Sequence record: LC727697.1
Direction: 5' to 3' (one strand)
Length of the DNA stretch: 64,000 nucleotides
The notes beneath the pieces are model-generated. The model was not told the DNA's origin. It was given only the letters and a program-made list of their open reading frames with translations, and ran no database searches. The translations under genes were made by a program, and so were the position numbers. Shown here piece after piece: positions 1-64,000 of this stretch (position 1 is its first letter; every line of letters begins with the position of its first letter).

Positions 1-56
1 ATAAGATTAATTTGCATTTACAACTAGGACATAAAAGGAAAGGGGCAGTTGCCCCT
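1..56. repeat. 56-bp direct repeat copy 1 (operator + terminator; truncated by window edge)
   Basis: Identical to 585-640: ATAAGATTAATTTGCATTTACAACTAGGACATAAAAGGAAAGGGGCAGTTGCCCCT. Confidence 0.95.
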
Positions 57-61
57 ATCTC

Positions 62-352
62 TTATTGTTTGGATAACTTCATTGTCAGCACTGCTACTTC
101 GAGGTCGTCTTTCATTACGCGCCAAAGACCGGTATGTGCCCAGACCACCCTACGTCCACTTACATACTCCATAATGGGACGTGCGAGCTGAGTAACAGTG
201 GTCATCTCTTCTTCAGTAGTATGACCCTTTAGTTTGAACGAAACTTCGATGTTCGGTTTCGTTATATGATTCACTGTGCGCTTACCGAGAACTTCGACAT
301 TAAACAGCGCTAGTTCTTTCTCGAAGCGCTTGTTCACAATCGACATATCCAT
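62..352 (-). CDS. hypothetical protein
   Basis: 96-aa ORF, GGAG upstream, followed directly by terminator hairpin. Confidence 0.75.
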   Translation of the reverse strand: MDMSIVNKRFEKELALFNVEVLGKRTVNHITKPNIEVSFKLKGHTTEEEMTTVTQLARPIMEYVSGRRVVWAHTGLWRVMKDDLEVAVLTMKLSKQ

Positions 353-366
353 TTACTTGCTCCAGG

Positions 367-504
367 CTAATGTGATGTGCGTCTTATCCTCGTACATGCT
401 AGCAGAGCAAGCATCGGGCTTGCAACCGAGTTCTTCGAACATACGCTGTAGGCGAACTTGGCACTGACATGCTCGAACTGTGCCTTTAGGTACTTGCGCT
501 TCAT
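367..504 (-). CDS. small hypothetical protein (45 aa, MKRKYLKAQF...)
   Basis: Manual translation; GGAG Shine-Dalgarno upstream of ATG. Confidence 0.5.
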   Translation of the reverse strand: MKRKYLKAQFEHVSAKFAYSVCSKNSVASPMLALLACTRIRRTSH

Positions 505-574
505 AGCAATTACTCCGTATAGCTACATATATGCTAACATCTTACCGCAGTAATGCAACAGGAGATTGACTTGT

Positions 575-606
575 GCAAATGCAAATAAGATTAATTTGCA
601 TTTACA
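575..606. promoter_or_regulatory. hexamer-phased operator (Fur-box-like)
   Basis: GCAAAT GCAAAT AAGATT A ATTTGC ATTTAC. Confidence 0.7.
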
Positions 607-640
607 ACTAGGACATAAAAGGAAAGGGGCAGTTGCCCCT
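585..640. repeat. 56-bp direct repeat copy 2
   Basis: Identical to 1-56. Confidence 0.95.
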
Positions 641-645
641 TTCCT
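617..645 (-). terminator. intrinsic terminator
   Basis: AGGAAAGGGGC-AGTT-GCCCCTTTCCT stem, T-run on minus strand, just after stop of 659-1114. Confidence 0.85.
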
Positions 646-658
646 GTGTTAGCAGCGC

Positions 659-1114
659 TTACTTTTTGCTGCCGCCTTTGCTGCCGCCTTTGCGGGCGGG
701 CTTAGCTTCGGCTGCCGGGGTCTCCGGCGCATCCTCGGTCTGCGCCGCCGGGGCTTCTGCTTGCGCTTCTGCCGTTGCCTGGGCATCGGTCTGCGCCGCC
801 GGCGCGGGGAGGGGTTGCCCTTGTTCGCCGTTGCTAACGGAGTGCTTTACTGCATCCTCGAACGCCCGTGCAATGCGGATTGCACTGAACACGCCTTCCT
901 GTGCAAACTGCACCTCTACGCCGTTAACGGTAGCGTGCATGCTCGCGTTCCAGCTACGCTGGGTTTTTGTGCTGTAGAGCGGGAAAGCTTGCCCTACTAC
1001 TACCCCGTTAACTTTTAGGTCGAGCACACTTCCGACCTCCTTGTTAGCGGTGCGCACGATGCGCAGGGTGCCGATGTTCTCTACCGTTACAGCAGGGATG
1101 CTTACATTAGACAT
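659..1114 (-). CDS. early protein with Ala/Pro/Lys-rich tail; paralog of 18824-19528
   Basis: GC-rich codon usage, GGAG SD; shares NGVV.GQ...R.W.A...VQF.Q..VFSAIRI.R with 18824-19528. Confidence 0.85.
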   Translation of the reverse strand: MSNVSIPAVTVENIGTLRIVRTANKEVGSVLDLKVNGVVVGQAFPLYSTKTQRSWNASMHATVNGVEVQFAQEGVFSAIRIARAFEDAVKHSVSNGEQGQPLPAPAAQTDAQATAEAQAEAPAAQTEDAPETPAAEAKPARKGGSKGGSKK

Positions 1115-1146
1115 AGCTTGTACTCCGTTGTGTTGTTTATGTGTGT

Positions 1147-1175
1147 AGCTTACTAGGGATGCTACACTGTGTCTA
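1147..1175 (-). promoter_or_regulatory. sigma70-type promoter
   Basis: TAGACA-17-TAAGCT with upstream A-tracts. Confidence 0.7.
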
Positions 1176-1462
1176 CTACTTTTTAAAAACTTTTATGCTT
1201 GCAAGCACATTGCTTGTTTGCATGTCTGTAGTGTGTAGGATTTCGCAGGTATTGTACAATTGTATATTTCTATTAAGACAGGCACGTTAATAGACGACGT
1301 CTTTTCTGCATTTTGCTATGTAAAGCTACAGGTGTGCGCATGCGCATGGGCCCTAAAACGCGCTACAAGCGCGCATAACAGCGTTTGTGCGCGTAGCTGT
1401 ACTAACGCATTGCTTAGCACTACTACGCAGCATACAGCGCTTACAGCGCTTTTAGCGGCATT

Positions 1463-1573
1463 GCAAATGTGAATTATTCTTATTCTATCTATTGTAGCAA
1501 ATAAGAATTAATCGCAATTACAAATAAGAATTATTTACATCACTAAATGCAAATAAGAATAATTATTATTTGT
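1463..1573. promoter_or_regulatory. cluster of four Fur-box-like operators
   Basis: GCAAAT GTGAAT T ATTCTT (1463); GCAAAT AAGAAT T AATCGC (1497); ACAAAT AAGAAT T ATTTAC (1520); GCAAAT AAGAAT A ATTATT ATTTGT (1549). Confidence 0.7.
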
Positions 1574-1589
1574 ATTTGCAATGATAAAA

Positions 1590-1661
1590 GATAAAGAAAA
1601 AGATAAAGATAAAGAAAAAGATATTGAAAAAGAAAAAGATATTGATAATGAAAAAGAAACT
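1590..1661 (+). repeat. 12 in-phase purine-rich hexamers GA(T/A)ANN
   Basis: G at 1590, 1596 ... 1656; units GATAAA/GAAAAA/GATATT/GATAAT/GAAACT. Confidence 0.9.
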
Positions 1662-1664
1662 AAA

Positions 1665-2009
1665 TTATTTCTTTCTTTTATAAATTATTGACTGAACGGT
1701 AATACAGAATATATAAGTCAAAACTGACATAAAATAATAACTTGTTATAAGAATGGTTATTATTAAACACGAAACAAATGTAGTTATATTGACTGGATTT
1801 TTCAATCCTATATAATATAAAGGAGTTATAAGTAAAAACAATAATAACGTCGTAAGGAACAACGAAATGGTTTGCATGAATATGTCGTGAATAAATGACA
1901 TTTTATCATATGAAAAATATATACATCCGACACTACAGCGAAATATATTAAAACCATTATACAATGGATAATGTCTTTTACTTATTATACTTTTATTATC
2001 AAACAACAT
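1665..2009 (-). CDS. hypothetical membrane protein
   Basis: 114-aa ORF with two hydrophobic segments; start uncertain. Confidence 0.5.
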   Translation of the reverse strand: MLFDNKSIISKRHYPLYNGFNIFRCSVGCIYFSYDKMSFIHDIFMQTISLFLTTLLLFLLITPLYYIGLKNPVNITTFVSCLIITILITSYYFMSVLTYIFCITVQSIIYKRKK

Positions 2010-2416
2010 ATAGGTATTAAAGATAATCGTATAGGATAAAATAAATTGTATTTCTTAATACGTTTATGCGTATGTACATGCGTATGCAAACACATATAGC
2101 ACACTCATATTCGCATTTTATATTGCAATGCAAGGTTGAGATAAGAATCCAAAATTCAAATATAACTTTTGTAATATGATTTAGGAAATATATTTCATAG
2201 AATGGTTTTTGATATAAATGTAAGTAGCTAATTAGATATGATTATTGTATTTCATTTAAAAAGTGTCCAGTAAAATGTGCGACGAGGTGTTTCTAGTGAT
2301 ACATATCCTATAGAATATTTCGCTGTACTTAACCTTATTCTCTTATTGTTTAAAATTACTATGTATTCTGTCCATTTGCTAAGATAAAAAATTGATGACA
2401 TTTAACACCTACAATG

Positions 2417-2446
2417 AAAGGAAGGGGTTAAACCCCCTTCCTTTTT
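2417..2446. terminator. intrinsic terminator (bidirectional-like)
   Basis: AAAGGAAGGGG-TTAAA-CCCCTTCCTTT. Confidence 0.8.
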
Positions 2447-2672
2447 ATTTAACTATTATCACTAATGCTATGAACACTATGCCCCATGCAATGTCTCCGT
2501 TAAATATAGCACCAATCCCGACAATGACCGAAAATACATCAATTAATGATCCTTTTCGTTCGGGCGACATAAATGCTGTGCATAGCAACAGTGCGATAAA
2601 ATACCAGATATTTCCAGTAACAATTGCAACAATAGAAGCTATGCATGCAACTATATTAGCAAGACCGCCCAT
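2445..2672 (-). CDS. small membrane protein
   Basis: Multiple hydrophobic helices; GGGG SD-like upstream. Confidence 0.7.
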   Translation of the reverse strand: MGGLANIVACIASIVAIVTGNIWYFIALLLCTAFMSPERKGSLIDVFSVIVGIGAIFNGDIAWGIVFIALVIIVK

Positions 2673-2673
2673 A

Positions 2674-3402
2674 TTATCCCCCTTGGGTCACGATGTATTC
2701 CCAATTAAGCCGGGTGACTCGACCGTCGACATTGCTGCGAATGCTCACTTGATCGTCGATTCCGCAGATGTTACCTTGTACATATTTCCATCGGGCAACA
2801 TCGTTGGGATACGAACGAAGGGGAACTACAGCCATAACTTCTTGCCCGAGATGATACCACCCGATGTCCAGATCGCTTTGCAAGCGGGCATATACGAGGC
2901 GAATCAATTCGGGACTAACAGACCATACCAAGTCTTTCTCTACATCCCACCACAAGACTGCCCCGCCGCGGATGGCCTTGCCGTCACTGAAGTAGTTACT
3001 GAATGAACAGAACTCGTCAGTAGTGTAGTCGAGGATCTCCCGACGATATTGTTCCCTGACCATCGAACCCGGTGCAAGGCACATACCATACACCGGAAAG
3101 TATCGGAAGAAGCAGCTCATGTTGCTTACTTGCAACGGCTGATCATCGTCATCGTAAACTTGAAACACCGTAGGGCTCGACTCGACTGAGCGGAAAGAAG
3201 AAACGAAGTTTTTAACACTCTCTTCGAATCCATCCAGCCGACCGGTGGTAGGACGCAACCATTTCAGCAGACCAGTGTTGTCCATGTCTACGTTTACGCT
3301 AAAAGAAAGATACTTAGACATAATATAATCTCTTATAAAAAGGTTATTTGGATCTGTTCTTGCTTTCGTGCATATTATTGCGCATATTGCTATATGCGTC
3401 AA
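2674..3402 (-). CDS. hypothetical protein (likely start MSKYLSF at 3321)
   Basis: Long ORF, GC-richer core. Confidence 0.75.
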   Translation of the reverse strand: MTHIAICAIICTKARTDPNNLFIRDYIMSKYLSFSVNVDMDNTGLLKWLRPTTGRLDGFEESVKNFVSSFRSVESSPTVFQVYDDDDQPLQVSNMSCFFRYFPVYGMCLAPGSMVREQYRREILDYTTDEFCSFSNYFSDGKAIRGGAVLWWDVEKDLVWSVSPELIRLVYARLQSDLDIGWYHLGQEVMAVVPLRSYPNDVARWKYVQGNICGIDDQVSIRSNVDGRVTRLNWEYIVTQGG

Positions 3403-3413
3403 CAGGTATTTTA

Positions 3414-3932
3414 TTATAAAAATTTGTCAGTAAATGCCTTAGCAATAGAAGTACGAATGTTAATAGGTACCCATTCGCACATGAGCAAATCTACCATATT
3501 GCACGATCCTTCCATAGAGATAAGTTTTGTAGTTGTAATATCGTTATCAAAAAGATAGTGAAGATCTGGTTCTATATCGGAAATATTTACTTCTACCCCG
3601 CCCGAATTGATAAGAGTTAGCTGCAATGGCCTGTCAAAGAAAACACCTTCTGAACTAACTCTGTCTTTTATTTCATTAACGAATTCTACCAATTCGTCGT
3701 AGCCTGTGTAAAAGCTACAGAACCAAGTTCTACGTTCTATCTTCTCGAAATACAATTTTGCAGGAAGCTGCATAATTTCTTCGTAAACTTTTTCTACAAA
3801 ATTATCCGATGAAGTATCTACTTCAAACCGAATAAAAATATTACCATTCATTTTATGAAGTTTCATTTTTACAACCTCGCATGTTGGTATCTTATATATT
3901 AAAACTATACATACTATTATGTGTGAATTCAA
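3414..3932 (-). CDS. hypothetical protein (likely start MKMKLH near 3869)
   Basis: ORF downstream of promoter 3904-3932. Confidence 0.75.
   Translation of the reverse strand: MNSHIIVCIVLIYKIPTCEVVKMKLHKMNGNIFIRFEVDTSSDNFVEKVYEEIMQLPAKLYFEKIERRTWFCSFYTGYDELVEFVNEIKDRVSSEGVFFDRPLQLTLINSGGVEVNISDIEPDLHYLFDNDITTTKLISMEGSCNMVDLLMCEWVPINIRTSIAKAFTDKFL
3904..3932 (-). promoter_or_regulatory. sigma70-type promoter
   Basis: TTGAAT-17-TATAGT with TG extension. Confidence 0.75.
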
Positions 3933-3949
3933 GCACTAAATTGTAACAA

Positions 3950-3968
3950 GTAAATAAGATTAATTTGC
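3950..3968. promoter_or_regulatory. Fur-box-like operator
   Basis: GTAAAT AAGATT A ATTTGC between terminator and promoter. Confidence 0.7.
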
Positions 3969-3985
3969 ACTTACACTTAACATTC

Positions 3986-4015
3986 AAAAGGAAAGGGGCT
4001 TAAATCCCCTTTCCT
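3986..4015 (-). terminator. intrinsic terminator
   Basis: AGGAAAGGGG-CTTAAAT-CCCCTTTCCT. Confidence 0.8.
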
Positions 4016-4045
4016 AATAAATGTAGTTCACACCCAGTGGCGGCA

Positions 4046-4243
4046 TCAAACAGCATTGGTGATTGGAAGATCTGTATAATACTGAACAAGACGTTCAGTA
4101 TACATGTATTCCTGTAAATCTAAGCGAACTGCATTGTCTTTCAGTTCGCTATAGAAATGCTCACAGTTGAGTTGCTGCATTACATCAACCCATGCAGAAA
4201 GAATTTCTCTCGATGCATGTTCTACTCCGAGTGTGCTACGCAT
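4046..4243 (-). CDS. hypothetical protein
   Basis: 65 aa, AGGAG SD, own promoter and terminator. Confidence 0.7.
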   Translation of the reverse strand: MRSTLGVEHASREILSAWVDVMQQLNCEHFYSELKDNAVRLDLQEYMYTERLVQYYTDLPITNAV

Positions 4244-4316
4244 GATATAATCTCCTGCGTTGTTTTATGTACAACTACATAATAGCACATTTAGAGCTAT
4301 TGTAAAGCGGTTTCTG

Positions 4317-4532
4317 TTATAGCAACGACAGGTCTGTCGTGTTAATAGTCTTATATATTTCACTAAAATAAAGGATATCGTAGTAAGAACCGCGCTGGCC
4401 AGTAAACATATACGATGTCCCTTCATGAACAATAATAGAAGTATCCATGATCTCGGGGTTAATTTCGTTATCTACCGAAAATTCAGCGACAACACCATTG
4501 CTACGGTTTTGAAGAATGATTTTGTATTTCAT
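4317..4532 (-). CDS. hypothetical protein
   Basis: 71-aa ORF with GAGG SD. Confidence 0.7.
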   Translation of the reverse strand: MKYKIILQNRSNGVVAEFSVDNEINPEIMDTSIIVHEGTSYMFTGQRGSYYDILYFSEIYKTINTTDLSLL

Positions 4533-4814
4533 TTGCTTTTCCTCGTAGATAAAAGAGTACTTCTTTTCTGTTCAATGCATGATAAATGCACTATTGATAT
4601 AATATCTAGCAGTTGAAGTTTCTTATCAAAATTCTCAGCAAACTTAATCTTTAGACAAAGAATGAACTTCATCTTTGTTCTTTTGGTGCTATATGCTTAC
4701 ATTTTTATTATAAACTATTATAGCATGATTGTATTTTATATAAACAGAAAGTTTGTAACAGGTTCTGCAAATTCTAATTATTTGCGATTGCATATATCAA
4801 AAAATATAGAACTA

Positions 4815-5156
4815 TTATTTTTGTTCAAAGTATACCCAAACATATGCAAACTCGGGAGCTCGCATGATATGTGCTATAACTTTCTCTTTATTACAATTAT
4901 TTAATTCATCTACTTGTTTTTTCAATTGTTGAACAGCTTTAAATATTTGTTCCTTATTCTGAGTATAAGTACACTCAAAAAAGAATCCATCATTTAACTT
5001 TCCATCGTTATCAATAAAAGCAAGACCTACCATATCTTCGCCGACAACTATAAATTTGTCAGTGACAGGAATATTGTCTAGATCGGAAATTGTAGTAACT
5101 TCGTTGAGTTTCATAATTTCTCTTTTTACTACGAATATGTAAATATTATCTATCAA
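4815..5156 (-). CDS. hypothetical protein
   Basis: ORF in co-oriented operon. Confidence 0.65.
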   Translation of the reverse strand: MIDNIYIFVVKREIMKLNEVTTISDLDNIPVTDKFIVVGEDMVGLAFIDNDGKLNDGFFFECTYTQNKEQIFKAVQQLKKQVDELNNCNKEKVIAHIMRAPEFAYVWVYFEQK

Positions 5157-5340
5157 TAATATTGTCTACTTCAGACAATGCACGCATCATATCTATTACA
5201 GACCCAATTCCTGTTACAGTTACAACTAAGGCCATAAATACTATTATAGCAGCAGGTCCCAAGCCGTATTTGATAAAGATAGCATTAATTAATACTGCAA
5301 ACATAGACGGGACCAAAGCAAACAGATGTGCAAGATACAT
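5146..5340 (-). CDS. small membrane protein
   Basis: Two hydrophobic helices. Confidence 0.65.
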   Translation of the reverse strand: MYLAHLFALVPSMFAVLINAIFIKYGLGPAAIIVFMALVVTVTGIGSVIDMMRALSEVDNIIDR

Positions 5341-5350
5341 TACTACTTCC

Positions 5351-5554
5351 TTAGTACATAATGTATTTTTCTAGAATGATAAGCTCGGCAGTTGCATTAT
5401 CTTCTTCATAATATAGATTTGGCTGAGGCATATCACCCTGTTCGGAAAATTCGTTAATAAATGCTTGTCCTAGACGGAGTGGCTGACCGGATTTATTAGT
5501 GCTATAATAGTTTGCCTTCCATTTGGCAAAATCGCACATAGATAGTTTCTTCAT
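5351..5554 (-). CDS. hypothetical protein
   Basis: 67 aa; LRLGQAFIN motif typical of small phage proteins. Confidence 0.7.
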   Translation of the reverse strand: MKKLSMCDFAKWKANYYSTNKSGQPLRLGQAFINEFSEQGDMPQPNLYYEEDNATAELIILEKYIMY

Positions 5555-5569
5555 AATATCCCCTGAATA

Positions 5570-5776
5570 TTATTTGTATTGTTGAACAGAATAATCATGC
5601 CACATTTGATGTCCTCGAATCCATTCGTTACGTTCATACGGCTCATTTTTGGTATACGGGCAGTCTGTATATTTCTGCCCTAGTTTAGCTGCATGAACAC
5701 CTTCGCTAAACGGAGAAAAAGATGCACGCTCGCACAGAAATTCATCTACCAGCATGTCTGTTGTTTTGTTACTCAT
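5570..5776 (-). CDS. ribosome modulation factor (Rmf)-like protein
   Basis: EG..AA..G.....CPY......R.EW.RG pattern resembles Rmf GY.AG..G.....CPY....RS.WL.GW. Confidence 0.5.
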   Translation of the reverse strand: MSNKTTDMLVDEFLCERASFSPFSEGVHAAKLGQKYTDCPYTKNEPYERNEWIRGHQMWHDYSVQQYK

Positions 5777-6095
5777 TATACACCTCTTGTTTTTGTTGTG
5801 TAGTTTCGCACGGTGTTTCTTTTTTATCAGATAGTGCTGCGTTACCTGCTAATCCCATTCCTACCAAACACAATACTGCCGCAACTACCAGCCCCCAGCT
5901 GGGACCAGTATTATATTTGTGCTTTTGGATATCCATTAACACATTTTCACATACAGCATACGGATCATCTCCACCGCATGCTATGCAATTACAGTATACG
6001 CTCATTTTATTTCGACCCCTCTGAGAATTGTTTGTATTTCTAATTTCTCTTCTTCTACTTCGGGTGTTGGTATAGCATATACAATTACTTGGCAA
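5769..6095 (-). CDS. membrane protein (likely start MSVYCNC at 6005)
   Basis: Single TM segment, overlapping stop/start with 6002-6277. Confidence 0.6.
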   Translation of the reverse strand: MPSNCICYTNTRSRRREIRNTNNSQRGRNKMSVYCNCIACGGDDPYAVCENVLMDIQKHKYNTGPSWGLVVAAVLCLVGMGLAGNAALSDKKETPCETTQQKQEVYNE

Positions 6096-6277
6096 TTTTC
6101 ATTTCTTGGCAATTCTGCTTCGCAAGACTTTACAAGTTCTTTATACTGCATATATAACGAAGCAGACTCAGAATTCGACGCTAGGCTGTATCCTATCAGA
6201 ATGCCAGTTACAAAAAAACATATAGAAGAAATTATTAGTATTCTTTTAGCTCTGTGTGTATCAACATATTCATTCAC
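6002..6277 (-). CDS. membrane-anchored protein
   Basis: N-terminal TM, CE...C periplasmic part. Confidence 0.7.
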   Translation of the reverse strand: MNEYVDTHRAKRILIISSICFFVTGILIGYSLASNSESASLYMQYKELVKSCEAELPRNENCQVIVYAIPTPEVEEEKLEIQTILRGVEIK

Positions 6278-6470
6278 AGAACTTCTCCTAGCTTACAGTC
6301 TACTGCCTCTTCAAATTCAGCATAAGACATTTGCTGGTTATCGAAATAAATAACGTCATGAACGGCATCATAAATGTAAGTATAAATGTTGCCGAAATAT
6401 TTAATCTGCACAGAATTTAAAAGTTTCTTTTTCAGCGACATAACTGCTACTCCTGCGGATTTATGAGTTA

Positions 6471-6499
6471 AATGTACTATGTTAACAAGCTACAGTCAA
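6471..6499 (-). promoter_or_regulatory. sigma70-type promoter
   Basis: TTGACT-17-TACATT. Confidence 0.75.
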
Positions 6500-6518
6500 C
6501 TGGTATTTTTCTTAAATT

Positions 6519-6543
6519 GCAAATAAGATTAATTCGCGTTTGC
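6519..6543. promoter_or_regulatory. Fur-box-like operator (25-bp form)
   Basis: GCAAAT AAGATT A ATTCGC GTTTGC. Confidence 0.7.
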
Positions 6544-6557
6544 TAGTTAGCAGCCGC

Positions 6558-7042
6558 AAAAAAATCCCATCTAAGGGATCCTTTTGCCCAAAAACATTCG
6601 ATTCAGACATCTGTCTTTTAAACGAATCGAAGCGGTGTTTCGGCATTCATAATTATCATCATCATAATGTATATTTAATGCTGCGGCGGCATACTCTTCA
6701 CCTCCAGGAAGCATATAATAGTTTTAGGTTAATGATTCCTACTAGCACTAAGGCATATGCCAGTAGACCGTTTTAAGACCTGCTACAAAGCGGGGTAAAG
6801 CATAGATACATACAGTGTACCTTTGTAGCTGTCCCGCCTGTAGCAGCAAGGTCTAGCAGTGTCCAGGGGCAGGTACGTCATTGACCGATTTCCGATTTAA
6901 GGAAAGGTATGCTGCGCCTTCCACGTTACTAGACCTTGTACACCTGTTTGCCGCAGCCCGCGAACATCGCGGGCGGGCTGCTTGCGGGACGGTGTCTCCC
7001 GTTTAGTGTTGCTTACAATGCGTTATGCTGTATTGCTTTGTG
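6558..7042 (-). ncRNA. candidate structured ncRNA 1 (about 480 nt)
   Basis: Promoter 7048-7076, terminator-like hairpin 6558-6581, no long minus-strand ORF, many long helices. Confidence 0.7.
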
Positions 7043-7047
7043 TGTTT

Positions 7048-7076
7048 ATAATACGTAAAACTATGCATGCTGTAAA
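7048..7076 (-). promoter_or_regulatory. sigma70-type promoter
   Basis: TTTACA-17-TATTAT. Confidence 0.8.
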
Positions 7077-7295
7077 CTGAATTTTAAAACTTTTTGTGAT
7101 CTATTTTGTAACGCATGCAATGAAAATGAAGAATATTACATTGAAAAATATATAACTATTACAGACAAAATCTAATCTTTCCTTATAAAAAGTATAATCT
7201 TTATACAGTATCTGTTTATGCATTTTTATAGTTAATATATTAAAATATATCGATACTATTATAGATACAAATGCCTAAATACTTAAATAAAGCAT

Positions 7296-7484
7296 TCATT
7301 TCATCTCAACAAAGGCAAGTGCAAATATCATAAACGATATAACACATAGAATTACTCCGCCTATGCTGAAAATATAACTACCTACTAACCCTCCTAGCAT
7401 TAATCCTATTGTAGGATTATCTACCATAAATACGCCTAGTAACAGAACAATGATACCTATTACACTTGAAAGAGCTTTTTTCAT
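7296..7484 (-). CDS. small membrane protein
   Basis: Almost entirely hydrophobic, 62 aa. Confidence 0.7.
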   Translation of the reverse strand: MKKALSSVIGIIVLLLGVFMVDNPTIGLMLGGLVGSYIFSIGGVILCVISFMIFALAFVEMK

Positions 7485-7771
7485 AACCGAATTCCTTTAA
7501 TCGGGACAGATACTACTATGCATACACTGTCTTCTGCATTACATGCAAACATGTATTTCTTTTGTCCGTCATGCATTACACATTCGAACATTCCGTTAAC
7601 AGCATTATTGCAATTAACTTTCCCTGTTAATCCAAACTCTTCGTTTAGATATGTTTCTAGATCCTGTTCCATAATGAGGGTGCTCACATCTTTATTTGCA
7701 GAATCTGCTGCATAAGTATGAGCTATTACTGTGAGACCCAAAAATGCAACGAGACACAGTGTATTTTTCAT
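7481..7771 (-). CDS. exported/periplasmic protein with signal peptide
   Basis: Start MKNTLCLVAFLGLTVIAHTYA-A after GGAGA SD; four Cys in the mature part. Confidence 0.7.
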   Translation of the reverse strand: MKNTLCLVAFLGLTVIAHTYAADSANKDVSTLIMEQDLETYLNEEFGLTGKVNCNNAVNGMFECVMHDGQKKYMFACNAEDSVCIVVSVPIKGIRL

Positions 7772-7823
7772 TGTTGTATCTCCATAATAAATGTTTTTGT
7801 ATAGTTGATTGTTGCGTATGTTT

Positions 7824-7852
7824 AATATAACACCAACAAATGCATTGCACAA
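7824..7852 (-). promoter_or_regulatory. sigma70-type promoter
   Basis: TTGTGC-17-TATATT with TG extension. Confidence 0.6.
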
Positions 7853-7980
7853 TATGCAATTATAAGCTATATAACGCGCTTTTTAACGTTAGCAATATGT
7901 ATGTATTAGCTATGCAAATTTATGCGTTATAAAGCATCTTCGGTGCAAATGCGAATTATTTACGTTTATAAAAGAAAAAT

Positions 7981-8003
7981 AAAGGGGGATAATTCCCCCT
8001 TTA
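7981..8003. terminator. intrinsic terminator
   Basis: AAAGGGGGA-TAAT-TCCCCCTTT; operator variant GCAAAT GCGAAT T ATTTAC at 7945. Confidence 0.8.
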
Positions 8004-8006
8004 TTT

Positions 8007-8363
8007 TCAAACGTTAGCTTCGTACCATTCGAAAGAAGATTTAATTTGTTCTACTTCGTTTGAAGTAATTGTTCTCGGAGTAAGAAATTCTTCATACGAA
8101 GACGGTTTAATTTCATTTACGTCGTCTTCTGATTTCAAACCGAGATACTCGCCTGTTTGAATAGAATAAACATGATACATTTGTTTGCCTTGCTTAATTC
8201 CTGCTCGATGCCCGCGGACTACCGAATCAACTACAACGCCATTAGCAGTTGAAATAGGAGTGATAACATTGAGTCGAACAACAATACGGGTATTATGCAT
8301 TTTAATACATTCCTTTCCAAAAATCGTCTTCATCTTGATATGTATCGTATTCATATATGTCAC
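8007..8363 (-). CDS. hypothetical protein
   Basis: ORF ending at terminator; start uncertain. Confidence 0.7.
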   Translation of the reverse strand: MTYMNTIHIKMKTIFGKECIKMHNTRIVVRLNVITPISTANGVVVDSVVRGHRAGIKQGKQMYHVYSIQTGEYLGLKSEDDVNEIKPSSYEEFLTPRTITSNEVEQIKSSFEWYEANV

Positions 8364-8577
8364 GTTGTTTCTTTTTGCGTTTTCTTAATACTTCTTCTCT
8401 AATAGATTTTACATAACCTACTCTACCCGGAGTTTCGTACACATAACAGCGTTTTATCTGAACCCTTATAGGAATTAAATCCATATAATGGTATACTGCC
8501 CAGATATATTTAAAATCATAACCTTTTATAATTATTTTTCTTATAGGTGCTTCTTCGTGCGGAACATCACCGATCAT
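8302..8577 (-). CDS. hypothetical protein
   Basis: 91-aa ORF in operon. Confidence 0.6.
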   Translation of the reverse strand: MIGDVPHEEAPIRKIIIKGYDFKYIWAVYHYMDLIPIRVQIKRCYVYETPGRVGYVKSIREEVLRKRKKKQRDIYEYDTYQDEDDFWKGMY

Positions 8578-8614
8578 TAGGATAGGGTAATCTGTATATG
8601 CTTCTATTTACTTC

Positions 8615-8851
8615 TTACCTATCGTCAACTACTTTGCGATTATTTGTTTCTGCCCATTCGTATATGCCTGTAAGTTCCTTACAGTTTTCGCACGAAAAAT
8701 ATACTACATTTAATGGATCATCTGCACATACTTTTGGTATTTTTATGTTTATAAGAGTGCTACCACATTTTGCACAGATGATATGTAATTTATTTGCCAT
8801 AGCTATTAATTTATCGCTTTGTTTAACAGCATTGTGCATATAGTAACACAT
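8615..8851 (-). CDS. CxxC/CxxC zinc-ribbon protein
   Basis: CAKC ... CENC. Confidence 0.65.
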   Translation of the reverse strand: MCYYMHNAVKQSDKLIAMANKLHIICAKCGSTLINIKIPKVCADDPLNVVYFSCENCKELTGIYEWAETNNRKVVDDR

Positions 8852-8886
8852 GTAATATTTAATTCAATAGAAAATATTATTACATA

Positions 8887-8956
8887 GCAAATGCAAATTA
8901 ATCTTGTTTAACTTGTAACATACAAAAGAAGCAGGAATAATTCCTGCTTCTTTTTC
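8887..8956. terminator. operator (reverse orientation) + intrinsic terminator
   Basis: GCAAATGCAAATTAATCTTGTTTAAC then AAAAGAAGCAGGAA-TAA-TTCCTGCTTCTTTT. Confidence 0.8.
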
Positions 8957-9289
8957 TCAGCTCAGTTCTTCTATTCGATTTGCTCTACGTAGAGCTTCGA
9001 CGAGAATTGATTGCATAAGAGGTGAATCAGTGTAATCTGCAATAACTTCGTAATCACTATTGCAATAAATGCAATACACATGACCTACCTTCACTTTCTC
9101 TGCATTATAAATACAGAATGTATCACTGTCGGTAGACATGATAGAATTCATAATATCTTTTACAGAAGTACTCTTCTCGATCGCCCAATCACCCCCTTCG
9201 TAAACGGAAACTGAATAACCCCGGGCAATTGCATGAGTAACAAAACCACGTACAATATAACGCATATTTCTTACACTGATAGTATTCAT
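8957..9289 (-). CDS. conserved-looking phage hypothetical protein
   Basis: GYSVSVY.G...STS...IM..TD.D...V.ADY pattern; AGGAG SD. Confidence 0.75.
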   Translation of the reverse strand: MNTISVRNMRYIVRGFVTHAIARGYSVSVYEGGDWAIEKSTSVKDIMNSIMSTDSDTFCIYNAEKVKVGHVYCIYCNSDYEVIADYTDSPLMQSILVEALRRANRIEELS

Positions 9290-9316
9290 TGCCGTTCTCC
9301 TGTGTAGAGAGAATTA

Positions 9317-9718
9317 CTAATTAGCGTTCCAGCAAGTGTCAAACACAAGCAAATCTGTTAGTAGTTTCCACTCCGCTGCGGCAAGGTATGCCGAATGTTT
9401 TTCTACAAATTCGGGACTATGTAACGAAACTGACCAGCCGTTGCCGCGAATATACACCCGTTCTTTACTCCGGGCTACCTTGCCGTCTTTACGCATTGCA
9501 TCCTTGTGATGCGGATGCCCGGCAGTGCTAGACCACTGTACTGCCATTTGATGCAGTGCTACTTCGAAAAGTTCTGCATCTGACATGTTTATGTCCAGAT
9601 CCGGCACTTCAGCATCATATATGTTTGTCCCTACATAAAACTTTGCGTAACTTTTCATGACAGACAATCCTTTATGTTTTAGTTCTGTTATTAAACTTCT
9701 ATAAACACATAATAGCAA
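9317..9718 (-). CDS. hypothetical protein (likely start MKSYAK at 9658)
   Basis: ORF downstream of promoter at about 9710-9740. Confidence 0.7.
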   Translation of the reverse strand: MLLCVYRSLITELKHKGLSVMKSYAKFYVGTNIYDAEVPDLDINMSDAELFEVALHQMAVQWSSTAGHPHHKDAMRKDGKVARSKERVYIRGNGWSVSLHSPEFVEKHSAYLAAAEWKLLTDLLVFDTCWNAN

Positions 9719-9817
9719 AACTACTATGTATTGTAACTCAAAAATTTGTAACAGAGATCCTATCTAAGTTTTCCATCTCATATCCATGTTTAGAAGTCGT
9801 TTCTATTATACAAGATA

Positions 9818-9848
9818 GCAAATGCAAATAAGATTAATTAGTGTTTGC
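9818..9848. promoter_or_regulatory. Fur-box-like operator
   Basis: GCAAAT GCAAAT AAGATT A ATTAGT GTTTGC. Confidence 0.7.
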
Positions 9849-9899
9849 AATTTAACAACTGTGTTACTAATATATTCTTTTATAGATATATTGCAAATG

Positions 9900-10076
9900 T
9901 TAGTATGTTACTCCTACCCAAAAGTAGCCTACTCGCAGGTAGCAGTGATGGCCGTCATAATATATCGGCTTACACCAAATAAAAGGTTCATTGGGTTTGC
10001 TACCCCAAGTCGGATCCCATCCTATATTCCAATCACCATAACGCACAGCCCAATATATATGTTTTAAGATATTCAT
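9900..10076 (-). CDS. small Trp/Tyr-rich protein (58 aa)
   Basis: Manual translation MNILKHIYWAVRYGDWNIGWDPTWGSKPNEPFIWCKPIYYDGHHCYLRVGYFWVGVTY. Confidence 0.55.
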   Translation of the reverse strand: MNILKHIYWAVRYGDWNIGWDPTWGSKPNEPFIWCKPIYYDGHHCYLRVGYFWVGVTY

Positions 10077-10228
10077 TTATTTTTGCCTCTATCATAATAG
10101 CTAGTTGATATTTTTGTAGTTATCATAAGATAATTACTACTTAGCATCAAAGACAAAGTAGTCATGCCTTCTTTATTGTCACTTAATACAGGAATAAAGA
10201 ACTGGAATTAATTATTCTTTATTTTTTG

Positions 10229-10282
10229 CAGTATTGATGCTGATACAAGAAACTGTAATAGTCTATATCAGCATCAATACTG
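10229..10282. repeat. perfect 17-bp inverted repeat
   Basis: CAGTATTGATGCTGATA-20-TATCAGCATCAATACTG. Confidence 0.95.
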
Positions 10283-10287
10283 ATAAT

Positions 10288-10518
10288 TTACTCTGTAGAC
10301 GTAGAAACTAGTGCTTGAACATTAATCGAGAAATTGCTATACATTTGATTAGTAAATTTCTCGAAATCATCTGATTCGACGAATTTTGCCATTGCAGCCA
10401 AAAAAGCTTTCTTTTTATCACTTTCGGGATCATCAGTAGGATGGGCATATTCACTGATAGCTTCGTTTTGGCCATGGATACCGATGTTAAAGACATATCC
10501 GTTATATTTGAGGCTCAT
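10288..10518 (-). CDS. hypothetical protein
   Basis: 76 aa, AGGAG SD. Confidence 0.7.
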   Translation of the reverse strand: MSLKYNGYVFNIGIHGQNEAISEYAHPTDDPESDKKKAFLAAMAKFVESDDFEKFTNQMYSNFSINVQALVSTSTE

Positions 10519-10572
10519 TTATGCTGCTCCTTCTGGTAGGATCATAATGATAATTCTCTCGCTTTACTTCAA

Positions 10573-10626
10573 TTATTTCTTTGCATTCTTATAAAGCTGA
10601 TTTATTGTTTCCCAGTCGGGTTGTTC
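10573..10626. repeat. 54-bp direct repeat copy 1
   Basis: 51/54 identical to 13848-13901. Confidence 0.9.
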
Positions 10627-10829
10627 GTAGATGTCATATGGGTGAGCTCCGATTCAACAGCCTGTAGTGCTGCTCGCATTCTGGCATTCTCTGCCTTTAG
10701 CTGTTCCAGCTCAGCTATAAGACTGAGAATTTCTTGTGGCTTTGCTGATGCTATTAACGCCACATAGCTATCAAATTTACAATCGAGAGCCTGTTCCGCT
10801 AGCTTCTTCATTTTGTTGATGTCAATCAT
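10602..10829 (-). CDS. ead/Ea22-like protein
   Basis: MIDINKMKKLAE...A.P..IL.LIAELE.L.AEN pattern. Confidence 0.6.
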   Translation of the reverse strand: MIDINKMKKLAEQALDCKFDSYVALIASAKPQEILSLIAELEQLKAENARMRAALQAVESELTHMTSTNNPTGKQ

Positions 10830-10853
10830 TTGGTGGCTCCTTTGAGGATTTCG

Positions 10854-11168
10854 TTAAGATCGCAGCATCTCGGCGAGTTGATCGACAGTCTCTCGCAGCG
10901 CCTCGTTCTCCGCCTTGAGTTTGTCGATCTCGTCTAGCAAGTCGAGGACGGCTCGGGGGTTGGCGGCAGCACAGAAAGTGGCGTTAGCCTTGTCCTGCTC
11001 CAAATCGCTGTAAAAGCCTTCGTTACCGATCACGACTTCGCCATTGTCCGCTCGGATTACAGGAAACAGATTCGACCATGCAATGTCATCGCCTTCCTCC
11101 CAAGTTGCATACCACGGACCCGGCGTAGCCAGTTTTGCTAGCTTTTTTATTTTGTTGGTGTCGGTCAT
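10854..11168 (-). CDS. ead/Ea22-like protein
   Basis: LAKLATPGPW...ANATFCAAANP.AVL.LLDE pattern typical of the Ea22 family. Confidence 0.7.
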   Translation of the reverse strand: MTDTNKIKKLAKLATPGPWYATWEEGDDIAWSNLFPVIRADNGEVVIGNEGFYSDLEQDKANATFCAAANPRAVLDLLDEIDKLKAENEALRETVDQLAEMLRS

Positions 11169-11356
11169 GGAATCATCTCCGCCATTTCGGTAATAGCCTT
11201 TGCTAGGGCAAGGGCGTGTTCACAGTTACGGGCGCTTTTGCGAAGTGGAGTGCTGACGATGCGCATGTTAGTCACCCAAAATGTAAGCGATTAGGCAGGC
11301 GTAAATGGCCAGTCCAGGATGGCCAGAGAAGGCAAGGACTAGAGCGATTACCCAGA

Positions 11357-11623
11357 TCATGCGATCTCCTCCTTCGCCTGCAGTGTCATGTTGAGGTTAT
11401 ATTGCTTAGCGCAGGAGCAAAGGCGGCGAAGTTCATCGTTCTCGTCCGCCATGTGAAAAAATTCGATGTTGTAGTTGTTCAGCTTCAACTTACCGCTGCT
11501 GAATTTGGCAGATACGCGATGGCCTTGCGTGTGCAGGCTAAGGCCAAGATAGCGGAGTATCGACCTGTGGTCGGTTGGGATAGGTTCGTTCTTTGTGTTG
11601 ACGACAAACAAATTGATGGTCAT
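11357..11623 (-). CDS. hypothetical protein
   Basis: ORF in GC-rich island, tightly spaced. Confidence 0.65.
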   Translation of the reverse strand: MTINLFVVNTKNEPIPTDHRSILRYLGLSLHTQGHRVSAKFSSGKLKLNNYNIEFFHMADENDELRRLCSCAKQYNLNMTLQAKEEIA

Positions 11624-11626
11624 GCT

Positions 11627-12028
11627 TCACCCGAAGTCATACGCTTTCAGAACGCCATGTTTATCGTAGCCGACTTGACCACAATCTATGCTGCCTACCC
11701 AATCAGGAAAGTTTGCATGGGTGTTGTTCTTCCAATCCACTTCAACCAAACGCTCTTGCATGACGCAAATGAAGCCTCCGATTTCTAGCCAGCGTCCGCG
11801 CGCCAAGTAGCTGCCGGAACAGCTACCTTCCCAATCGTTGCACCGCTCACCCCTGTCATTAATCGGGAACTTCAGGACGTAATGCTTAGATAGAAAGCAT
11901 GCCCGTGTGATACCAATCTTCGGCTCACCGTACTTGGCAAACAACCGATTCAGTTGTTGCTGGGCAAGTTCATTGCGGTGCTGGGCGATGAAACCGCCAA
12001 ACAGCAATTTGTCCAACACAATGTTCAT
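11627..12028 (-). CDS. minimal protein-kinase-like fold protein
   Basis: G..R..F...YVLK.P....G..CN.WE ... MQER ... D..QVG...AYDFG. Confidence 0.5.
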   Translation of the reverse strand: MNIVLDKLLFGGFIAQHRNELAQQQLNRLFAKYGEPKIGITRACFLSKHYVLKFPINDRGERCNDWEGSCSGSYLARGRWLEIGGFICVMQERLVEVDWKNNTHANFPDWVGSIDCGQVGYDKHGVLKAYDFG

Positions 12029-12052
12029 TCTGCGTGTCCTACGTGGAGACCA

Positions 12053-12487
12053 TTACAGATCCCGGATAGCTTCGGCGTTTTTTTCAAACCACTTGACTAG
12101 CTTTTGCATAGCTTCGGCTGGTGTCTTGCCCTTGATCTTGCGGAACTTGATCACTTCCGAACGATAGGGGATAGACCACGTTAGCAGCTCAATTTCGACC
12201 GGCGAACCTTCTGGCAATACATTCCCGCGATTGTCACACAAATTCATCATAAAGCGCATGTAACCGCTCGCATTCATCAGAATGCTGTTCGGGGCTTCGG
12301 AAGCGCAACCGACATTCGCAAACGAAATTGTCATCGACGGACCAAGGTTATCGGAAACCGACGCGGCGGCGATGTAATTCGGAAAAATCTTAGCCATGGA
12401 AGTTTTGAAGTCTTCGGCGGCTTGCTTGGTGTTTTCTACGATCATTTTTGAATCTCCGGGGCTGTTAGTCATGGCTTGTCTCCCCAT
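12053..12487 (-). CDS. hypothetical protein
   Basis: ORF in GC-rich island. Confidence 0.7.
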   Translation of the reverse strand: MGRQAMTNSPGDSKMIVENTKQAAEDFKTSMAKIFPNYIAAASVSDNLGPSMTISFANVGCASEAPNSILMNASGYMRFMMNLCDNRGNVLPEGSPVEIELLTWSIPYRSEVIKFRKIKGKTPAEAMQKLVKWFEKNAEAIRDL

Positions 12488-12735
12488 TTCACTTCAAGCC
12501 ACAGGTCAACAGACTGGCGTCCTTCGGCATGCACCGCACAGTCGAAGCCGAGACTACGCAACACTTTGAGGATCGCTTCGCTGCGCCGCGAGGTGCCGAT
12601 GCCGAACCCATAGGCGCGGGTAGTGTACACGTACTTTCCTTCTGCGGCTGCTTTGGCGATGTCGTTGAGGATGGCATCGACATCGTCTTTCGCTCGCGCT
12701 ATGTCACGGGCTTGCTCAGCGGTCAGTCTGCTCAT
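12469..12735 (-). CDS. hypothetical protein (88 aa, MSRLTAEQARDIA...)
   Basis: Internal ATG at 12735 overlaps stop of 12732-13055; the longer ORF-track start is antisense/overlap noise. Confidence 0.7.
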   Translation of the reverse strand: MSRLTAEQARDIARAKDDVDAILNDIAKAAAEGKYVYTTRAYGFGIGTSRRSEAILKVLRSLGFDCAVHAEGRQSVDLWLEVKWGDKP

Positions 12736-13055
12736 TTCACTGCCTCGATACCGGCTTCTTGGAGGGCTTCTTCCTGCGCCTTGAGCATTGCTTCGTAGGC
12801 TGGGAGGCATAGACCTCCTATGTAGTTTGTATCTGGGCAGACCACGGCGTCGTAGGTATCTTCCAACCAAGACGGGCACTGCCGCGGCATCGGGACGTAA
12901 TCCTTCATCAGTGCCACACGACTGGCTTTCCAGGCCTCGTAGCGTGCCTGAACATGCGGGTTGAGGTACAAGTCGTCGACTGCATTGTACGCAAGCGGTG
13001 CCGAAGAACGAGTCCGAACCCACGATTCAAATTCTTTTTTCATGTTAGGCTCCAT
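12732..13055 (-). CDS. hypothetical protein
   Basis: EFE.W...Y....VQA.YEAW.ASR pattern typical of prophage accessory genes. Confidence 0.7.
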   Translation of the reverse strand: MEPNMKKEFESWVRTRSSAPLAYNAVDDLYLNPHVQARYEAWKASRVALMKDYVPMPRQCPSWLEDTYDAVVCPDTNYIGGLCLPAYEAMLKAQEEALQEAGIEAVK

Positions 13056-13131
13056 TAAATCAAAACGTTATGTGTTACTTCTACTATACGTACTAACAGT
13101 ATACAACGTATTAGTACGTATAGCAAACGAA

Positions 13132-13719
13132 TTATTTGTCTATCCACGCAAAGTAAAATGACTTGTCCTCGGGACAACCTACTTTGATGTACTGATACGT
13201 GTCAACATCAGTATTCTCTTTTACTAGAGCTACTAATCTATCAATACAATTGAAATTTGACTCGCTACTATCTTTACGCACAAACCACGGAGTGATCTGG
13301 ATTTCTGATCCCAAATGATACATAACTGCTTTTATGTTTTTTGCAACAAACCAACTGTCAGAAATATCTACTGCACTGTGGTTAACAGTTACATAATCTG
13401 CATTATCGGGTGTTACACTAAATAGGTAATCGACATCCGGTAAACGAACCATACTAAGTGTGGCATATCCTTTAGTGATGTGTTTAGCTTCTATACCAAG
13501 TTCGTTCAGTATACTTTCAGTAGAATGACTCCAAAATTCTACTATATTGATAATAACACGCCACTGAGCTGATTGAAGGATCCGATATTGGATGATACGT
13601 AACTTGCCGGTCCACTCATAGCTTCGTTCATCCATAACTGCTTCGACTTCGATATCATCCCCGTCTTTGATATCCCATGCATAGCACATATCATTTCTCC
13701 TGTATATAGTTTTATGCAA
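13132..13719 (-). CDS. hypothetical protein (likely start MCYAW at 13689)
   Basis: AGGAG SD upstream of 13689. Confidence 0.75.
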   Translation of the reverse strand: MHKTIYRRNDMCYAWDIKDGDDIEVEAVMDERSYEWTGKLRIIQYRILQSAQWRVIINIVEFWSHSTESILNELGIEAKHITKGYATLSMVRLPDVDYLFSVTPDNADYVTVNHSAVDISDSWFVAKNIKAVMYHLGSEIQITPWFVRKDSSESNFNCIDRLVALVKENTDVDTYQYIKVGCPEDKSFYFAWIDK

Positions 13720-13771
13720 CTACATGTAATGTAGCACTTCAAAATAGAAAACACAATAGGATTAAATTTGT

Positions 13772-13838
13772 GCAAATAAGATTAATTAGTATTTGCTAAT
13801 ATAGATCCAAAAAGAAAGGGAATTATAATTCCCTTTCT
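13772..13838. terminator. operator + intrinsic terminator
   Basis: GCAAAT AAGATT A ATTAGT ATTTGC then AGAAAGGGAA-TTATAA-TTCCCTTTCT. Confidence 0.8.
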
Positions 13839-13847
13839 AAATATGCA

Positions 13848-14396
13848 TTATTTCTTTGCATTCTTATAAAGTTGATTTATTGTTTCCCAGTTGGGATGTT
13901 CAGAATCCCATACTTGCCAATTAGGATAACAAAGTTTTATTTCAGATAACCTCTTTGTAGTAACGTCATTAAACAATGAAAAATCTTCCTTCATTGTTTC
14001 GTATACATTGTCCGGTAACATGTTGTCGGCTTTTTTGTAATATTCTGTTACTTCGTTGAAACTCGAGTATTTCTTTAAAAGTCGACGAAATTCTTTTACA
14101 TTCTTTTCATATCTTGCATACAAAGGTGCTAATACGTTGAATGCATTATAATTAAATCCTATCTTATATACTACATTCATTTCTCGAAGATCTGTCATGA
14201 ATCGATTCTGAACTTCGTATAATTCGTTAAATGAAGGAGTAAGAACACCAATACGTTTAACAAACGACAGTGATGACTTGCGCTTAGATTGATCATCACT
14301 ACCTGAAGGTTCGAATTTAAATTCCAAGTCGGCAACTGGATTTACCTTGTAATGTTCTAGAAAGAAATAAAATACTTCTAATGCTTTGTAGTTCAT
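13848..14396 (-). CDS. hypothetical protein
   Basis: 182-aa ORF; its last 54 bp are duplicated at 10573. Confidence 0.75.
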   Translation of the reverse strand: MNYKALEVFYFFLEHYKVNPVADLEFKFEPSGSDDQSKRKSSLSFVKRIGVLTPSFNELYEVQNRFMTDLREMNVVYKIGFNYNAFNVLAPLYARYEKNVKEFRRLLKKYSSFNEVTEYYKKADNMLPDNVYETMKEDFSLFNDVTTKRLSEIKLCYPNWQVWDSEHPNWETINQLYKNAKK

Positions 14397-14983
14397 TCTT
14401 TATTCCATAATGTGTTTTTGTAATGTAGCATGTTTAAATCAATTTCTCTTACATAAAACTTCTTTGTTTCGTTAGTACATATAGAATGAACATGCATATG
14501 TTCTTGTAGTTCATTTACCATACTATCATTAATACAGACAAATATATCTCCTGTTTCTAATCGAATATACTTATTGTTTGAAATATAATTAAGATTAAAC
14601 GGATTCTCGTGAATTCCAATATTAGCTGTTGCCCAGCTAACTTGAGTATTCTCTTTAATATTAAAAACATTTCCACGAGGAACTGAATCGTAAAACATTC
14701 TTATATCTCCTACTCTAAATTTAGAGCAATCAGTAATAGAAATATACGAATGTACAACAGGTGTTTTTTTATCTAGTTTGACATCATTTTCTACATATGT
14801 ATAAGAAATAATTACCTTTATATAATCACGACTATGTGATATTTCAGTATGTAGGAATGTTTTATTTCTTAGTAATTTATATGAGATATATCCTGACTCA
14901 AAAGTCTTCAGATAATTTATTTTGAAATTTTCTTCTATTAGACTAGTGTATCGATTAATAGCAGCAGTCAAAGAAAATGACAT
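14393..14983 (-). CDS. hypothetical protein
   Basis: 196-aa ORF, AGGA SD. Confidence 0.75.
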   Translation of the reverse strand: MSFSLTAAINRYTSLIEENFKINYLKTFESGYISYKLLRNKTFLHTEISHSRDYIKVIISYTYVENDVKLDKKTPVVHSYISITDCSKFRVGDIRMFYDSVPRGNVFNIKENTQVSWATANIGIHENPFNLNYISNNKYIRLETGDIFVCINDSMVNELQEHMHVHSICTNETKKFYVREIDLNMLHYKNTLWNKE

Positions 14984-15140
14984 AGTATGTTCCTAATAAT
15001 CAAAACATTGTAATGTACATTTGATTTATGCAGTGTAACACATATATCAAACTGTCAACAAGTAACAGCCATATTATGCCCTTGTATACATATATGGTTA
15101 ATACTATAGTAGATATTCACAGTAGCTAACGCTACATGTG

Positions 15141-15842
15141 AATTATTGTTTAGTTTTTATCTTCATATTCATTACGATAAAACTAAACAATAATTAATTC
15201 TTATTTGTAATTATATTGCTTTTGCTCTTGCTCTTAGCGGTAAGGGTGAAGGCCCTTAGATGCTGTGCAAAGCACAGCAGAAGCGTCCATTTCCAAGTAG
15301 GTTCAGGAAATTATATTCTCCCGTAATTACGGGAGAATATAAAACCCATATGCCAATATAGGACGAGGGCATAAGTACTCAAAACCATTTCGTAATATGG
15401 ACGAGGCGGGGACCTTTTTCCTCAGATTACATCATTCTCTCATTGTTTCCAATGAATCCCGGAACATCGATGTTATATACCTATGCTAGAAAATTTACAT
15501 CAATGCTGAAGTTGGTGTGTATATTCTTTTGTATATCCGTGTGAAATACAAGCAAGAATTACACTCTGTTTCTACCAGAGCTTCATCCTTTTATTACATA
15601 TCTAATATCGGATAAGATATATAATACGTTTCGCATAGTCCTTTGCAACATTAGACATATCCTTGTCTAACGACTATACTTCAGCACCCAAAATCATAAT
15701 TTAAATAACCCACTTTTGTATGCTTTAATCTGTCTCTAACAGAACAATACTGTGGGCACGATGGGGATAGTTTCTACTACCAATATCCAATAATGGAACA
15801 GAGCTGCTTGTGAATGGAACAAAGTAGCTGTTACGACAGCAT
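15141..15842 (-). ncRNA. candidate structured ncRNA 2 (about 600-700 nt)
   Basis: Consensus promoter upstream, no ORF of 60 aa or more, nested helices, GAAA tetraloop, terminal long hairpin. Confidence 0.7.
15311..15342. repeat. perfect 32-bp palindrome
   Basis: TTATATTCTCCCGTAATTACGGGAGAATATAA. Confidence 0.95.
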
Positions 15843-15848
15843 GAACAA

Positions 15849-15877
15849 ATTATACTAGTATACACATCAAATGTCAA
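15849..15877 (-). promoter_or_regulatory. consensus sigma70 promoter
   Basis: TTGACA-17-TATAAT. Confidence 0.9.
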
Positions 15878-15898
15878 ATACTTTGATTATGTATAATT

Positions 15899-16156
15899 TT
15901 AAATCTTAAATGATACTACTTCAAAGTCTTCTACTTTAAGCTTAAACTTCTTATCCTGTTCTGTTCTTGCCGTAAGATATTCTTGTAGAGTATTCATATG
16001 ACTAAATCCGAAGCCGGATTTGTGCAGACTACGGATCCTATCAATTACATATTCTACATCTTCGTTATAATTAATTGGAGATACAGTATCTGATGAGAAA
16101 TGATCTAATTGAAGATAAATGGTATCATGTTTTTTGTTAACGTAAAGTTTTGGCAT
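15899..16156 (-). CDS. hypothetical protein
   Basis: Tightly packed operon. Confidence 0.65.
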   Translation of the reverse strand: MPKLYVNKKHDTIYLQLDHFSSDTVSPINYNEDVEYVIDRIRSLHKSGFGFSHMNTLQEYLTARTEQDKKFKLKVEDFEVVSFKI

Positions 16157-16157
16157 T

Positions 16158-16355
16158 TTATTTTACCTTATCTAAGTTAATAACTGCATCTGACCGTATG
16201 CAAACGGTGTTATTAAAAATACCACCTACTTTGTTACATTTTTCTTCTAGTACATTTATTTCTGTGTATTGTAGAATTAATACCCATACACACAAGATAA
16301 TAATTGTACCCAAACTAATCAATGGCCAATCTGTAAATCCTGTTTGTTTTTTCAT
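16158..16355 (-). CDS. membrane-anchored protein
   Basis: TM helix then C..VGG......C motif. Confidence 0.65.
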   Translation of the reverse strand: MKKQTGFTDWPLISLGTIIILCVWVLILQYTEINVLEEKCNKVGGIFNNTVCIRSDAVINLDKVK

Positions 16356-16368
16356 ATATTCCTCAAAA

Positions 16369-16773
16369 TTAATAAAACGAAGCTATTCCGTATTCTAAAT
16401 TAGAGTCAAAATATACTATATATCTTTCACTATTATTCAACAAATCTATTTGTTCTTGTGTTATTTCTGTATATTTAAATTTTATAATAGATTTATGTGT
16501 AACTAAATCATTGAGCTTAGCATAAAGATTGTCTAATACAGGCATTTCATCAGTGTTTACTTCGTTTAATATAACGGCAACACTTTCTTGCTGGCAATAT
16601 ATATAATATATATTCATTACTACATAAAGGTATTTTATTCCCTTTATACTTGTCCTACTCTTAGCACTAACACATACATGTTCCATATCTTTGTTAAAAC
16701 CATACTGAAAATGTTTATTTGCATGTATGTTTACGTACCCGATTAGTTTAGCAATTTTAAGAATATCTTCCAT
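16369..16773 (-). CDS. hypothetical protein
   Basis: Tightly packed operon. Confidence 0.65.
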   Translation of the reverse strand: MEDILKIAKLIGYVNIHANKHFQYGFNKDMEHVCVSAKSRTSIKGIKYLYVVMNIYYIYCQQESVAVILNEVNTDEMPVLDNLYAKLNDLVTHKSIIKFKYTEITQEQIDLLNNSERYIVYFDSNLEYGIASFY

Positions 16774-16774
16774 A

Positions 16775-17116
16775 TTAATTATAATAATTAGTGGGTAAAT
16801 ATTTGTTTCTGTAATTCAGCAATACGCTATGAGTGCATGAATCGGAATTAGAAAATACATGCGCATGCATGAGTATGTGTGTTTCTGCATACGGGTTGCA
16901 TTTTACTTCAACCGTTATTTTTATTATATGATCCCATATGATAGCGAAACATCCAATTTCTTGTTTTATATTCGAATATTTAAGGATTGCGACCATAACC
17001 AGTATTTTATTTAATTTATATGATTGTATTTTTTGCTGAAGAGGAACAGACAGATCAGTTATAGTGCATGCCTTATCAAAATCAAAGTCTTCTGTATTTC
17101 CGTTTTTATCTATCAT
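16775..17116 (-). CDS. hypothetical protein
   Basis: Tightly packed operon. Confidence 0.65.
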   Translation of the reverse strand: MIDKNGNTEDFDFDKACTITDLSVPLQQKIQSYKLNKILVMVAILKYSNIKQEIGCFAIIWDHIIKITVEVKCNPYAETHILMHAHVFSNSDSCTHSVLLNYRNKYLPTNYYN

Positions 17117-17131
17117 ATGTCACTACTTCTT

Positions 17132-17344
17132 TTATTTCTTGGACTGAAATTGGATAGTAACAAACATATAGCTTAACCGCGCAACACCCCAAATAACCGA
17201 TAGAAGGGAAATAAAGATAACAACTGGATTATTGTCAGTATTGTTATCTATATACATTACTAAATTTATACCGCATATAAACACAATCATTATCAACGAA
17301 GTTACACAGACGTTGTATAGCACAGTGGTAACTAATTTAAGCAT
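17132..17344 (-). CDS. small membrane protein
   Basis: Two TM helices; GGGG SD-like. Confidence 0.65.
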   Translation of the reverse strand: MLKLVTTVLYNVCVTSLIMIVFICGINLVMYIDNNTDNNPVVIFISLLSVIWGVARLSYMFVTIQFQSKK

Positions 17345-17602
17345 GTTTTAAACCCCCTACAAAGCGCATGTAAGCATGCATTTTAAAAGCAGTATGTGTG
17401 TATTGCTTGTAACGCATACCCCGCAAAATCGTGCAAAAAATGCACATTTTAACGCTATATACTGTCATGTTACGGGTACGGGACCTGCGTTTCCTACGTA
17501 AAGCATTATCTTCTTTGTTTTGCTAAAATGTATGCCGTGCGCATAGTAAGACAATCTGTATATGCTATGCAATTGAACATATCTTTTTAATCTAATCATA
17601 CA

Positions 17603-17908
17603 CTATTTTCTGAAGAAGAGAATAAGTGTAGTATACTCTTCGCAACAATCATTATTTGCCCATTGAATAGAAAAGGGCAAATTTAAATCTTTTTGAATCA
17701 AATAATTGCTCACAACTGATTCGACATTAATTTGTTCTGCCGAATCTAATTTACCATTTTTGCGAATATTTCGTATTGTAACGGTATTACACAAATTACC
17801 ATTTGTGTAAAATATATCCGAATACTTTACATTAATAGATTTTAGGGCATTAACGATTGTTGTTTGCATATGCTGAAATCCCTTTGAGGCATTCTTTGTT
17901 ATGTACAA
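17603..17908 (-). CDS. hypothetical protein
   Basis: ORF; start uncertain. Confidence 0.55.
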   Translation of the reverse strand: MYITKNASKGFQHMQTTIVNALKSINVKYSDIFYTNGNLCNTVTIRNIRKNGKLDSAEQINVESVVSNYLIQKDLNLPFSIQWANNDCCEEYTTLILFFRK

Positions 17909-18191
17909 ATTTTCTATATTTAGAACCTTCTATATAGAAACTAACAAGTATAATTAGATTGTCATCTCGCACTTGTATACATTTTGAGAACCGTCGCCCG
18001 AACAAATTGTCTATAGTATTAGTTTTGTACTGTAAGAGAGGTATATTAATCATTAATGCAAAATAAGTAACACACAAATTTTAATACATGTAAGATGTAT
18101 TGCACACTGTATTTTAAAATATCAATTGCACTGTTATATAATATATTAACAGCAAATACTTTTAATAGCAACTGATTGTTTATATGCAATT

Positions 18192-18210
18192 ACAAATAAG
18201 AGTAATTTGC
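18192..18210. promoter_or_regulatory. Fur-box-like operator
   Basis: ACAAAT AAGAGT A ATTTGC. Confidence 0.65.
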
Positions 18211-18239
18211 AATTGCAACTCATACAATAAGAAAATGAA

Positions 18240-18389
18240 TTAGATAATAAATGATACCTTAGTAATATTGAAAGAATATGTAGGCCAAATAGAAGTAGAA
18301 TTATTAATCTTAATATCTATCATATGTATACCATAAGCTTTATGATATAGTATATTAGATAGACCGTTTGATATAAAGAATATATTCAT
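18240..18389 (-). CDS. single-unit member of the microprotein family (49 aa)
   Basis: Manual translation MNIFFISNGLSNI... Confidence 0.5.
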   Translation of the reverse strand: MNIFFISNGLSNILYHKAYGIHMIDIKINNSTSIWPTYSFNITKVSFII

Positions 18390-18523
18390 ATTAATACTTT
18401 TTTATAAAAGTAATGCAAGTATTGTCTAATATAGGAACTGTCGGAATAATTATCATTAAAGAAAACGCAGGTGTGTTTACTTCTAGATAGTAGTCATATG
18501 TAAAATTATTGACTGTTATATAG

Positions 18524-18748
18524 TCATTTCTTATTCCACGACATATCTCTAATATAGTGTTCATAACTTCCTACAGGTATTGTATTAGAAATAATTTTAG
18601 ATACAAGTATGTTATTATAAAATGGATAGGTTATAAAAATATCAGCGTCGCGTGTTATTATGTCTATGTAACAGCATTGTGTCGCTGGCATAGAATACCA
18701 AGTTATTGCATACAAACTAGCTGATATAGAAAATATAGTTAAAGACAC
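18524..18748 (-). CDS. hypothetical, family-like N-terminus
   Basis: SLTIFSISASLYAI. Confidence 0.5.
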   Translation of the reverse strand: MSLTIFSISASLYAITWYSMPATQCCYIDIITRDADIFITYPFYNNILVSKIISNTIPVGSYEHYIRDMSWNKK

Positions 18749-18781
18749 AGTAGTATAGTATATAGATTATATGGTCATGAA

Positions 18782-18808
18782 GAAAGGGGAGCAAATTGCT
18801 CCCCTTTC
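18782..18808 (-). terminator. intrinsic terminator
   Basis: GAAAGGGGAGC-AAATT-GCTCCCCTTTC. Confidence 0.8.
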
Positions 18809-18823
18809 GGCGCAGTTGGGCAA

Positions 18824-19528
18824 TTACTTGCTTTCCTGCGCCGCCCCGGCGATCGCTGCGTTCTTTTCAGCGACCTTTTCGGCGCGCTCAGCTTCGCGCT
18901 TGGCCTTGCGTTCGTCAGCTTCGCGCTTGGCAGCCGCCGCTTTTTCTTCGCGTTCCTTCTTCTCGGCATCGCGCTTGGCCTTGCGTTCGGCAGCTTCTGC
19001 CTCGGCCTGCGCTTTGCGGTTGATCAGGAAGCCCTTGCCGCTGTTCGCCTTGCCGGCGCCGAGTTCAAAGACGAAGCCCAGGCGACGCAGCTTGTTGCCG
19101 ACGGAAGTGCTGTTCTGCTCGAAGTTGGCCTTGTCGACCCCGTCGAACACCAGGGTAGCTTCGTCGAAGCCGGTGTGGGTGATGGCCGCCTTGACGATCG
19201 CGATCGCGTTGCTGAGCCGGCTTTCGTCGGTGAGCGGTTTCGGACCCTTCTGCCCGGGAACTTTCGGTTCCGGGGTGTACTTGGCCGCCAGTTCCTTGCC
19301 GTCGAGCGCCTGCTCGATTTCGCGGGTGATGCGGATCGCGCTGAACACTTCCTTCTGCTCGAACTGTACGACGGTGCCATCTGCCAGTTCGACTTCGGCG
19401 GTCGCCGACCAGGTGCGCTTGCTCGGGGTGGTGTAAGTAGCCATGGTCTGGCCGATGACCACGCCGTTGATTGCCAGTGCCAGGACGTGCTGTTTGTCGG
19501 TACGTTGACGAGTGATATGTACGGACAT
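18824..19528 (-). CDS. early protein with Ala/Lys/Glu/Arg-rich coiled-coil tail; paralog of 659-1114
   Basis: Strongly GC3-rich codons, GAGG SD, tandem promoters, terminator. Confidence 0.9.
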   Translation of the reverse strand: MSVHITRQRTDKQHVLALAINGVVIGQTMATYTTPSKRTWSATAEVELADGTVVQFEQKEVFSAIRITREIEQALDGKELAAKYTPEPKVPGQKGPKPLTDESRLSNAIAIVKAAITHTGFDEATLVFDGVDKANFEQNSTSVGNKLRRLGFVFELGAGKANSGKGFLINRKAQAEAEAAERKAKRDAEKKEREEKAAAAKREADERKAKREAERAEKVAEKNAAIAGAAQESK

Positions 19529-19611
19529 GTTGTATACCTCTGTAGCTGATGGAAGGATTATGTTGTTTACTTACTACACTTTCGGGGCACTTACCCCTTA
19601 AGCTTGTATAC

Positions 19612-19735
19612 AGTGTAGAGCCTAGTTTGCATTGCGTCAAGCATTTTTTGTTTACTTTCTGCGTTGCTTACTATGTAGCGCTCTACACACTGCGTCTACA
19701 GTTCGCACTTTAAGGTCGTAGTAATGGAAAGTCAA
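19612..19735 (-). promoter_or_regulatory. tandem sigma70 promoters with A-tract UP elements
   Basis: TTGACG-17-TACACT (19612-19640) and TTGACT-17-TAAAGT (19707-19735), both preceded by AAAAAATGC. Confidence 0.85.
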
Positions 19736-19901
19736 GCATTTTTTAAAATATTTTTAAATTATTTTTTACCATCTTGTATACGCGCGCGAGCTATATATAG
19801 CAAGGTCAATCAGTATGGTGTAGAATTATAATTTATAAACAAATCAACTACTTATCTACTATCCATTTCCAAGTATGCTACCAATCCATATACTGGGCAG
19901 T

Positions 19902-20025
19902 GCAAATGCAAATAAGATTAATTATTATTTGCATATTCTTTTTCGTTGCAAATGCAAATACGAATTAGTCTTATTTACAATAACAAATGAAATTACAAAC
20001 GCAAATAAGAATTAGTCTTATTTGC
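19902..20025. promoter_or_regulatory. cluster of three 25-bp Fur-box-like operators
   Basis: GCAAAT AAGATT A ATTATT ATTTGC (19908); GCAAAT ACGAAT T AGTCTT ATTTAC (19954); GCAAAT AAGAAT T AGTCTT ATTTGC (20001). Confidence 0.75.
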
Positions 20026-20029
20026 AATA

Positions 20030-20113
20030 ACAAATGAAATAGAGATGAATAAGGAAATGAATAAGGAAGTGACAAATGAAATAGAGATGAATAAAGAAAT
20101 GAATAAGGAAGTG
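20030..20113 (+). repeat. 42-bp purine-rich tandem duplication
   Basis: ACAAATGAAATAGAGATGAATAA(G/A)GAAATGAATAAGGAAGTG x2. Confidence 0.9.
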
Positions 20114-20132
20114 AATAAGAGAATATCTGCTC

Positions 20133-20410
20133 AAAAAGAAAGGCAAACATAAGTCTGCCTTTCTGATATAAATGCTCCTCAGAACAGTCACGTGCTCTGT
20201 ATCTGGGCAAATTATGCTCGTCAGCACAACGGAGCGGTATATCTTGCCTAAGGAATTGTTATTTGTATAAAGCCCCTTACTCTTTATACTCAGCTAGAAT
20301 ATACAATACTAAGGAATCACTAGCATCATCCTTAGGTCTATCTGGTTATACCAGAATCGACATATCTAAACAACATAGGAGGTATTTACGTATGCAACAG
20401 CGCATAACTT
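20133..20410 (-). ncRNA. candidate structured ncRNA 3 (about 275 nt)
   Basis: Promoter TTTACA-17-TATACT (20417-20445); terminator AGAAAGGCA..TGCCTTTCT-TTTT (20133-20164); several hairpins. Confidence 0.65.
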
Positions 20411-20630
20411 GTATATAGTATATGCATATGTGTATGTAATGTAAATGTTATTTTTATTAATTTACAGATAGTTTCTGTTCTTAATCTTTTCTAAACTATC
20501 AAAAATAAAAGATTAGCCAATGCATCGACAACATGCGCGATTGCATTTTGCATATACACTCAGAACACAAAATGTAAATGCAAAATGCAAATGCGGATCC
20601 GAGTTTGTGCCTAAAATTGAATTTGGAAAC

Positions 20631-20673
20631 CGGAATTGCGATTTAGAATTCCAAAACCTAAATCGCAATTCCG
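20631..20673. repeat. perfect 16-bp inverted repeat
   Basis: CGGAATTGCGATTTAG-11-CTAAATCGCAATTCCG. Confidence 0.95.
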
Positions 20674-20686
20674 AATGGCCGAATAC

Positions 20687-21094
20687 TTACTGATGAATGC
20701 CCATCTGGTGTTTCAGGTACTCGAGGGCGTTGTAGCTATTGCACTCGGCTTCGCTGCGAAGCTGACCTTCGCTTGCCGGGTAATATAGATCGCCTTTGCC
20801 TTGTGCTAGCAAGAAGCACATAGCACGAACGAGACCTTCAGACTGCACATGACTTACAGAAGACATCTGTGCATTGAGAAGTTCGGTGCCGTTAAACTCG
20901 ATGTAGTCGCCGCTTTCGAGACGACTCGCAGCATGTTCACGTCCGGTCTTGCGGTTGAAGTTATCCATTTCCGAACATGCTGCTACGGAAATACGGATCT
21001 TGTTGCCGGCGGTTTCCCAGGCAACAGTAGCGCCACGGCGGTTATCGATCTGTTGAGTTTCTTCGTTGTAGAAACGAATGTGAGTATGTTGCAT
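20687..21094 (-). CDS. conserved-looking phage hypothetical protein
   Basis: G.TVA...A.CS..DNF.RK.GR..A..RL motif; GC-rich codons. Confidence 0.8.
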   Translation of the reverse strand: MQHTHIRFYNEETQQIDNRRGATVAWETAGNKIRISVAACSEMDNFNRKTGREHAASRLESGDYIEFNGTELLNAQMSSVSHVQSEGLVRAMCFLLAQGKGDLYYPASEGQLRSEAECNSYNALEYLKHQMGIHQ

Positions 21095-21129
21095 GTATAC
21101 TATACCTTTTCTAGACCATTAGTTGTTTG

Positions 21130-21537
21130 TTGAGTTTGGGTAGCACTCACCTACCCCCTTCACTGCGAGATTACTAACTGAAGGTTTTGCTTTTACGTTT
21201 AATACATGGTGTAATCTAATATCTTACAGCATGTATACGGTTGCATAGAACTTTATATCATATTAAAGTATTTTAGAAAGGACTGTCTGGGATAGCAACC
21301 ATCACCTACAGCTTCCTGATAGTGCATTCCTTCTAATACACTATCCTACGAGAAAATTTCGAAGGTTCTTTGGAAGTTTTTATGCCCATTCAAATATAAT
21401 GTGTAGGCTATAATGCCTAGGAATGAGCTGGATATTTGTTCTTTACACAGCATCTTCCAACCGTATTTGCCTGTGTATCCTGTAACATCACTGTTACAGA
21501 CTTTTTAACTTACTTAACAAGTAACTGTTTAGTAAGC
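21130..21537 (-). ncRNA. candidate structured ncRNA 4 or long structured 5' leader (about 400 nt)
   Basis: Promoter TAGACA-16-TG-TAATAT (21544-21571); long-range helix, GUGA tetraloop, G-U pair valid only on minus strand. Confidence 0.6.
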
Positions 21538-21602
21538 ATGTATATATTAGCATAATGCACTTATTTGTCTATGGTTATATTGTGTGTTTAGTAGAAAGCT
21601 CA

Positions 21603-22266
21603 TCAATTTTTATACAGGAAATCAATATATACATCTATGCCAGTATCTGGAGGCCAAGGATAAGCCCAACATTCGTTACTAGTAATATCTCCCATCACCC
21701 TTTCACTTATTATATTTGAAATACAGAATATACCTATATGATTTTTTAAATTAGTTAATATAATATATTTGTATGGTTTTGATACAAATATTAATTCACT
21801 AACACCATTAAGATTATATAGCCGTGCCATATCATGTCTTATACTAATATAATCACTAGCACTCGAAAATATTAATATTTCAATCATATGGTTTGTGCAT
21901 ATCCTTTATACATATCCTCGTAAATTCTGATACTATTAGTACCTATTAATGAAAATATAGTTATTCTATCAGCATCTCGAAAATATGTAGGTTTTGAAAA
22001 TCTAAGAATGTCATAAAAATGACAATCTATAAAGTGACATCCTCTTTGCAATTTAAATATATTGAATTTCATACTAGTATACCTGTATCTAAAAATCTAT
22101 ATATTGCAGCGTTTACATAGAATGTTTGATGTATATATTTTGTTATTGCAGGTAATACATATGTAGCGCCTACAGAATAATTATAATAGGTATCATTACT
22201 AATGTATATTCTATTCGATTTCATCAAAATAGATGAAGAATTATAAGACAGATCGAATATATTCAT
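21603..22266 (-). CDS. three small ORFs (21603-21887, 21884-22072, 22069-22266), microprotein family-like
   Basis: EILIFSSASDYI, NIFKLQRGCHFI, NIFDLSYNSSSI; overlapping stop/start. Confidence 0.6.
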
Positions 22267-24335
22267 CTACTGTAAAACTCGGATGTATTACAATTCTGCT
22301 ATTCGTTTTATATAATACACAAATTGAATCATAATTTACATCTTTAATGAAATATGTATGATAAAAAAGTCTGATAGTCATGCAATTTTGTGATATTACA
22401 AATATACGCATATCATTTAAGTATTTTTATATCTCGGGAATACCTACCGCTGTCGTTACGTTCAATTAGAATGTAATACACATTGCCTGACTTAAAACGA
22501 GCTTTCTGCAAAGATATGGAACATAATGTGAGTTGATATTGTAATAGATCATTCATATAGTATGCCTATTTAAAAGAATTCTTCTTACACTATTAAAATT
22601 TATATAAATTTATTTTCAACTGAGCACAATAATATTGTATAGTTCCTAAAAGACAATATGAATTATATATTTCTATTGAATCACTATGTTGTCTGTCTAT
22701 TTTGTAGCAACTAGCAGACAATTTAAATACCCAATCGATCATTTTAGTTTTAGATTCTAAAAGTATTTTATTTTACTTACAATCTTAATATAAAATATAA
22801 TTCTTTAATAATAGGTGATTCTTTGTTTGTATCTTTATTCATAAATTTTTATGCCGAAAAATACAACTTGTTTTTGTTAATTAATACTTCGGTGATCGGG
22901 CGGCAGAAATATAGCATGAAATAACTCAATTTCCTCGCCGGCTTTTTCATAAAAATGCAAGTGACGCCACATTAACTCCATCTTAATTGTATCCACCCTG
23001 CGTTGGAACTGTAGCAATATATCTAACATATATGTAGTCCTGTACAATAAATTACCACTAACATTTTTCCATAAATATAAACTTCAAATGTTTTATTAAA
23101 AATAGAAAAACTAATTAAAGAAACATTAAAAGAAATAAAAATAAGATTATACACCATACAGTATAGTTCGTGTAGTTTGACACGGAAAGATAGTAATATT
23201 ATTATATATTATGGAAACTGATATTACTGATCTAGTAAATGATTCAAATGATATAGACTCTACACCGCTGCATACAGTTAAAATGTAATTATATTTGAGA
23301 GTATCTATATATTCTAACATTTTAAGAATTGTTTATTAATATATAACATACCTGACTTAATATATACAATAAGACAGGAAGGCTGTCGAAAAATCTTTAT
23401 TTTATCTGCACGATTAGACATATACAACAGTGTAGTGAAATGATGATCTTGCATTATAGTTTCCCACACGTTGTATAATAATGGTAGTAGTATTTTCCGA
23501 TTGATTTAAATATAGAAACACGTAATACTTTGCTTGTTCTTCTTTCTAATATTATTTTTGACGTGTTATGTGATATTAGAACTATATTTTTACGAATCAT
23601 ACAATACTATAAAGTAATTCAATACATGTCGTATAGTTAATAAGCATATATTATATGAAAGATAATCCTATACATGCAAATGTAACCTACATTATACAGA
23701 TATAGTTCTTAAGATGCAACGCAATTATGTACAAGTGAGAGATATATTGAAATTCTTGCAGAATCATATCGCACAACATGAACTCTAAAAGTATGATTCT
23801 GAATAACAAATATAGAAACATTTTTCTTTGCTGCTCTATTCATTTATTACTCTCATGTATTAGTAATTAACGATATGTTTATTTGTATCTAATTATTACA
23901 ATGAAATGTATGTCATCATTTTTGTTTAGAAAGTTCACAACTAAAATATCACTGTTTTTACAAAAACGAAACATAATATTAGAAGTATTGTAAGAACATT
24001 CAAGGATACTGGTCATGTTATATATGCAAACGAGTCTACCATATAAAATGCAAGACCGTCTTTTGCCTTTATGAGTATCGAGTAGTATACTATATCTCTA
24101 AGTCTTGCTGTATTTGCACATATTTCGTATGCATGCGATGAAAATTCTATTATATCTTTTATACCATTCATCTTAGATATGCAACACTAATTATAATAAT
24201 TTTTTCATTACTATTATAAATGCATGCTAATAGATACGTGCTACATAGCGATGAATCTATTGTATGTGCGCATGAAGATACCTGCAACATATCATAATGT
24301 ATATCGTGATTTATAATATTTTTATTTATGAACAT
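22241..24335 (-). CDS. string of 45-56 aa single-unit microprotein ORFs below the ORF-track cutoff
   Basis: Manually translated: 22241-22411 MRIFVISQNCMTI, 22413-22556, 22593-22742 MIDWVFKLSASCYKI, 22877-23029 MLDILLQFQRRVDTI, 23314-23454 LLYMSNRADKI, 23454-23600 NIVLISHNTSKI, 23879-24016 MTSILECSYNTSNI, 24013-24171 DIIEFSSHAYEI, 24168-24335 DMLQVSSCAHTI. Confidence 0.6.
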
Positions 24336-25542
24336 TTATTCTAATTCTAACATATGAATCTGAATACACATTAATACCTGTTGGGGATATTCTAGTATAC
24401 CATCTATTAAGATAGTGTTGAATACAAACTATATTATGAATTGATACCGGCGACATAAGTGTTAACGCTTGTTTGTGTGTAAACGAACATAATGTATAGG
24501 ATATGACGACGCATTATAAAATACTAAACAATGAGCACTAGTTATATAATTAGTATTAAACCGGTGCGTATTAAGCGATAATTCAACTATATTACTTATT
24601 GGTTTTTTCATTTAATTTATATGTTAGAGTAAGAAAATTATTGCATTCTACTTGTAATATATTACATTCACATGCATCAAAATAATATATGCTGATATGA
24701 CGTACATTATACTGTATGTAGAATACGTTCTTATATAAGCCCGGGGGTATCATCATATAAAATCAATCTACCGTACTCATAATATATAATAACACTAAAA
24801 CGATTAACTGATATATAGCATGAGTTAAATGAAATGTATGTTATTTTATCAATATCTGTTGCCATTATTAAACTGTATTACATACAACCAGATTCTATAT
24901 AATTTAATATGTTCTTAGATAACATTAATTGTAAACACATAATTGCCATGTCTGTCATACATTTTAATCTTGTATACAATGCGTCTGACATGTATAACAC
25001 AAATATAGCAAGTATTGCGTGATAAGAGAAATATTCCCATTTGTTTTAATACACAACAAAGATAATTTTATTATTTTTATTTAAGAAGAAAATGTTATAG
25101 TAGCTGTCAGTTGTTATATTATATGTATGGTGACATACATACATTAATTCTAATATATTTGTTACCATTTATCTGATACGACCTGCAGAAATATATAGGG
25201 TAGTATACCGCAATGACATAAACGAGCATAGGTATACTTTTTGATCCCATAATATTTTAAATTTAAACATATTTGTACAATATGATAATTTAAATATATT
25301 ATGCATATTAATCCTTTATATAAAAGATTTTTAGAAACAACAATGTCAAAATACTCAACAAACAATACTGTATAACATGTTTTTGCGTTAAATGCAAACA
25401 CGCTACCATAAGCAGCAATGTATTTCGTCGCCGTCTTTATCACAAAACACTATACTATCATAAATAGAATCAAAACAGATAATATGTAGATTTGATTGTA
25501 GTCGTATCAACATTGCAACAGGCGGAATAAAACTTATAAACA

Positions 25543-25842
25543 TTATGACCTTAGTATAATATAATGGAGTGTTTGATACGATTTGTCGTGAATGCACATA
25601 CTGTCTATAACAAATAATATTGCGTGTGTTTTCGATTGTAAGTGTATAATTCCTATTTTGTCTGTAATAGCAGAATATTCAGCCGAAGCCCTTGCATATG
25701 ATTCACTACCCGATGGTACCAATAATCTCTTATATACAGACAGTCTGTAATAAAGTGAATAGTTATTACTATAAAATAGATATGATTTATAAACAGTTTC
25801 TATTTTATGAGCACTGTGTTGAATATACAGTATAAAATCCAT
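25543..25842 (-). CDS. two-unit microprotein family member
   Basis: MDFILYIQHSAHKI ... GIIHLQSKTHAI. Confidence 0.75.
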   Translation of the reverse strand: MDFILYIQHSAHKIETVYKSYLFYSNNYSLYYRLSVYKRLLVPSGSESYARASAEYSAITDKIGIIHLQSKTHAILFVIDSMCIHDKSYQTLHYIILRS

Positions 25843-26132
25843 TAAATATCCCTAGCATATGATGAGTGTATAATGGCATAATTTTTATCATACATATATA
25901 TTGTATGATAAGGTAAACTAAGGGTAAACTTAATAGAATTAATGGCATGTTGCAAATACACCATGCCATTCTTATCATTATTATATAACTTGAATATTAT
26001 TTCAAAATAATATACATATTTGCCTATATCCAAACAAAATATAGTATCACTGTTTATATTTTGAAATACAAATAATGCACTAAACTGTGATATTAGCACA
26101 GTTTTATGCTGAAGTGTTAATATTAAATCCAT
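25842..26132 (-). CDS. two-unit microprotein family member
   Basis: MDLILTLQHKTVLI ... GMVYLQHAINSI. Confidence 0.75.
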   Translation of the reverse strand: MDLILTLQHKTVLISQFSALFVFQNINSDTIFCLDIGKYVYYFEIIFKLYNNDKNGMVYLQHAINSIKFTLSLPYHTIYMYDKNYAIIHSSYARDI

Positions 26133-26145
26133 TTATATTTCTGTC

Positions 26146-26372
26146 TTATTGACAATATATAATACTACGAGTTTTATCATAAAAACAATATACTGAAAAA
26201 CGAAATGTTATTTGCATAGTATTGTTAGACAAATATAATATATCATATTCTTCGTTCATATTTAAAATATAATATAATGAGTTAACCTCGGTTCACGTGT
26301 TTTTACAGTTAATCCAAGTGCCTTCAACGAAATATATTTAGACTGGTTACTAATTAGTAATATATAATTCAT
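26146..26372 (-). pseudogene. frameshifted two-unit family member
   Basis: MNYILLISNQSKYI in one frame, DILYLSNNTMQI in another; one extra T in a T-run would join them. Confidence 0.55.
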
Positions 26373-26376
26373 ATCA

Positions 26377-26679
26377 TTATACATATTCGTTTGTGTCAAA
26401 CAAAGTCTCCCAGTGAATAGAAATAAAATCTACACTATCAAAAAATATACATTTACCGTGTGTTACAAACCGGTGTGTATTCTGCTGCAAATGAATTATA
26501 CCTAGTAGTTCATTAGGAAATGTTTTATAGTTAACAAATCCTCCCTTTTTATTACAAAAATATATTGAGTCGTATTCATTAATAAAGAACCTTATTTGTA
26601 AAGTTTCTATATCATAAAAACAACCTTGTATTCTTATAACTTCACTGCTAAGGATCAATATAATATCCATACTAGTCAC
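26377..26679 (-). CDS. two-unit microprotein family member
   Basis: MDIILILSSEVIRI ... GIIHLQQNTHRF. Confidence 0.75.
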   Translation of the reverse strand: MTSMDIILILSSEVIRIQGCFYDIETLQIRFFINEYDSIYFCNKKGGFVNYKTFPNELLGIIHLQQNTHRFVTHGKCIFFDSVDFISIHWETLFDTNEYV

Positions 26680-26939
26680 CAGCCAAAAATTATTACGCCA
26701 TTGTGGTTTAGTATCATAAATTCATCAAATCTATTAAATGATATAGTATCACAATTGTACTGTAAATAAAACATACCTACAATGTCATTACTAGCATGGC
26801 AATTTAGATACCCATTAATTTTCTGTATCTGATTTAGAAAACGATATAACGTGTTATAATCGGGCAGAACAAGTCGAATTTCACAATCAGTATAAAGAAT
26901 CCATTCGACATTACGCTGAAGCATTAATATTAATAACAC
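26676..26939 (-). CDS. two-unit microprotein family member
   Basis: LILMLQRNVEWI ... GMFYLQYNCDTI. Confidence 0.75.
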   Translation of the reverse strand: MLLILMLQRNVEWILYTDCEIRLVLPDYNTLYRFLNQIQKINGYLNCHASNDIVGMFYLQYNCDTISFNRFDEFMILNHNGVIIFGW

Positions 26940-26951
26940 AAATTCCGTCCT

Positions 26952-27242
26952 CTACAAACTAAAAAAATGACCGCCTTTACTATCTAGAAAACAAATCATA
27001 TCCATTTGATGTTTTTCATTAAGAAAATAAAACTTATTTGTATGCACTTGTAAATGTATAATTCCTATTACATCATTTATAACAGAGTACGAAACAAAAT
27101 GTTTCATACTGAAACCATGATGATCTATTAATGAATATGCTACTTCATTAGTATCAAAAATATCAAATCCGTGCGAAGCCCTTCTAATCGAACAACACAA
27201 TTTCTGTATAAACAGGATAAAATACATTACTAAAGTATACAA
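26952..27242 (-). CDS. two-unit microprotein family member
   Basis: MYFILFIQKLCCSI ... GIIHLQVHTNKF. Confidence 0.75.
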   Translation of the reverse strand: MYTLVMYFILFIQKLCCSIRRASHGFDIFDTNEVAYSLIDHHGFSMKHFVSYSVINDVIGIIHLQVHTNKFYFLNEKHQMDMICFLDSKGGHFFSL

Positions 27243-27514
27243 ATATATTGAATTAGATCTTCATACACATTAGTCATACGACATATTATAGAACGGGTAC
27301 TATAACTTATTTGTAATGAATGTATGCTATTCTGCAAATGCATTATACTAGTTTCGTTGTTTATACTATTACACGAACAATAGGCATACATACGCCCATT
27401 CGGCGGACGTAATAACGATACTATAGTATAATCACTATAGTCGATCATATCTATAATATAATCTGAATACCAAATCTTAAAACAACGAGACTGAAATAAT
27501 AATATTAAGTCCAT
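27230..27514 (-). CDS. two-unit microprotein family member
   Basis: MDLILLFQSRCFKI ... SIMHLQNSIHSL. Confidence 0.75.
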   Translation of the reverse strand: MDLILLFQSRCFKIWYSDYIIDMIDYSDYTIVSLLRPPNGRMYAYCSCNSINNETSIMHLQNSIHSLQISYSTRSIICRMTNVYEDLIQYICIL

Positions 27515-27517
27515 ATA

Positions 27518-27835
27518 TTAGACAAAACTATTGTATATAGCATGTTGAAGAAAACCGTTAGCAAACACCATATTAACAATAATATCTGTTTTACCAGAAA
27601 CTGATTTTAAATGTTTAACTTCTATTAACGATAGAATAGATTGCATATGCAATAATCCTATCACATCACATAAATTATTATACAAACAATATGCATCATA
27701 TGACACATGTTTTCTCCCCATAGGCAACGTAATTCCATATACGAACTCCCTATTATGCGCATTAAGCATATCAATGATTTGTTTGGTATATACAATCTCA
27801 TGACACTGAGATTGAAGTAATAGTATGAAATCCAT
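27518..27835 (-). CDS. two-unit microprotein family member
   Basis: MDFILLLQSQCHEI ... GLLHMQSILSLI. Confidence 0.75.
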   Translation of the reverse strand: MDFILLLQSQCHEIVYTKQIIDMLNAHNREFVYGITLPMGRKHVSYDAYCLYNNLCDVIGLLHMQSILSLIEVKHLKSVSGKTDIIVNMVFANGFLQHAIYNSFV

Positions 27836-27838
27836 ATA

Positions 27839-28108
27839 TTATTTCAAATCAACATGTATTTCATGTACAAACCTATTATTATTAGCAAAAGTAAAAGAAA
27901 TATAATTGTCCGTATGCATGAAAAATTTATAATTACAGTATTGTAAATGAAGAATACCAAGTAAGCAATTGATATTTCTATAATACAGTCTAATACCGTT
28001 ACCTGTAATCATAGCTATATGCTTTTCATTCTTGTTGTTAAGACGGACGTACCATTCACTATAGTCCATCTCTACAGTATTATGTTGAAGAAATAGTATC
28101 AGATCCAT
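27839..28108 (-). CDS. two-unit family member, recent duplicate of 28112-28384
   Basis: MDLILFLQHNTVE ... LLGILHLQYCNY. Confidence 0.85.
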   Translation of the reverse strand: MDLILFLQHNTVEMDYSEWYVRLNNKNEKHIAMITGNGIRLYYRNINCLLGILHLQYCNYKFFMHTDNYISFTFANNNRFVHEIHVDLK

Positions 28109-28111
28109 ATA

Positions 28112-28384
28112 TTATTTCAAATCAGCATATATTTTATGTACAAATCTATTATTATTAACAAATGTAAAAGAAATATAATTGCCCATATACTTGAATAAAA
28201 AATCATAATTACAATATTGTAAATGAAGAATACCAAGTAAGCTATTAATATTTCCATAATACATTTTAAAACCGTTATCGGTAATCATAGCCATACTATC
28301 TTCATTCTTGTTGTTAAAACGAATGCACCATTCGCACGCGTCTATCTCTACAGTATTATGTTGAAGAAATAGTATCAGATCCAT
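28112..28384 (-). CDS. two-unit family member, recent duplicate of 27839-28108
   Basis: MDLILFLQHNTVE ... LLGILHLQYCNY. Confidence 0.85.
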   Translation of the reverse strand: MDLILFLQHNTVEIDACEWCIRFNNKNEDSMAMITDNGFKMYYGNINSLLGILHLQYCNYDFLFKYMGNYISFTFVNNNRFVHKIYADLK

Positions 28385-28534
28385 AACTAGTTGTCCTGTA
28401 TATACGTTATACTACGAAATGGAATTATATTAACAAGCGTACAGTAGGTGAGTTGTATAGAGTCACGGTTTATATACGTATAGCATACTATATTCCGTAT
28501 ATGTTATGCAAACGGGAATATATAATGAAACCGG

Positions 28535-28770
28535 CCTATATAGCAAGAATTGGAAATTTTCAAAAAAAATATTTTTTATTGAAAAAGAACTTATATTTTA
28601 TAAGAAGGTCCCTATATAGCAGAAAACGGATTTTTCCAAAAAAAATCTATAAAAATGGTTAGAAATGGCTAGAAATGGAAAGAAAATGGATGTAACTGGG
28701 AAGAATATAAATGTAACTGGAAAGAAAATGGATGGGACCTATAGAGCAAGATTTCCAAAATTTTGGTCCT
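28535..28770. repeat. three CCTATA(T/G)AGCA motifs with A/T tracts and AAATGG repeats
   Basis: Copies at 28535, 28611, 28738, each followed by a TTT(C)CAAAA element. Confidence 0.75.
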
Positions 28771-28814
28771 TCTTTCTTCGGTGATGTTAGGGTTCACCGA
28801 AATATGTACTATAT

Positions 28815-29150
28815 AATTCACTTATTATTTGTACACTATCACTATCTTATTAGTATCACTCAGTATCACTCATTATTTGTACACTATAGCTATCTATCAG
28901 TATTGGTATTAGTATCACTTCTATAAGTATCACTCATTATTCACTATCTATTGGTATTATCAATCAACATTATTCATTATTTGTTACACTATAGCTATCT
29001 CAGTATTAGTATTTTAGTATTAGTATCTATCAGTATTATCACTCATTATTTGTATACTATAGCTATATCTATCAGTATTAGTATTATCACTCATTGGTTG
29101 TTACACTATAGTTTCTATCTATTAGAGTATTATCACTCATTAGTTATAGT
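28815..29150. repeat. imperfect tandem repeats (about 5-6 units)
   Basis: TCACTCATTATTTGT(T)ACACTATAGCTATCT..AGTATTAGTATT recurring. Confidence 0.85.
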
Positions 29151-29181
29151 GTAGTGATTTCTATCATTCATCTTCATTACT

Positions 29182-31468
29182 TTAATAAAGTCTTCTTGAA
29201 TAACATTTTGTATTAACTGATAACCAATTACTATTACACATAGATAAAACAAAGGGATGAATGTGTATTGTATAAATTATATGCTGAAGATAACACATGA
29301 TTATATTGTTATTATTAAAGTTATTGATATGTATGTAACAGTTGAATTTGTTATTGTATATACCTAATTCTAATAATCTATTTCTATCAGAATATAATAC
29401 AAAATCATTAGTTAGAAACTGTATTGTAGTTGTGTATGATTGTAATGTTATAATAAATTTCATTTATGGTTATAGTTATGGATGTATATAAAAAATATTA
29501 AATCCGTACATACATCATATATTTTTATTAGGTAATATGCACGTTGTAGTATATGTGTTTTAGACTGTAAATGTAGTATGCCGAAAATATCATTAAAGAC
29601 ATTATAGTCTATGTCTACTACGGTCTTTTTGTTCTTGCGTGTTATAAGATAAAAGCATTTTCTATCTGAGTTAATTAAACGATAAGTAGTATCAAATTGG
29701 GATATATATCTAGTTTTATTTTGCAGTGCGAGGATTAGGTTCATATGATAGAGTGAACTATATAGTGGGAAGTAAAGATTACTAGTGAGTTCCGTGTGGT
29801 AGATATTAAAGTTGTTTGACTTTGTATATGAAGAATGCAGATTTCGTTACACAACTTATCGTAGTTCGCACGCACATATACACGGGATATTATTTTTTGG
29901 ATCTTTATTTCTATTATAGGTTGGTCATGTACGTTATATAGTGTTAAGCCGTGACGGGTGCTGCCAGAGTGGGTGGATTTTTTAATTTGATTTACTTCTG
30001 AAGAGATAAGTTTAATATAGTCCATGTGTTATAATATAATAAACGTTTCTATGGTACATATTTCTCATTCTTATCATATAATAAGAATTTGATGATTCTT
30101 GATGTATAGTGTGTGTATTTTGTTGTAGATAGAGTATTGCAGTTTTGTCATTAAAAATACCTAGATATATGAACATAGAATTTGTTATATCTATGTCTAT
30201 TACTGGCATTTCGTCTTCTGTGTATAATTCTATAATACTATTACGATATAATATAATAGAAGTGTTATGTTGTAGTAGGAAAATAAAATCCATAATTATA
30301 TAACCAAGGTATTGTTGCAAAGATATGGATACGCTAGAAAATGGCTATGTACAATGGGATAACTAATAGTTTTTGTGTTATGTTGAATATAACAGATTAA
30401 ATCAATGTTTAGTAATAATTTGCTAATGTAAATTTTAGTTTGGCCATACATGTAATGGCAAATTATAATTTCTTTAGTTTTATTAATGACGATTATATAG
30501 TTAGCATATGCACTTATTGTATGTGTTAAATGTGAGATATGTATTATCATTTGATTTTCAACCGAATATATGATTCGTCAAAAACCAAAGCGTATGATTT
30601 TTCCATTCTTTTGATCTTCTTTATTTTATTAGATATAATAACTAACGTAGATTCTGACATTTGAAACTGGTTTATTCTTAAAAATGTCTGGCAGGTCCAT
30701 GTAGAAAATGATAAACAAAAAGATGCTACTTTTATATAATCGGTATTTACAAGAATAAATCTAACAGCATTTAGACCATCATGCGGTATGATTTTACTGG
30801 TGTTTCTTAATAATTCAAGTATTAAATTCATAATATTCTTTACATAACATTGTATTAAGTAATGAATTGACATTTAGTCTATAATACGTAATTGTGTTTA
30901 TTGTTTTTATTGAATCGCATTTGTATTGTATATACAAAGGATCTATTTCGTTAAGCATACTAAAACACATTCGAAAATTAGAAATAGTAACAACTGAGCA
31001 TAGAAACACAAATCCATTTATATTAGCAATGTATATGCCTGGACCTCTTGTATTGTTAAAATACTGTCCGTAGATTAGTTTGTGGGAATTACTTGATATG
31101 ATAAATGGTAGGTTGCACATAGGGTTTAGATGGACATTAATCTGCTCATTAAAAGAGTTTAATAATGTAGTTTCTGTACAACAACTATTTAAATGATAGT
31201 TCACATACTTATCTTTTTAAATATAGTGAGGTATGGGAGAGTTATATAATAATATTCGGTGTGAATGGTTTAATTTTATCGTTTTTGCATTATTAGAAAT
31301 ATAAAATAGTAAGAAATCAGATTCACTCATATAATGCCATAGAATGTTAGTATCTATAAATGCGGTTGGATATATTTGCGCTAATCTATTACCATACACA
31401 GTAAGTTCTAATTCATTAAACTGTGCATTTAGTTCATATGTAAAGTGTGAAAGAAGTATAACAATCAT
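29182..31468 (-). CDS. eight tandem two-unit family ORFs (29182-29463, 29460-29744, 29741-30025, 30012-30320, 30296-30550, 30547-30873, 30815-31204, 31217-31468)
   Basis: e.g. MKFIITLQSYTTTI/MCYLQHIIYTI; MNLILALQNKTRYI/GILHLQSKTHIL; MDFIFLLQHNTSII/AILYLQQNTHTI; LFYISNNAKTI. Confidence 0.75.
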
Positions 31469-31488
31469 GCATTTTTGCCCATTTAAGA

Positions 31489-34400
31489 CTATGTTATTTT
31501 TCTAAATAACGTCAAATAATATTTGTTAGAAAATACTTCTAAGAAGTTGTTATGCATTGATATTGATCTTGTGACCGATTGTATCAAAATAGGAATTATT
31601 ATATCGTTACATATAACTTTTTTAAATAATAGTACGCCATTTATAAATATGCAATTGTTATCACCTTTGTATATTTTTAGTGTGTACAAACATTTTCTAA
31701 TTCTTTTTCTAAAACTGATTTCTATAGATATAGTATCAGCTATACTACTCAGAAATATTAACAACATACACTTGTCGTTCGGTATTTTATATACCATTTT
31801 TCGATCTATACCTTATAGATAATTATAATACCACATTATTTTTTTATCAGTTAATATACGCACCCGGTTATCAGTGAATGCTATGTACCCGCATTGTTTA
31901 GATGCTATAAATACTGCCCTATTCCACAAACTAAATGGATTACTATAAAAGTTATAATTTACATTATAATAAACAGAAGGTTTTGTGTATATAGAACATA
32001 TGCCAGAGTAAATTACAATTAATCTAGCTTTATTAGATATTTCTAAAATTTCGTCATAATAAATTTTATGCATAGTCAGAATTATTTTAACCATTTGCCG
32101 TGATAATATCTTCTTCCTATAGCAAGGAAAATGTATTCATCGTCTATATCTTTAAATGATACTTTAATGTCCACAGCACCCCATACAACAAGTGATGTAG
32201 TTGTGTGCTGTAATAGTAGAATACGATATATGGAATCTAACTTTATGTTATGAAGTACAACTGCGCCTTTTCCTGTTCTTCGGTTTATCGAAAGAACATG
32301 ACCGCCTAAACTCGTTATTAACGTGATACAGTCCGTGTCAAAGAAGATTTCGGAAGTTGATGCTTGAATGTTAATGATAATATTCATATATTTTATTCAC
32401 AATTGCACATTGTTTTTTATTATTGCACATTGTGCATGTTATAGCAACTGAAAAAGTTATTGGTAAAGACCTTTCCATATAAGTGTACCATTATATGATA
32501 TGCAAATTGCATACTTATTATCGAATATTACGCGGCAAAATGATTGTATTATAAAAGGAGATAGTGTAAACACACACAAATATAAATGATGTATTCTGCT
32601 AGCAGCACGGGAACCCATGTATGGTATAGATATGCTATAAAATATGATTCCAGCAGCGTTGAACAAGTCTACACAGTTATGAGAAAATGAAGTTATATAA
32701 GTCTCTTTACTTAACAATAGTATTAATTCATCGTTCATAACATATTTGTACGAAATACAGCATCTGCTGATATATTAGATTTATTTTGACGGAAAAGTAT
32801 AATAGACGGTAAATATACCAGTTTATTTGTATAATATTGTATAATTATAGGTAATGAAATATAGTTTAACCAACTGTTATCTATATAAGGAAAATTACAC
32901 ATACCATGCAAGTGTATTGGTATTATTTTATAAAAGAATATACCTTTATTGCCAACAAAGGTAATATTTGTGTCGAATATAATACAATTTGTGTTATTAC
33001 TTATATGTAATATAAAATCATATTTCATTAAGTATAGATATCCTAATTAACACAACTAGTCATGATAACGCCATTGCAATTGCGTATAAAAGCATATCTG
33101 GGGGTGACATAAATTTCGGAACAATTTTTACTTATATAAATGATAATAAAACTATCTGTTATTAATTCGTCTACAACAATTAATGACTTAGTTTTAGATA
33201 AAAAATTTATAAAGTATACCACTTTATTATAATTTTGAAAACGCACAACATCGTCTAATAATGCTATCTGTTTAGTATTAATAGAAATTGTAAGTATTAA
33301 TTTAGTCATTTAAAGGTATATAGTATGTATAATAACTGTTTAGTGCAATAACACGACAATCTGAGTAACATGCAGCATATATTGTATCTGTGTGATAAGA
33401 TAATACCAATATATTAAATATGCATCCGGTAGGAAATAGATTTTTCATTAATAATTTATTTTATCTAATTGACATATTTAATAGTGTCACAATAACTAGT
33501 ATACACTAATTAAAATTAATGGTATGATATTTATGGTGTAACTTGATCTGATTTAGCAGATACGTTACTAAGACAATAAAATATCTTTAACTTAGTAGTA
33601 GTTACCTGTATCTTTTCTCTACCAATAATAAATAAAAGCTTATTACAATATTTAGACGTTAGTAAGATTTTTTGTTTCCAATCAAAATCGAAAATGTCGA
33701 TTGGGTGTCCTGCGGCTGAACGTATTGCATAAAATACTCTATTGTGTTTATTAATTAAATAAAATGTAGTTATATTAGAACACTGGACAGCTATCTCGCA
33801 CGAAATATAAAATATATTGTCCATCAAATTACCTATGTATTGTACAATTATATTAGTAAGTGACAATCTTAGAGAAAAATTGACCTACTTTTGTGAGCAC
33901 ATATATTTGAATTAATTCGTGATGCACAGAAAATTTAAAAATATCTGTGTAAAACTGAACTAGTGCGGGAATCTCATATATTGTCCCCCAGCCATTACTT
34001 CCGTCGTCTATCACTACCGGATGTGAATTAAGATTTTTTGTTACAACATAGATACATTTTTGATCAAATCTGTATAATAAGAATGTGCTATTACTCGTTG
34101 ATGTTATATAGTATGTATTGTTTGATATAAAAAGAATAATATCCATTTAGTGTTCCGCATTTAATTAACTTGTACACTAACATACAACACTTAATAACAC
34201 AACAGAGTTTTTATAATGAATAATACATAAGATATCACATTTTTCTGCAAATGTACTGTCACTGACCTATGTAATATAACAAATCTGTTAAAGATCTTCT
34301 GTCATCAGAATAAAAATAAAATACTACTTTATCGTATATTCTTAGTTCAGTGATGTGTTTACATTTACATGACAAAATAAAAATAAATAATTTTTTAAAT

Positions 34401-34925
34401 ACTGATATATCGAGATTTAACATAAGTGATACTGTTTTACCATATTTTACTTCTGTTATATATTTGATTATATCGTTAGAGGGGCTAGTTCGAATATATA
34501 TTATATTGTTTATATGTCCGATTGACCGGTCTATACCTATTTGTATATTATCAATGCTAGCTATACAAAATATTAAATTCATTTTATAATAAAACAGAAA
34601 TATTTATAATTACAGAAGATGAATAACAAGACGAATATGTCATATTCGTATCAACTACTGACAGTAGTATATTTCTGTTATTATTTTTTATTATAAAACT
34701 TGCATTATCTGCTCCATATGCTATCGTGTGTGTATGGTTACATAATGCAATAATATCTATACTGCAATTATTATAGGATATAAATGAACAATTATGCCAG
34801 TTTTTGAGATGATATGCTGTAAATTCTCTAGCTCCTGTAGTATTATTAATGGTAACTATACATCCGTATTCTGCTTCTAATTTTCTACTTCTTATAAAAT
34901 TCTGAACATATAATATATTATTCAT
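31489..34925 (-). CDS. ten tandem family/family-like ORFs (31489-31797, 31813-32094, 32082-32387, 32457-32738, 32735-33028, 33043-33309, 33531-33866, 33853-34146, 34259-34582, 34584-34925)
   Basis: e.g. MNIIINIQASTSEI/RILLLQHTTTSL; DFILHISNNTNCI/PIIIQYYTNKL; MDIILFISNNTYYI/PALVQFYTDIF. Confidence 0.7.
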
Positions 34926-35412
34926 TTATGATACGCCGTAACAAAGGTGTTGGATCTAATAAATTTTCAGGTCTGCTAGTATTTAATTGCCATAATCCAA
35001 TAGAATTTGTAGTTCCTTTTGTATATCGTTCTACGTGAAGCATAGACATAGGACGTCCTTTGTTCTTTTTTAACACTTGTTCTACTCTGCCGATACATGT
35101 TCCAGCTGGTACAGTATCTCCTATGTTAATCCAATTTCCTACTAATATTTCGCCGTATACCCATACACCAAATACGTCTTCTACTACTAATGCACTTGTT
35201 TTATTCCACCAAGGTGTTCCGCAACCTGGTCCTGTAAAATCTTTTATTATATTAACTACTTTACCCGATAGCATTGTAAACACAGGTTCTTTATTTTTAC
35301 AATAAAGGTCTACGCCTTCGTGTATATGATTTTTTCGTTGGTATGCAAATCCGCCCGGATGTGTGTAATCTGGGATATTATTCAATTCTATAAATGGTTT
35401 TTGAAATATCAT
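34918..35412 (-). CDS. M23/LytM-family peptidase-like protein (possibly degenerate)
   Basis: HEGVD (HxxxD) motif, PV....G.V, LHVE; the usual YxH is YGE and HxH is MLH. Confidence 0.75.
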   Translation of the reverse strand: MIFQKPFIELNNIPDYTHPGGFAYQRKNHIHEGVDLYCKNKEPVFTMLSGKVVNIIKDFTGPGCGTPWWNKTSALVVEDVFGVWVYGEILVGNWINIGDTVPAGTCIGRVEQVLKKNKGRPMSMLHVERYTKGTTNSIGLWQLNTSRPENLLDPTPLLRRIINE

Positions 35413-37496
35413 ATTATGTAGGATACGTTTATCATAGTATATGCTTTTAACTTCCGAAATGATATAGTAAACAAATGCGAAGAACTGTGTAATTGAGTGT
35501 CATTGTACGAAAAAATCGTATCTCTTGCACGATGCGAAACATTACACACATCTATTATATGAATAGGAGTACACAGTATACTGGATACAACTTTTGTTAT
35601 AGGCCTACCCATTCCGAATATAACAAAATGAAACGATGTATAATTACTCAGTCTTATTGTATACGAATATCTTGTTATATTGCATAATATACTTGAATCA
35701 GACATATCATATTGTAGAAAATGTATATTCATATACAGCTATAAACTTATTGTTGCGTTCTGTTATATATTGAATTATATAATTACCAAATACATCTGCT
35801 ATACAAAATGTAACGAAATCACTATACGCATCTTCAGATATAGACGTGCATCTAGCAGTAATTGATACAATATATGTAATGCTAGCTGACATACGATATT
35901 CTATATCTGCAATATACTTCATCTGCAATACGGGGTCTTAATATACCCACAGAGCATATAGTATTGTGCATTATATCATCTAATACATATGTACTGTTTC
36001 TATATCTGTTTTTTATAGAATACACTGTATTGACTAATTTAAATAAATCTATTTTGAATTCATTTTTATATTTTAAGGTACATAATCCTGTAGTTAAATT
36101 AGTTGCCCATAAAATTATAGTAATATTAGGTGAAATATATAACGACCATATAGTGATTGTATGGTCCATTACCTTTATACTTCGTGTATTTTTAGAAATA
36201 TAATAAATTTTTTCTATATTAGAATGCATGTCCGAGCCCATGTGTGATTTTTGTAACTATATAACAATCCGTTTCCTTTATTATTAATAATACATACAGA
36301 TCTAGTTTTATAATACATCTCTGAGGCCATTTTAATCATAAAACATTTACTAGATAAAGACAGTACACATATATCATTTTTAAATGTGTAAATGTATGAT
36401 AAGTGCTCTGAATCATGGTTTAAATTATATCTTACAAAAAAGTTTAATGTTTTTGTTGGTTTGTCATATAATCCTTCTATACTTATAACACTGTTACCTA
36501 TAACAGCCACGTTTGAGCATCCTGCTTGCATTTCTAGTATATTGTTTTCCTTCATTTCAATACCTTATTTAAGAAATAACTAAACACAAATTATATCACA
36601 TGTTTATACAAAACACACCGGATCCCAATTATGGAACCGAGAACCTTGTATATCTATATTTAAGAAACATGGATTTATACCTAATGCTACTGCACGGTTT
36701 GATTCCATTTCTAAGTATAAAGTAGGATAGTCGAAACATATAATACAACACAAGGTAGACACCAAAAATACATTGATATGTAGATTTTTTGCAAACATAG
36801 AATACAAAGACGATTCTTTGTTACTGTAATGGAATACTTTCATGTTTTCTGAGTTAACAATAAAAAACCCGTAATTGTATTTTGAGTTATCTATTTCTAT
36901 TTTGTCACAATTGCTTTGTAATTTAATGATAAACACTTAAAATACCTTATATAATTTTGTTAAATTAACCCAACACGAATGGATAGTCAAGCATTTTGCG
37001 GTTCTTTGTCCTGTACATCTAACTCAGCAATAGTTGTACAGATTTTACTAGAATTGCAATAATAAGAATATACATAAAGAAGTTACATTTTTAGTTTGGA
37101 ATTTAAATGCAAATGGTGCGTTATGGTCTTATGCTAAAATACATTCATTTATGCTAATACTATTTCGGATGAATAATTTTTACTACTAATACTATCATTT
37201 GCTATTTCATTGTATAAAATTGTACTTGAGTTACTGTCTGTCAATACTACTACTATTCTATTAATAATATAAGATGATATTTTTTGTGTTAATAGCTGAA
37301 TCTTAAATATATCTAAGTATATCAAACTATTGTTATATGTATAGTCTACAAACCACGACTGTAATGAATTTTCAATTTCTACACAATAAAATATATTATT
37401 ACCACGTCTATCTTTGATAATAAAATTATAGCGGTATGACCGGTCGTCTGGTTGTATTGTTTCCTGCAAAGCACTTAGCGTTATTATAGTATTCAT
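35409..37496 (-). CDS. family-like ORFs (35409-35732, 35882-36241, 36214-36555, 36604-36936, 37149-37496)
   Basis: NNILEMQAGCSNV/VLSLSSKCFMI; MFIIKLQSNCDKI/VFLVSTLCCII; KIYYISKNTRSI. Confidence 0.65.
36962..36990 (-). promoter_or_regulatory. sigma70-type promoter
   Basis: AAAATGC-TTGACT-17-TAATTT. Confidence 0.65.
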
Positions 37497-37604
37497 TTGC
37501 TACTAGATAAAATAAACACAAGTTTATGTTTAACACCGACATACGGTATTATATGATAATTCCTTGCTTGAATAGAAATAACAAGCATTGTTAAAAGTGA
37601 GTGT

Positions 37605-38216
37605 TTAGCCATTCTCTTCTCTTACTTTTTTTGCAATCACTTTAAACAATCCTGGATTTACTTTAAGTGCTTGAGGAATTATATTATGTCGAATTTGATT
37701 TCTATTAAAATTAGTGTCTCGGTTACTAGGATCTTCTAACCATTGTACACCATTACTTTTCGCATATTTTTTAAATTCGTTTTTTGTAGTAAGCATAAAC
37801 GGTCGGATGACATTTTTTTTCCGATACGGAATGATACGAGGCGAACCGTGCATACTATAAAACAACCACGTCTCTACGTTGTCGTCTAGTGTATGTGCAG
37901 TCATGATTTCTAATTCATGAGAGTGCAGAAATTTATATCGTTCGTTTCGCCAATGTTCTTCCCAACTGCAACCTTTTGGTTTTTTTGTGTTAATGCAGTA
38001 TACATGGCAATTTATTTTATTGTCGCTACAATAATCTCTCACAAATTGCTCTGCTTTGATATCATACTCCGATCCGTGGTTTACATGAAAGACATCGAAG
38101 TTATTTTGTGGATATTTCTTTAAGAAGGACAATGCAACCATAGAATCAATACCGCCCGAAACAGCGATACCAAATTTCTGTCCATAATATGCAATGGGTT
38201 TTACTAACTTAATCAA
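37605..38216 (-). CDS. tilS: tRNA(Ile)-lysidine synthetase, catalytic domain only
   Basis: PP-loop AVSGGIDS, HVNHG, R.ERY, TAHTLDDNVET, IRPF, W.EDPSN.D..FNRN.IRH. Confidence 0.9.
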   Translation of the reverse strand: MIKLVKPIAYYGQKFGIAVSGGIDSMVALSFLKKYPQNNFDVFHVNHGSEYDIKAEQFVRDYCSDNKINCHVYCINTKKPKGCSWEEHWRNERYKFLHSHELEIMTAHTLDDNVETWLFYSMHGSPRIIPYRKKNVIRPFMLTTKNEFKKYAKSNGVQWLEDPSNRDTNFNRNQIRHNIIPQALKVNPGLFKVIAKKVREENG

Positions 38217-38218
38217 AC

Positions 38219-38518
38219 CTAATATCCTTCCTTCATAACTAATCCAAGTACATAAGAAAAATTACACGATTCTAAACCAGTTCTTAAACTTTTTCTATAT
38301 ATATGATATGTAGTTAAGGTATCATCAGTAGTAACTGACAAGAATACCATATTGCTCCAGATATATATACATTTATAGTTCAACGATATGCGTTGTAACG
38401 CTAGTATGCTGTACATGTTTTTATGCACTGTATTGTTAGCTGTATTAGCGTTATACATGCGTTTGCACGTTATTGCAAACTTGCGTATAGCATAATGCAA
38501 ACGTGCAAAATAACGCAT
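38219..38518 (-). CDS. hypothetical protein
   Basis: GAGG SD; 5' half lies in a GA/TC-free tract. Confidence 0.55.
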   Translation of the reverse strand: MRYFARLHYAIRKFAITCKRMYNANTANNTVHKNMYSILALQRISLNYKCIYIWSNMVFLSVTTDDTLTTYHIYRKSLRTGLESCNFSYVLGLVMKEGY

Positions 38519-38521
38519 TTT

Positions 38522-38818
38522 TTAAATTCCTCTTATTTTATTAATTTCCCGCTCAACGGATGTCATAGCTCTACTAAAGGAAATATAAATGTCAGTGTCG
38601 TATAACCTCCATACAACAAATCTATATCTAACTAGAAATTTTATATATGTATACTTAACAGATATAAAAGATATATAAAAAATAGAATTAACTTTAATAA
38701 ATCTAGTTTCATTATTGATAAATGGGTATTCCTTGCCATAAATTTCGCACAAAAATGCCCCTTCGGGATTATCACCTACATAATACAATATCGGTTTCAT
38801 TTTAATTATATTTGCCAT
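38522..38818 (-). CDS. hypothetical protein
   Basis: ORF in operon. Confidence 0.55.
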   Translation of the reverse strand: MANIIKMKPILYYVGDNPEGAFLCEIYGKEYPFINNETRFIKVNSIFYISFISVKYTYIKFLVRYRFVVWRLYDTDIYISFSRAMTSVEREINKIRGI

Positions 38819-38992
38819 TCAGGAAAGACACCCATACATCCGTCTTGAGATACGTACAAATACCTACCATACTTATCTGACTTTGTAACGTATACCCATG
38901 CCTTTTTAATGTTTAATCCGAAAATATAAAAAGTTATGGTTGTAGTATTTGCACAAATTGAATAGTTTAGTATTAAACTCATACTATACCTC

Positions 38993-39214
38993 TTACCAAT
39001 ACTTTTTTCTTCGTTTATTCTTCGGTAACAAATGTTCCCCGGATAATTTTTTTATCATTTGCCGTTGCTGCTCTTGTGCAGTTTGTTTACAAGACTTAGA
39101 ACAATATAGTCCCCAACCTCTTTTAACATCGGCAATTCTTACTTCGAATACATTATTACATTCTATATTATTGCATGTTATTTTAGTTTTCTTTCCCCTA
39201 GGCGTTGTTGACAT
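38993..39214 (-). CDS. small zinc-finger protein
   Basis: C...C ... RGWGLYCSKSC. Confidence 0.7.
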   Translation of the reverse strand: MSTTPRGKKTKITCNNIECNNVFEVRIADVKRGWGLYCSKSCKQTAQEQQRQMIKKLSGEHLLPKNKRRKKYW

Positions 39215-39303
39215 TTAATTACTCGCAACAATACACTGTGTATTAGAATGCACAGTGTATATTATAGATAGTTGAATGCATGACTTACTTTGTTTCTTAC
39301 TAT

Positions 39304-39332
39304 AAAAAAAGGGCACAATGTGCCCTTTTTTT
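39304..39332. terminator. bidirectional intrinsic terminator
   Basis: AAAAAAAGGGCAC-AAT-GTGCCCTTTTTTT. Confidence 0.85.
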
Positions 39333-40298
39333 ATATTTTACTTCTTGCCAGTGGAAGAAGTAATAATTTCTTTACCGCAAACAGTGCAACGATAGCCCTT
39401 AGTAAACACGTTATGCACACGATTACCTTTGCCGTACACACTGTCCTGGAAATCATGTGCGCATTTGCACGATTTGATATTATCCACGTTTACCTCTGCT
39501 AGTTAATGTGTTGAGTGTTTAGTATACTGTTTTATAACAACGAAATCTAGCATTTTTTTAAATTCTTATAACTGGTCCAGCCTAAGCCCCCTATTTCATG
39601 CGAAATATAAGTTGTATAATCATAATTACCTATACTCATCGATCTTGTATCATAAATCATACGTCTATACAAAACTATCCCTTTTTCTCCCCGGACCCAT
39701 ATACATGTATATATGGTACTTGGTTCTATGCATATTTGGCGTGCATTATAAGACAGTTTTAGGATCATATTTAGTTTTTACCTTAGCAAAAATAAATCCA
39801 AAATCATTTACAAATGATATAATGTAAACTGTATTACCTTTTATGTCTTTTTGTACATGTTCTACTATATGTAATTTTATAGAATTATACGATAATCCTA
39901 TAATAGAGGTATTGAAATTTGGATTATATGACATATTAGAATCCTTCTTATATGCAAATATTTATTGCTTAGATTCTTAATATATTATATCTATTAATAC
40001 GTTATAATGTAATTCAGAGACATTCAGGTTATATTTGTTTTCTAAATATAATCTCACTAAGTTTGTTTAGTGTTATTATCTTTTTTAGATTTATTTTCAT
40101 TTCTTTCTTCTATACAAAACGATAATAGGTTTATAACAGTTGGTAGTAAGCAACATGTAGCTAAATTAGAAACAATGTCAATTCTTATTAAACTATATAT
40201 TTTATTAAAAATGGAAATAAAAAAATTAGAATATTTAATAGAAACAACGATTGTACTATTTCTAACTACTCTAGATAATTTACATAATAATGATAGAT

Positions 40299-40529
40299 TC
40301 ATTTGTATAACTTATTTCTCAGATCAAACAACGACTGGCATTCCACACATTTTGTTGCACTTGGTAGTATACGTTTTCTTTCTTCTCCTATTTCTTCTCC
40401 GCAATCTATACATTCGGTATAGCCAGAATTTCTTGCCATTTCTTTTCGTATTTTACTTACAGCTTTTTCTACAATTTGTTCGTGGGTTTCAGCAAGTCCG
40501 CTGTCATCTATATCAAATTCTGAACTCAT
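40299..40529 (-). CDS. TraR/DksA C4-type zinc-finger protein
   Basis: Acidic N-helix DIDD, CIDCGEEI.EER...LP.A..CVECQ; start MSSEF at 40529. Confidence 0.85.
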   Translation of the reverse strand: MSSEFDIDDSGLAETHEQIVEKAVSKIRKEMARNSGYTECIDCGEEIGEERKRILPSATKCVECQSLFDLRNKLYK

Positions 40530-40600
40530 AAAACATTTCCTTGTTATTAAACGTCCATTATTTATTATTTGTATAATAGCATAAGAAAAATAAAAATACA

Positions 40601-40636
40601 ATAAAACATTGCCCGCATTAGCGGGCAATGTTTTAT
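40601..40636. terminator. bidirectional intrinsic terminator
   Basis: AAAACATTGCCCGC-ATTA-GCGGGCAATGTTTT. Confidence 0.85.
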
Positions 40637-41274
40637 TAATATTGTTGCCAAAGATTTTTGGATTTCATTTCATTTACTAACCATGTGCAAAATTTAGCAT
40701 GCCCGGCAGCATTTAAATGCAATCCATCACCAAAATATGTTGCATTTTGGACAGGTGCTTGTTTCCCATCTATAAAATAGACATTACTATTATTAGCAGA
40801 AACAAGTGAAGTAACCCATTGTGCTGTATTTTGAAAATCTGCAAGTACATTAGTCGTTCCGTCGTATTTTAACACAGATGTATCCTTATCTTGTCGCCAT
40901 ATAGGCGAAACAATTACAACAGGTATGGTTAACGATATTGCTGCATTCAAAAAATCAGTTAAAGCATAAAAATAATCGACTGTAGTTACGTATGGACTTC
41001 CGTAGTCGTTTGTACCTAATGTACACACAACTCCGTTTAACCCGAAAAATCCATGTAATTTGCTTAATGAAGAAATATCAAACGGATCACTAGGATCAGT
41101 TCCTTTTGCTAAACGCATACCCGGGACAGACACGTTCTGTATAGATGCGTTTACTTTAAACGGTATCATAGATGCAGTGAGTTTATCTGCCCTCGGAATA
41201 ATACCACTATTACTATTTTCTAATACCCATGCCTGGATAGAATCTCCAACTAATGCCCAACGCTGTTGCCACAT
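40636..41274 (-). CDS. SGNH/GDSL hydrolase
   Basis: Blocks GDSI, G, GTND, DGLH; AGGAG SD. Confidence 0.9.
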   Translation of the reverse strand: MWQQRWALVGDSIQAWVLENSNSGIIPRADKLTASMIPFKVNASIQNVSVPGMRLAKGTDPSDPFDISSLSKLHGFFGLNGVVCTLGTNDYGSPYVTTVDYFYALTDFLNAAISLTIPVVIVSPIWRQDKDTSVLKYDGTTNVLADFQNTAQWVTSLVSANNSNVYFIDGKQAPVQNATYFGDGLHLNAAGHAKFCTWLVNEMKSKNLWQQY

Positions 41275-41335
41275 AATATATCTCCTACATAATTAAAGAT
41301 ATTTAGTGGCATTGCATTTATAAATCTAATGTGTG

Positions 41336-41854
41336 TTAATCTTTATAACACACTTGTTCTAAATCTTTGGCGTCAGCGTCGGATATTTCTAAGATTGTTA
41401 ACCAATTTTTAAAATATTTAGATAATTGATGAGATCTTTTGTGGGTGTCTTTATGATATATTTTAAAATCTTTGAAATTTTGAACCTTATCTGCTATTAG
41501 CATTTCTTTTACAGGATGAATAATATGACCTATTTTTTTAGATGCATATTCAACTGTCCAATGATCTGTTTCTTTTTTACACAAATATGTATTTGCTTTG
41601 TGTCTATATTCCATTGCAAGAAGAATACTTTTTGTTACCAGGCCGCCTGTGCTTACTACTAAATCATAGTTATTTTCAAATTCTTCGTTATTTTGGAGCA
41701 AAGGATGTAAACAAAATGCTTCTTTTACTTCGTATGAAGAATTTATTGTATCTAAAATTTTTAGACCTTCATCTATATGGTTCATTAACGGAATCCCGGA
41801 ACGTTTAGCAACCCGGGTACCATAATATTCTTTAATTAAATCATACCCTTTCAT
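41336..41854 (-). CDS. HD-domain-like protein (RelA/SpoT hydrolase-like pattern)
   Basis: NHI.E...IL ... A..LHP ... LIADKVQN; the canonical HD is HP. Confidence 0.45.
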   Translation of the reverse strand: MKGYDLIKEYYGTRVAKRSGIPLMNHIDEGLKILDTINSSYEVKEAFCLHPLLQNNEEFENNYDLVVSTGGLVTKSILLAMEYRHKANTYLCKKETDHWTVEYASKKIGHIIHPVKEMLIADKVQNFKDFKIYHKDTHKRSHQLSKYFKNWLTILEISDADAKDLEQVCYKD

Positions 41855-43455
41855 GCTGAATATTTTCCTTCCATTAAGTATATAAAACTTTTTGTGTATT
41901 TTCCTTTATTATACTGAGTATCGTTGTGCGAAGTAGTCTCGTAAGACCATTTATACCATATAGAACCGTCTGAAAAATATTCTGCCAGATCGTAGTGTAC
42001 ACCATAATGGCGTGATGAATCTATAAAAATTAAACAATAGGAACTTAATTTAAAGATGTAATCTATCATTTTATTTTAGATTTTAAGAAATTAATATACC
42101 TCAGTACATTAGTGTGTTTATTTCTGTCTGACAGACACTTACAACCGCCGTTAGTTACCATTCCTTTCCGATGCGATGGGCGAAATATACAATTGCCATC
42201 AGTACATGCACAATCTAATTGTTCTAGAAATTCGTCTATTGTCATTTACTTTACCTTCAAATACGGTTGCATTGTATATGCACTGGAATAAAATGTTCTT
42301 CGCCAAACTAATGTATAATTTATCCACATATTTAATATTTCTTTCTGGGTAGCACGATTGTACACTGGTGATATTTTCACATTAGATGCAGAAATTCTAA
42401 TTATGCGTTCTAGTTCTTCTTCTATGATGTTAATTGGGCTAGTAATATTATGGTCTAACAAGCGATGCATTTTTTTATTATTTTTGTATTCTATATATAC
42501 GCCGTAGTCGTTATAAAATTTAGATAACGAAATACGTTCTATCGAACTAGAAACTTTTAGTAGATTGATTAATTTAAATACATACTCAAAGTTCATTCAT
42601 TATACTCTTTAATTTCATAATGACTGTTCCATATGGGTTTAGGATTATTTAAATTAATAAAAACGATGGGTGATGATGATGAATCTATAGTATATATAGA
42701 TAAATGATAATATATCATATGTGCTAAGTGCATCTGTATTTTAAATATGTTTATCATTTATAAAGTTTCATTCTTGGGTTATTAATCCATCTAATATAAC
42801 TGTTATGTAAATGATTTATTCTATTAGAATAATCACTTAGATTATTAGTTATTTTAGTTGTTTCCTTATGTACTTTAAAATGAAATATGAAAGATGAAAT
42901 ACTACCATACTCTGTCGGTACTTCGAATCTAATTATAATTGATGTTGTTTTGTCCTGCAGATTTTCCATGATGATTTCGAGATATTGATACATGGAACAT
43001 AGTTTACATAGTTTAGTCATGTGCATGATTTTAAGAACCTAGAATAGCTTAATATCTCGTAGTTGGATACATTCGCACATAACACTATGTTTACTTTTTT
43101 TACTAATACTTTGAATATGTCATTAACACTGAAATCGCCATACGCATCTTTAGTGTCATAGGTTATTCCACAGTTTGGTTCTTGCCAAAATGCCGGCGAA
43201 GGACCGGCATCTGTACACATAACAAATATTCTCATTTAATTAGTATTGTTTCTTTATTTTATAAAGGGCTGCTGTGCAGTAGTGAGATAGTACGCGGATG
43301 GCGTCGTCGGCAGTGCAATTTTCGTGGCGTGCAACATACTCGCCCTCGTTAGGTTGTTGGCCAACCTCATATCTACCATCGTCGCGATATTTCCTTACTT
43401 GTACAGTATAAGTAGGATATTCGAGTTCGGCAATTATATCGAAATGTTTGTTCAT
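41851..43455 (-). CDS. small hypothetical ORFs (41851-42069, 42246-42596, 42754-43026, 43017-43235, 43240-43455)
   Basis: Co-oriented ORFs; the first two start with a family-like DY(I/V)FKL. Confidence 0.55.
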
Positions 43456-43769
43456 AACTGTGACCTCGTGTGATTTATATTTAATATACTATACTCTGTG
43501 TATTAATAAAATTGTAAATTTATTGTTTTAATGGAAAATACCAGAATGTAATACTATACTGATTTAAATGAGTATTTTCTGATTTTGCTAAATTAGATAA
43601 TAATAGTTGATTGCATTTGACATCTGCAATAATACTTTGTCTAGTAATCTTTTTCTATATAATACCTAAACTAATATTATTACAAATTATTTTAGAAATT
43701 TCAAAACTAGTATTATAAGATATGTTTTATAATGAGTAACATTATAAAATAACATTTATTAGGTTAATA

Positions 43770-43796
43770 AAAAGCGGAACAATTGTTCCGCTTTTG
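43770..43796. terminator. intrinsic terminator after tRNAs
   Basis: AAAAGCGGAAC-AATT-GTTCCGCTTTT. Confidence 0.85.
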
Positions 43797-43799
43797 TGT

Positions 43800-43889
43800 T
43801 GGCAGATACTGTAGGATTCGAACCTACGGAGCTTTTTCAAACTCACTTCCTTAGCAGGGAAGCACCTTAAGCCACTCGGTCAAGTATCT
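43800..43889 (-). tRNA. tRNA-Ser(GCT)
   Basis: Cloverleaf, long variable arm, anticodon loop CT-GCT-AA, TTCGAAT, CCA. Confidence 0.95.
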
Positions 43890-43894
43890 ATATT

Positions 43895-43984
43895 TGGCGG
43901 AGAGGGTGGGATTCGAACCCACGGGACCTTTCGATCCGCTAGTTTTCAAGACTAGTATAATAAACCAGACTCTATCACCTCTCC
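43895..43984 (-). tRNA. tRNA-Ser(TGA)
   Basis: Cloverleaf, long variable arm, CT-TGA-AA, CCA. Confidence 0.95.
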
Positions 43985-43998
43985 AAAACTAGTTAATT

Positions 43999-44358
43999 CT
44001 ATTCGTAAATTATTCTACAATGTTGTTTTCCTGCAACTCTATCTAAATAACCAAGTCTAGCTAAAATAGCTGGAGCTACATTATTATATTCATCTATAAA
44101 AGATTTAGGAACATTATATAAGTATGCACTTTGGTCATTATCGAATTCTTTACAAAAGATACCATAAAAGTGCGGAACATAGGGATTATCTTCGAATTCC
44201 TTATTTTCTAAAATCTTATCTTCTAAATACGCATCATTTGCAAATAATCTAATATTTTTATTTATTTTATTAGATTCGTATTCCGAGTCTTCGTATATAA
44301 TTTTTGCATCGGCAGTAGGAAGATATATTCCGTATACAATTTGAATTTTGGAAATCAT
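43999..44358 (-). CDS. hypothetical protein
   Basis: 119-aa ORF, AGAG SD. Confidence 0.65.
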   Translation of the reverse strand: MISKIQIVYGIYLPTADAKIIYEDSEYESNKINKNIRLFANDAYLEDKILENKEFEDNPYVPHFYGIFCKEFDNDQSAYLYNVPKSFIDEYNNVAPAILARLGYLDRVAGKQHCRIIYE

Positions 44359-45170
44359 TTAAAATTCTCTTTTGTTATTTTATGCACTTATTATACGAAA
44401 TAATTATACTTTTGTCAAATGTTATTTTGTATATTTAAAAGAAATCATCATAAGAATGTACTACAAGTATATATTTTTCTTATTAAATATCCGTCGGGAT
44501 CTATTATAAAAATATTCAAATGCTTTGAATAAAAAACACCATTAAAAAAGTAAGTAGGGGATATTCGTATAATACCTTCGTTAGCATTAATAGATATCCT
44601 AAATATGTTTTCCATAAATCCACACCGTTATTATGTGTATTTATGGTTTTATTTCTATTTAGAATAGTTATTATAATAGATATATAATGGTTATTTAAAG
44701 GTAAGTCAATTTATAAAATAATAGATAAGCTAAAAATATTTGCATGCAATTAAAAAATCAGTTGTTTTATCTACAACATATATTTCTAATTGTTTTCTAT
44801 TGCTTGTCGGTTTAGTTTTTATCGAAACACATATAGATTTTGTATAAGACAACCTAGAAATGCTATATACATTTTCACGAAAAATAGACAAATCGAGTCT
44901 AAATATGCAACCTGCCATTTAATGTTGGTTCCTTAAACAGAACAATATCAATTTATATTTTTATTCTATCTGTCTAAAAACCATAAAGCATAATTTCCTA
45001 TATTAGGAAGGTATAAACATAAACAATGAGATTTTCTTACATACAATAACTCTGTTGTGTATGCCTGTATTTCCAGCACCGTTATATTAGATGGTATAAC
45101 TAATACTTCCATATTTATCCACTACACGAATCATCGAATAGATATACCAATCAATTATATTAGAATATTG

Positions 45171-45243
45171 AGCAGCCCACGGGACTCGAACCCGTAACAT
45201 CTGACTTGGAAGGACAGTGCTCTACCAATTGAGCTAGGACTGC
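45171..45243 (-). tRNA. tRNA-Gly(TCC), no encoded CCA
   Basis: GCAGTCC/GGGCTGC acceptor, CT-TCC-AA, TTCGAGT. Confidence 0.9.
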
Positions 45244-45252
45244 ATAGTAAAT

Positions 45253-45329
45253 TGGTCTAGGCAGGAGACCTCGAATCCCCAACCTCTTGCTCCCAAAGCA
45301 AGTGCTCTACCTACTTGAGCTATGCCTAG
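45253..45329 (-). tRNA. tRNA-Pro(TGG)
   Basis: CTAGGCA/TGCCTAG acceptor, TT-TGG-GA, CCA. Confidence 0.9.
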
Positions 45330-45338
45330 ATATAAAAC

Positions 45339-45415
45339 TGGTTGCAGGGGTGGGATTCGAACCCACGATAAAAAGGTTATGAGCCTTTCTGCTTAGACCT
45401 CTTGCATACCCTGCG
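45339..45415 (-). tRNA. tRNA-Met(CAT), initiator-like
   Basis: C1:A72 mismatch, G11-C24, CT-CAT-AA, CCA; only two G-C pairs in anticodon stem. Confidence 0.85.
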
Positions 45416-45438
45416 ATAAAACTATATTGTTATATTAT

Positions 45439-45771
45439 TTACCATTTTAAATTTTTAATCTGAGAAAAATCAAATTCCGGAAGTATGCATTTATCGTCTA
45501 GATAATCTTGCATAATCTTTACATCATCAGGCGAACACGAACCTGTACTAGATTGCCACAGGCTCATTATATCTTTCGAATACATAGATCCACGACTATG
45601 TATTCCGTATCTACAGTGCATATTGTCTTTTACTATGCCAACTCTTGCTTTTCCGGCATCGAAATAAACAATATTATATATTCCGTCTATATATGAAATT
45701 AGACGTGCATTTTTTCTATTGTTACGCTTTATCCATTTTAGAACATCTGTATCATTAGAATAATTATTCAT
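45439..45771 (-). CDS. conserved-looking phage hypothetical protein
   Basis: 110 aa, GAG SD. Confidence 0.7.
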   Translation of the reverse strand: MNNYSNDTDVLKWIKRNNRKNARLISYIDGIYNIVYFDAGKARVGIVKDNMHCRYGIHSRGSMYSKDIMSLWQSSTGSCSPDDVKIMQDYLDDKCILPEFDFSQIKNLKW

Positions 45772-45799
45772 TATTTGAGGTACTCTTATATATACATGT

Positions 45800-46042
45800 T
45801 TATTCTAAAATTATTTTCCCTTTACCGTATAATTCTGTATTATACCAAGCTACAGAGTATAAGTAAATAGAATTATATTTAATATCGAATATGTATATTC
45901 CGCTAGTATCAGTTCTAATACTGAATGCTTGTTGTTGAAGCCAAAATAATTTTATTTGTAACGATAACTCTTTGCATTTCCTACAAGTCGATGTATGCTT
46001 TTTGATTGTTCTGTATTGTAGATGTTCTTTGCATCTATTCAT
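45800..46042 (-). CDS. hypothetical protein with Cys/His motif
   Basis: C..H ... C..C at N-terminus. Confidence 0.5.
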   Translation of the reverse strand: MNRCKEHLQYRTIKKHTSTCRKCKELSLQIKLFWLQQQAFSIRTDTSGIYIFDIKYNSIYLYSVAWYNTELYGKGKIILE

Positions 46043-46310
46043 ATTATTAATATAAATTTTTATACTATAATATTTTTATAGCGAGTCCAGCCTACTAAAC
46101 AGGTATTGTGCAGATTGTAGTTCGAATCAATTCCGATTAATACTCGTCCTATATAATTTTTTCGTAAGTTTAGCTGACCTGGACTGATCCGAGTTTTTCT
46201 GCACACTTCAAATATATCTTTACCTATACAACAGAAACCTTGTTTCATACTATAACGAAGAAGTCTTATGTCAAATCTTATTGTTTGCATAACACAACAC
46301 TCTTTAAAAT

Positions 46311-46387
46311 TGGCGCGCCCGGAGGGATTCGAACCCCCGACCATCCGCTTAGAAGGCGGATGCTCTATCCAGCTGAGCTACGAGCGC
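46311..46387 (-). tRNA. tRNA-Arg(TCT)
   Basis: Cloverleaf, CT-TCT-AA, CCA. Confidence 0.97.
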
Positions 46388-47293
46388 ATATCTTGTGCAA
46401 CTAATGATAGCTTTGTAATAATGCTTTGTATGCGTAACATTATATACTGTTTTGTTTGTTCGGTCAACTATTTTTATTAAAATATATATCTATACAATTA
46501 AGTAATGATCGACGTAACATTTATGAAAATAACTACCACTATTTATTAAGTATAAAGCTATTACGGATTTCTCACAAAAAGTATTTTTACTGACTACAAA
46601 CCCTTTGTAGATTTTTGCATGACATACGATGCGTTCTAAATAGTACGAATAGGAAAAAATACAGTTCATTATCATCATCTTAGCCGTACAATATAACAAT
46701 TCTTATCTAGCCGAACATACCATACTATTTCGCCAGAATAAACACAAACTATGGATTCCGACCATTTTAATAACGACAATTTACATATCAATGTTTTATG
46801 CGAAATAGTTAAAATTTTTTCCATTCTTTATTCTATGTAATAAAGTTAATAAGAAATACTAAGTATACCGCAATATCGATAATAAACAGAATTGCTATAT
46901 ATTATCTAAGCACTTCCGGTATTTGTTACAATAAAAATATTATGTATTATAGAATATAACGGAACATCGGATGCAAATAGTATCTTATCTTAAATATCAT
47001 AGTAATAGAAAGGATAGTAACAGATCTATTATCGCATAACGATATTATGTTGAAACAAGGCATGTATATTACTTCTGTTGAGTATTGTAAATTAATAATG
47101 TATTTCATTTTTTAATTCTATATTGCATTGTATTTCCATGCCATAGAAAATGTACCGATATCAAAATGTACCCATAATGTAAAAGATCTATTATTTTTTA
47201 TAGTGACTACTAACTTGTTTAATACGCGATATTCTATTACGTATGTGTTGGCAGATATATGCATTATTTCATTCATAATAAAAATATCATAAT

Positions 47294-47325
47294 AAAAAAG
47301 GAACATACCATAATATGTTCCTTTT
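47294..47325 (-). terminator. intrinsic terminator
   Basis: AAAAGGAACAT..ATGTTCCTTTT. Confidence 0.75.
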
Positions 47326-47334
47326 GTAGGAGTT

Positions 47335-47419
47335 TGGTGCCCGGTGCCAGACTCGAACTGGCACGACTTTCGTCGGGAGATTTTAAGTCTCCTGTGTCTA
47401 CCGATTTCACCAACCGGGC
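47335..47419 (-). tRNA. tRNA-Leu(TAA) copy 1
   Basis: Cloverleaf with variable arm, CT-TAA-AA, CCA. Confidence 0.97.
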
Positions 47420-47469
47420 ATATTCATTCATTATATAGTTTAAGTATAGTTTGATTTGTATATAAAAAT

Positions 47470-47546
47470 TGGTGGGACTTACTGGATTCGAACCAGTGAC
47501 CTAGCGATTATGAGTCGCGCGCTCTAACCAACTGAGCTAAAGTCCC
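47470..47546 (-). tRNA. tRNA-Ile2(CAT, lysidine) copy 1
   Basis: Anticodon arm GCGA-CTCATAA-TCGC like enterobacterial Ile2 (C29-G41, G30-C40); CCA. Confidence 0.85.
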
Positions 47547-47615
47547 GTTTGAAACATTATATGAATATTTTATTTAGACTATTGTATCTCTTTAGATACA
47601 AATGTTATTTAAAAT

Positions 47616-47691
<76 letters not shown>

Positions 47692-47717
47692 ATATTGAAT
47701 ATACAACAAAGTGTAAT

Positions 47718-47793
47718 TGGCTGGCTAGGTAGGACTCGAACCTACGACCCAATGATTAACAGTCATTTGCTCTACCGACTGAGCTACTAGCCA
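47718..47793 (-). tRNA. tRNA-Asn(GTT)
   Basis: Cloverleaf, CT-GTT-AA, CCA. Confidence 0.97.
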
Positions 47794-47843
47794 TTTAATT
47801 TTAGAATAGTTTCCTATCTTGTTAAGTATTTATATCTTTTGTT

Positions 47844-47928
47844 TGGTACCCGAGACCGGACTCGAACCGGTACGCTGCGAAGCGGGAGATTTTAAGTCTC
47901 CTGTGTCTACCAATTTCACCACTCGGGC
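47844..47928 (-). tRNA. tRNA-Leu(TAA) copy 2
   Basis: Cloverleaf with variable arm, CT-TAA-AA, CCA. Confidence 0.97.
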
Positions 47929-47950
47929 TAAAAGCACAACATCTTAAAAT

Positions 47951-48027
47951 TGGTCCCTCGAACTGGATTCGAACCAGTGACCTAGCGATTATGAGTCGCG
48001 CGCTCTAACCAACTGAGCTACCGAGGG
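47951..48027 (-). tRNA. tRNA-Ile2(CAT, lysidine) copy 2
   Basis: D, anticodon and T arms identical to 47470-47546; different acceptor stem CCCTCGG/TCGAGGG. Confidence 0.85.
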
Positions 48028-48060
48028 GTTTTTTAACTTGTTAAATAAGCTGCATTATAC

Positions 48061-48196
48061 GCTTATTATACTAAAACTTTTAAGCTATTGCAACATTTTT
48101 TATTACGTTTTGTTTGTAAACTGTATTGCGTTGTTATGTGCTTATTATACTAAAACTTTTAAGCTATTGCAACATTTTTTATTACGTTTTGTTTGT
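48061..48196 (-). promoter_or_regulatory. duplicated 57-bp promoter unit driving the tRNA operon
   Basis: 48061-48117 = 48140-48196, each TTGCAA-17-TATAAT with upstream A-tract. Confidence 0.9.
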
Positions 48197-48332
48197 TGCT
48201 GTGTTATTGCGTTATATGTGCAAATTATACGCATACTTTTATATGAAAACTATACTATATTTACAATATTTTTGGAATGTACTTTTATATAAGTAGTGAA
48301 CAGAAAGTTATATAATATACACGAAATATATT

Positions 48333-48527
48333 TCATACACTTCGGTAATAAAAGTATTTAATTACCAGGTTCCCACGTTTATCTGGTAGAATTAGAGACA
48401 TTCGTTGTAAAATATAACTAAAATTGTAATGCAGTCTTACAACTCTACTTCTGCTGCTTATATGTAATATAGTTTCAAATGTAACTATTTTGTCGTTATT
48501 CTGTCTTATATAATCATAAGTGTTCAT
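48333..48527 (-). CDS. hypothetical protein
   Basis: ILHISSRSRVV family-like motif. Confidence 0.5.
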   Translation of the reverse strand: MNTYDYIRQNNDKIVTFETILHISSRSRVVRLHYNFSYILQRMSLILPDKRGNLVIKYFYYRSV

Positions 48528-48530
48528 ATA

Positions 48531-49016
48531 TTAATATCTATCTAATTTTCTAGAAAGTTTTTCTACAAAATCTACAAATCTTGTAAATTTATATTGACTG
48601 GCGATGTTGGTTTTAAATGCAGCAGAAGTGTATGTGTGAAAACATTTTATGAGGTATTTCTTATGTTTTGCTCCGCATACCTTTAGTGCAAATCTACTAG
48701 CAAACATTTCGGAATAAAGACATTTATAAAAATCTTGTGTCTTATTATATAAAAGATACCCGTGTGTAGGACAAATAGGAGTATAGTAATCTAAATAAAT
48801 TTTATAATTAACTAATGTATGATGAATATAATGCCCTATTTCGTGCCAAAATATAGGTATAAAATTACTATTAAATACATTTACGCTAACTGTTATTTTA
48901 TCTGCGTTATCTATTTGTAAACTTCCTGTATCTAATTTTACAAAAGGATTAAATTTAATTCTATACCGTTTGCATATTCGTCTTGCAAGTATAAAATTAT
49001 ATATAGGATTATTCAT
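48531..49016 (-). CDS. zincin-like (HExxH) metallopeptidase-domain protein
   Basis: HEIGH plus downstream SEMFAS glutamate. Confidence 0.65.
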   Translation of the reverse strand: MNNPIYNFILARRICKRYRIKFNPFVKLDTGSLQIDNADKITVSVNVFNSNFIPIFWHEIGHYIHHTLVNYKIYLDYYTPICPTHGYLLYNKTQDFYKCLYSEMFASRFALKVCGAKHKKYLIKCFHTYTSAAFKTNIASQYKFTRFVDFVEKLSRKLDRY

Positions 49017-50237
49017 ATTCCCGTCATATCGTGTAAAGGAACAGAAGATTCATCTGTAACAGATGTGTCTATGTAGGCAAATTTATCGTGTATTCGGTTT
49101 GCATTCTTACTTATATAGATAATGATATCTATAGAACCGTCTTTAATGTCGTTAAACAAAATGTCAGTAAATACAATGCATTTGCATCTTCTTTTGTGTA
49201 ACGTCATTATAGCAGATAAATTAGAATCACTATAAATATGAATAAGTGTTGCGCCGCCGCGCTGGAATCCTCCTATTACAGACGTACATCTTTGAAGTAT
49301 CAGTATTAAATTTATATTCATCGAAGTATGTGCATTGCTCTTAATAGTTCTAAATCTTTAATATAGATTGCATCTTTGCCTATAGTATTGGTATTACGCG
49401 AAATATATAATATGAAATAAATGCATTTTATTCGTTTCATACATATATCTGTAAATAAGAATCCAATACCACTTCTTCTATTAATTAAAAAATATCCACT
49501 ATTAAAACAACCGAACAGTATTGTATTTTTATTATATGTTATTTTATGTAACAGTCGCTGTACAATGAATATCATAATTTAGGATTATGTTTTGGGGCGG
49601 GTAAAGAATATAGTAATTCCAAGTTCAGTATCTACTTGTGCTGTACCTGTAGAACCCAAAAATGATATTTCGTCTGAATTTATTGATATATACAATATAA
49701 AATTTTCATCATATATTCCAATATCTTGGATACTATCAATATATAATAAAAATTTCATATTACTGCTAAACGAACCTATATCCATATTGTTATAATTCCG
49801 TGCAGATATCTTGACACTTTTACCGATTCCAAATAATCTTATTTTTGGGTTTCCTAAGTAGGAAAATTTATTAACGCATGCTTGGAAACATAATATAATT
49901 TGTTCATTCATATTTAATCTGCAAAAAATTTAACTTTTTCCTGAAAATATCCAGTACCTAAACAAAATGTATCGTTATGTAGGGTTATACAGCCATAGTC
50001 ATCAGTCACAGTTATTGTTTTTATATTTGACTGGATATATAATATTGATTCTAGTGGTATAGTTTTGCCCATACATTGAACAAAAAGCATAGTGAATTCT
50101 GTATTGACTATTATATTATGTAGATATGTATTATTGTCACTATACATACACAAATATAACACATCATCCTTGCCATATTCAAATTCCATTTTATATATTT
50201 TATTAGATACAATTAACGGTATATTAACAGAGACCAT
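49013..50237 (-). CDS. four outlying two-unit family ORFs (49013-49321, 49318-49575, 49585-49911, 49914-50237)
   Basis: LILILQRCTSVI/IIIYISKNANRI; FILYISRNTNTI; FILYISINSDEI; SILYIQSNIKTI. Confidence 0.75.
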
Positions 50238-50679
50238 TAAAATATACTCCGTTTGTTAAATGTTACTTGCAAATCAATAAGTATATTTTTACTTGTATTT
50301 AATATAGTATTATAAGATTGAATGTGCATAAAGTCTGAGATAATAAAATTTTTAATTGTAACATTTCCGTAATGTATATTATAAGATAGGTTAAATCTAG
50401 AATTTAAAAATATACATCATTCTAGCAAATTATTATATTTGTAAGAATACGTACCCCTAGCGTTATAGCTGCAAAAATGCGTTATTTTGCATGCTAGTTT
50501 GCATAGTAGTGCAGTATACACAAAGCACACAAACAACGCATTATGCGCGTGTTTTGTGCTGTTTACGTATGCATTATTTTGCATGCTTTGCAGCAACTGT
50601 AAAAAGCATTTAAATTCCCAACTGTCATTGTATATCATAAAAAGAATACCATATATAGTCTAGTATCGTATTAAATAAA

Positions 50680-51765
50680 TTATATATGATTTAATACTTC
50701 ATTTATAAAACTATCATCGTATTCATATGGGTTAATTTCATCAGTTACAGTTGTTTTACGGACGATTTTATTTTTAAAGTCTACGTATAAGGGTAATGCA
50801 TTGCTAGCACTGATATATTTGTAAGATAGCCATTTCTTGGGAATAGCTACATATGTTCCGGGAATTCCGTTACTGACAAACATTTCACTAATATCGTCGA
50901 TTTCTTGATACAACGAAGGAACACCTACTGTATATTGCAGTCCGTATAGATAACTTCCGGTGCCTAGCGTCCGCCCGGTTGCCACATCAAATCTGCGGTC
51001 AAATACACGATGTCCTTCTTTTGTGCAATAATAAAACGCCTTTAAGAAATACTTTTCATATATACTCGATAGATCACCTACATCTAATTGTTTTAATTTT
51101 AGTATAACATTGTACATGTCTTCGTCATATGATTTTAATTTTTCAAATTCGTTCTTATACACATTATGATCAGAATTTATATACCATGCATATCTTCCGC
51201 CTACAAGATCTACTGCCATTTTTGCTAGACCTTTTTCTTCTTGATGATTAGGCAAGTTGATTGTCAAAAATAATTGTTTGCCACATTCAGTTGATGCCTT
51301 CCCTAGGTATATAACGGAATTTCCTACTTTATCTTTATATGCCCTAAATGGAATTAGTTCTTTTGCAGTTTTCTTTGCACTGGCAGAAATTACATTATCT
51401 GCCGGAATAATTCTATAACTACTAGAACTAAAATCAAATGAAAACTTACCTTTAATTACACCTTCCGAAACAGAAATGTTTTTTGTATGTAAAAGTTCTA
51501 CAAGAGATTCTGCCCTCAGATCAAATCTGCCATACATATCTATCTCTTTTATATATATTGCTGCTTGCATTACTTTCGCACTTCCGTGTCTAGTAGATAT
51601 ATCCTTTAAAATATGTATTTCGTCAAATATGTTTTGTACATTTCTTACACAATTTGTAAAACTGTAGGAAGGTTCAGGGCTAGTAATTTTTTTAGGCCAA
51701 ATCTGTACTTGTTTCTTTGTTTTTGTTTGTAGTTCTACGTCAGTATACCATATATTAATATTCAT
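50680..51765 (-). CDS. hypothetical protein (361 aa)
   Basis: Long ORF, GAGA SD. Confidence 0.8.
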   Translation of the reverse strand: MNINIWYTDVELQTKTKKQVQIWPKKITSPEPSYSFTNCVRNVQNIFDEIHILKDISTRHGSAKVMQAAIYIKEIDMYGRFDLRAESLVELLHTKNISVSEGVIKGKFSFDFSSSSYRIIPADNVISASAKKTAKELIPFRAYKDKVGNSVIYLGKASTECGKQLFLTINLPNHQEEKGLAKMAVDLVGGRYAWYINSDHNVYKNEFEKLKSYDEDMYNVILKLKQLDVGDLSSIYEKYFLKAFYYCTKEGHRVFDRRFDVATGRTLGTGSYLYGLQYTVGVPSLYQEIDDISEMFVSNGIPGTYVAIPKKWLSYKYISASNALPLYVDFKNKIVRKTTVTDEINPYEYDDSFINEVLNHI

Positions 51766-51845
51766 AGATATATTCTCAATACATTATAGTAAGGACATTA
51801 TAGCATAAAACAATATTTTTGTGCTAAAGGTATGCGCAGACAAAT

Positions 51846-51868
51846 AAAAAGGGCTTTAAGCCCTTTTT
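51846..51868. terminator. bidirectional intrinsic terminator
   Basis: AAAAAGGGCT-TTA-AGCCCTTTTT. Confidence 0.8.
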
Positions 51869-51881
51869 ATTGATTTTCGTT

Positions 51882-52124
51882 CTACAAAAATAGATTGTAG
51901 CATGTTATTATTGAAATTAAAATTCCTAACACAACGGGAACATAAATCCATTTATTGCGAACCCGTTTATTAACAACAAATGTGTTATACAGAGCTACTA
52001 ACATTACCACTAATGATACTGCCATAATCATAAATGTCACAAGAAAAAGTCCAATATTTCCGTCTTGCATGCTCGACCAAAACGCTGCTTCTACCGGATT
52101 TCTGTACACTATAATTTCTTGCAT
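51882..52124 (-). CDS. membrane protein
   Basis: Two TM helices; EIIVYRNP.EAAFW start. Confidence 0.75.
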   Translation of the reverse strand: MQEIIVYRNPVEAAFWSSMQDGNIGLFLVTFMIMAVSLVVMLVALYNTFVVNKRVRNKWIYVPVVLGILISIITCYNLFL

Positions 52125-52227
52125 GATAGTATCCTACTATGCGGTTTGTTGTTGCATAATACAATTAAACAGTAACTGTGTCAAAAGAAAAGCGCATATA
52201 AAAGCGCTTTTCTTTGTTTAGATTTTA

Positions 52228-53208
52228 TTAAAAATCTTTTGTTACACGAACTATCATTTTTGCACTAACAGTATTAAAGTTAGTTTTATGGGTTGCTTCT
52301 AATTTGATAATAAATGTACCTACTATAGGATCTTCTTCACCTACGGGAGGCACAACATTATCTTTAAAGAACGTGTATCTAAGAGTATTTTGAACACACC
52401 GATTATCAGGATCGGATGCACTGTCAGTAATATCTCCATCTAAAACTGTATTTTTCCATACATATGTATCTTCTTTTGCTAAAGTAAATACAGCCGGGTT
52501 TTGTTCTTTGCCTTCTGAATTACAATATGCAGTAAGAACAACGTTGTATTCTGTAGTTATATCTGTTACTGCCGGAGATACGATACCTACACAATAGTCA
52601 AACGCCCAATCTTGTGTTGAAGAAGTTAGAGATATATCATACGAACCGTCGTCGTTTATTTTTCTGTTAATAACAGAACCGCGCAAGTGTGCAGACAATG
52701 CAAGTTCAATTATATTATTTTTAGATACTAACATTCCTGATGCCGGTATTCCCGAACCAGTCCATAATGTTCCGTTTTCTTTCTTAAATGCAGTACTGGC
52801 ATTTGCAAGCAACGTTTGATTACTTGGTTGCGGGACAGAACTAGTATCAGGTTGTAATCCTGTTTCTTCGTCTACTACCCATTGTGTTTGTCCGCCGAAT
52901 TGAATTTCGCCAGTGGAATTAACTGCTACTAATCCGTATTGTTGTATTTTAGAAACAGTTATGTCACTATCTACTTCGCCTACGAATATAACCCCTTCGC
53001 CTTCGTTTAAATCAGCTAATTTAGAATTAACTAGAAAGACATCGCCTATAGTGTCGTTAACGTTTACTTTATATTTACGAGTACCTTTTTGTGCTACTAT
53101 AAAACCCTCGGCAGCATTAGTCATACCAGGTAACTTAGCATATATGCTTAACTTAGGTTGGCCCGTTTCGCTTTCACCAAACCAATCGCTTTTAATAGGT
53201 CTTCCCAT
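52228..53208 (-). CDS. probable virion structural protein
   Basis: MGRPI...FG start, G.I..QKGTRKYKV; AGGAGG SD; TAAATA upstream. Confidence 0.6.
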   Translation of the reverse strand: MGRPIKSDWFGESETGQPKLSIYAKLPGMTNAAEGFIVAQKGTRKYKVNVNDTIGDVFLVNSKLADLNEGEGVIFVGEVDSDITVSKIQQYGLVAVNSTGEIQFGGQTQWVVDEETGLQPDTSSVPQPSNQTLLANASTAFKKENGTLWTGSGIPASGMLVSKNNIIELALSAHLRGSVINRKINDDGSYDISLTSSTQDWAFDYCVGIVSPAVTDITTEYNVVLTAYCNSEGKEQNPAVFTLAKEDTYVWKNTVLDGDITDSASDPDNRCVQNTLRYTFFKDNVVPPVGEEDPIVGTFIIKLEATHKTNFNTVSAKMIVRVTKDF

Positions 53209-53293
53209 GGAAAACTCCTCCTTTACAAGATAACACTATTTAGTTATATAATGCGATAAATAAGCATATACATATAATACAGGATTAAAGATT

Positions 53294-53488
53294 ATGAAAC
53301 TTTCCGAAATATGCATACTAGAATCGTCAGAATTAGACGAAGAATTAAAACATATAAATGGAAAATGGGCACTTGTTTCTAAAAAGACAGGGAAGCCCCT
53401 TAGATATTATGAGGGTAAAGGAAAACCTTCTAAAGACTGGGTTTCTAAACAAGAAAAATCTATCCAGTATTGGAAACATAACGGATAG
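53294..53488 (+). CDS. small protein with capsid-targeting-like leader
   Basis: MKLSEICILE; GKWALVSKK...KPS..W...E..IQYW. Confidence 0.7.
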   Translation: MKLSEICILESSELDEELKHINGKWALVSKKTGKPLRYYEGKGKPSKDWVSKQEKSIQYWKHNG

Positions 53489-53494
53489 GATATA

Positions 53495-54184
53495 ATGAAA
53501 ATTTTAGAATTTAATCTAATAGAAAAGGCAAGCGAAAGTATAATATTATCTACTATTGCAAAAATAATATGGTTTGTTATAGAAAAGAATGCAGAAAATA
53601 AAATATACAATTCATACAAACTAAAAGATTTAATAAAACAAGAATATTTCGATAAGTATCCTGTTTTAAATAATATTTCCGATTTAATAATACGTCCGTA
53701 TGCGAATGAGCATCCAGAACAATACAACGGTGCTTTTATTCAAAGAACTGATGGCAAAAATCTCATAGCACTTTTTGATATAGGTCCGGATTCATATAAA
53801 AATGATATAACATACACAAATACCTTAGTTCATGAATTACAACATGCATTAGATAGTTCTAAGGGTAATCCATTATTATATAAACATACAAACAATTCAG
53901 ATAAACATAAAGAATATTTAAATCAAAAATACGAAATAAATGCAAGAATAGCCGAATTATTAAATGATCTTAAGGTTATATTTTTGCAGTATTGGGGATC
54001 TTCAAAAGAAATACCATCCAAAGAATGGTTTCTAGATAATATAGAAAAATTCGCAAAAGGTCATCAGCTTACATACTTAAAGAAAGAAAATCCAAAAGTA
54101 TGGAAACGAATAGTATCTAGATGTTACGAATTGTATGTTACATTAAAGAAAAGGGCAGAAAATCGTGCGACTGAACGAAATTAA
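53495..54184 (+). CDS. zincin-like HExxH protein, paralog 1
   Basis: LVHELQHALD..KG ... YEINARI; leader MKILEFNLIE. Confidence 0.8.
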   Translation: MKILEFNLIEKASESIILSTIAKIIWFVIEKNAENKIYNSYKLKDLIKQEYFDKYPVLNNISDLIIRPYANEHPEQYNGAFIQRTDGKNLIALFDIGPDSYKNDITYTNTLVHELQHALDSSKGNPLLYKHTNNSDKHKEYLNQKYEINARIAELLNDLKVIFLQYWGSSKEIPSKEWFLDNIEKFAKGHQLTYLKKENPKVWKRIVSRCYELYVTLKKRAENRATERN

Positions 54185-54917
54185 TTTAATCGAAACTTCA
54201 GACGAAGAACTGATTATTCAAAATATTGCGAAAATGTGTGTAGCAAACGCCGTATCATATTTCAATAATTTAAAGCAACACAGAGAAGAAATAGAAGATC
54301 AATTGTTGTTGAAAAACTACGATTGGCCGACTGTACAATTAATGTTAAGTACCCATAGTGTTGTTTTAAAAAATATAATTCCCGATGATATATTTGATAA
54401 TTTGTACAATGAATTTAAAGATATTCAGGTAGTGTTTGACATTTCCGGACAACACGGTGCAAAGAAAGGAGAATACAACTTAGTATCTAATACGATATAT
54501 GTTTATACTCATTATTATGGTAATTCTTTTAGTAATAACAAGAGTGTAGTTTCAACTATAGTACATGAGTTAAGGCATGCACTAGATAAAAATAAAGGAC
54601 AACCGTTTAAGAATGAAAAAATAAAAAGATACGATCCGGCATCTTCGGATACATATTATAGACAATCATACGAAATAAATGCAAGAATAAGTCAAGCTTT
54701 AGAACAAACTGTAGATCAATTTAGTTTTTTATACAAAAAAGGAACTGTATTAACAAAAGAAGAATTTATAAATGCATTTATAGAAAATGCACACATAAAT
54801 TATATTATGTTTCTTAAAAATGAAAATCCCAGAGCATACAAACGTATAATCAAACGTGCATATGATTTATATAATACTATAATGACTAAAATTTCAAATA
54901 ATAAAACAGGAGCCTAA
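54165..54917 (+). CDS. zincin-like HExxH protein, paralog 2
   Basis: IVHELRHALD..KG ... YEINARI; leader MRLNEINLIE. Confidence 0.8.
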   Translation: MRLNEINLIETSDEELIIQNIAKMCVANAVSYFNNLKQHREEIEDQLLLKNYDWPTVQLMLSTHSVVLKNIIPDDIFDNLYNEFKDIQVVFDISGQHGAKKGEYNLVSNTIYVYTHYYGNSFSNNKSVVSTIVHELRHALDKNKGQPFKNEKIKRYDPASSDTYYRQSYEINARISQALEQTVDQFSFLYKKGTVLTKEEFINAFIENAHINYIMFLKNENPRAYKRIIKRAYDLYNTIMTKISNNKTGA

Positions 54918-54930
54918 TGCTCCTGTTTTA
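54900..54930. terminator. bidirectional terminator between convergent genes
   Basis: TAAAACAGGAGC-CTAAT-GCTCCTGTTTTA. Confidence 0.85.
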
Positions 54931-54947
54931 TTATATAGAAACTACTG

Positions 54948-55211
54948 TTAGGTGTCTACATTTTGTAATTTTGTTGATATTTCAGTTTTAGTAGAATTAA
55001 TTTCTTTGTTTAATTCCTTTATTTCCAGATTTAGTGCTTTTTGTTGTTCCAATAATTCATTCATATTTTTAATAAGATTATCCCTACTATTAGAATACCC
55101 TGGAGAGTTTTCTTTTCCGGCAAATATAAATCCATATGTCAACGCATATATAATTCCGGATATAGCTAATATGAATACCAGTGAAAAATATGCAATGAAA
55201 TATCTACGCAT
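54948..55211 (-). CDS. membrane-anchored coiled-coil protein
   Basis: N-terminal TM, heptad tail. Confidence 0.7.
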   Translation of the reverse strand: MRRYFIAYFSLVFILAISGIIYALTYGFIFAGKENSPGYSNSRDNLIKNMNELLEQQKALNLEIKELNKEINSTKTEISTKLQNVDT

Positions 55212-55216
55212 ATTGT

Positions 55217-56665
55217 TTAGTTCCCGAAACCAATTTTTTGTTTCTTAAGTTGGACTTTAAAGTCAGGATTATCCATATTGTAAATGTCTGCTAGCGTCAT
55301 TTCGCCTTTTGCTACATATGTCCCTGTTCCGTATTTTTTGTCTAAAAGATTTTGGGATTTTTCTTTTGTTAATTTGTTAAATTCATACTCTGCATTTAAC
55401 CGACCTTTACGAGTTAATGCACTGTCAATTTCTGAAATTTTACAGTTAAACGTACAAATAAACTGACACCGAACAGCATCACCTAGAATACCGTCACTCA
55501 TGTTAAGAAGGTTAGACACTGCCGAACTGCCGCCGCCCTCCCGAGGACGGAGAATATTTTCTGCGTCTTCTACTATAAACACACTATCTTTGTGGTTCAT
55601 AACAAACGAGACAAACTGAGGTCTGGCTAACTCCGGAGCCATATCAGAAGGAACATATATGAGTTTCTTCTTTTTAGCTTTATTTGCAATGTATCGGATG
55701 AAATTAGTTTTACCAGTTCCTCGTTCGCCATAAAGGAGTGTTATACCTTTACTAGAACTAATAATTTTTTCTACTATATATTCAGATGTGTCTTTAAAAT
55801 CATCGTTATAATTTTCTTCAATAAAGGCATCTATGTTTTGCAGAGGAGTCATGTCAAACGACTCTAAATCATAACCGTGGGAATCAGCCACAATAATATT
55901 AATTTCCGGTTTTTCTTCTTTTACTTTAGGATATGCATTTGCATATACTTTTCCAAATTCTTCTACAAACCTAGCTACATTACAACTATCATTTGCAGAA
56001 ATTACCATAAACCGTACACTATCGTAAATATCTGTAATTCTAGAAATAGCTGCTTTTTCGTTTCCTATTACCCAAATTTCCTCAGATGCAACGTCTGCAT
56101 CTCGCTCTGCATCAGATGACGAATAAGATGTTATATTTGTATATTTTTTGGAGATTATATCAAACGATTCTTTACTTAGGCAAGTTTTAAATGCTTCTTC
56201 TACTGCCTTTGTGTTACAATCTATAAATGCTACCCACGTTTTTCTTATAGGCGATTCATTAAAGACATTAGAGAATTCTTCTTCCAGAGAAAACTCAATA
56301 TCGTTGCTATTACGTGTGTAAGTTCTGTTAACTTGAGTCATTCCGGCATCCTCTTTATAATTCATAATAACTTTGTTAGTGTAAGATGTGCAACCTGAAA
56401 CATTTCCTGCAGTGTTGCGTATTAATTGACAGGGTATATCGTCAGAATATATCGACGATCTTCCTGCATATTTGCTATCTCCTGCCCAACTACAGATAGC
56501 AGCATCCTCTGCTATTATATTCTTTGTAAAATAGTGATCAAATGCTCCATTTAATTTCCCGCTCATCATATGGGGAATTTTAATCTTAACTGCTACTTTT
56601 GATATCAATCTATGAGAAGATGAAAGATTTATATTACGCCGCATATATCCATCCCAACATAGCAA
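55217..56665 (-). CDS. AAA+ ATPase (BCS1-like C-terminal domain); true start probably downstream
   Basis: Walker A GERGTGKT, Walker B IVED, LLNMSDG, LTRKGR. Confidence 0.9.
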   Translation of the reverse strand: MLCWDGYMRRNINLSSSHRLISKVAVKIKIPHMMSGKLNGAFDHYFTKNIIAEDAAICSWAGDSKYAGRSSIYSDDIPCQLIRNTAGNVSGCTSYTNKVIMNYKEDAGMTQVNRTYTRNSNDIEFSLEEEFSNVFNESPIRKTWVAFIDCNTKAVEEAFKTCLSKESFDIISKKYTNITSYSSSDAERDADVASEEIWVIGNEKAAISRITDIYDSVRFMVISANDSCNVARFVEEFGKVYANAYPKVKEEKPEINIIVADSHGYDLESFDMTPLQNIDAFIEENYNDDFKDTSEYIVEKIISSSKGITLLYGERGTGKTNFIRYIANKAKKKKLIYVPSDMAPELARPQFVSFVMNHKDSVFIVEDAENILRPREGGGSSAVSNLLNMSDGILGDAVRCQFICTFNCKISEIDSALTRKGRLNAEYEFNKLTKEKSQNLLDKKYGTGTYVAKGEMTLADIYNMDNPDFKVQLKKQKIGFGN

Positions 56666-56963
56666 CTAACACTACAGCGATGCCAGATATAACACCTACC
56701 GTAGTTGCAATATTTTTCTCTGGTTTTATCAATTCTATTATTTTACAACTTTTTAATCCACATAGAAGACCTATAATACAATACAAAACTACTATAGTTG
56801 TATAAACCGAGTCGGATACCAAATTTTGTACATTATTTAATTTAGACACATAACACAGAAATACTGTAGTTACTATACAACTAAAAAGAAATATAACGTT
56901 TGACAGAACTATATAGGAAAATCCGTTATAAAAATCTAAAATATGTTTAATTATATTTTTCAT
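56634..56963 (-). CDS. membrane protein
   Basis: Three TM helices. Confidence 0.7.
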   Translation of the reverse strand: MKNIIKHILDFYNGFSYIVLSNVIFLFSCIVTTVFLCYVSKLNNVQNLVSDSVYTTIVVLYCIIGLLCGLKSCKIIELIKPEKNIATTVGVISGIAVVLVAMLGWIYAA

Positions 56964-56973
56964 TATATTTCCA

Positions 56974-57986
56974 CTATATAAAAGTTATGTTATGTTCTTG
57001 TGCGTAACTAATTAAAGATTTAAGTTTCTTATCGGATTTTCTTATTCTGTTTCTTGCTTCGTGTTGTAAGTGTTCTGGTAATTGACGTATATAGGTATTA
57101 ATTATTTCTTCTAATTGTTTATATTGCATTCCTTTGTTTGTATGACAATTTTCTTTTATTAAACTTTGCGATAACGCATATTCTTCCCTGCCTTTAGCAA
57201 CAATTATATTTTGTTCTTCTATAGATTTAAATAGTTTGTTTGCAAGCTTAGACGAATTAATTGCAGTTAGTGCATCACCTACATTATGCATATATTTGTC
57301 GAATCCCTTCATTTTAGATAAAGGGTTATTTTTTAATGCGCCGGAAGTATATGCAGATACAGTAATGTTTGATATTTCTATAAATGCAGGCGAAAGAGAA
57401 ACTAATTCTTTTGCAGAAGAAGAAATTATATAATAGTTTTTAGAAAACCAAGTTCCTTTCCTGCAAACTACTTGTCTATCTAATATGTCGCCGTGTCCAT
57501 CGTCTATCATTTTTTCTAAAGAGATGTTTATTTTATAAATTTCTAAAATAAGAGAATTTGCAACAGACCTAAATATGTTTGCATGCGAACTGTATATCAT
57601 ACAATATATTCCACTTCGCCTAAATCTACGTATACAGACAAATTATTACCTATAATTCCTATTTTTGTTTCAAACAAAAATAAATTATCCACATTAGTAA
57701 TAGTGTCTAACTTTTCTTTTGTTTTAGAGTGATATTTTGCTGCAAGTTTAATGGAATGGTATATGTTATCTTTCGATTTAACAGAAAATTCTATTATTAA
57801 TTTCTTTTTACATTTGTATGATATAAAAGAATTAGAAATAAATTCGTAGTGCTCAGCTGAACATCCGGAAATACACTTTAAAATAATAGAATTATATATA
57901 GAGAAATACCCGTAATGCTCTGTCTCTTTTTTATTATACAGATACTCGGTTATAAACTTTTCGAAATTATACATTGGTAATCTCAA
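56974..57986 (-). CDS. two hypothetical proteins (56974-57600, 57597-57986)
   Basis: Overlapping stop/start. Confidence 0.65.
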
Positions 57987-58008
57987 AAGTTTTTAAATAT
58001 ATTACATT

Positions 58009-58488
58009 TTAACACTTTTGTATAAAAACACAACTAGTTATTTTTAAATTAATTGAAGTATTAGGTTCTTCGATGTAGCAGATTAATTGTTTGTCATTAT
58101 AATAACTTCTATATCCATATAAAATATTTCCAGATTTAGTAACAACTCTGTTACTTCCTTTAAAAAACACAGTATCGGACTTTACTTCTATCCAACCGTC
58201 CAATTTAAGAGAGTTGTAAATTGTATCTATTGTTCTTTTTTGAATTGTTAATTCTAATAAATTTTCCCACGGGTTATCTTCATCACCAGAACCCCAGCAA
58301 GCATCGCACCGGCCGGGTGTTATTGCATTCCCTCCGACTGCACCTCTGTTCCACATAGCAGTAGATCCATAACAAATAATTCCGTAGCCCATACATTTTT
58401 TACAAGGATTTTTTATATGTCTTAATTTTAGACCTTGATCTTTTAATAATTCTATTTCTCTTCGGAGAGATTGTATGGTTTCATTCAT
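58009..58488 (-). CDS. DnaJ-type CxxCxGxG zinc-finger protein
   Basis: CKKCMGYG ... CDACWGSG. Confidence 0.7.
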   Translation of the reverse strand: MNETIQSLRREIELLKDQGLKLRHIKNPCKKCMGYGIICYGSTAMWNRGAVGGNAITPGRCDACWGSGDEDNPWENLLELTIQKRTIDTIYNSLKLDGWIEVKSDTVFFKGSNRVVTKSGNILYGYRSYYNDKQLICYIEEPNTSINLKITSCVFIQKC

Positions 58489-59694
58489 TTATTAATACCG
58501 GAAAAATTATATTAGAGTTTTTATCTATTTCTAATACCAAATTATAGGATTCTATTACAGGCATGCTGTATTCTGTTTTATTGATCTTAGGAAATATAAC
58601 AGTTATAGCCGAACTATTTACACTTACATTAGGTCCTCCGAGTATGTGTGAATTAGTCCAGTATGTCCACACACGTATAAAACCGCCGTAATCACCTATA
58701 TTCAAGTTTTTGTAATTATGAAGTACGATAGAATTGGATGCAATCCTAGATAGTATATAGGGAATATATTTGTATAACTCATTTGCTTTGGATATTATAG
58801 ATATATAAGAATAAAAAATTCTATTCTTCTTTAATTTGTTTGAATTTAATAATTTAATTTCAGTGGGATAGATATTATTTTCCGGATCGTCATTTAAAGA
58901 TCCATATTTATAATAAAATAAATCCAATTCGCACGAATGAATTATACAATTATAAAAATTGCTCTCAAAACATATTATGCATGAATTTCGAACTACATCG
59001 AAACTAGAAAGTCTGCAGTTATATATAAGATAGCTAACTCCAAATATATTCCCGTATTCAGACTTTCCTATTTCTTTTAAATTTAACATATTTCATCAAT
59101 ATCCCATATACTAAACTGTTTTGATATTTTGAATGTGTGTTTATATATAGTATTATAATTATACACGGTCAATGAAAAGTACAGGAAACTCCTGGAACTA
59201 AAATGTACATTACATAAATCTGTATCATTTACATGCGATATTATTTTATAATTGATGTTATTTCGTGATCCTGTGGGAGTCGTCGTTATATACTGTAGAT
59301 TGTGTGTTGTAAATTGACATTCTCTTACTTCTTTTACTATAAAAGGAATAAACATATCAAACGATATGTTTTTAAAATGGATAGCAAACGAAGTTTCATA
59401 TTTGTTAGTATGTAATATATCTGATACTTTGGTCTGTTTTTTAATGTCTTGATAGGCATAATGACCATCAGACCATGTTATCGTATTTAAAAATAATTTA
59501 TTATTTACAGAAGGCACTATTTTGATATTATATATAACTTCACTTACTATACCAGTTGAGTACCATCGTAAGATTATAGATTGATTACTTACATATGTGC
59601 CAGCTGGTTTGCATTCAGAAACACATTTAGAAAATAAAAATATATTAGCAATAACTTCAGTCACACCTACTAATAAACATTCATTTTTGAACAC
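58481..59694 (-). CDS. two hypothetical proteins of about 200 aa (58481-59089, 59083-59694)
   Basis: Adjacent ORFs of similar length and composition. Confidence 0.65.
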
Positions 59695-59822
59695 ACTATA
59701 TATCCTATTATGAAAATATAATTACAGAAACGACTAATATTTTACATTAATTATTATATTCAAAAATACATGATTGCAGGCAACATTCAACTAAAAATGT
59801 CATTTATTGTTTATTTCTTATA

Positions 59823-59852
59823 TAAAATAAGGGACATAAAGTCCCTTATTTT
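59823..59852. terminator. intrinsic terminator
   Basis: AAAATAAGGGAC-ATAAA-GTCCCTTATTTT. Confidence 0.85.
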
Positions 59853-59880
59853 ATATAAACCGAGCGCACTCGCCGCCGGT

Positions 59881-60240
59881 TTAGTCGTCAGTGTCGAACT
59901 CGAACTGATCGTCGCCGTGTTGAAGCTTGAGCATCATAATGTGCTCTTTCGGCACCCGGTCGCCGACGGCTTTTTCGTATTCATCCCAGGTGCGGATGAT
60001 GTCACCGTCCACTGCCCATGCGTTTTTCTTTTTCCCGTTGATGTGGGTGGCCGGACCGAGCAAGCGGTGCATGTTGCCCTGAATGTTCAGCCACACCTTG
60101 TTGCCGTCCTTGTCAACGATGCAGTAGGAGTCGATTTCCTGGAGAACGTATTCGGTTACGCCGCCGACTTGACCATCGACGACCTTCGAGTGCTCGGGAA
60201 ATTCTGCCAGTGCCCATGCTTCTTCGTAGCTTTTTGCCAT
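59881..60240 (-). CDS. hypothetical protein with GC-rich codon usage
   Basis: GAGG SD, own terminator, sharp GC contrast with neighbours. Confidence 0.85.
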   Translation of the reverse strand: MAKSYEEAWALAEFPEHSKVVDGQVGGVTEYVLQEIDSYCIVDKDGNKVWLNIQGNMHRLLGPATHINGKKKNAWAVDGDIIRTWDEYEKAVGDRVPKEHIMMLKLQHGDDQFEFDTDD

Positions 60241-60314
60241 TGCAAATTACCTCTCGGTTGTATTAATGTTGTTTGTTAAGCTTCTTAGCTTGATATACAG
60301 TATAGCGCAAAATA

Positions 60315-60858
60315 TTATGTTCGTCTAGTTACGTTTACTTTATTACATTTTTGCCTCTGCTGTTTAGTTGAAGACTTAGCTTTAATATAAAGTAATTTTA
60401 TTTTAGCTTGTTTACATACGGTATGCAATTGTTTAATAAGTTGTTTTACAGAATTTCGTCTAAAATTTAAAGATCTAAAATAAACATCTTTAACTTGTTC
60501 TGAATAGAACTTTGTATAATGTTGCATTAGGTCTTCATTAAGTTCTTTTTTTGTTCTTTTAAACTCTTTTATTTCTTCGATTAAAAGATTTATTTTATAT
60601 TCTATTTTTTTCATATTCCCTATATAATCTACAAGACTGTATATATTGGTCGCATTCTTCGTTAACGTAATAATTTTGCAATACTATTCCCTGGTTAAAC
60701 GGGGTTTTATAATATATTTCTATTATATTTGCTCTTGTGCTAATATATATATGAGCAACGGTAGAATAGTTTCTTATATTATATTGCATTTCAAACATTT
60801 CTTTTGTTATTGTTTTACATACCATAGTATAATCCTCATTACGATTTATAAAACACAT
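60315..60858 (-). CDS. two hypothetical proteins (60315-60614, 60595-60858)
   Basis: Co-oriented ORFs. Confidence 0.55.
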
Positions 60859-61405
60859 GATTACCTAATTTGGCAGTTTTTCTCATTTTCTTTGCCCAAT
60901 ACGGTTTGCTTACTCTGTGCGGTGCATAATAATGATCTGCGCCGTTGGTGGGATCGCTAGATAGTCTATTTATAGCCCTATATGCTACTATATTAGCTAA
61001 ATCCCATTTATCTTTTTCTTTAAAACCTTGTTTTCTACTGCCGTCGCAAGTATAACTAAATTGGCATTTATAGTAAACCACACTGTACGGGGTGTTGGGC
61101 CATCTAGTAGGATTCATGGCTCTATTTAATATCGTAAATGCTACACCTTGCATTCCGATCCTAGATTCACTACGCGCTTCATAATATATTGCTTCTGCTA
61201 CTGCCCTGCAATTCTTTCTTCTTTTACACAACGCTATATATGATTTTATTTTATCTTCATCATTTATAGCAAATTCTTCTTTTAGTTTTTCTTCTTTTAG
61301 TTTAAGGTTAGTAATGTATTCAAATTCTTTAGAATACATTTTGTCTGCTACCATACAACTTGCAGCGATAGCGAGACTAAGTAGAGTTGCCTCAGTTGTA
61401 GTCAT
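60839..61405 (-). CDS. SleB/Hydrolase_2 cell wall hydrolase
   Basis: AIYYEARSE...G..GVA.TILNR...WP....VVY...QFS ... DPTNGA.HY...GNH.FY. Confidence 0.9.
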   Translation of the reverse strand: MTTTEATLLSLAIAASCMVADKMYSKEFEYITNLKLKEEKLKEEFAINDEDKIKSYIALCKRRKNCRAVAEAIYYEARSESRIGMQGVAFTILNRAMNPTRWPNTPYSVVYYKCQFSYTCDGSRKQGFKEKDKWDLANIVAYRAINRLSSDPTNGADHYYAPHRVSKPYWAKKMRKTAKLGNHVFYKS

Positions 61406-61415
61406 GCAGAAATTC

Positions 61416-62460
61416 CTATAATTCTATTATAAGTATTTCGTCAGAATCTTTCGGAAAAGAAAACTTCTGTTTTGTTGTATGAATTCGTTTTTGATACCCA
61501 TCGGTGCATTTGTATATTTTAACAACATTTAGAAATCCTGTGTATTCTGTTTCTGTTTCTTCTAGAAATTCTAAATAACCTTCCTGTCTGATAACTATAT
61601 CGTATATTTCGGCATTACCCCGGCAAATACGTTGTTCTTTTATATAAACTCTCATTATTATATTTCTTTATATAAGATATTACTTCTGGATGTACTAAAT
61701 AATTTTTGGATGGATACACAAAAAACGAACCATTCAGTGTATTGTCGTATTTAAAAAAGTAATAGTTTGATAATTGTGTACCAAAATCATAAAAATTCAT
61801 TGATATAAGATTACATTTTGCTACAGAAATAATTCCTTTTGTATTACAGGCAATAAAATAATCCTCGTCGAGTGGCATGTCAATCGATATAGTGCAATAA
61901 TCCATGCTTAAGAGACGTTCAAATCTATATGCTCCTATAGTTGTACCTGCTAAATTACTTAACAGAAGTATTTCCGATAGATGATGTTTATGAACACATT
62001 TAAAGAAGACATAGAATCTTATATATTTTATATAAGCAACTTCGTTAAGGAACGCATAAATTGCGTTATACAGCTTTTTAAGCATAAGCGTATATAAGCT
62101 CTAGTGTTACATGTTTTTGTAGCATACGCGCAAATTAACGCGCAGTAAAGCGCGTTATTGTGTTAACTTTTTAAGTATAAGTAATTCTGTGTGTTCAGCT
62201 AGAGTGTATGTTGGCTGGTCAGCTTCTACATACTGAACAATTTCACATTCGTTGTATATGTCTTGTAAAACCGGGTTATTACGAATAGTAGTAAGATGAG
62301 ATCTAAGTTTACCTAAAGTATTGAATACTTTTCCCGGACCAGAAGTTACAAACGCCGGACTGGAAGACCCTGTGCTAAATGCACCGTCAGAAATGCGACG
62401 AATTCTATATAGTGCGCCTTTCGGTTCATATACTTTGCTATAATTAATTTTTTTCGTCAA
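61416..62460 (-). CDS. three hypothetical proteins (61416-61655, 61615-62085, 62155-62460)
   Basis: Co-oriented ORFs. Confidence 0.6.
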
Positions 62461-62968
62461 TTGAAATATCTCCTGTATATTTGTCCCAGCTAGTATGTAC
62501 GGTATTATCTTTTAAATCGTTTAACTTATGACACCATACTCCTTCGTTAGTTTCATCAAAACCTATATCATCTATCTTTAATATAGTGTTTTTATTGTAT
62601 TCGGATATATTTGGTATTTTTGCACTTATAATAGGAATAAATTTATCATACTTAGATAAATCCATTTCTAAAATTGCAGAAGAATTGCATATATCAAAAT
62701 CTAAAGTACACCAAAATCCTTTATTTAAGCAATGCAGTATCATTTGTTTCCATTTAATTACTTCTGTTATATCTATTTTGTGTAGAGGGAAACTTTGGTT
62801 AGCACCGAAATATATATGTTTACAGTTATGTTTCAGTGCATTACTTACTACTTCGTCACCGGCTTGGGGACCAGCAACAAAAAGTGTTTTTTCACCGTAT
62901 ACTGGAGTATGTTCGACTTCTGTTCCTATAAAATAAATTACTTCTTTTCTATCCATTGTTAGTTCCAA
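62444..62968 (-). CDS. conserved large-myovirus hypothetical protein
   Basis: YF.G.EVEHTP.YG.KTLFV.G ... HIYFGANQSF motif. Confidence 0.7.
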   Translation of the reverse strand: MELTMDRKEVIYFIGTEVEHTPVYGEKTLFVAGPQAGDEVVSNALKHNCKHIYFGANQSFPLHKIDITEVIKWKQMILHCLNKGFWCTLDFDICNSSAILEMDLSKYDKFIPIISAKIPNISEYNKNTILKIDDIGFDETNEGVWCHKLNDLKDNTVHTSWDKYTGDISIDEKN

Positions 62969-63861
62969 ATAATATAACCATAATTATAATGTTTCGGGCG
63001 ATTAATCCCTGTACTGAATGCACTTTTCCATTCAGTGTCTCTTTTATATCCCTTAGTCCAAAATTTATTAGGATCAAAGATTTTAGTTTCTACTATTCTA
63101 CATGCATCATTTAATGATTCGTAAAATTTATTATTATCGGGACTAGGGAAATTTATTGTAACAGATTTATGTGCTAATAGATTTAAATCTATTAAAGTTG
63201 GTTTACCTGCGGCACCTATTATTAATAAGGAATTCGTATTCAATATATTATTTGTTAAGGGTGTGTTTAAACCCTGCAGATCAAACACTATGTCATACAA
63301 GTGAATCGGTAGAGTATTATACAACGATTTATTAAAGATAGATTTATTATGAGATCCAACAACATATATTCTATTAGGATCAATATCGTGTTCTTTTGTT
63401 AAGACAGTATACAGTACAGATGCAACAAAACCAGATCCTAGAATAAGTATTTTACCTTCGTTTCTATTTAACTCTACGAATTTGTTCCAATTTTGTGTTA
63501 TTAAATTTAATGATCGAGCAATTGGTTCTAAAATATATCTAGGAGAACATTTAGGGATTTTTACATATTCTTCTGTTTTACAATTATAAAAATCTGAATA
63601 TAAATGATTCGTAGTTGTGGCTACAAAATCTCCCACTTTTACATCAGTAATTTTAGATCCAACTTTTGTTACTATACCTACACTTTCACAACCATATTTG
63701 TTACTAGCATAAGTTGTTTGGTTATAAATTACATTTAAATCATTATTGGAAACACCTACATATTTTGTTTTAACTTCAATTTCTGTATTTTTTATATCGG
63801 GCTTATCCCATACTGTTTCTTCGAATACATTGTTTATGGGATGAAAATAACGGACCTTCAT
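62959..63861 (-). CDS. MDR (GroES-like/zinc-binding dehydrogenase)-like protein, degenerate
   Basis: EIEVK..YVGV..ND ... G.E.VG.V..VG..I.DVKVGD.V ... LEP ... ILILGSG. Confidence 0.75.
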   Translation of the reverse strand: MKVRYFHPINNVFEETVWDKPDIKNTEIEVKTKYVGVSNNDLNVIYNQTTYASNKYGCESVGIVTKVGSKITDVKVGDFVATTTNHLYSDFYNCKTEEYVKIPKCSPRYILEPIARSLNLITQNWNKFVELNRNEGKILILGSGFVASVLYTVLTKEHDIDPNRIYVVGSHNKSIFNKSLYNTLPIHLYDIVFDLQGLNTPLTNNILNTNSLLIIGAAGKPTLIDLNLLAHKSVTINFPSPDNNKFYESLNDACRIVETKIFDPNKFWTKGYKRDTEWKSAFSTGINRPKHYNYGYIIWN

Positions 63862-64000
63862 TATAAATTCTCTATTTGTTTAAGTATCCATTCATCTATT
63901 AAATAATGATAACTCCAAAATCCTTCGTTACTTAAATTTTGTACACAGTTAGATATCATCCGAGAGTATGATGATTCTTCATTATAATCTATATCGAATA

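What the first reader, a model, noticed from the sequence alone, without database searches (positions are those of the whole stretch)
21603..37496. Array of about 16 kb with at least 40 hyper-diverged paralogous microproteins
Seen: head-to-tail minus-strand ORFs, mostly with overlapping stop/start, share the motif (D/N)-h-h-x-h-(Q/S)-x-x-(T/C/A)-x-x-I (h = hydrophobic) at the N-terminus and again mid-protein (e.g. MDFILYIQHSAHKI...GIIHLQSKTHAI). Outliers occur at 18.2 kb and 49.0-50.2 kb. Outside the motif the sequences are almost unalignable by eye, very AT-rich and Ile/Tyr/Asn-rich. I recognise no known family. Inference: a gene accordion with a conserved scaffold and variable surface, such as a library of anti-defence binders or decoys, or interchangeable blades of a hetero-oligomer.
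Basis: partly seen in the sequence, partly recalled or inferred. Interest (0 to 1): 0.85.

Follow-up and report, generated by a model that had tools for sequence, protein, structure and literature searches.

The report
Jumbo-phage array of small paralogous proteins
A Pseudomonas jumbo phage devotes about 16 kb, next to the edge of its long terminal repeat, to some 40 very diverged copies of one small, previously undescribed protein module that selection keeps intact; what the proteins do is unknown.

Summary
The window is the first 64 kb of Pseudomonas phage 30-2, a PA5oct-like jumbo phage of the genus Wroclawvirus. A profile HMM finds 51 copies of a ~45-residue module in 31 ORFs. All lie on the minus strand, none on the plus strand, and shuffled windows give about 0.3 hits each. 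Looser tests that no control passes raise the count in 21.6-37.5 kb to about 39-46 genes.

Genes carry one module (~40-65 aa) or two (~85-105 aa). AlphaFold gives each module a helix, which holds the motif, followed by a 3-4-strand meander. Pfam, PHROGs, PADLOC and PDB give no match. A search of 1.84 billion representatives finds only PA5oct-like phages, and the other 223 kb of the genome has no copy.

The ORFs stay open in relatives. dN/dS is 0.27-0.48 in three zones and 0.5-0.97 (not significant) in three. Stop-creating changes number 4 against about 57 expected.

By synteny with PA5oct, the array straddles the boundary of the 39-kb terminal repeat. It has no strong promoter of its own.

I read it as a real, translated, genus-specific multigene family. 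A role as host-directed binders is inference only. The "accordion" label is weakly supported.

The parts
21603..25543 (-). Zone A: 23 short head-to-tail ORFs (35-94 aa, median 48), mostly one-module size. The motif sits within the first ~20 residues.
   Evidence: ORFs. Three pass the unit HMM, 11 pass hhalign at E<=0.004, and 10 of 23 exceed the 95th percentile of shuffled ORFs in the motif score; the union is 14. dN/dS is 0.27-0.48 with significant synonymous excess. 21-22 of 22-23 are open in each relative. They do not alternate N-type and C-type modules.
25543..28384 (-). Zone B: 11 ORFs, nine with two modules (82-105 aa) and two with one module (37 and 40 aa). By synteny these are the first genes inside the terminal repeat.
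   Evidence: HMM E-values 1e-14 to 1e-21. dN/dS 0.36-0.48. No stop-creating changes against 3.6-4.9 expected per relative. Orthologues are PA5oct gp2-gp11.
27839..28384 (-). The only recent tandem duplicate: genes 27839-28108 and 28112-28384.
   Evidence: 276-bp period, 86% nt and 73% aa identity. Ettore, 30-3 and PA5oct carry only the orthologue of 27839-28108. dN/dS between the two copies is 0.76, and both motif helices are unchanged.
28385..29181 (.). 0.8-kb non-coding gap that splits the array. It holds degenerate ~46-bp and 21-bp tandem repeats and is the inferred boundary of the direct terminal repeat.
   Evidence: Repeats. PA5oct position 1, the start of its annotated 39,080-bp terminal repeat, aligns to window ~28783, and PA5oct 286749 aligns to 28866.
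29182..30550 (-). Zone C: five two-module ORFs (84-94 aa).
   Evidence: HMM E 1e-11 to 1e-19. dN/dS 0.50-0.56, synonymous excess not significant. One orthologue is 81-98% identical across the 11 genomes. Ettore has one extra copy here.
30547..32094 (-). Zone D: five diverged ORFs (83-108 aa) that keep the N-terminal motif.
   Evidence: All five exceed the 99th percentile of shuffled ORFs in the motif score. Four of five have hhalign E 6e-4 to 3e-3. dN/dS 0.55-0.85, not significant.
32082..34146 (-). Zone E: seven ORFs. Five are clear two-module members; 33302-33448 and 33531-33824 are weak.
   Evidence: HMM E 3e-8 to 8e-17. dN/dS 0.34-0.48 with synonymous excess.
32082..32387 (-). Two-module member orthologous to PA5oct EST35_0450.
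Evidence: Synteny. 'gp450' is reported as highly transcribed early (PMC7318152), but the same label already appears under an older numbering in the 2018 preprint, so the match is uncertain.
34259..37496 (-). Zone F: eight diverged ORFs (71-119 aa), four or five of them weakly related to the family.
   Evidence: 36604-36936 passes the unit HMM. 34584, 35882 and 36214 have hhalign E 1e-3 to 2e-3. 37149 is supported by motif score only. No Pfam or PHROG match. dN/dS 0.57-0.97, not significant, but 8 of 8 are open in every relative.
34918..35412 (-). Non-family gene embedded in the array: M23-peptidase-like protein (164 aa).
   Evidence: Pfam Peptidase_M23 E=5e-5, below the curated cut-off; PHROG endolysin families at E=1e-5. 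dN/dS 0.13-0.18.
17850..18077 (-). Outlying one-module member.
   Evidence: Unit HMM iE=7e-8; ORF.
46947..47108 (-). Outlying one-module member inside the tRNA cluster.
   Evidence: Unit HMM iE=1e-8; ORF; tRNAs.
47118..47306 (-). Outlying one-module member inside the tRNA cluster.
   Evidence: Unit HMM iE=5e-9; ORF.
48333..50237 (-). Second mini-array. Members 49013-49321, 49318-49575 and 49914-50237 are HMM-supported; 48333-48527 and 49585-49911 have the motif only. An unrelated 161-aa HExxH protein (48531-49016) interrupts it.
37605..38216 (-). Upstream neighbour: TilS-like PP-loop protein (tRNA-Ile lysidine synthetase in the PA5oct annotation).
   Evidence: Pfam ATP_bind_3 E=1.7e-36; annotation.

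Best explanation
What is shown:
- The region is a genus-specific multigene family of small proteins built from one ~45-residue module.
- The module is an N-terminal amphipathic helix carrying h-h-x-h-(Q/S)-x-x-(T/C)-x-x-I, followed by a 3-4-strand beta meander.
- Genes hold one module or two.
- They form a tightly packed, co-directional array on the strand used for early transcription in PA5oct.
- They are kept open by selection at the protein level. That selection is relaxed.

What is inferred by synteny with PA5oct:
- The array straddles the left boundary of the 39-kb direct terminal repeat.
- The half at 21.6-28.4 kb therefore lies at the physical end of the packaged DNA and is present twice per virion.
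- The half at 29.2-37.5 kb ends the unique region.

What is inferred about mechanism:
- The genes are transcribed mainly by read-through, because the array has no strong promoter.
- They are translated largely by coupling, because Shine-Dalgarno sites are weak.
- They yield a repertoire of small intracellular proteins that share a hydrophobic core and differ over the rest of the sequence.
- These proteins act as binders of host, or host-defence, components. One-module members may pair to rebuild the two-module fold.

My estimates: real family 0.9; translated and selected as protein 0.8; host-directed binder repertoire 0.35.
For: - Family statistics.
- Protein-level rather than DNA-level conservation.
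- Two independent AlphaFold models give the same H-E-E-E-E-H-E-E-E order (pLDDT 77.7 and 67.7).
- Purifying selection: dN/dS 0.27-0.48 in zones A, B and E, with synonymous excess at P<=0.01 in most comparisons.
- Stop-creating substitutions: 4 observed against about 57 expected, summed over zones and relatives.
- Open frames: at least 50 of the 58 array ORFs (57 in PA5oct) are open in each relative.
- Core columns are more constrained than the rest.
- Position at the repeat boundary.
- Early transcription comes almost only from the Watson strand, which is the array strand in PA5oct (PMC7318152).
- A proven nuclease inhibitor, PA5oct gp52, lies in the same terminal repeat.
- Surface charge varies widely and few ORFs look membrane-spanning.
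- The family is confined to this part of the genome and to this genus.
Against: - I could not reach any direct evidence of translation. The supplements of the PA5oct paper are not held, and the Paride supplements do not list these genes.
- On the minus strand there is no sigma-70 site with 0-1 mismatch between 44418 and 15877.
- The published 'highly transcribed early' set is gp34-gp105 and omits the array genes gp2-gp33. The 'gp450' exception may be a numbering carry-over.
- Shine-Dalgarno matches of 4 nt or more occur at 22% of array starts, against 41% for other genes.
- In zones C, D and F, dN/dS does not differ significantly from the neutral expectation.
- The comparisons with relatives share history, so they are not independent. 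Defining the ORFs in the window also biases the stop count; roughly half of the expected stops are affected.
- There is no similarity to any protein of known function, so the binder role is argued from context only.
Confidence: 0.4

Rival explanations
1. Birth-and-death family with little individual function. The genes are translated and weakly selected, but most copies are dispensable. They drift under AT mutation pressure, and a phage with spare capsid capacity tolerates them.
For: - dN/dS is 0.5-0.97 and not significant in zones C, D and F.
- dN/dS is 0.76 between the recent duplicates.
- The array has the lowest GC and GC3 in the window: 0.274 and 0.218, against 0.359 and 0.300.
- Translation signals are weak and there is no strong promoter.
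- Whole-gene gain or loss occurs between close relatives.
Against: - Stop-creating changes are strongly depleted in all zones.
- At least 50 of the 58 array ORFs (57 in PA5oct) are open in each relative.
- Zones A, B and E show clear purifying selection.
- Gene order and count are nearly the same in four genomes.
Confidence: 0.25
2. Small-ligand sponges with a fold like the glyoxalase/bleomycin-resistance (VOC) superfamily. Paired alpha+beta modules would form a cup that sequesters small molecules such as immune signals or toxic compounds. One-module genes would pair as dimers.
For: - Two different paralogues, modelled separately, both give VOC-superfamily binding proteins as the top PDB matches: 3vcx at E=0.059, and the mitomycin-binding protein 1kmz at E=0.045.
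- The helix-then-strands module is present once or twice per gene.
Against: - The matches are not significant (TM 0.37-0.38, E>0.04).
- No Pfam glyoxalase hit and no PDB sequence hit.
- No conserved His, Glu or other pocket residues; the conserved columns are hydrophobic core.
- The first strand of the canonical module is missing.
Confidence: 0.1
3. Interchangeable subunits of a hetero-oligomeric assembly, in the cell or in the virion.
For: - One- and two-module genes coexist.
- The core helix is conserved and could serve as an interface.
Against: - No array gene carries the 'structural protein, ESI-MS/MS' label that PA5oct uses for its virion proteins.
Confidence: 0.1
4. A function at the DNA level. 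The stretch would be AT-rich spacer or recognition DNA at the terminal-repeat boundary, used for packaging, replication or binding of host nucleoid proteins, with the ORFs incidental. Alternatively it is a decaying pseudogene array.
For: - The array surrounds the inferred repeat boundary, and its repeat-bearing gap lies there.
- GC is lowest here.
Against: - Conserved columns vary in synonymous codons.
- No DNA repeats occur outside the gap and the one duplicate.
- Frames and start-motif register are kept, stops are depleted and synonymous changes are in excess.
- Members also lie far from the boundary, at 18, 47 and 49-50 kb.
Confidence: 0.05

Closest known systems
Early 'host-takeover' gene clusters in phage terminal repeats (Bacillus phage SPO1 terminal redundancy; coliphage T5 pre-early region). 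From my own knowledge, not tested here.
   Same: Many small genes of unknown fold, all in one direction, in or at a long direct terminal repeat, on the early strand.
   Different: Those clusters are not one paralogous family and have strong early promoters. This array is one family with 40-odd members, has no strong promoter, and only half of it lies inside the repeat.
Terminal multigene families of large eukaryotic DNA viruses (asfarvirus MGFs, poxvirus terminal families). From my own knowledge.
   Same: Tandem, deeply diverged paralogues clustered near genome ends, with some gain and loss between strains and a host-interaction role.
   Different: The host domain differs, those proteins are larger and unrelated in sequence, and their function is demonstrated. 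Here the function is unknown.
Poxvirus-type 'gene accordion' (recent adaptive amplification of one gene). From my own knowledge.
   Same: Head-to-tail duplication. One recent pair and two copy-number differences were seen.
   Different: Almost all copies are old (about 30% identity, no DNA repeats), and copy number is nearly fixed among the sequenced relatives.
VOC (glyoxalase / bleomycin-resistance / mitomycin-binding) superfamily
   Same: A fold built from repeated helix-plus-strands modules. It is the top structural match for two separate models.
   Different: Scores are below significance, there is no sequence match, there are no metal or ligand residues, and the first strand is missing.
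Known anti-defence genes of the same phage group (PA5oct gp52, anti-END1)
   Same: Located in the same terminal repeat and also a small protein.
   Different: gp52 lies outside the array and is not a family member. No array protein has been tested.

Membership tests
VOC (glyoxalase/bleomycin-resistance) superfamily | Sequence match to the family's profiles | tested here: not met
   No Pfam glyoxalase hit for 10 members at E<=1. A profile of 21 members against PDB sequences gives only one chance hit, at E=0.86.
VOC (glyoxalase/bleomycin-resistance) superfamily | Significant structural superposition on paired beta-alpha-beta-beta-beta modules | tested here: inconclusive
   VOC proteins top both Foldseek searches, but at E=0.045-0.06 and TM 0.37-0.38. 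The models run H-E-E-E-E-H-E-E-E, without the first strand.
VOC (glyoxalase/bleomycin-resistance) superfamily | Conserved metal- or ligand-binding residues in the cup | tested here: not met
   The only conserved columns are Ile, Leu, Gln/Ser, Thr/Cys, Ile, plus Asp/Asn at the module start.
Gene accordion (recent tandem amplification) | Head-to-tail paralogous copies | tested here: met
   59 co-directional ORFs, of which 25-46 are family members.
Gene accordion (recent tandem amplification) | Near-identical copies, with copy number varying between close relatives | tested here: inconclusive
   One pair at 86% nt identity and two whole-gene differences among four genomes. Otherwise there are 24-25 significant ORFs in each genome, and the paralogues are about 30% identical.
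Terminal-repeat early (host-takeover) module | Located in the direct terminal repeat | tested here: met
   Met for 21.6-28.4 kb only, by synteny with the PA5oct repeat annotation. The repeat of phage 30-2 itself was not mapped.
Terminal-repeat early (host-takeover) module | Strong early promoters and high early transcription | tested here: not met
   No promoter-like site with 0-1 mismatch in the array. The published early set starts at gp34, downstream of the array.
Anti-defence proteins | Homology to a known inhibitor, or demonstrated inhibition of a defence system | not testable with these tools
   No hits in PHROGs, Pfam, PADLOC or PDB.
CRISPR array (label under the match in the Deifobo and Paride records) | Near-identical short repeats separated by unique spacers | tested here: not met
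   The repeats at 28676-29166 are degenerate (64-86% matches) and contiguous, with periods of 21-48 nt. No Rfam match.

The most novel reading that the evidence does not exclude
The phage encodes a combinatorial library. One-module and two-module proteins pair through their conserved helix and first strand, in the way VOC modules pair, and so give many distinct pockets or surfaces from about 45 genes. This would be a sponge or decoy repertoire aimed at varied host immune signals or effectors. It would be delivered from the very end of the injected DNA and be present in double dose for half of the set.
Probability: 0.07. Interest if true: 0.85.

Novelty: new variant of a known kind. Interest (0 to 1): 0.6.

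Why it matters
Phage genomes rarely hold large paralogous families. This one has 40-odd copies and takes about 5.5% of a 287-kb genome. It has no homologue outside one genus among 1.84 billion representative proteins. It also wraps around the boundary of a 39-kb terminal repeat. No paper that I could search describes it, although PA5oct is promoted as a model jumbo phage and its relatives (Paride and others) are of therapeutic interest.

If the proteins act on the host, the array is a compact, naturally diversified set of variants on one small scaffold. That would be useful for learning what such phages target. If instead they are nearly neutral, the array is a clear case of gene birth and death in a phage with spare capacity.

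Many members are missing from the 30-2 and 30-3 records: about 30 of the 59 ORFs are annotated. The region is therefore also a caution for annotating small genes.

Tried and rejected
- Pfam, PHROGs, PADLOC and PDB sequence searches gave nothing usable.
- Foldseek against PDB (two models) and BFVD gave no match at E<=0.001.
- IMG/VR: the family alignment is too diverged to seed a scan. The embedded M23 gene has no relative there.
- The HMM search of 1.84 billion representatives returned two non-phage hits, P0007 and P0022. I rejected both as repeat proteins that merely share a Leu/Gln-rich helix.
- The generic promoter scan is uninformative in DNA this AT-rich: 178 sites found against 156 expected.
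- Supplements: none are held for the PA5oct paper. The Paride supplements do not list the genes.
- Rfam: no credible RNA family in 19.5-38.5 kb.
- Idea that zone A ORFs are two-module genes split in two: rejected, because N-type and C-type modules do not alternate.
- Idea of a uniformly acidic DNA mimic or a membrane protein family: rejected on pI spread and hydropathy.
- Idea that the motif is a DNA signal: rejected on codon diversity.

Full report
IDENTITY OF THE WINDOW
The finding's span matches Pseudomonas phage sp. 30-2 (LC727697.1, 287,165 bp; Arenbergviridae, Wroclawvirus) at 100% identity and at the same coordinates. Ten further PA5oct-like records match at 94-97%. The window also holds 12 tRNA genes at 43.8-48.0 kb. 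GC is 26-29% across the array and 30-45% elsewhere in the window. The 30-2 record annotates only about 30 genes in the span, all as 'hypothetical protein'. Ettore and PA5oct annotate many more of the small ORFs.

Layout. 59 minus-strand ORFs of 35-119 aa tile 21603-37496. The tiling is broken by one M23-peptidase-like gene (34918-35412) and a 0.8-kb non-coding gap at 28385-29181. Most ORFs start with Met followed directly by the motif.

Full-length HMM. A model seeded on 12 ORFs and iterated finds 23 stop-to-stop segments. All are on the minus strand. None are on the plus strand, and none appear in ten locally shuffled copies of the window.

Internal duplication. The two halves of the ~95-aa proteins are homologous: hhalign of the N-half profile against the C-half profile gives E=7e-6.

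Unit HMM. A ~45-aa unit model finds 51 units in 31 segments, again all on the minus strand. Shuffles give about 0.3 hits per window at the same threshold.

Weaker members.
- hhalign of single ORFs against the unit profile gives E<=0.004 for 11 of 23 zone A ORFs, 4 of 5 in zone D and 4 of 8 in zone F.
- None of 59 controls (reversed sequences and non-array genes) scores better than E=0.007.
- A motif score matrix trained only on zones B, C, E and the 49-kb genes puts 10 of 23 zone A ORFs above the 95th percentile of shuffled ORFs. All five zone D ORFs are above the 99th percentile, and 3 of 8 zone F ORFs are above the 95th.

Count in the span: 25 strict, about 39 with control-clean criteria, and about 46 at the loosest.

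Level of conservation. Conserved columns use many synonymous codons: Leu six, Ile three, Thr four, Gln two. The only DNA-level repeats are one duplicated gene pair and the repeats in the gap. The conservation is therefore in the protein.

Junctions. 26 of 58 overlap, and 15 more are 0-15 nt apart.

Members outside the span lie at 17850-18077, 46947-47108 and 47118-47306. The last two sit among the tRNA genes. A second small array lies at 48333-50237.

The remaining 223 kb of the genome has no hit with either model.

WHAT THE PROTEINS LOOK LIKE
AlphaFold2 on two different members gives the same order of elements: helix, four strands, helix, three strands.
- 27839-28108 with 21 paralogues: pLDDT 77.7, pTM 0.63.
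- 32082-32387 with 41 sequences: pLDDT 67.7, pTM 0.49.

The conserved motif is the helix plus the first strand. Foldseek finds nothing significant in PDB or BFVD. In both PDB searches, however, the top hits are small binding proteins and enzymes of the glyoxalase/bleomycin-resistance (VOC) superfamily, at E=0.045-0.06 and TM 0.37-0.38. That fold is itself built from repeated helix-plus-strands modules. I treat this as a lead only. There is no sequence match, no conserved ligand residue, and the first strand of the canonical module is missing.

Members are rich in Ile, Leu, Asn, Tyr and Phe. pI ranges from 4.4 to 10.4, and only 7 of 59 have a membrane-like hydrophobic stretch.

DISTRIBUTION
An HMM search of 1.84 billion representative proteins gave 22 hits.
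- Twenty are 82-105-aa proteins.
- The ten clusters I looked up all come from PA5oct, MIJ3, Paride, Deifobo, Cassandra, Ettore, Callisto, PAC2, 30-3, or unnamed contigs with the same proteins.
- The other two hits are unrelated repeat proteins.

tblastn of one member against 50,697 phage records hits only the 11 Wroclawvirus records. Orthologue identity there is 81-98%. None of the papers I searched on PA5oct, MIJ3 or Paride mentions a paralogous family.

SELECTION
I aligned the array to Ettore, 30-3 and the two ends of the PA5oct record, and counted changes in the window's reading frames.

dN/dS by zone:
- Zone A (21.6-25.5 kb, short ORFs): 0.27-0.48
- Zone B (25.5-28.4 kb): 0.36-0.48
- Zone E (32.1-34.1 kb): 0.34-0.48
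- Zone C (29.2-30.5 kb): 0.50-0.56
- Zone D (30.5-32.1 kb): 0.55-0.85
- Zone F (34.2-37.5 kb): 0.57-0.97
- Embedded M23 gene: 0.13-0.18
- Flanking genes: 0-0.39

Relocation test. I moved the observed substitutions at random among sites of the same base. This gives a significant excess of synonymous changes in zones A, B and E, but not in C, D or F. Stop-creating changes number 4 against about 57 expected, summed over zones and relatives.

Two cautions apply. The relatives share history, so the comparisons are not independent. The ORFs were defined in the window, which removes roughly half of the expected stops from view. Even after halving, the deficit remains large.

ORF integrity.
- In each relative, at least 50 of the 58 array ORFs compared (57 in PA5oct) are open over the same span.
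- The rest differ by 4-5 net frameshifts, 0-1 internal stops and 0-2 changed stop codons per relative.
- By zone these total: A, 3 frameshifts and 1 changed stop; B, 3 frameshifts; C, 2 frameshifts; D, 1 frameshift, 1 internal stop and 1 changed stop; E, 3 frameshifts and 1 changed stop; F, none.

Between orthologues, the motif columns take fewer amino-acid changes than the rest: 5.45 against 7.55 per 100 codons, P=0.005.

AGE AND DYNAMICS
- Paralogue identity has a median of about 30% over aligned positions. Neighbours are only slightly more alike than non-neighbours (33.3 against 29.9, permutation P=0.014).
- One pair is recent: 27839-28108 and 28112-28384, at 86% nt identity. The upstream copy is absent from Ettore, 30-3 and PA5oct, whose single gene is the orthologue of the downstream copy. 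dN/dS between the two copies is 0.76.
- Ettore has one extra gene near 30.0-30.3 kb.
- The number of ORFs with a significant unit is 24-25 in each of four genomes.

This is an old family with occasional gain and loss. It is not a recently inflating accordion.

GENOMIC SETTING
PA5oct annotates a 39,080-bp direct terminal repeat starting at its position 1 (PMC7318152). Position 1 aligns to window ~28783, and the end of the PA5oct record (286749) aligns to window 28866. The repeat boundary therefore falls in the non-coding gap.
- PA5oct gp2-gp33 are the 21.6-28.4 kb half of the array, inside the repeat.
- gp435-gp461 are the 29.2-37.5 kb half, at the end of the unique region.

If 30-2 is packaged in the same way, the first half sits at the physical DNA end and is present twice per virion. 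This is inference by synteny. The 30-2 termini were not mapped.

EXPRESSION SIGNALS
- In PA5oct the array genes are on the Watson strand, from which early transcription almost exclusively occurs.
- The array has no sigma-70 site with 0-1 mismatch. On the minus strand the nearest such sites are at 44418 and 46467 upstream, and 15877 downstream.
- Shine-Dalgarno matches of 4 nt or more occur at 22% of array starts, against 41% of other genes and 7% of other ATG triplets.
- The paper names gp34-gp105 and gp450 as highly transcribed early. That list leaves out gp2-gp33.
- EST35_0450 is the orthologue of 32082-32387. However, the 2018 preprint already wrote 'gp450' under an older numbering, so I give this little weight.
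- No array gene carries PA5oct's virion-proteomics label.
- A protein from the same terminal repeat but outside the array, gp52, has been shown to inhibit END nucleases (bioRxiv 10.1101/2025.03.31.646159).

INTERPRETATION
Shown:
- The family is real and genus-specific, and is built from one- and two-module small proteins.
- Frames are conserved, and protein-level selection is present but relaxed.
- The core is conserved and the remainder is variable.
- The array sits around the terminal-repeat boundary on the early strand.

Inferred:
- Expression is by read-through and translational coupling.
- The proteins form a host-directed binding repertoire.
- One-module members may pair.

I put the binder repertoire at about 0.35. 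Near-neutral birth and death comes second at 0.25. VOC-like ligand sponges and hetero-oligomer subunits are at about 0.1 each. A DNA-level role or pseudogene decay is at about 0.05.

In one search I used a 10-nt generic Shine-Dalgarno ruler typed from general knowledge. It is not a sequence of the phage. I used it only to count matches. Consensus lines printed by hhalign and the alignment tool were not used.

Noticed in passing
window 28385-29181: A non-coding gap with degenerate ~46-48-bp repeats (28816-29166) and 21-bp repeats (28676-28734) lies exactly where the PA5oct terminal repeat begins. It may mark the packaging or repeat boundary. The 'CRISPR' label in the Deifobo and Paride records probably refers to these repeats, which do not look like a CRISPR array.
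   Followed up: partly
window 37605-38216, 45339-45415, 47470-47546, 47951-48027: ATA makes up 8.0% of array codons against 3.9% in other genes of the window. A TilS-like lysidine synthetase gene lies directly upstream of the array, and there are three tRNA genes with anticodon CAT. Some of these may be tRNA-Ile2 for reading AUA in a host with 66% GC.
   Followed up: partly
window 46947-47108 and 47118-47306: Two one-module family members sit between tRNA genes of the phage tRNA cluster, 10 kb from the main array.
   Followed up: partly
window 48531-49016: A 161-aa protein with an HExxH zinc-peptidase motif interrupts the second mini-array. Its only Pfam match is a sub-threshold hit to the ATLF metallopeptidase domain family (E=5e-4, 20 bits, cut-off 27.4). 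I did not pursue it.
   Followed up: no
window 20026-20141 and about 20260-20500: Tandem 12-42-bp repeats lie just beside the stretch that corresponds, by position, to PA5oct ncRNA001. That RNA is reported as highly transcribed throughout infection.
   Followed up: no
window 21603-37496 versus the 30-2 and 30-3 records: About half of the conserved small ORFs are not annotated in LC727697.1 or LC727698.1: all but one between 22.3 and 25.5 kb, and those at 29.2-30.0 kb. Ettore and PA5oct do annotate them.
   Followed up: yes
window 15849-15877 and 44390-44418: These are the only two perfect TTGACA-17-TATAAT sites on the minus strand of the window, and they bracket the array. The first lies upstream of the block that PA5oct reports as highly transcribed early.
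   Followed up: no
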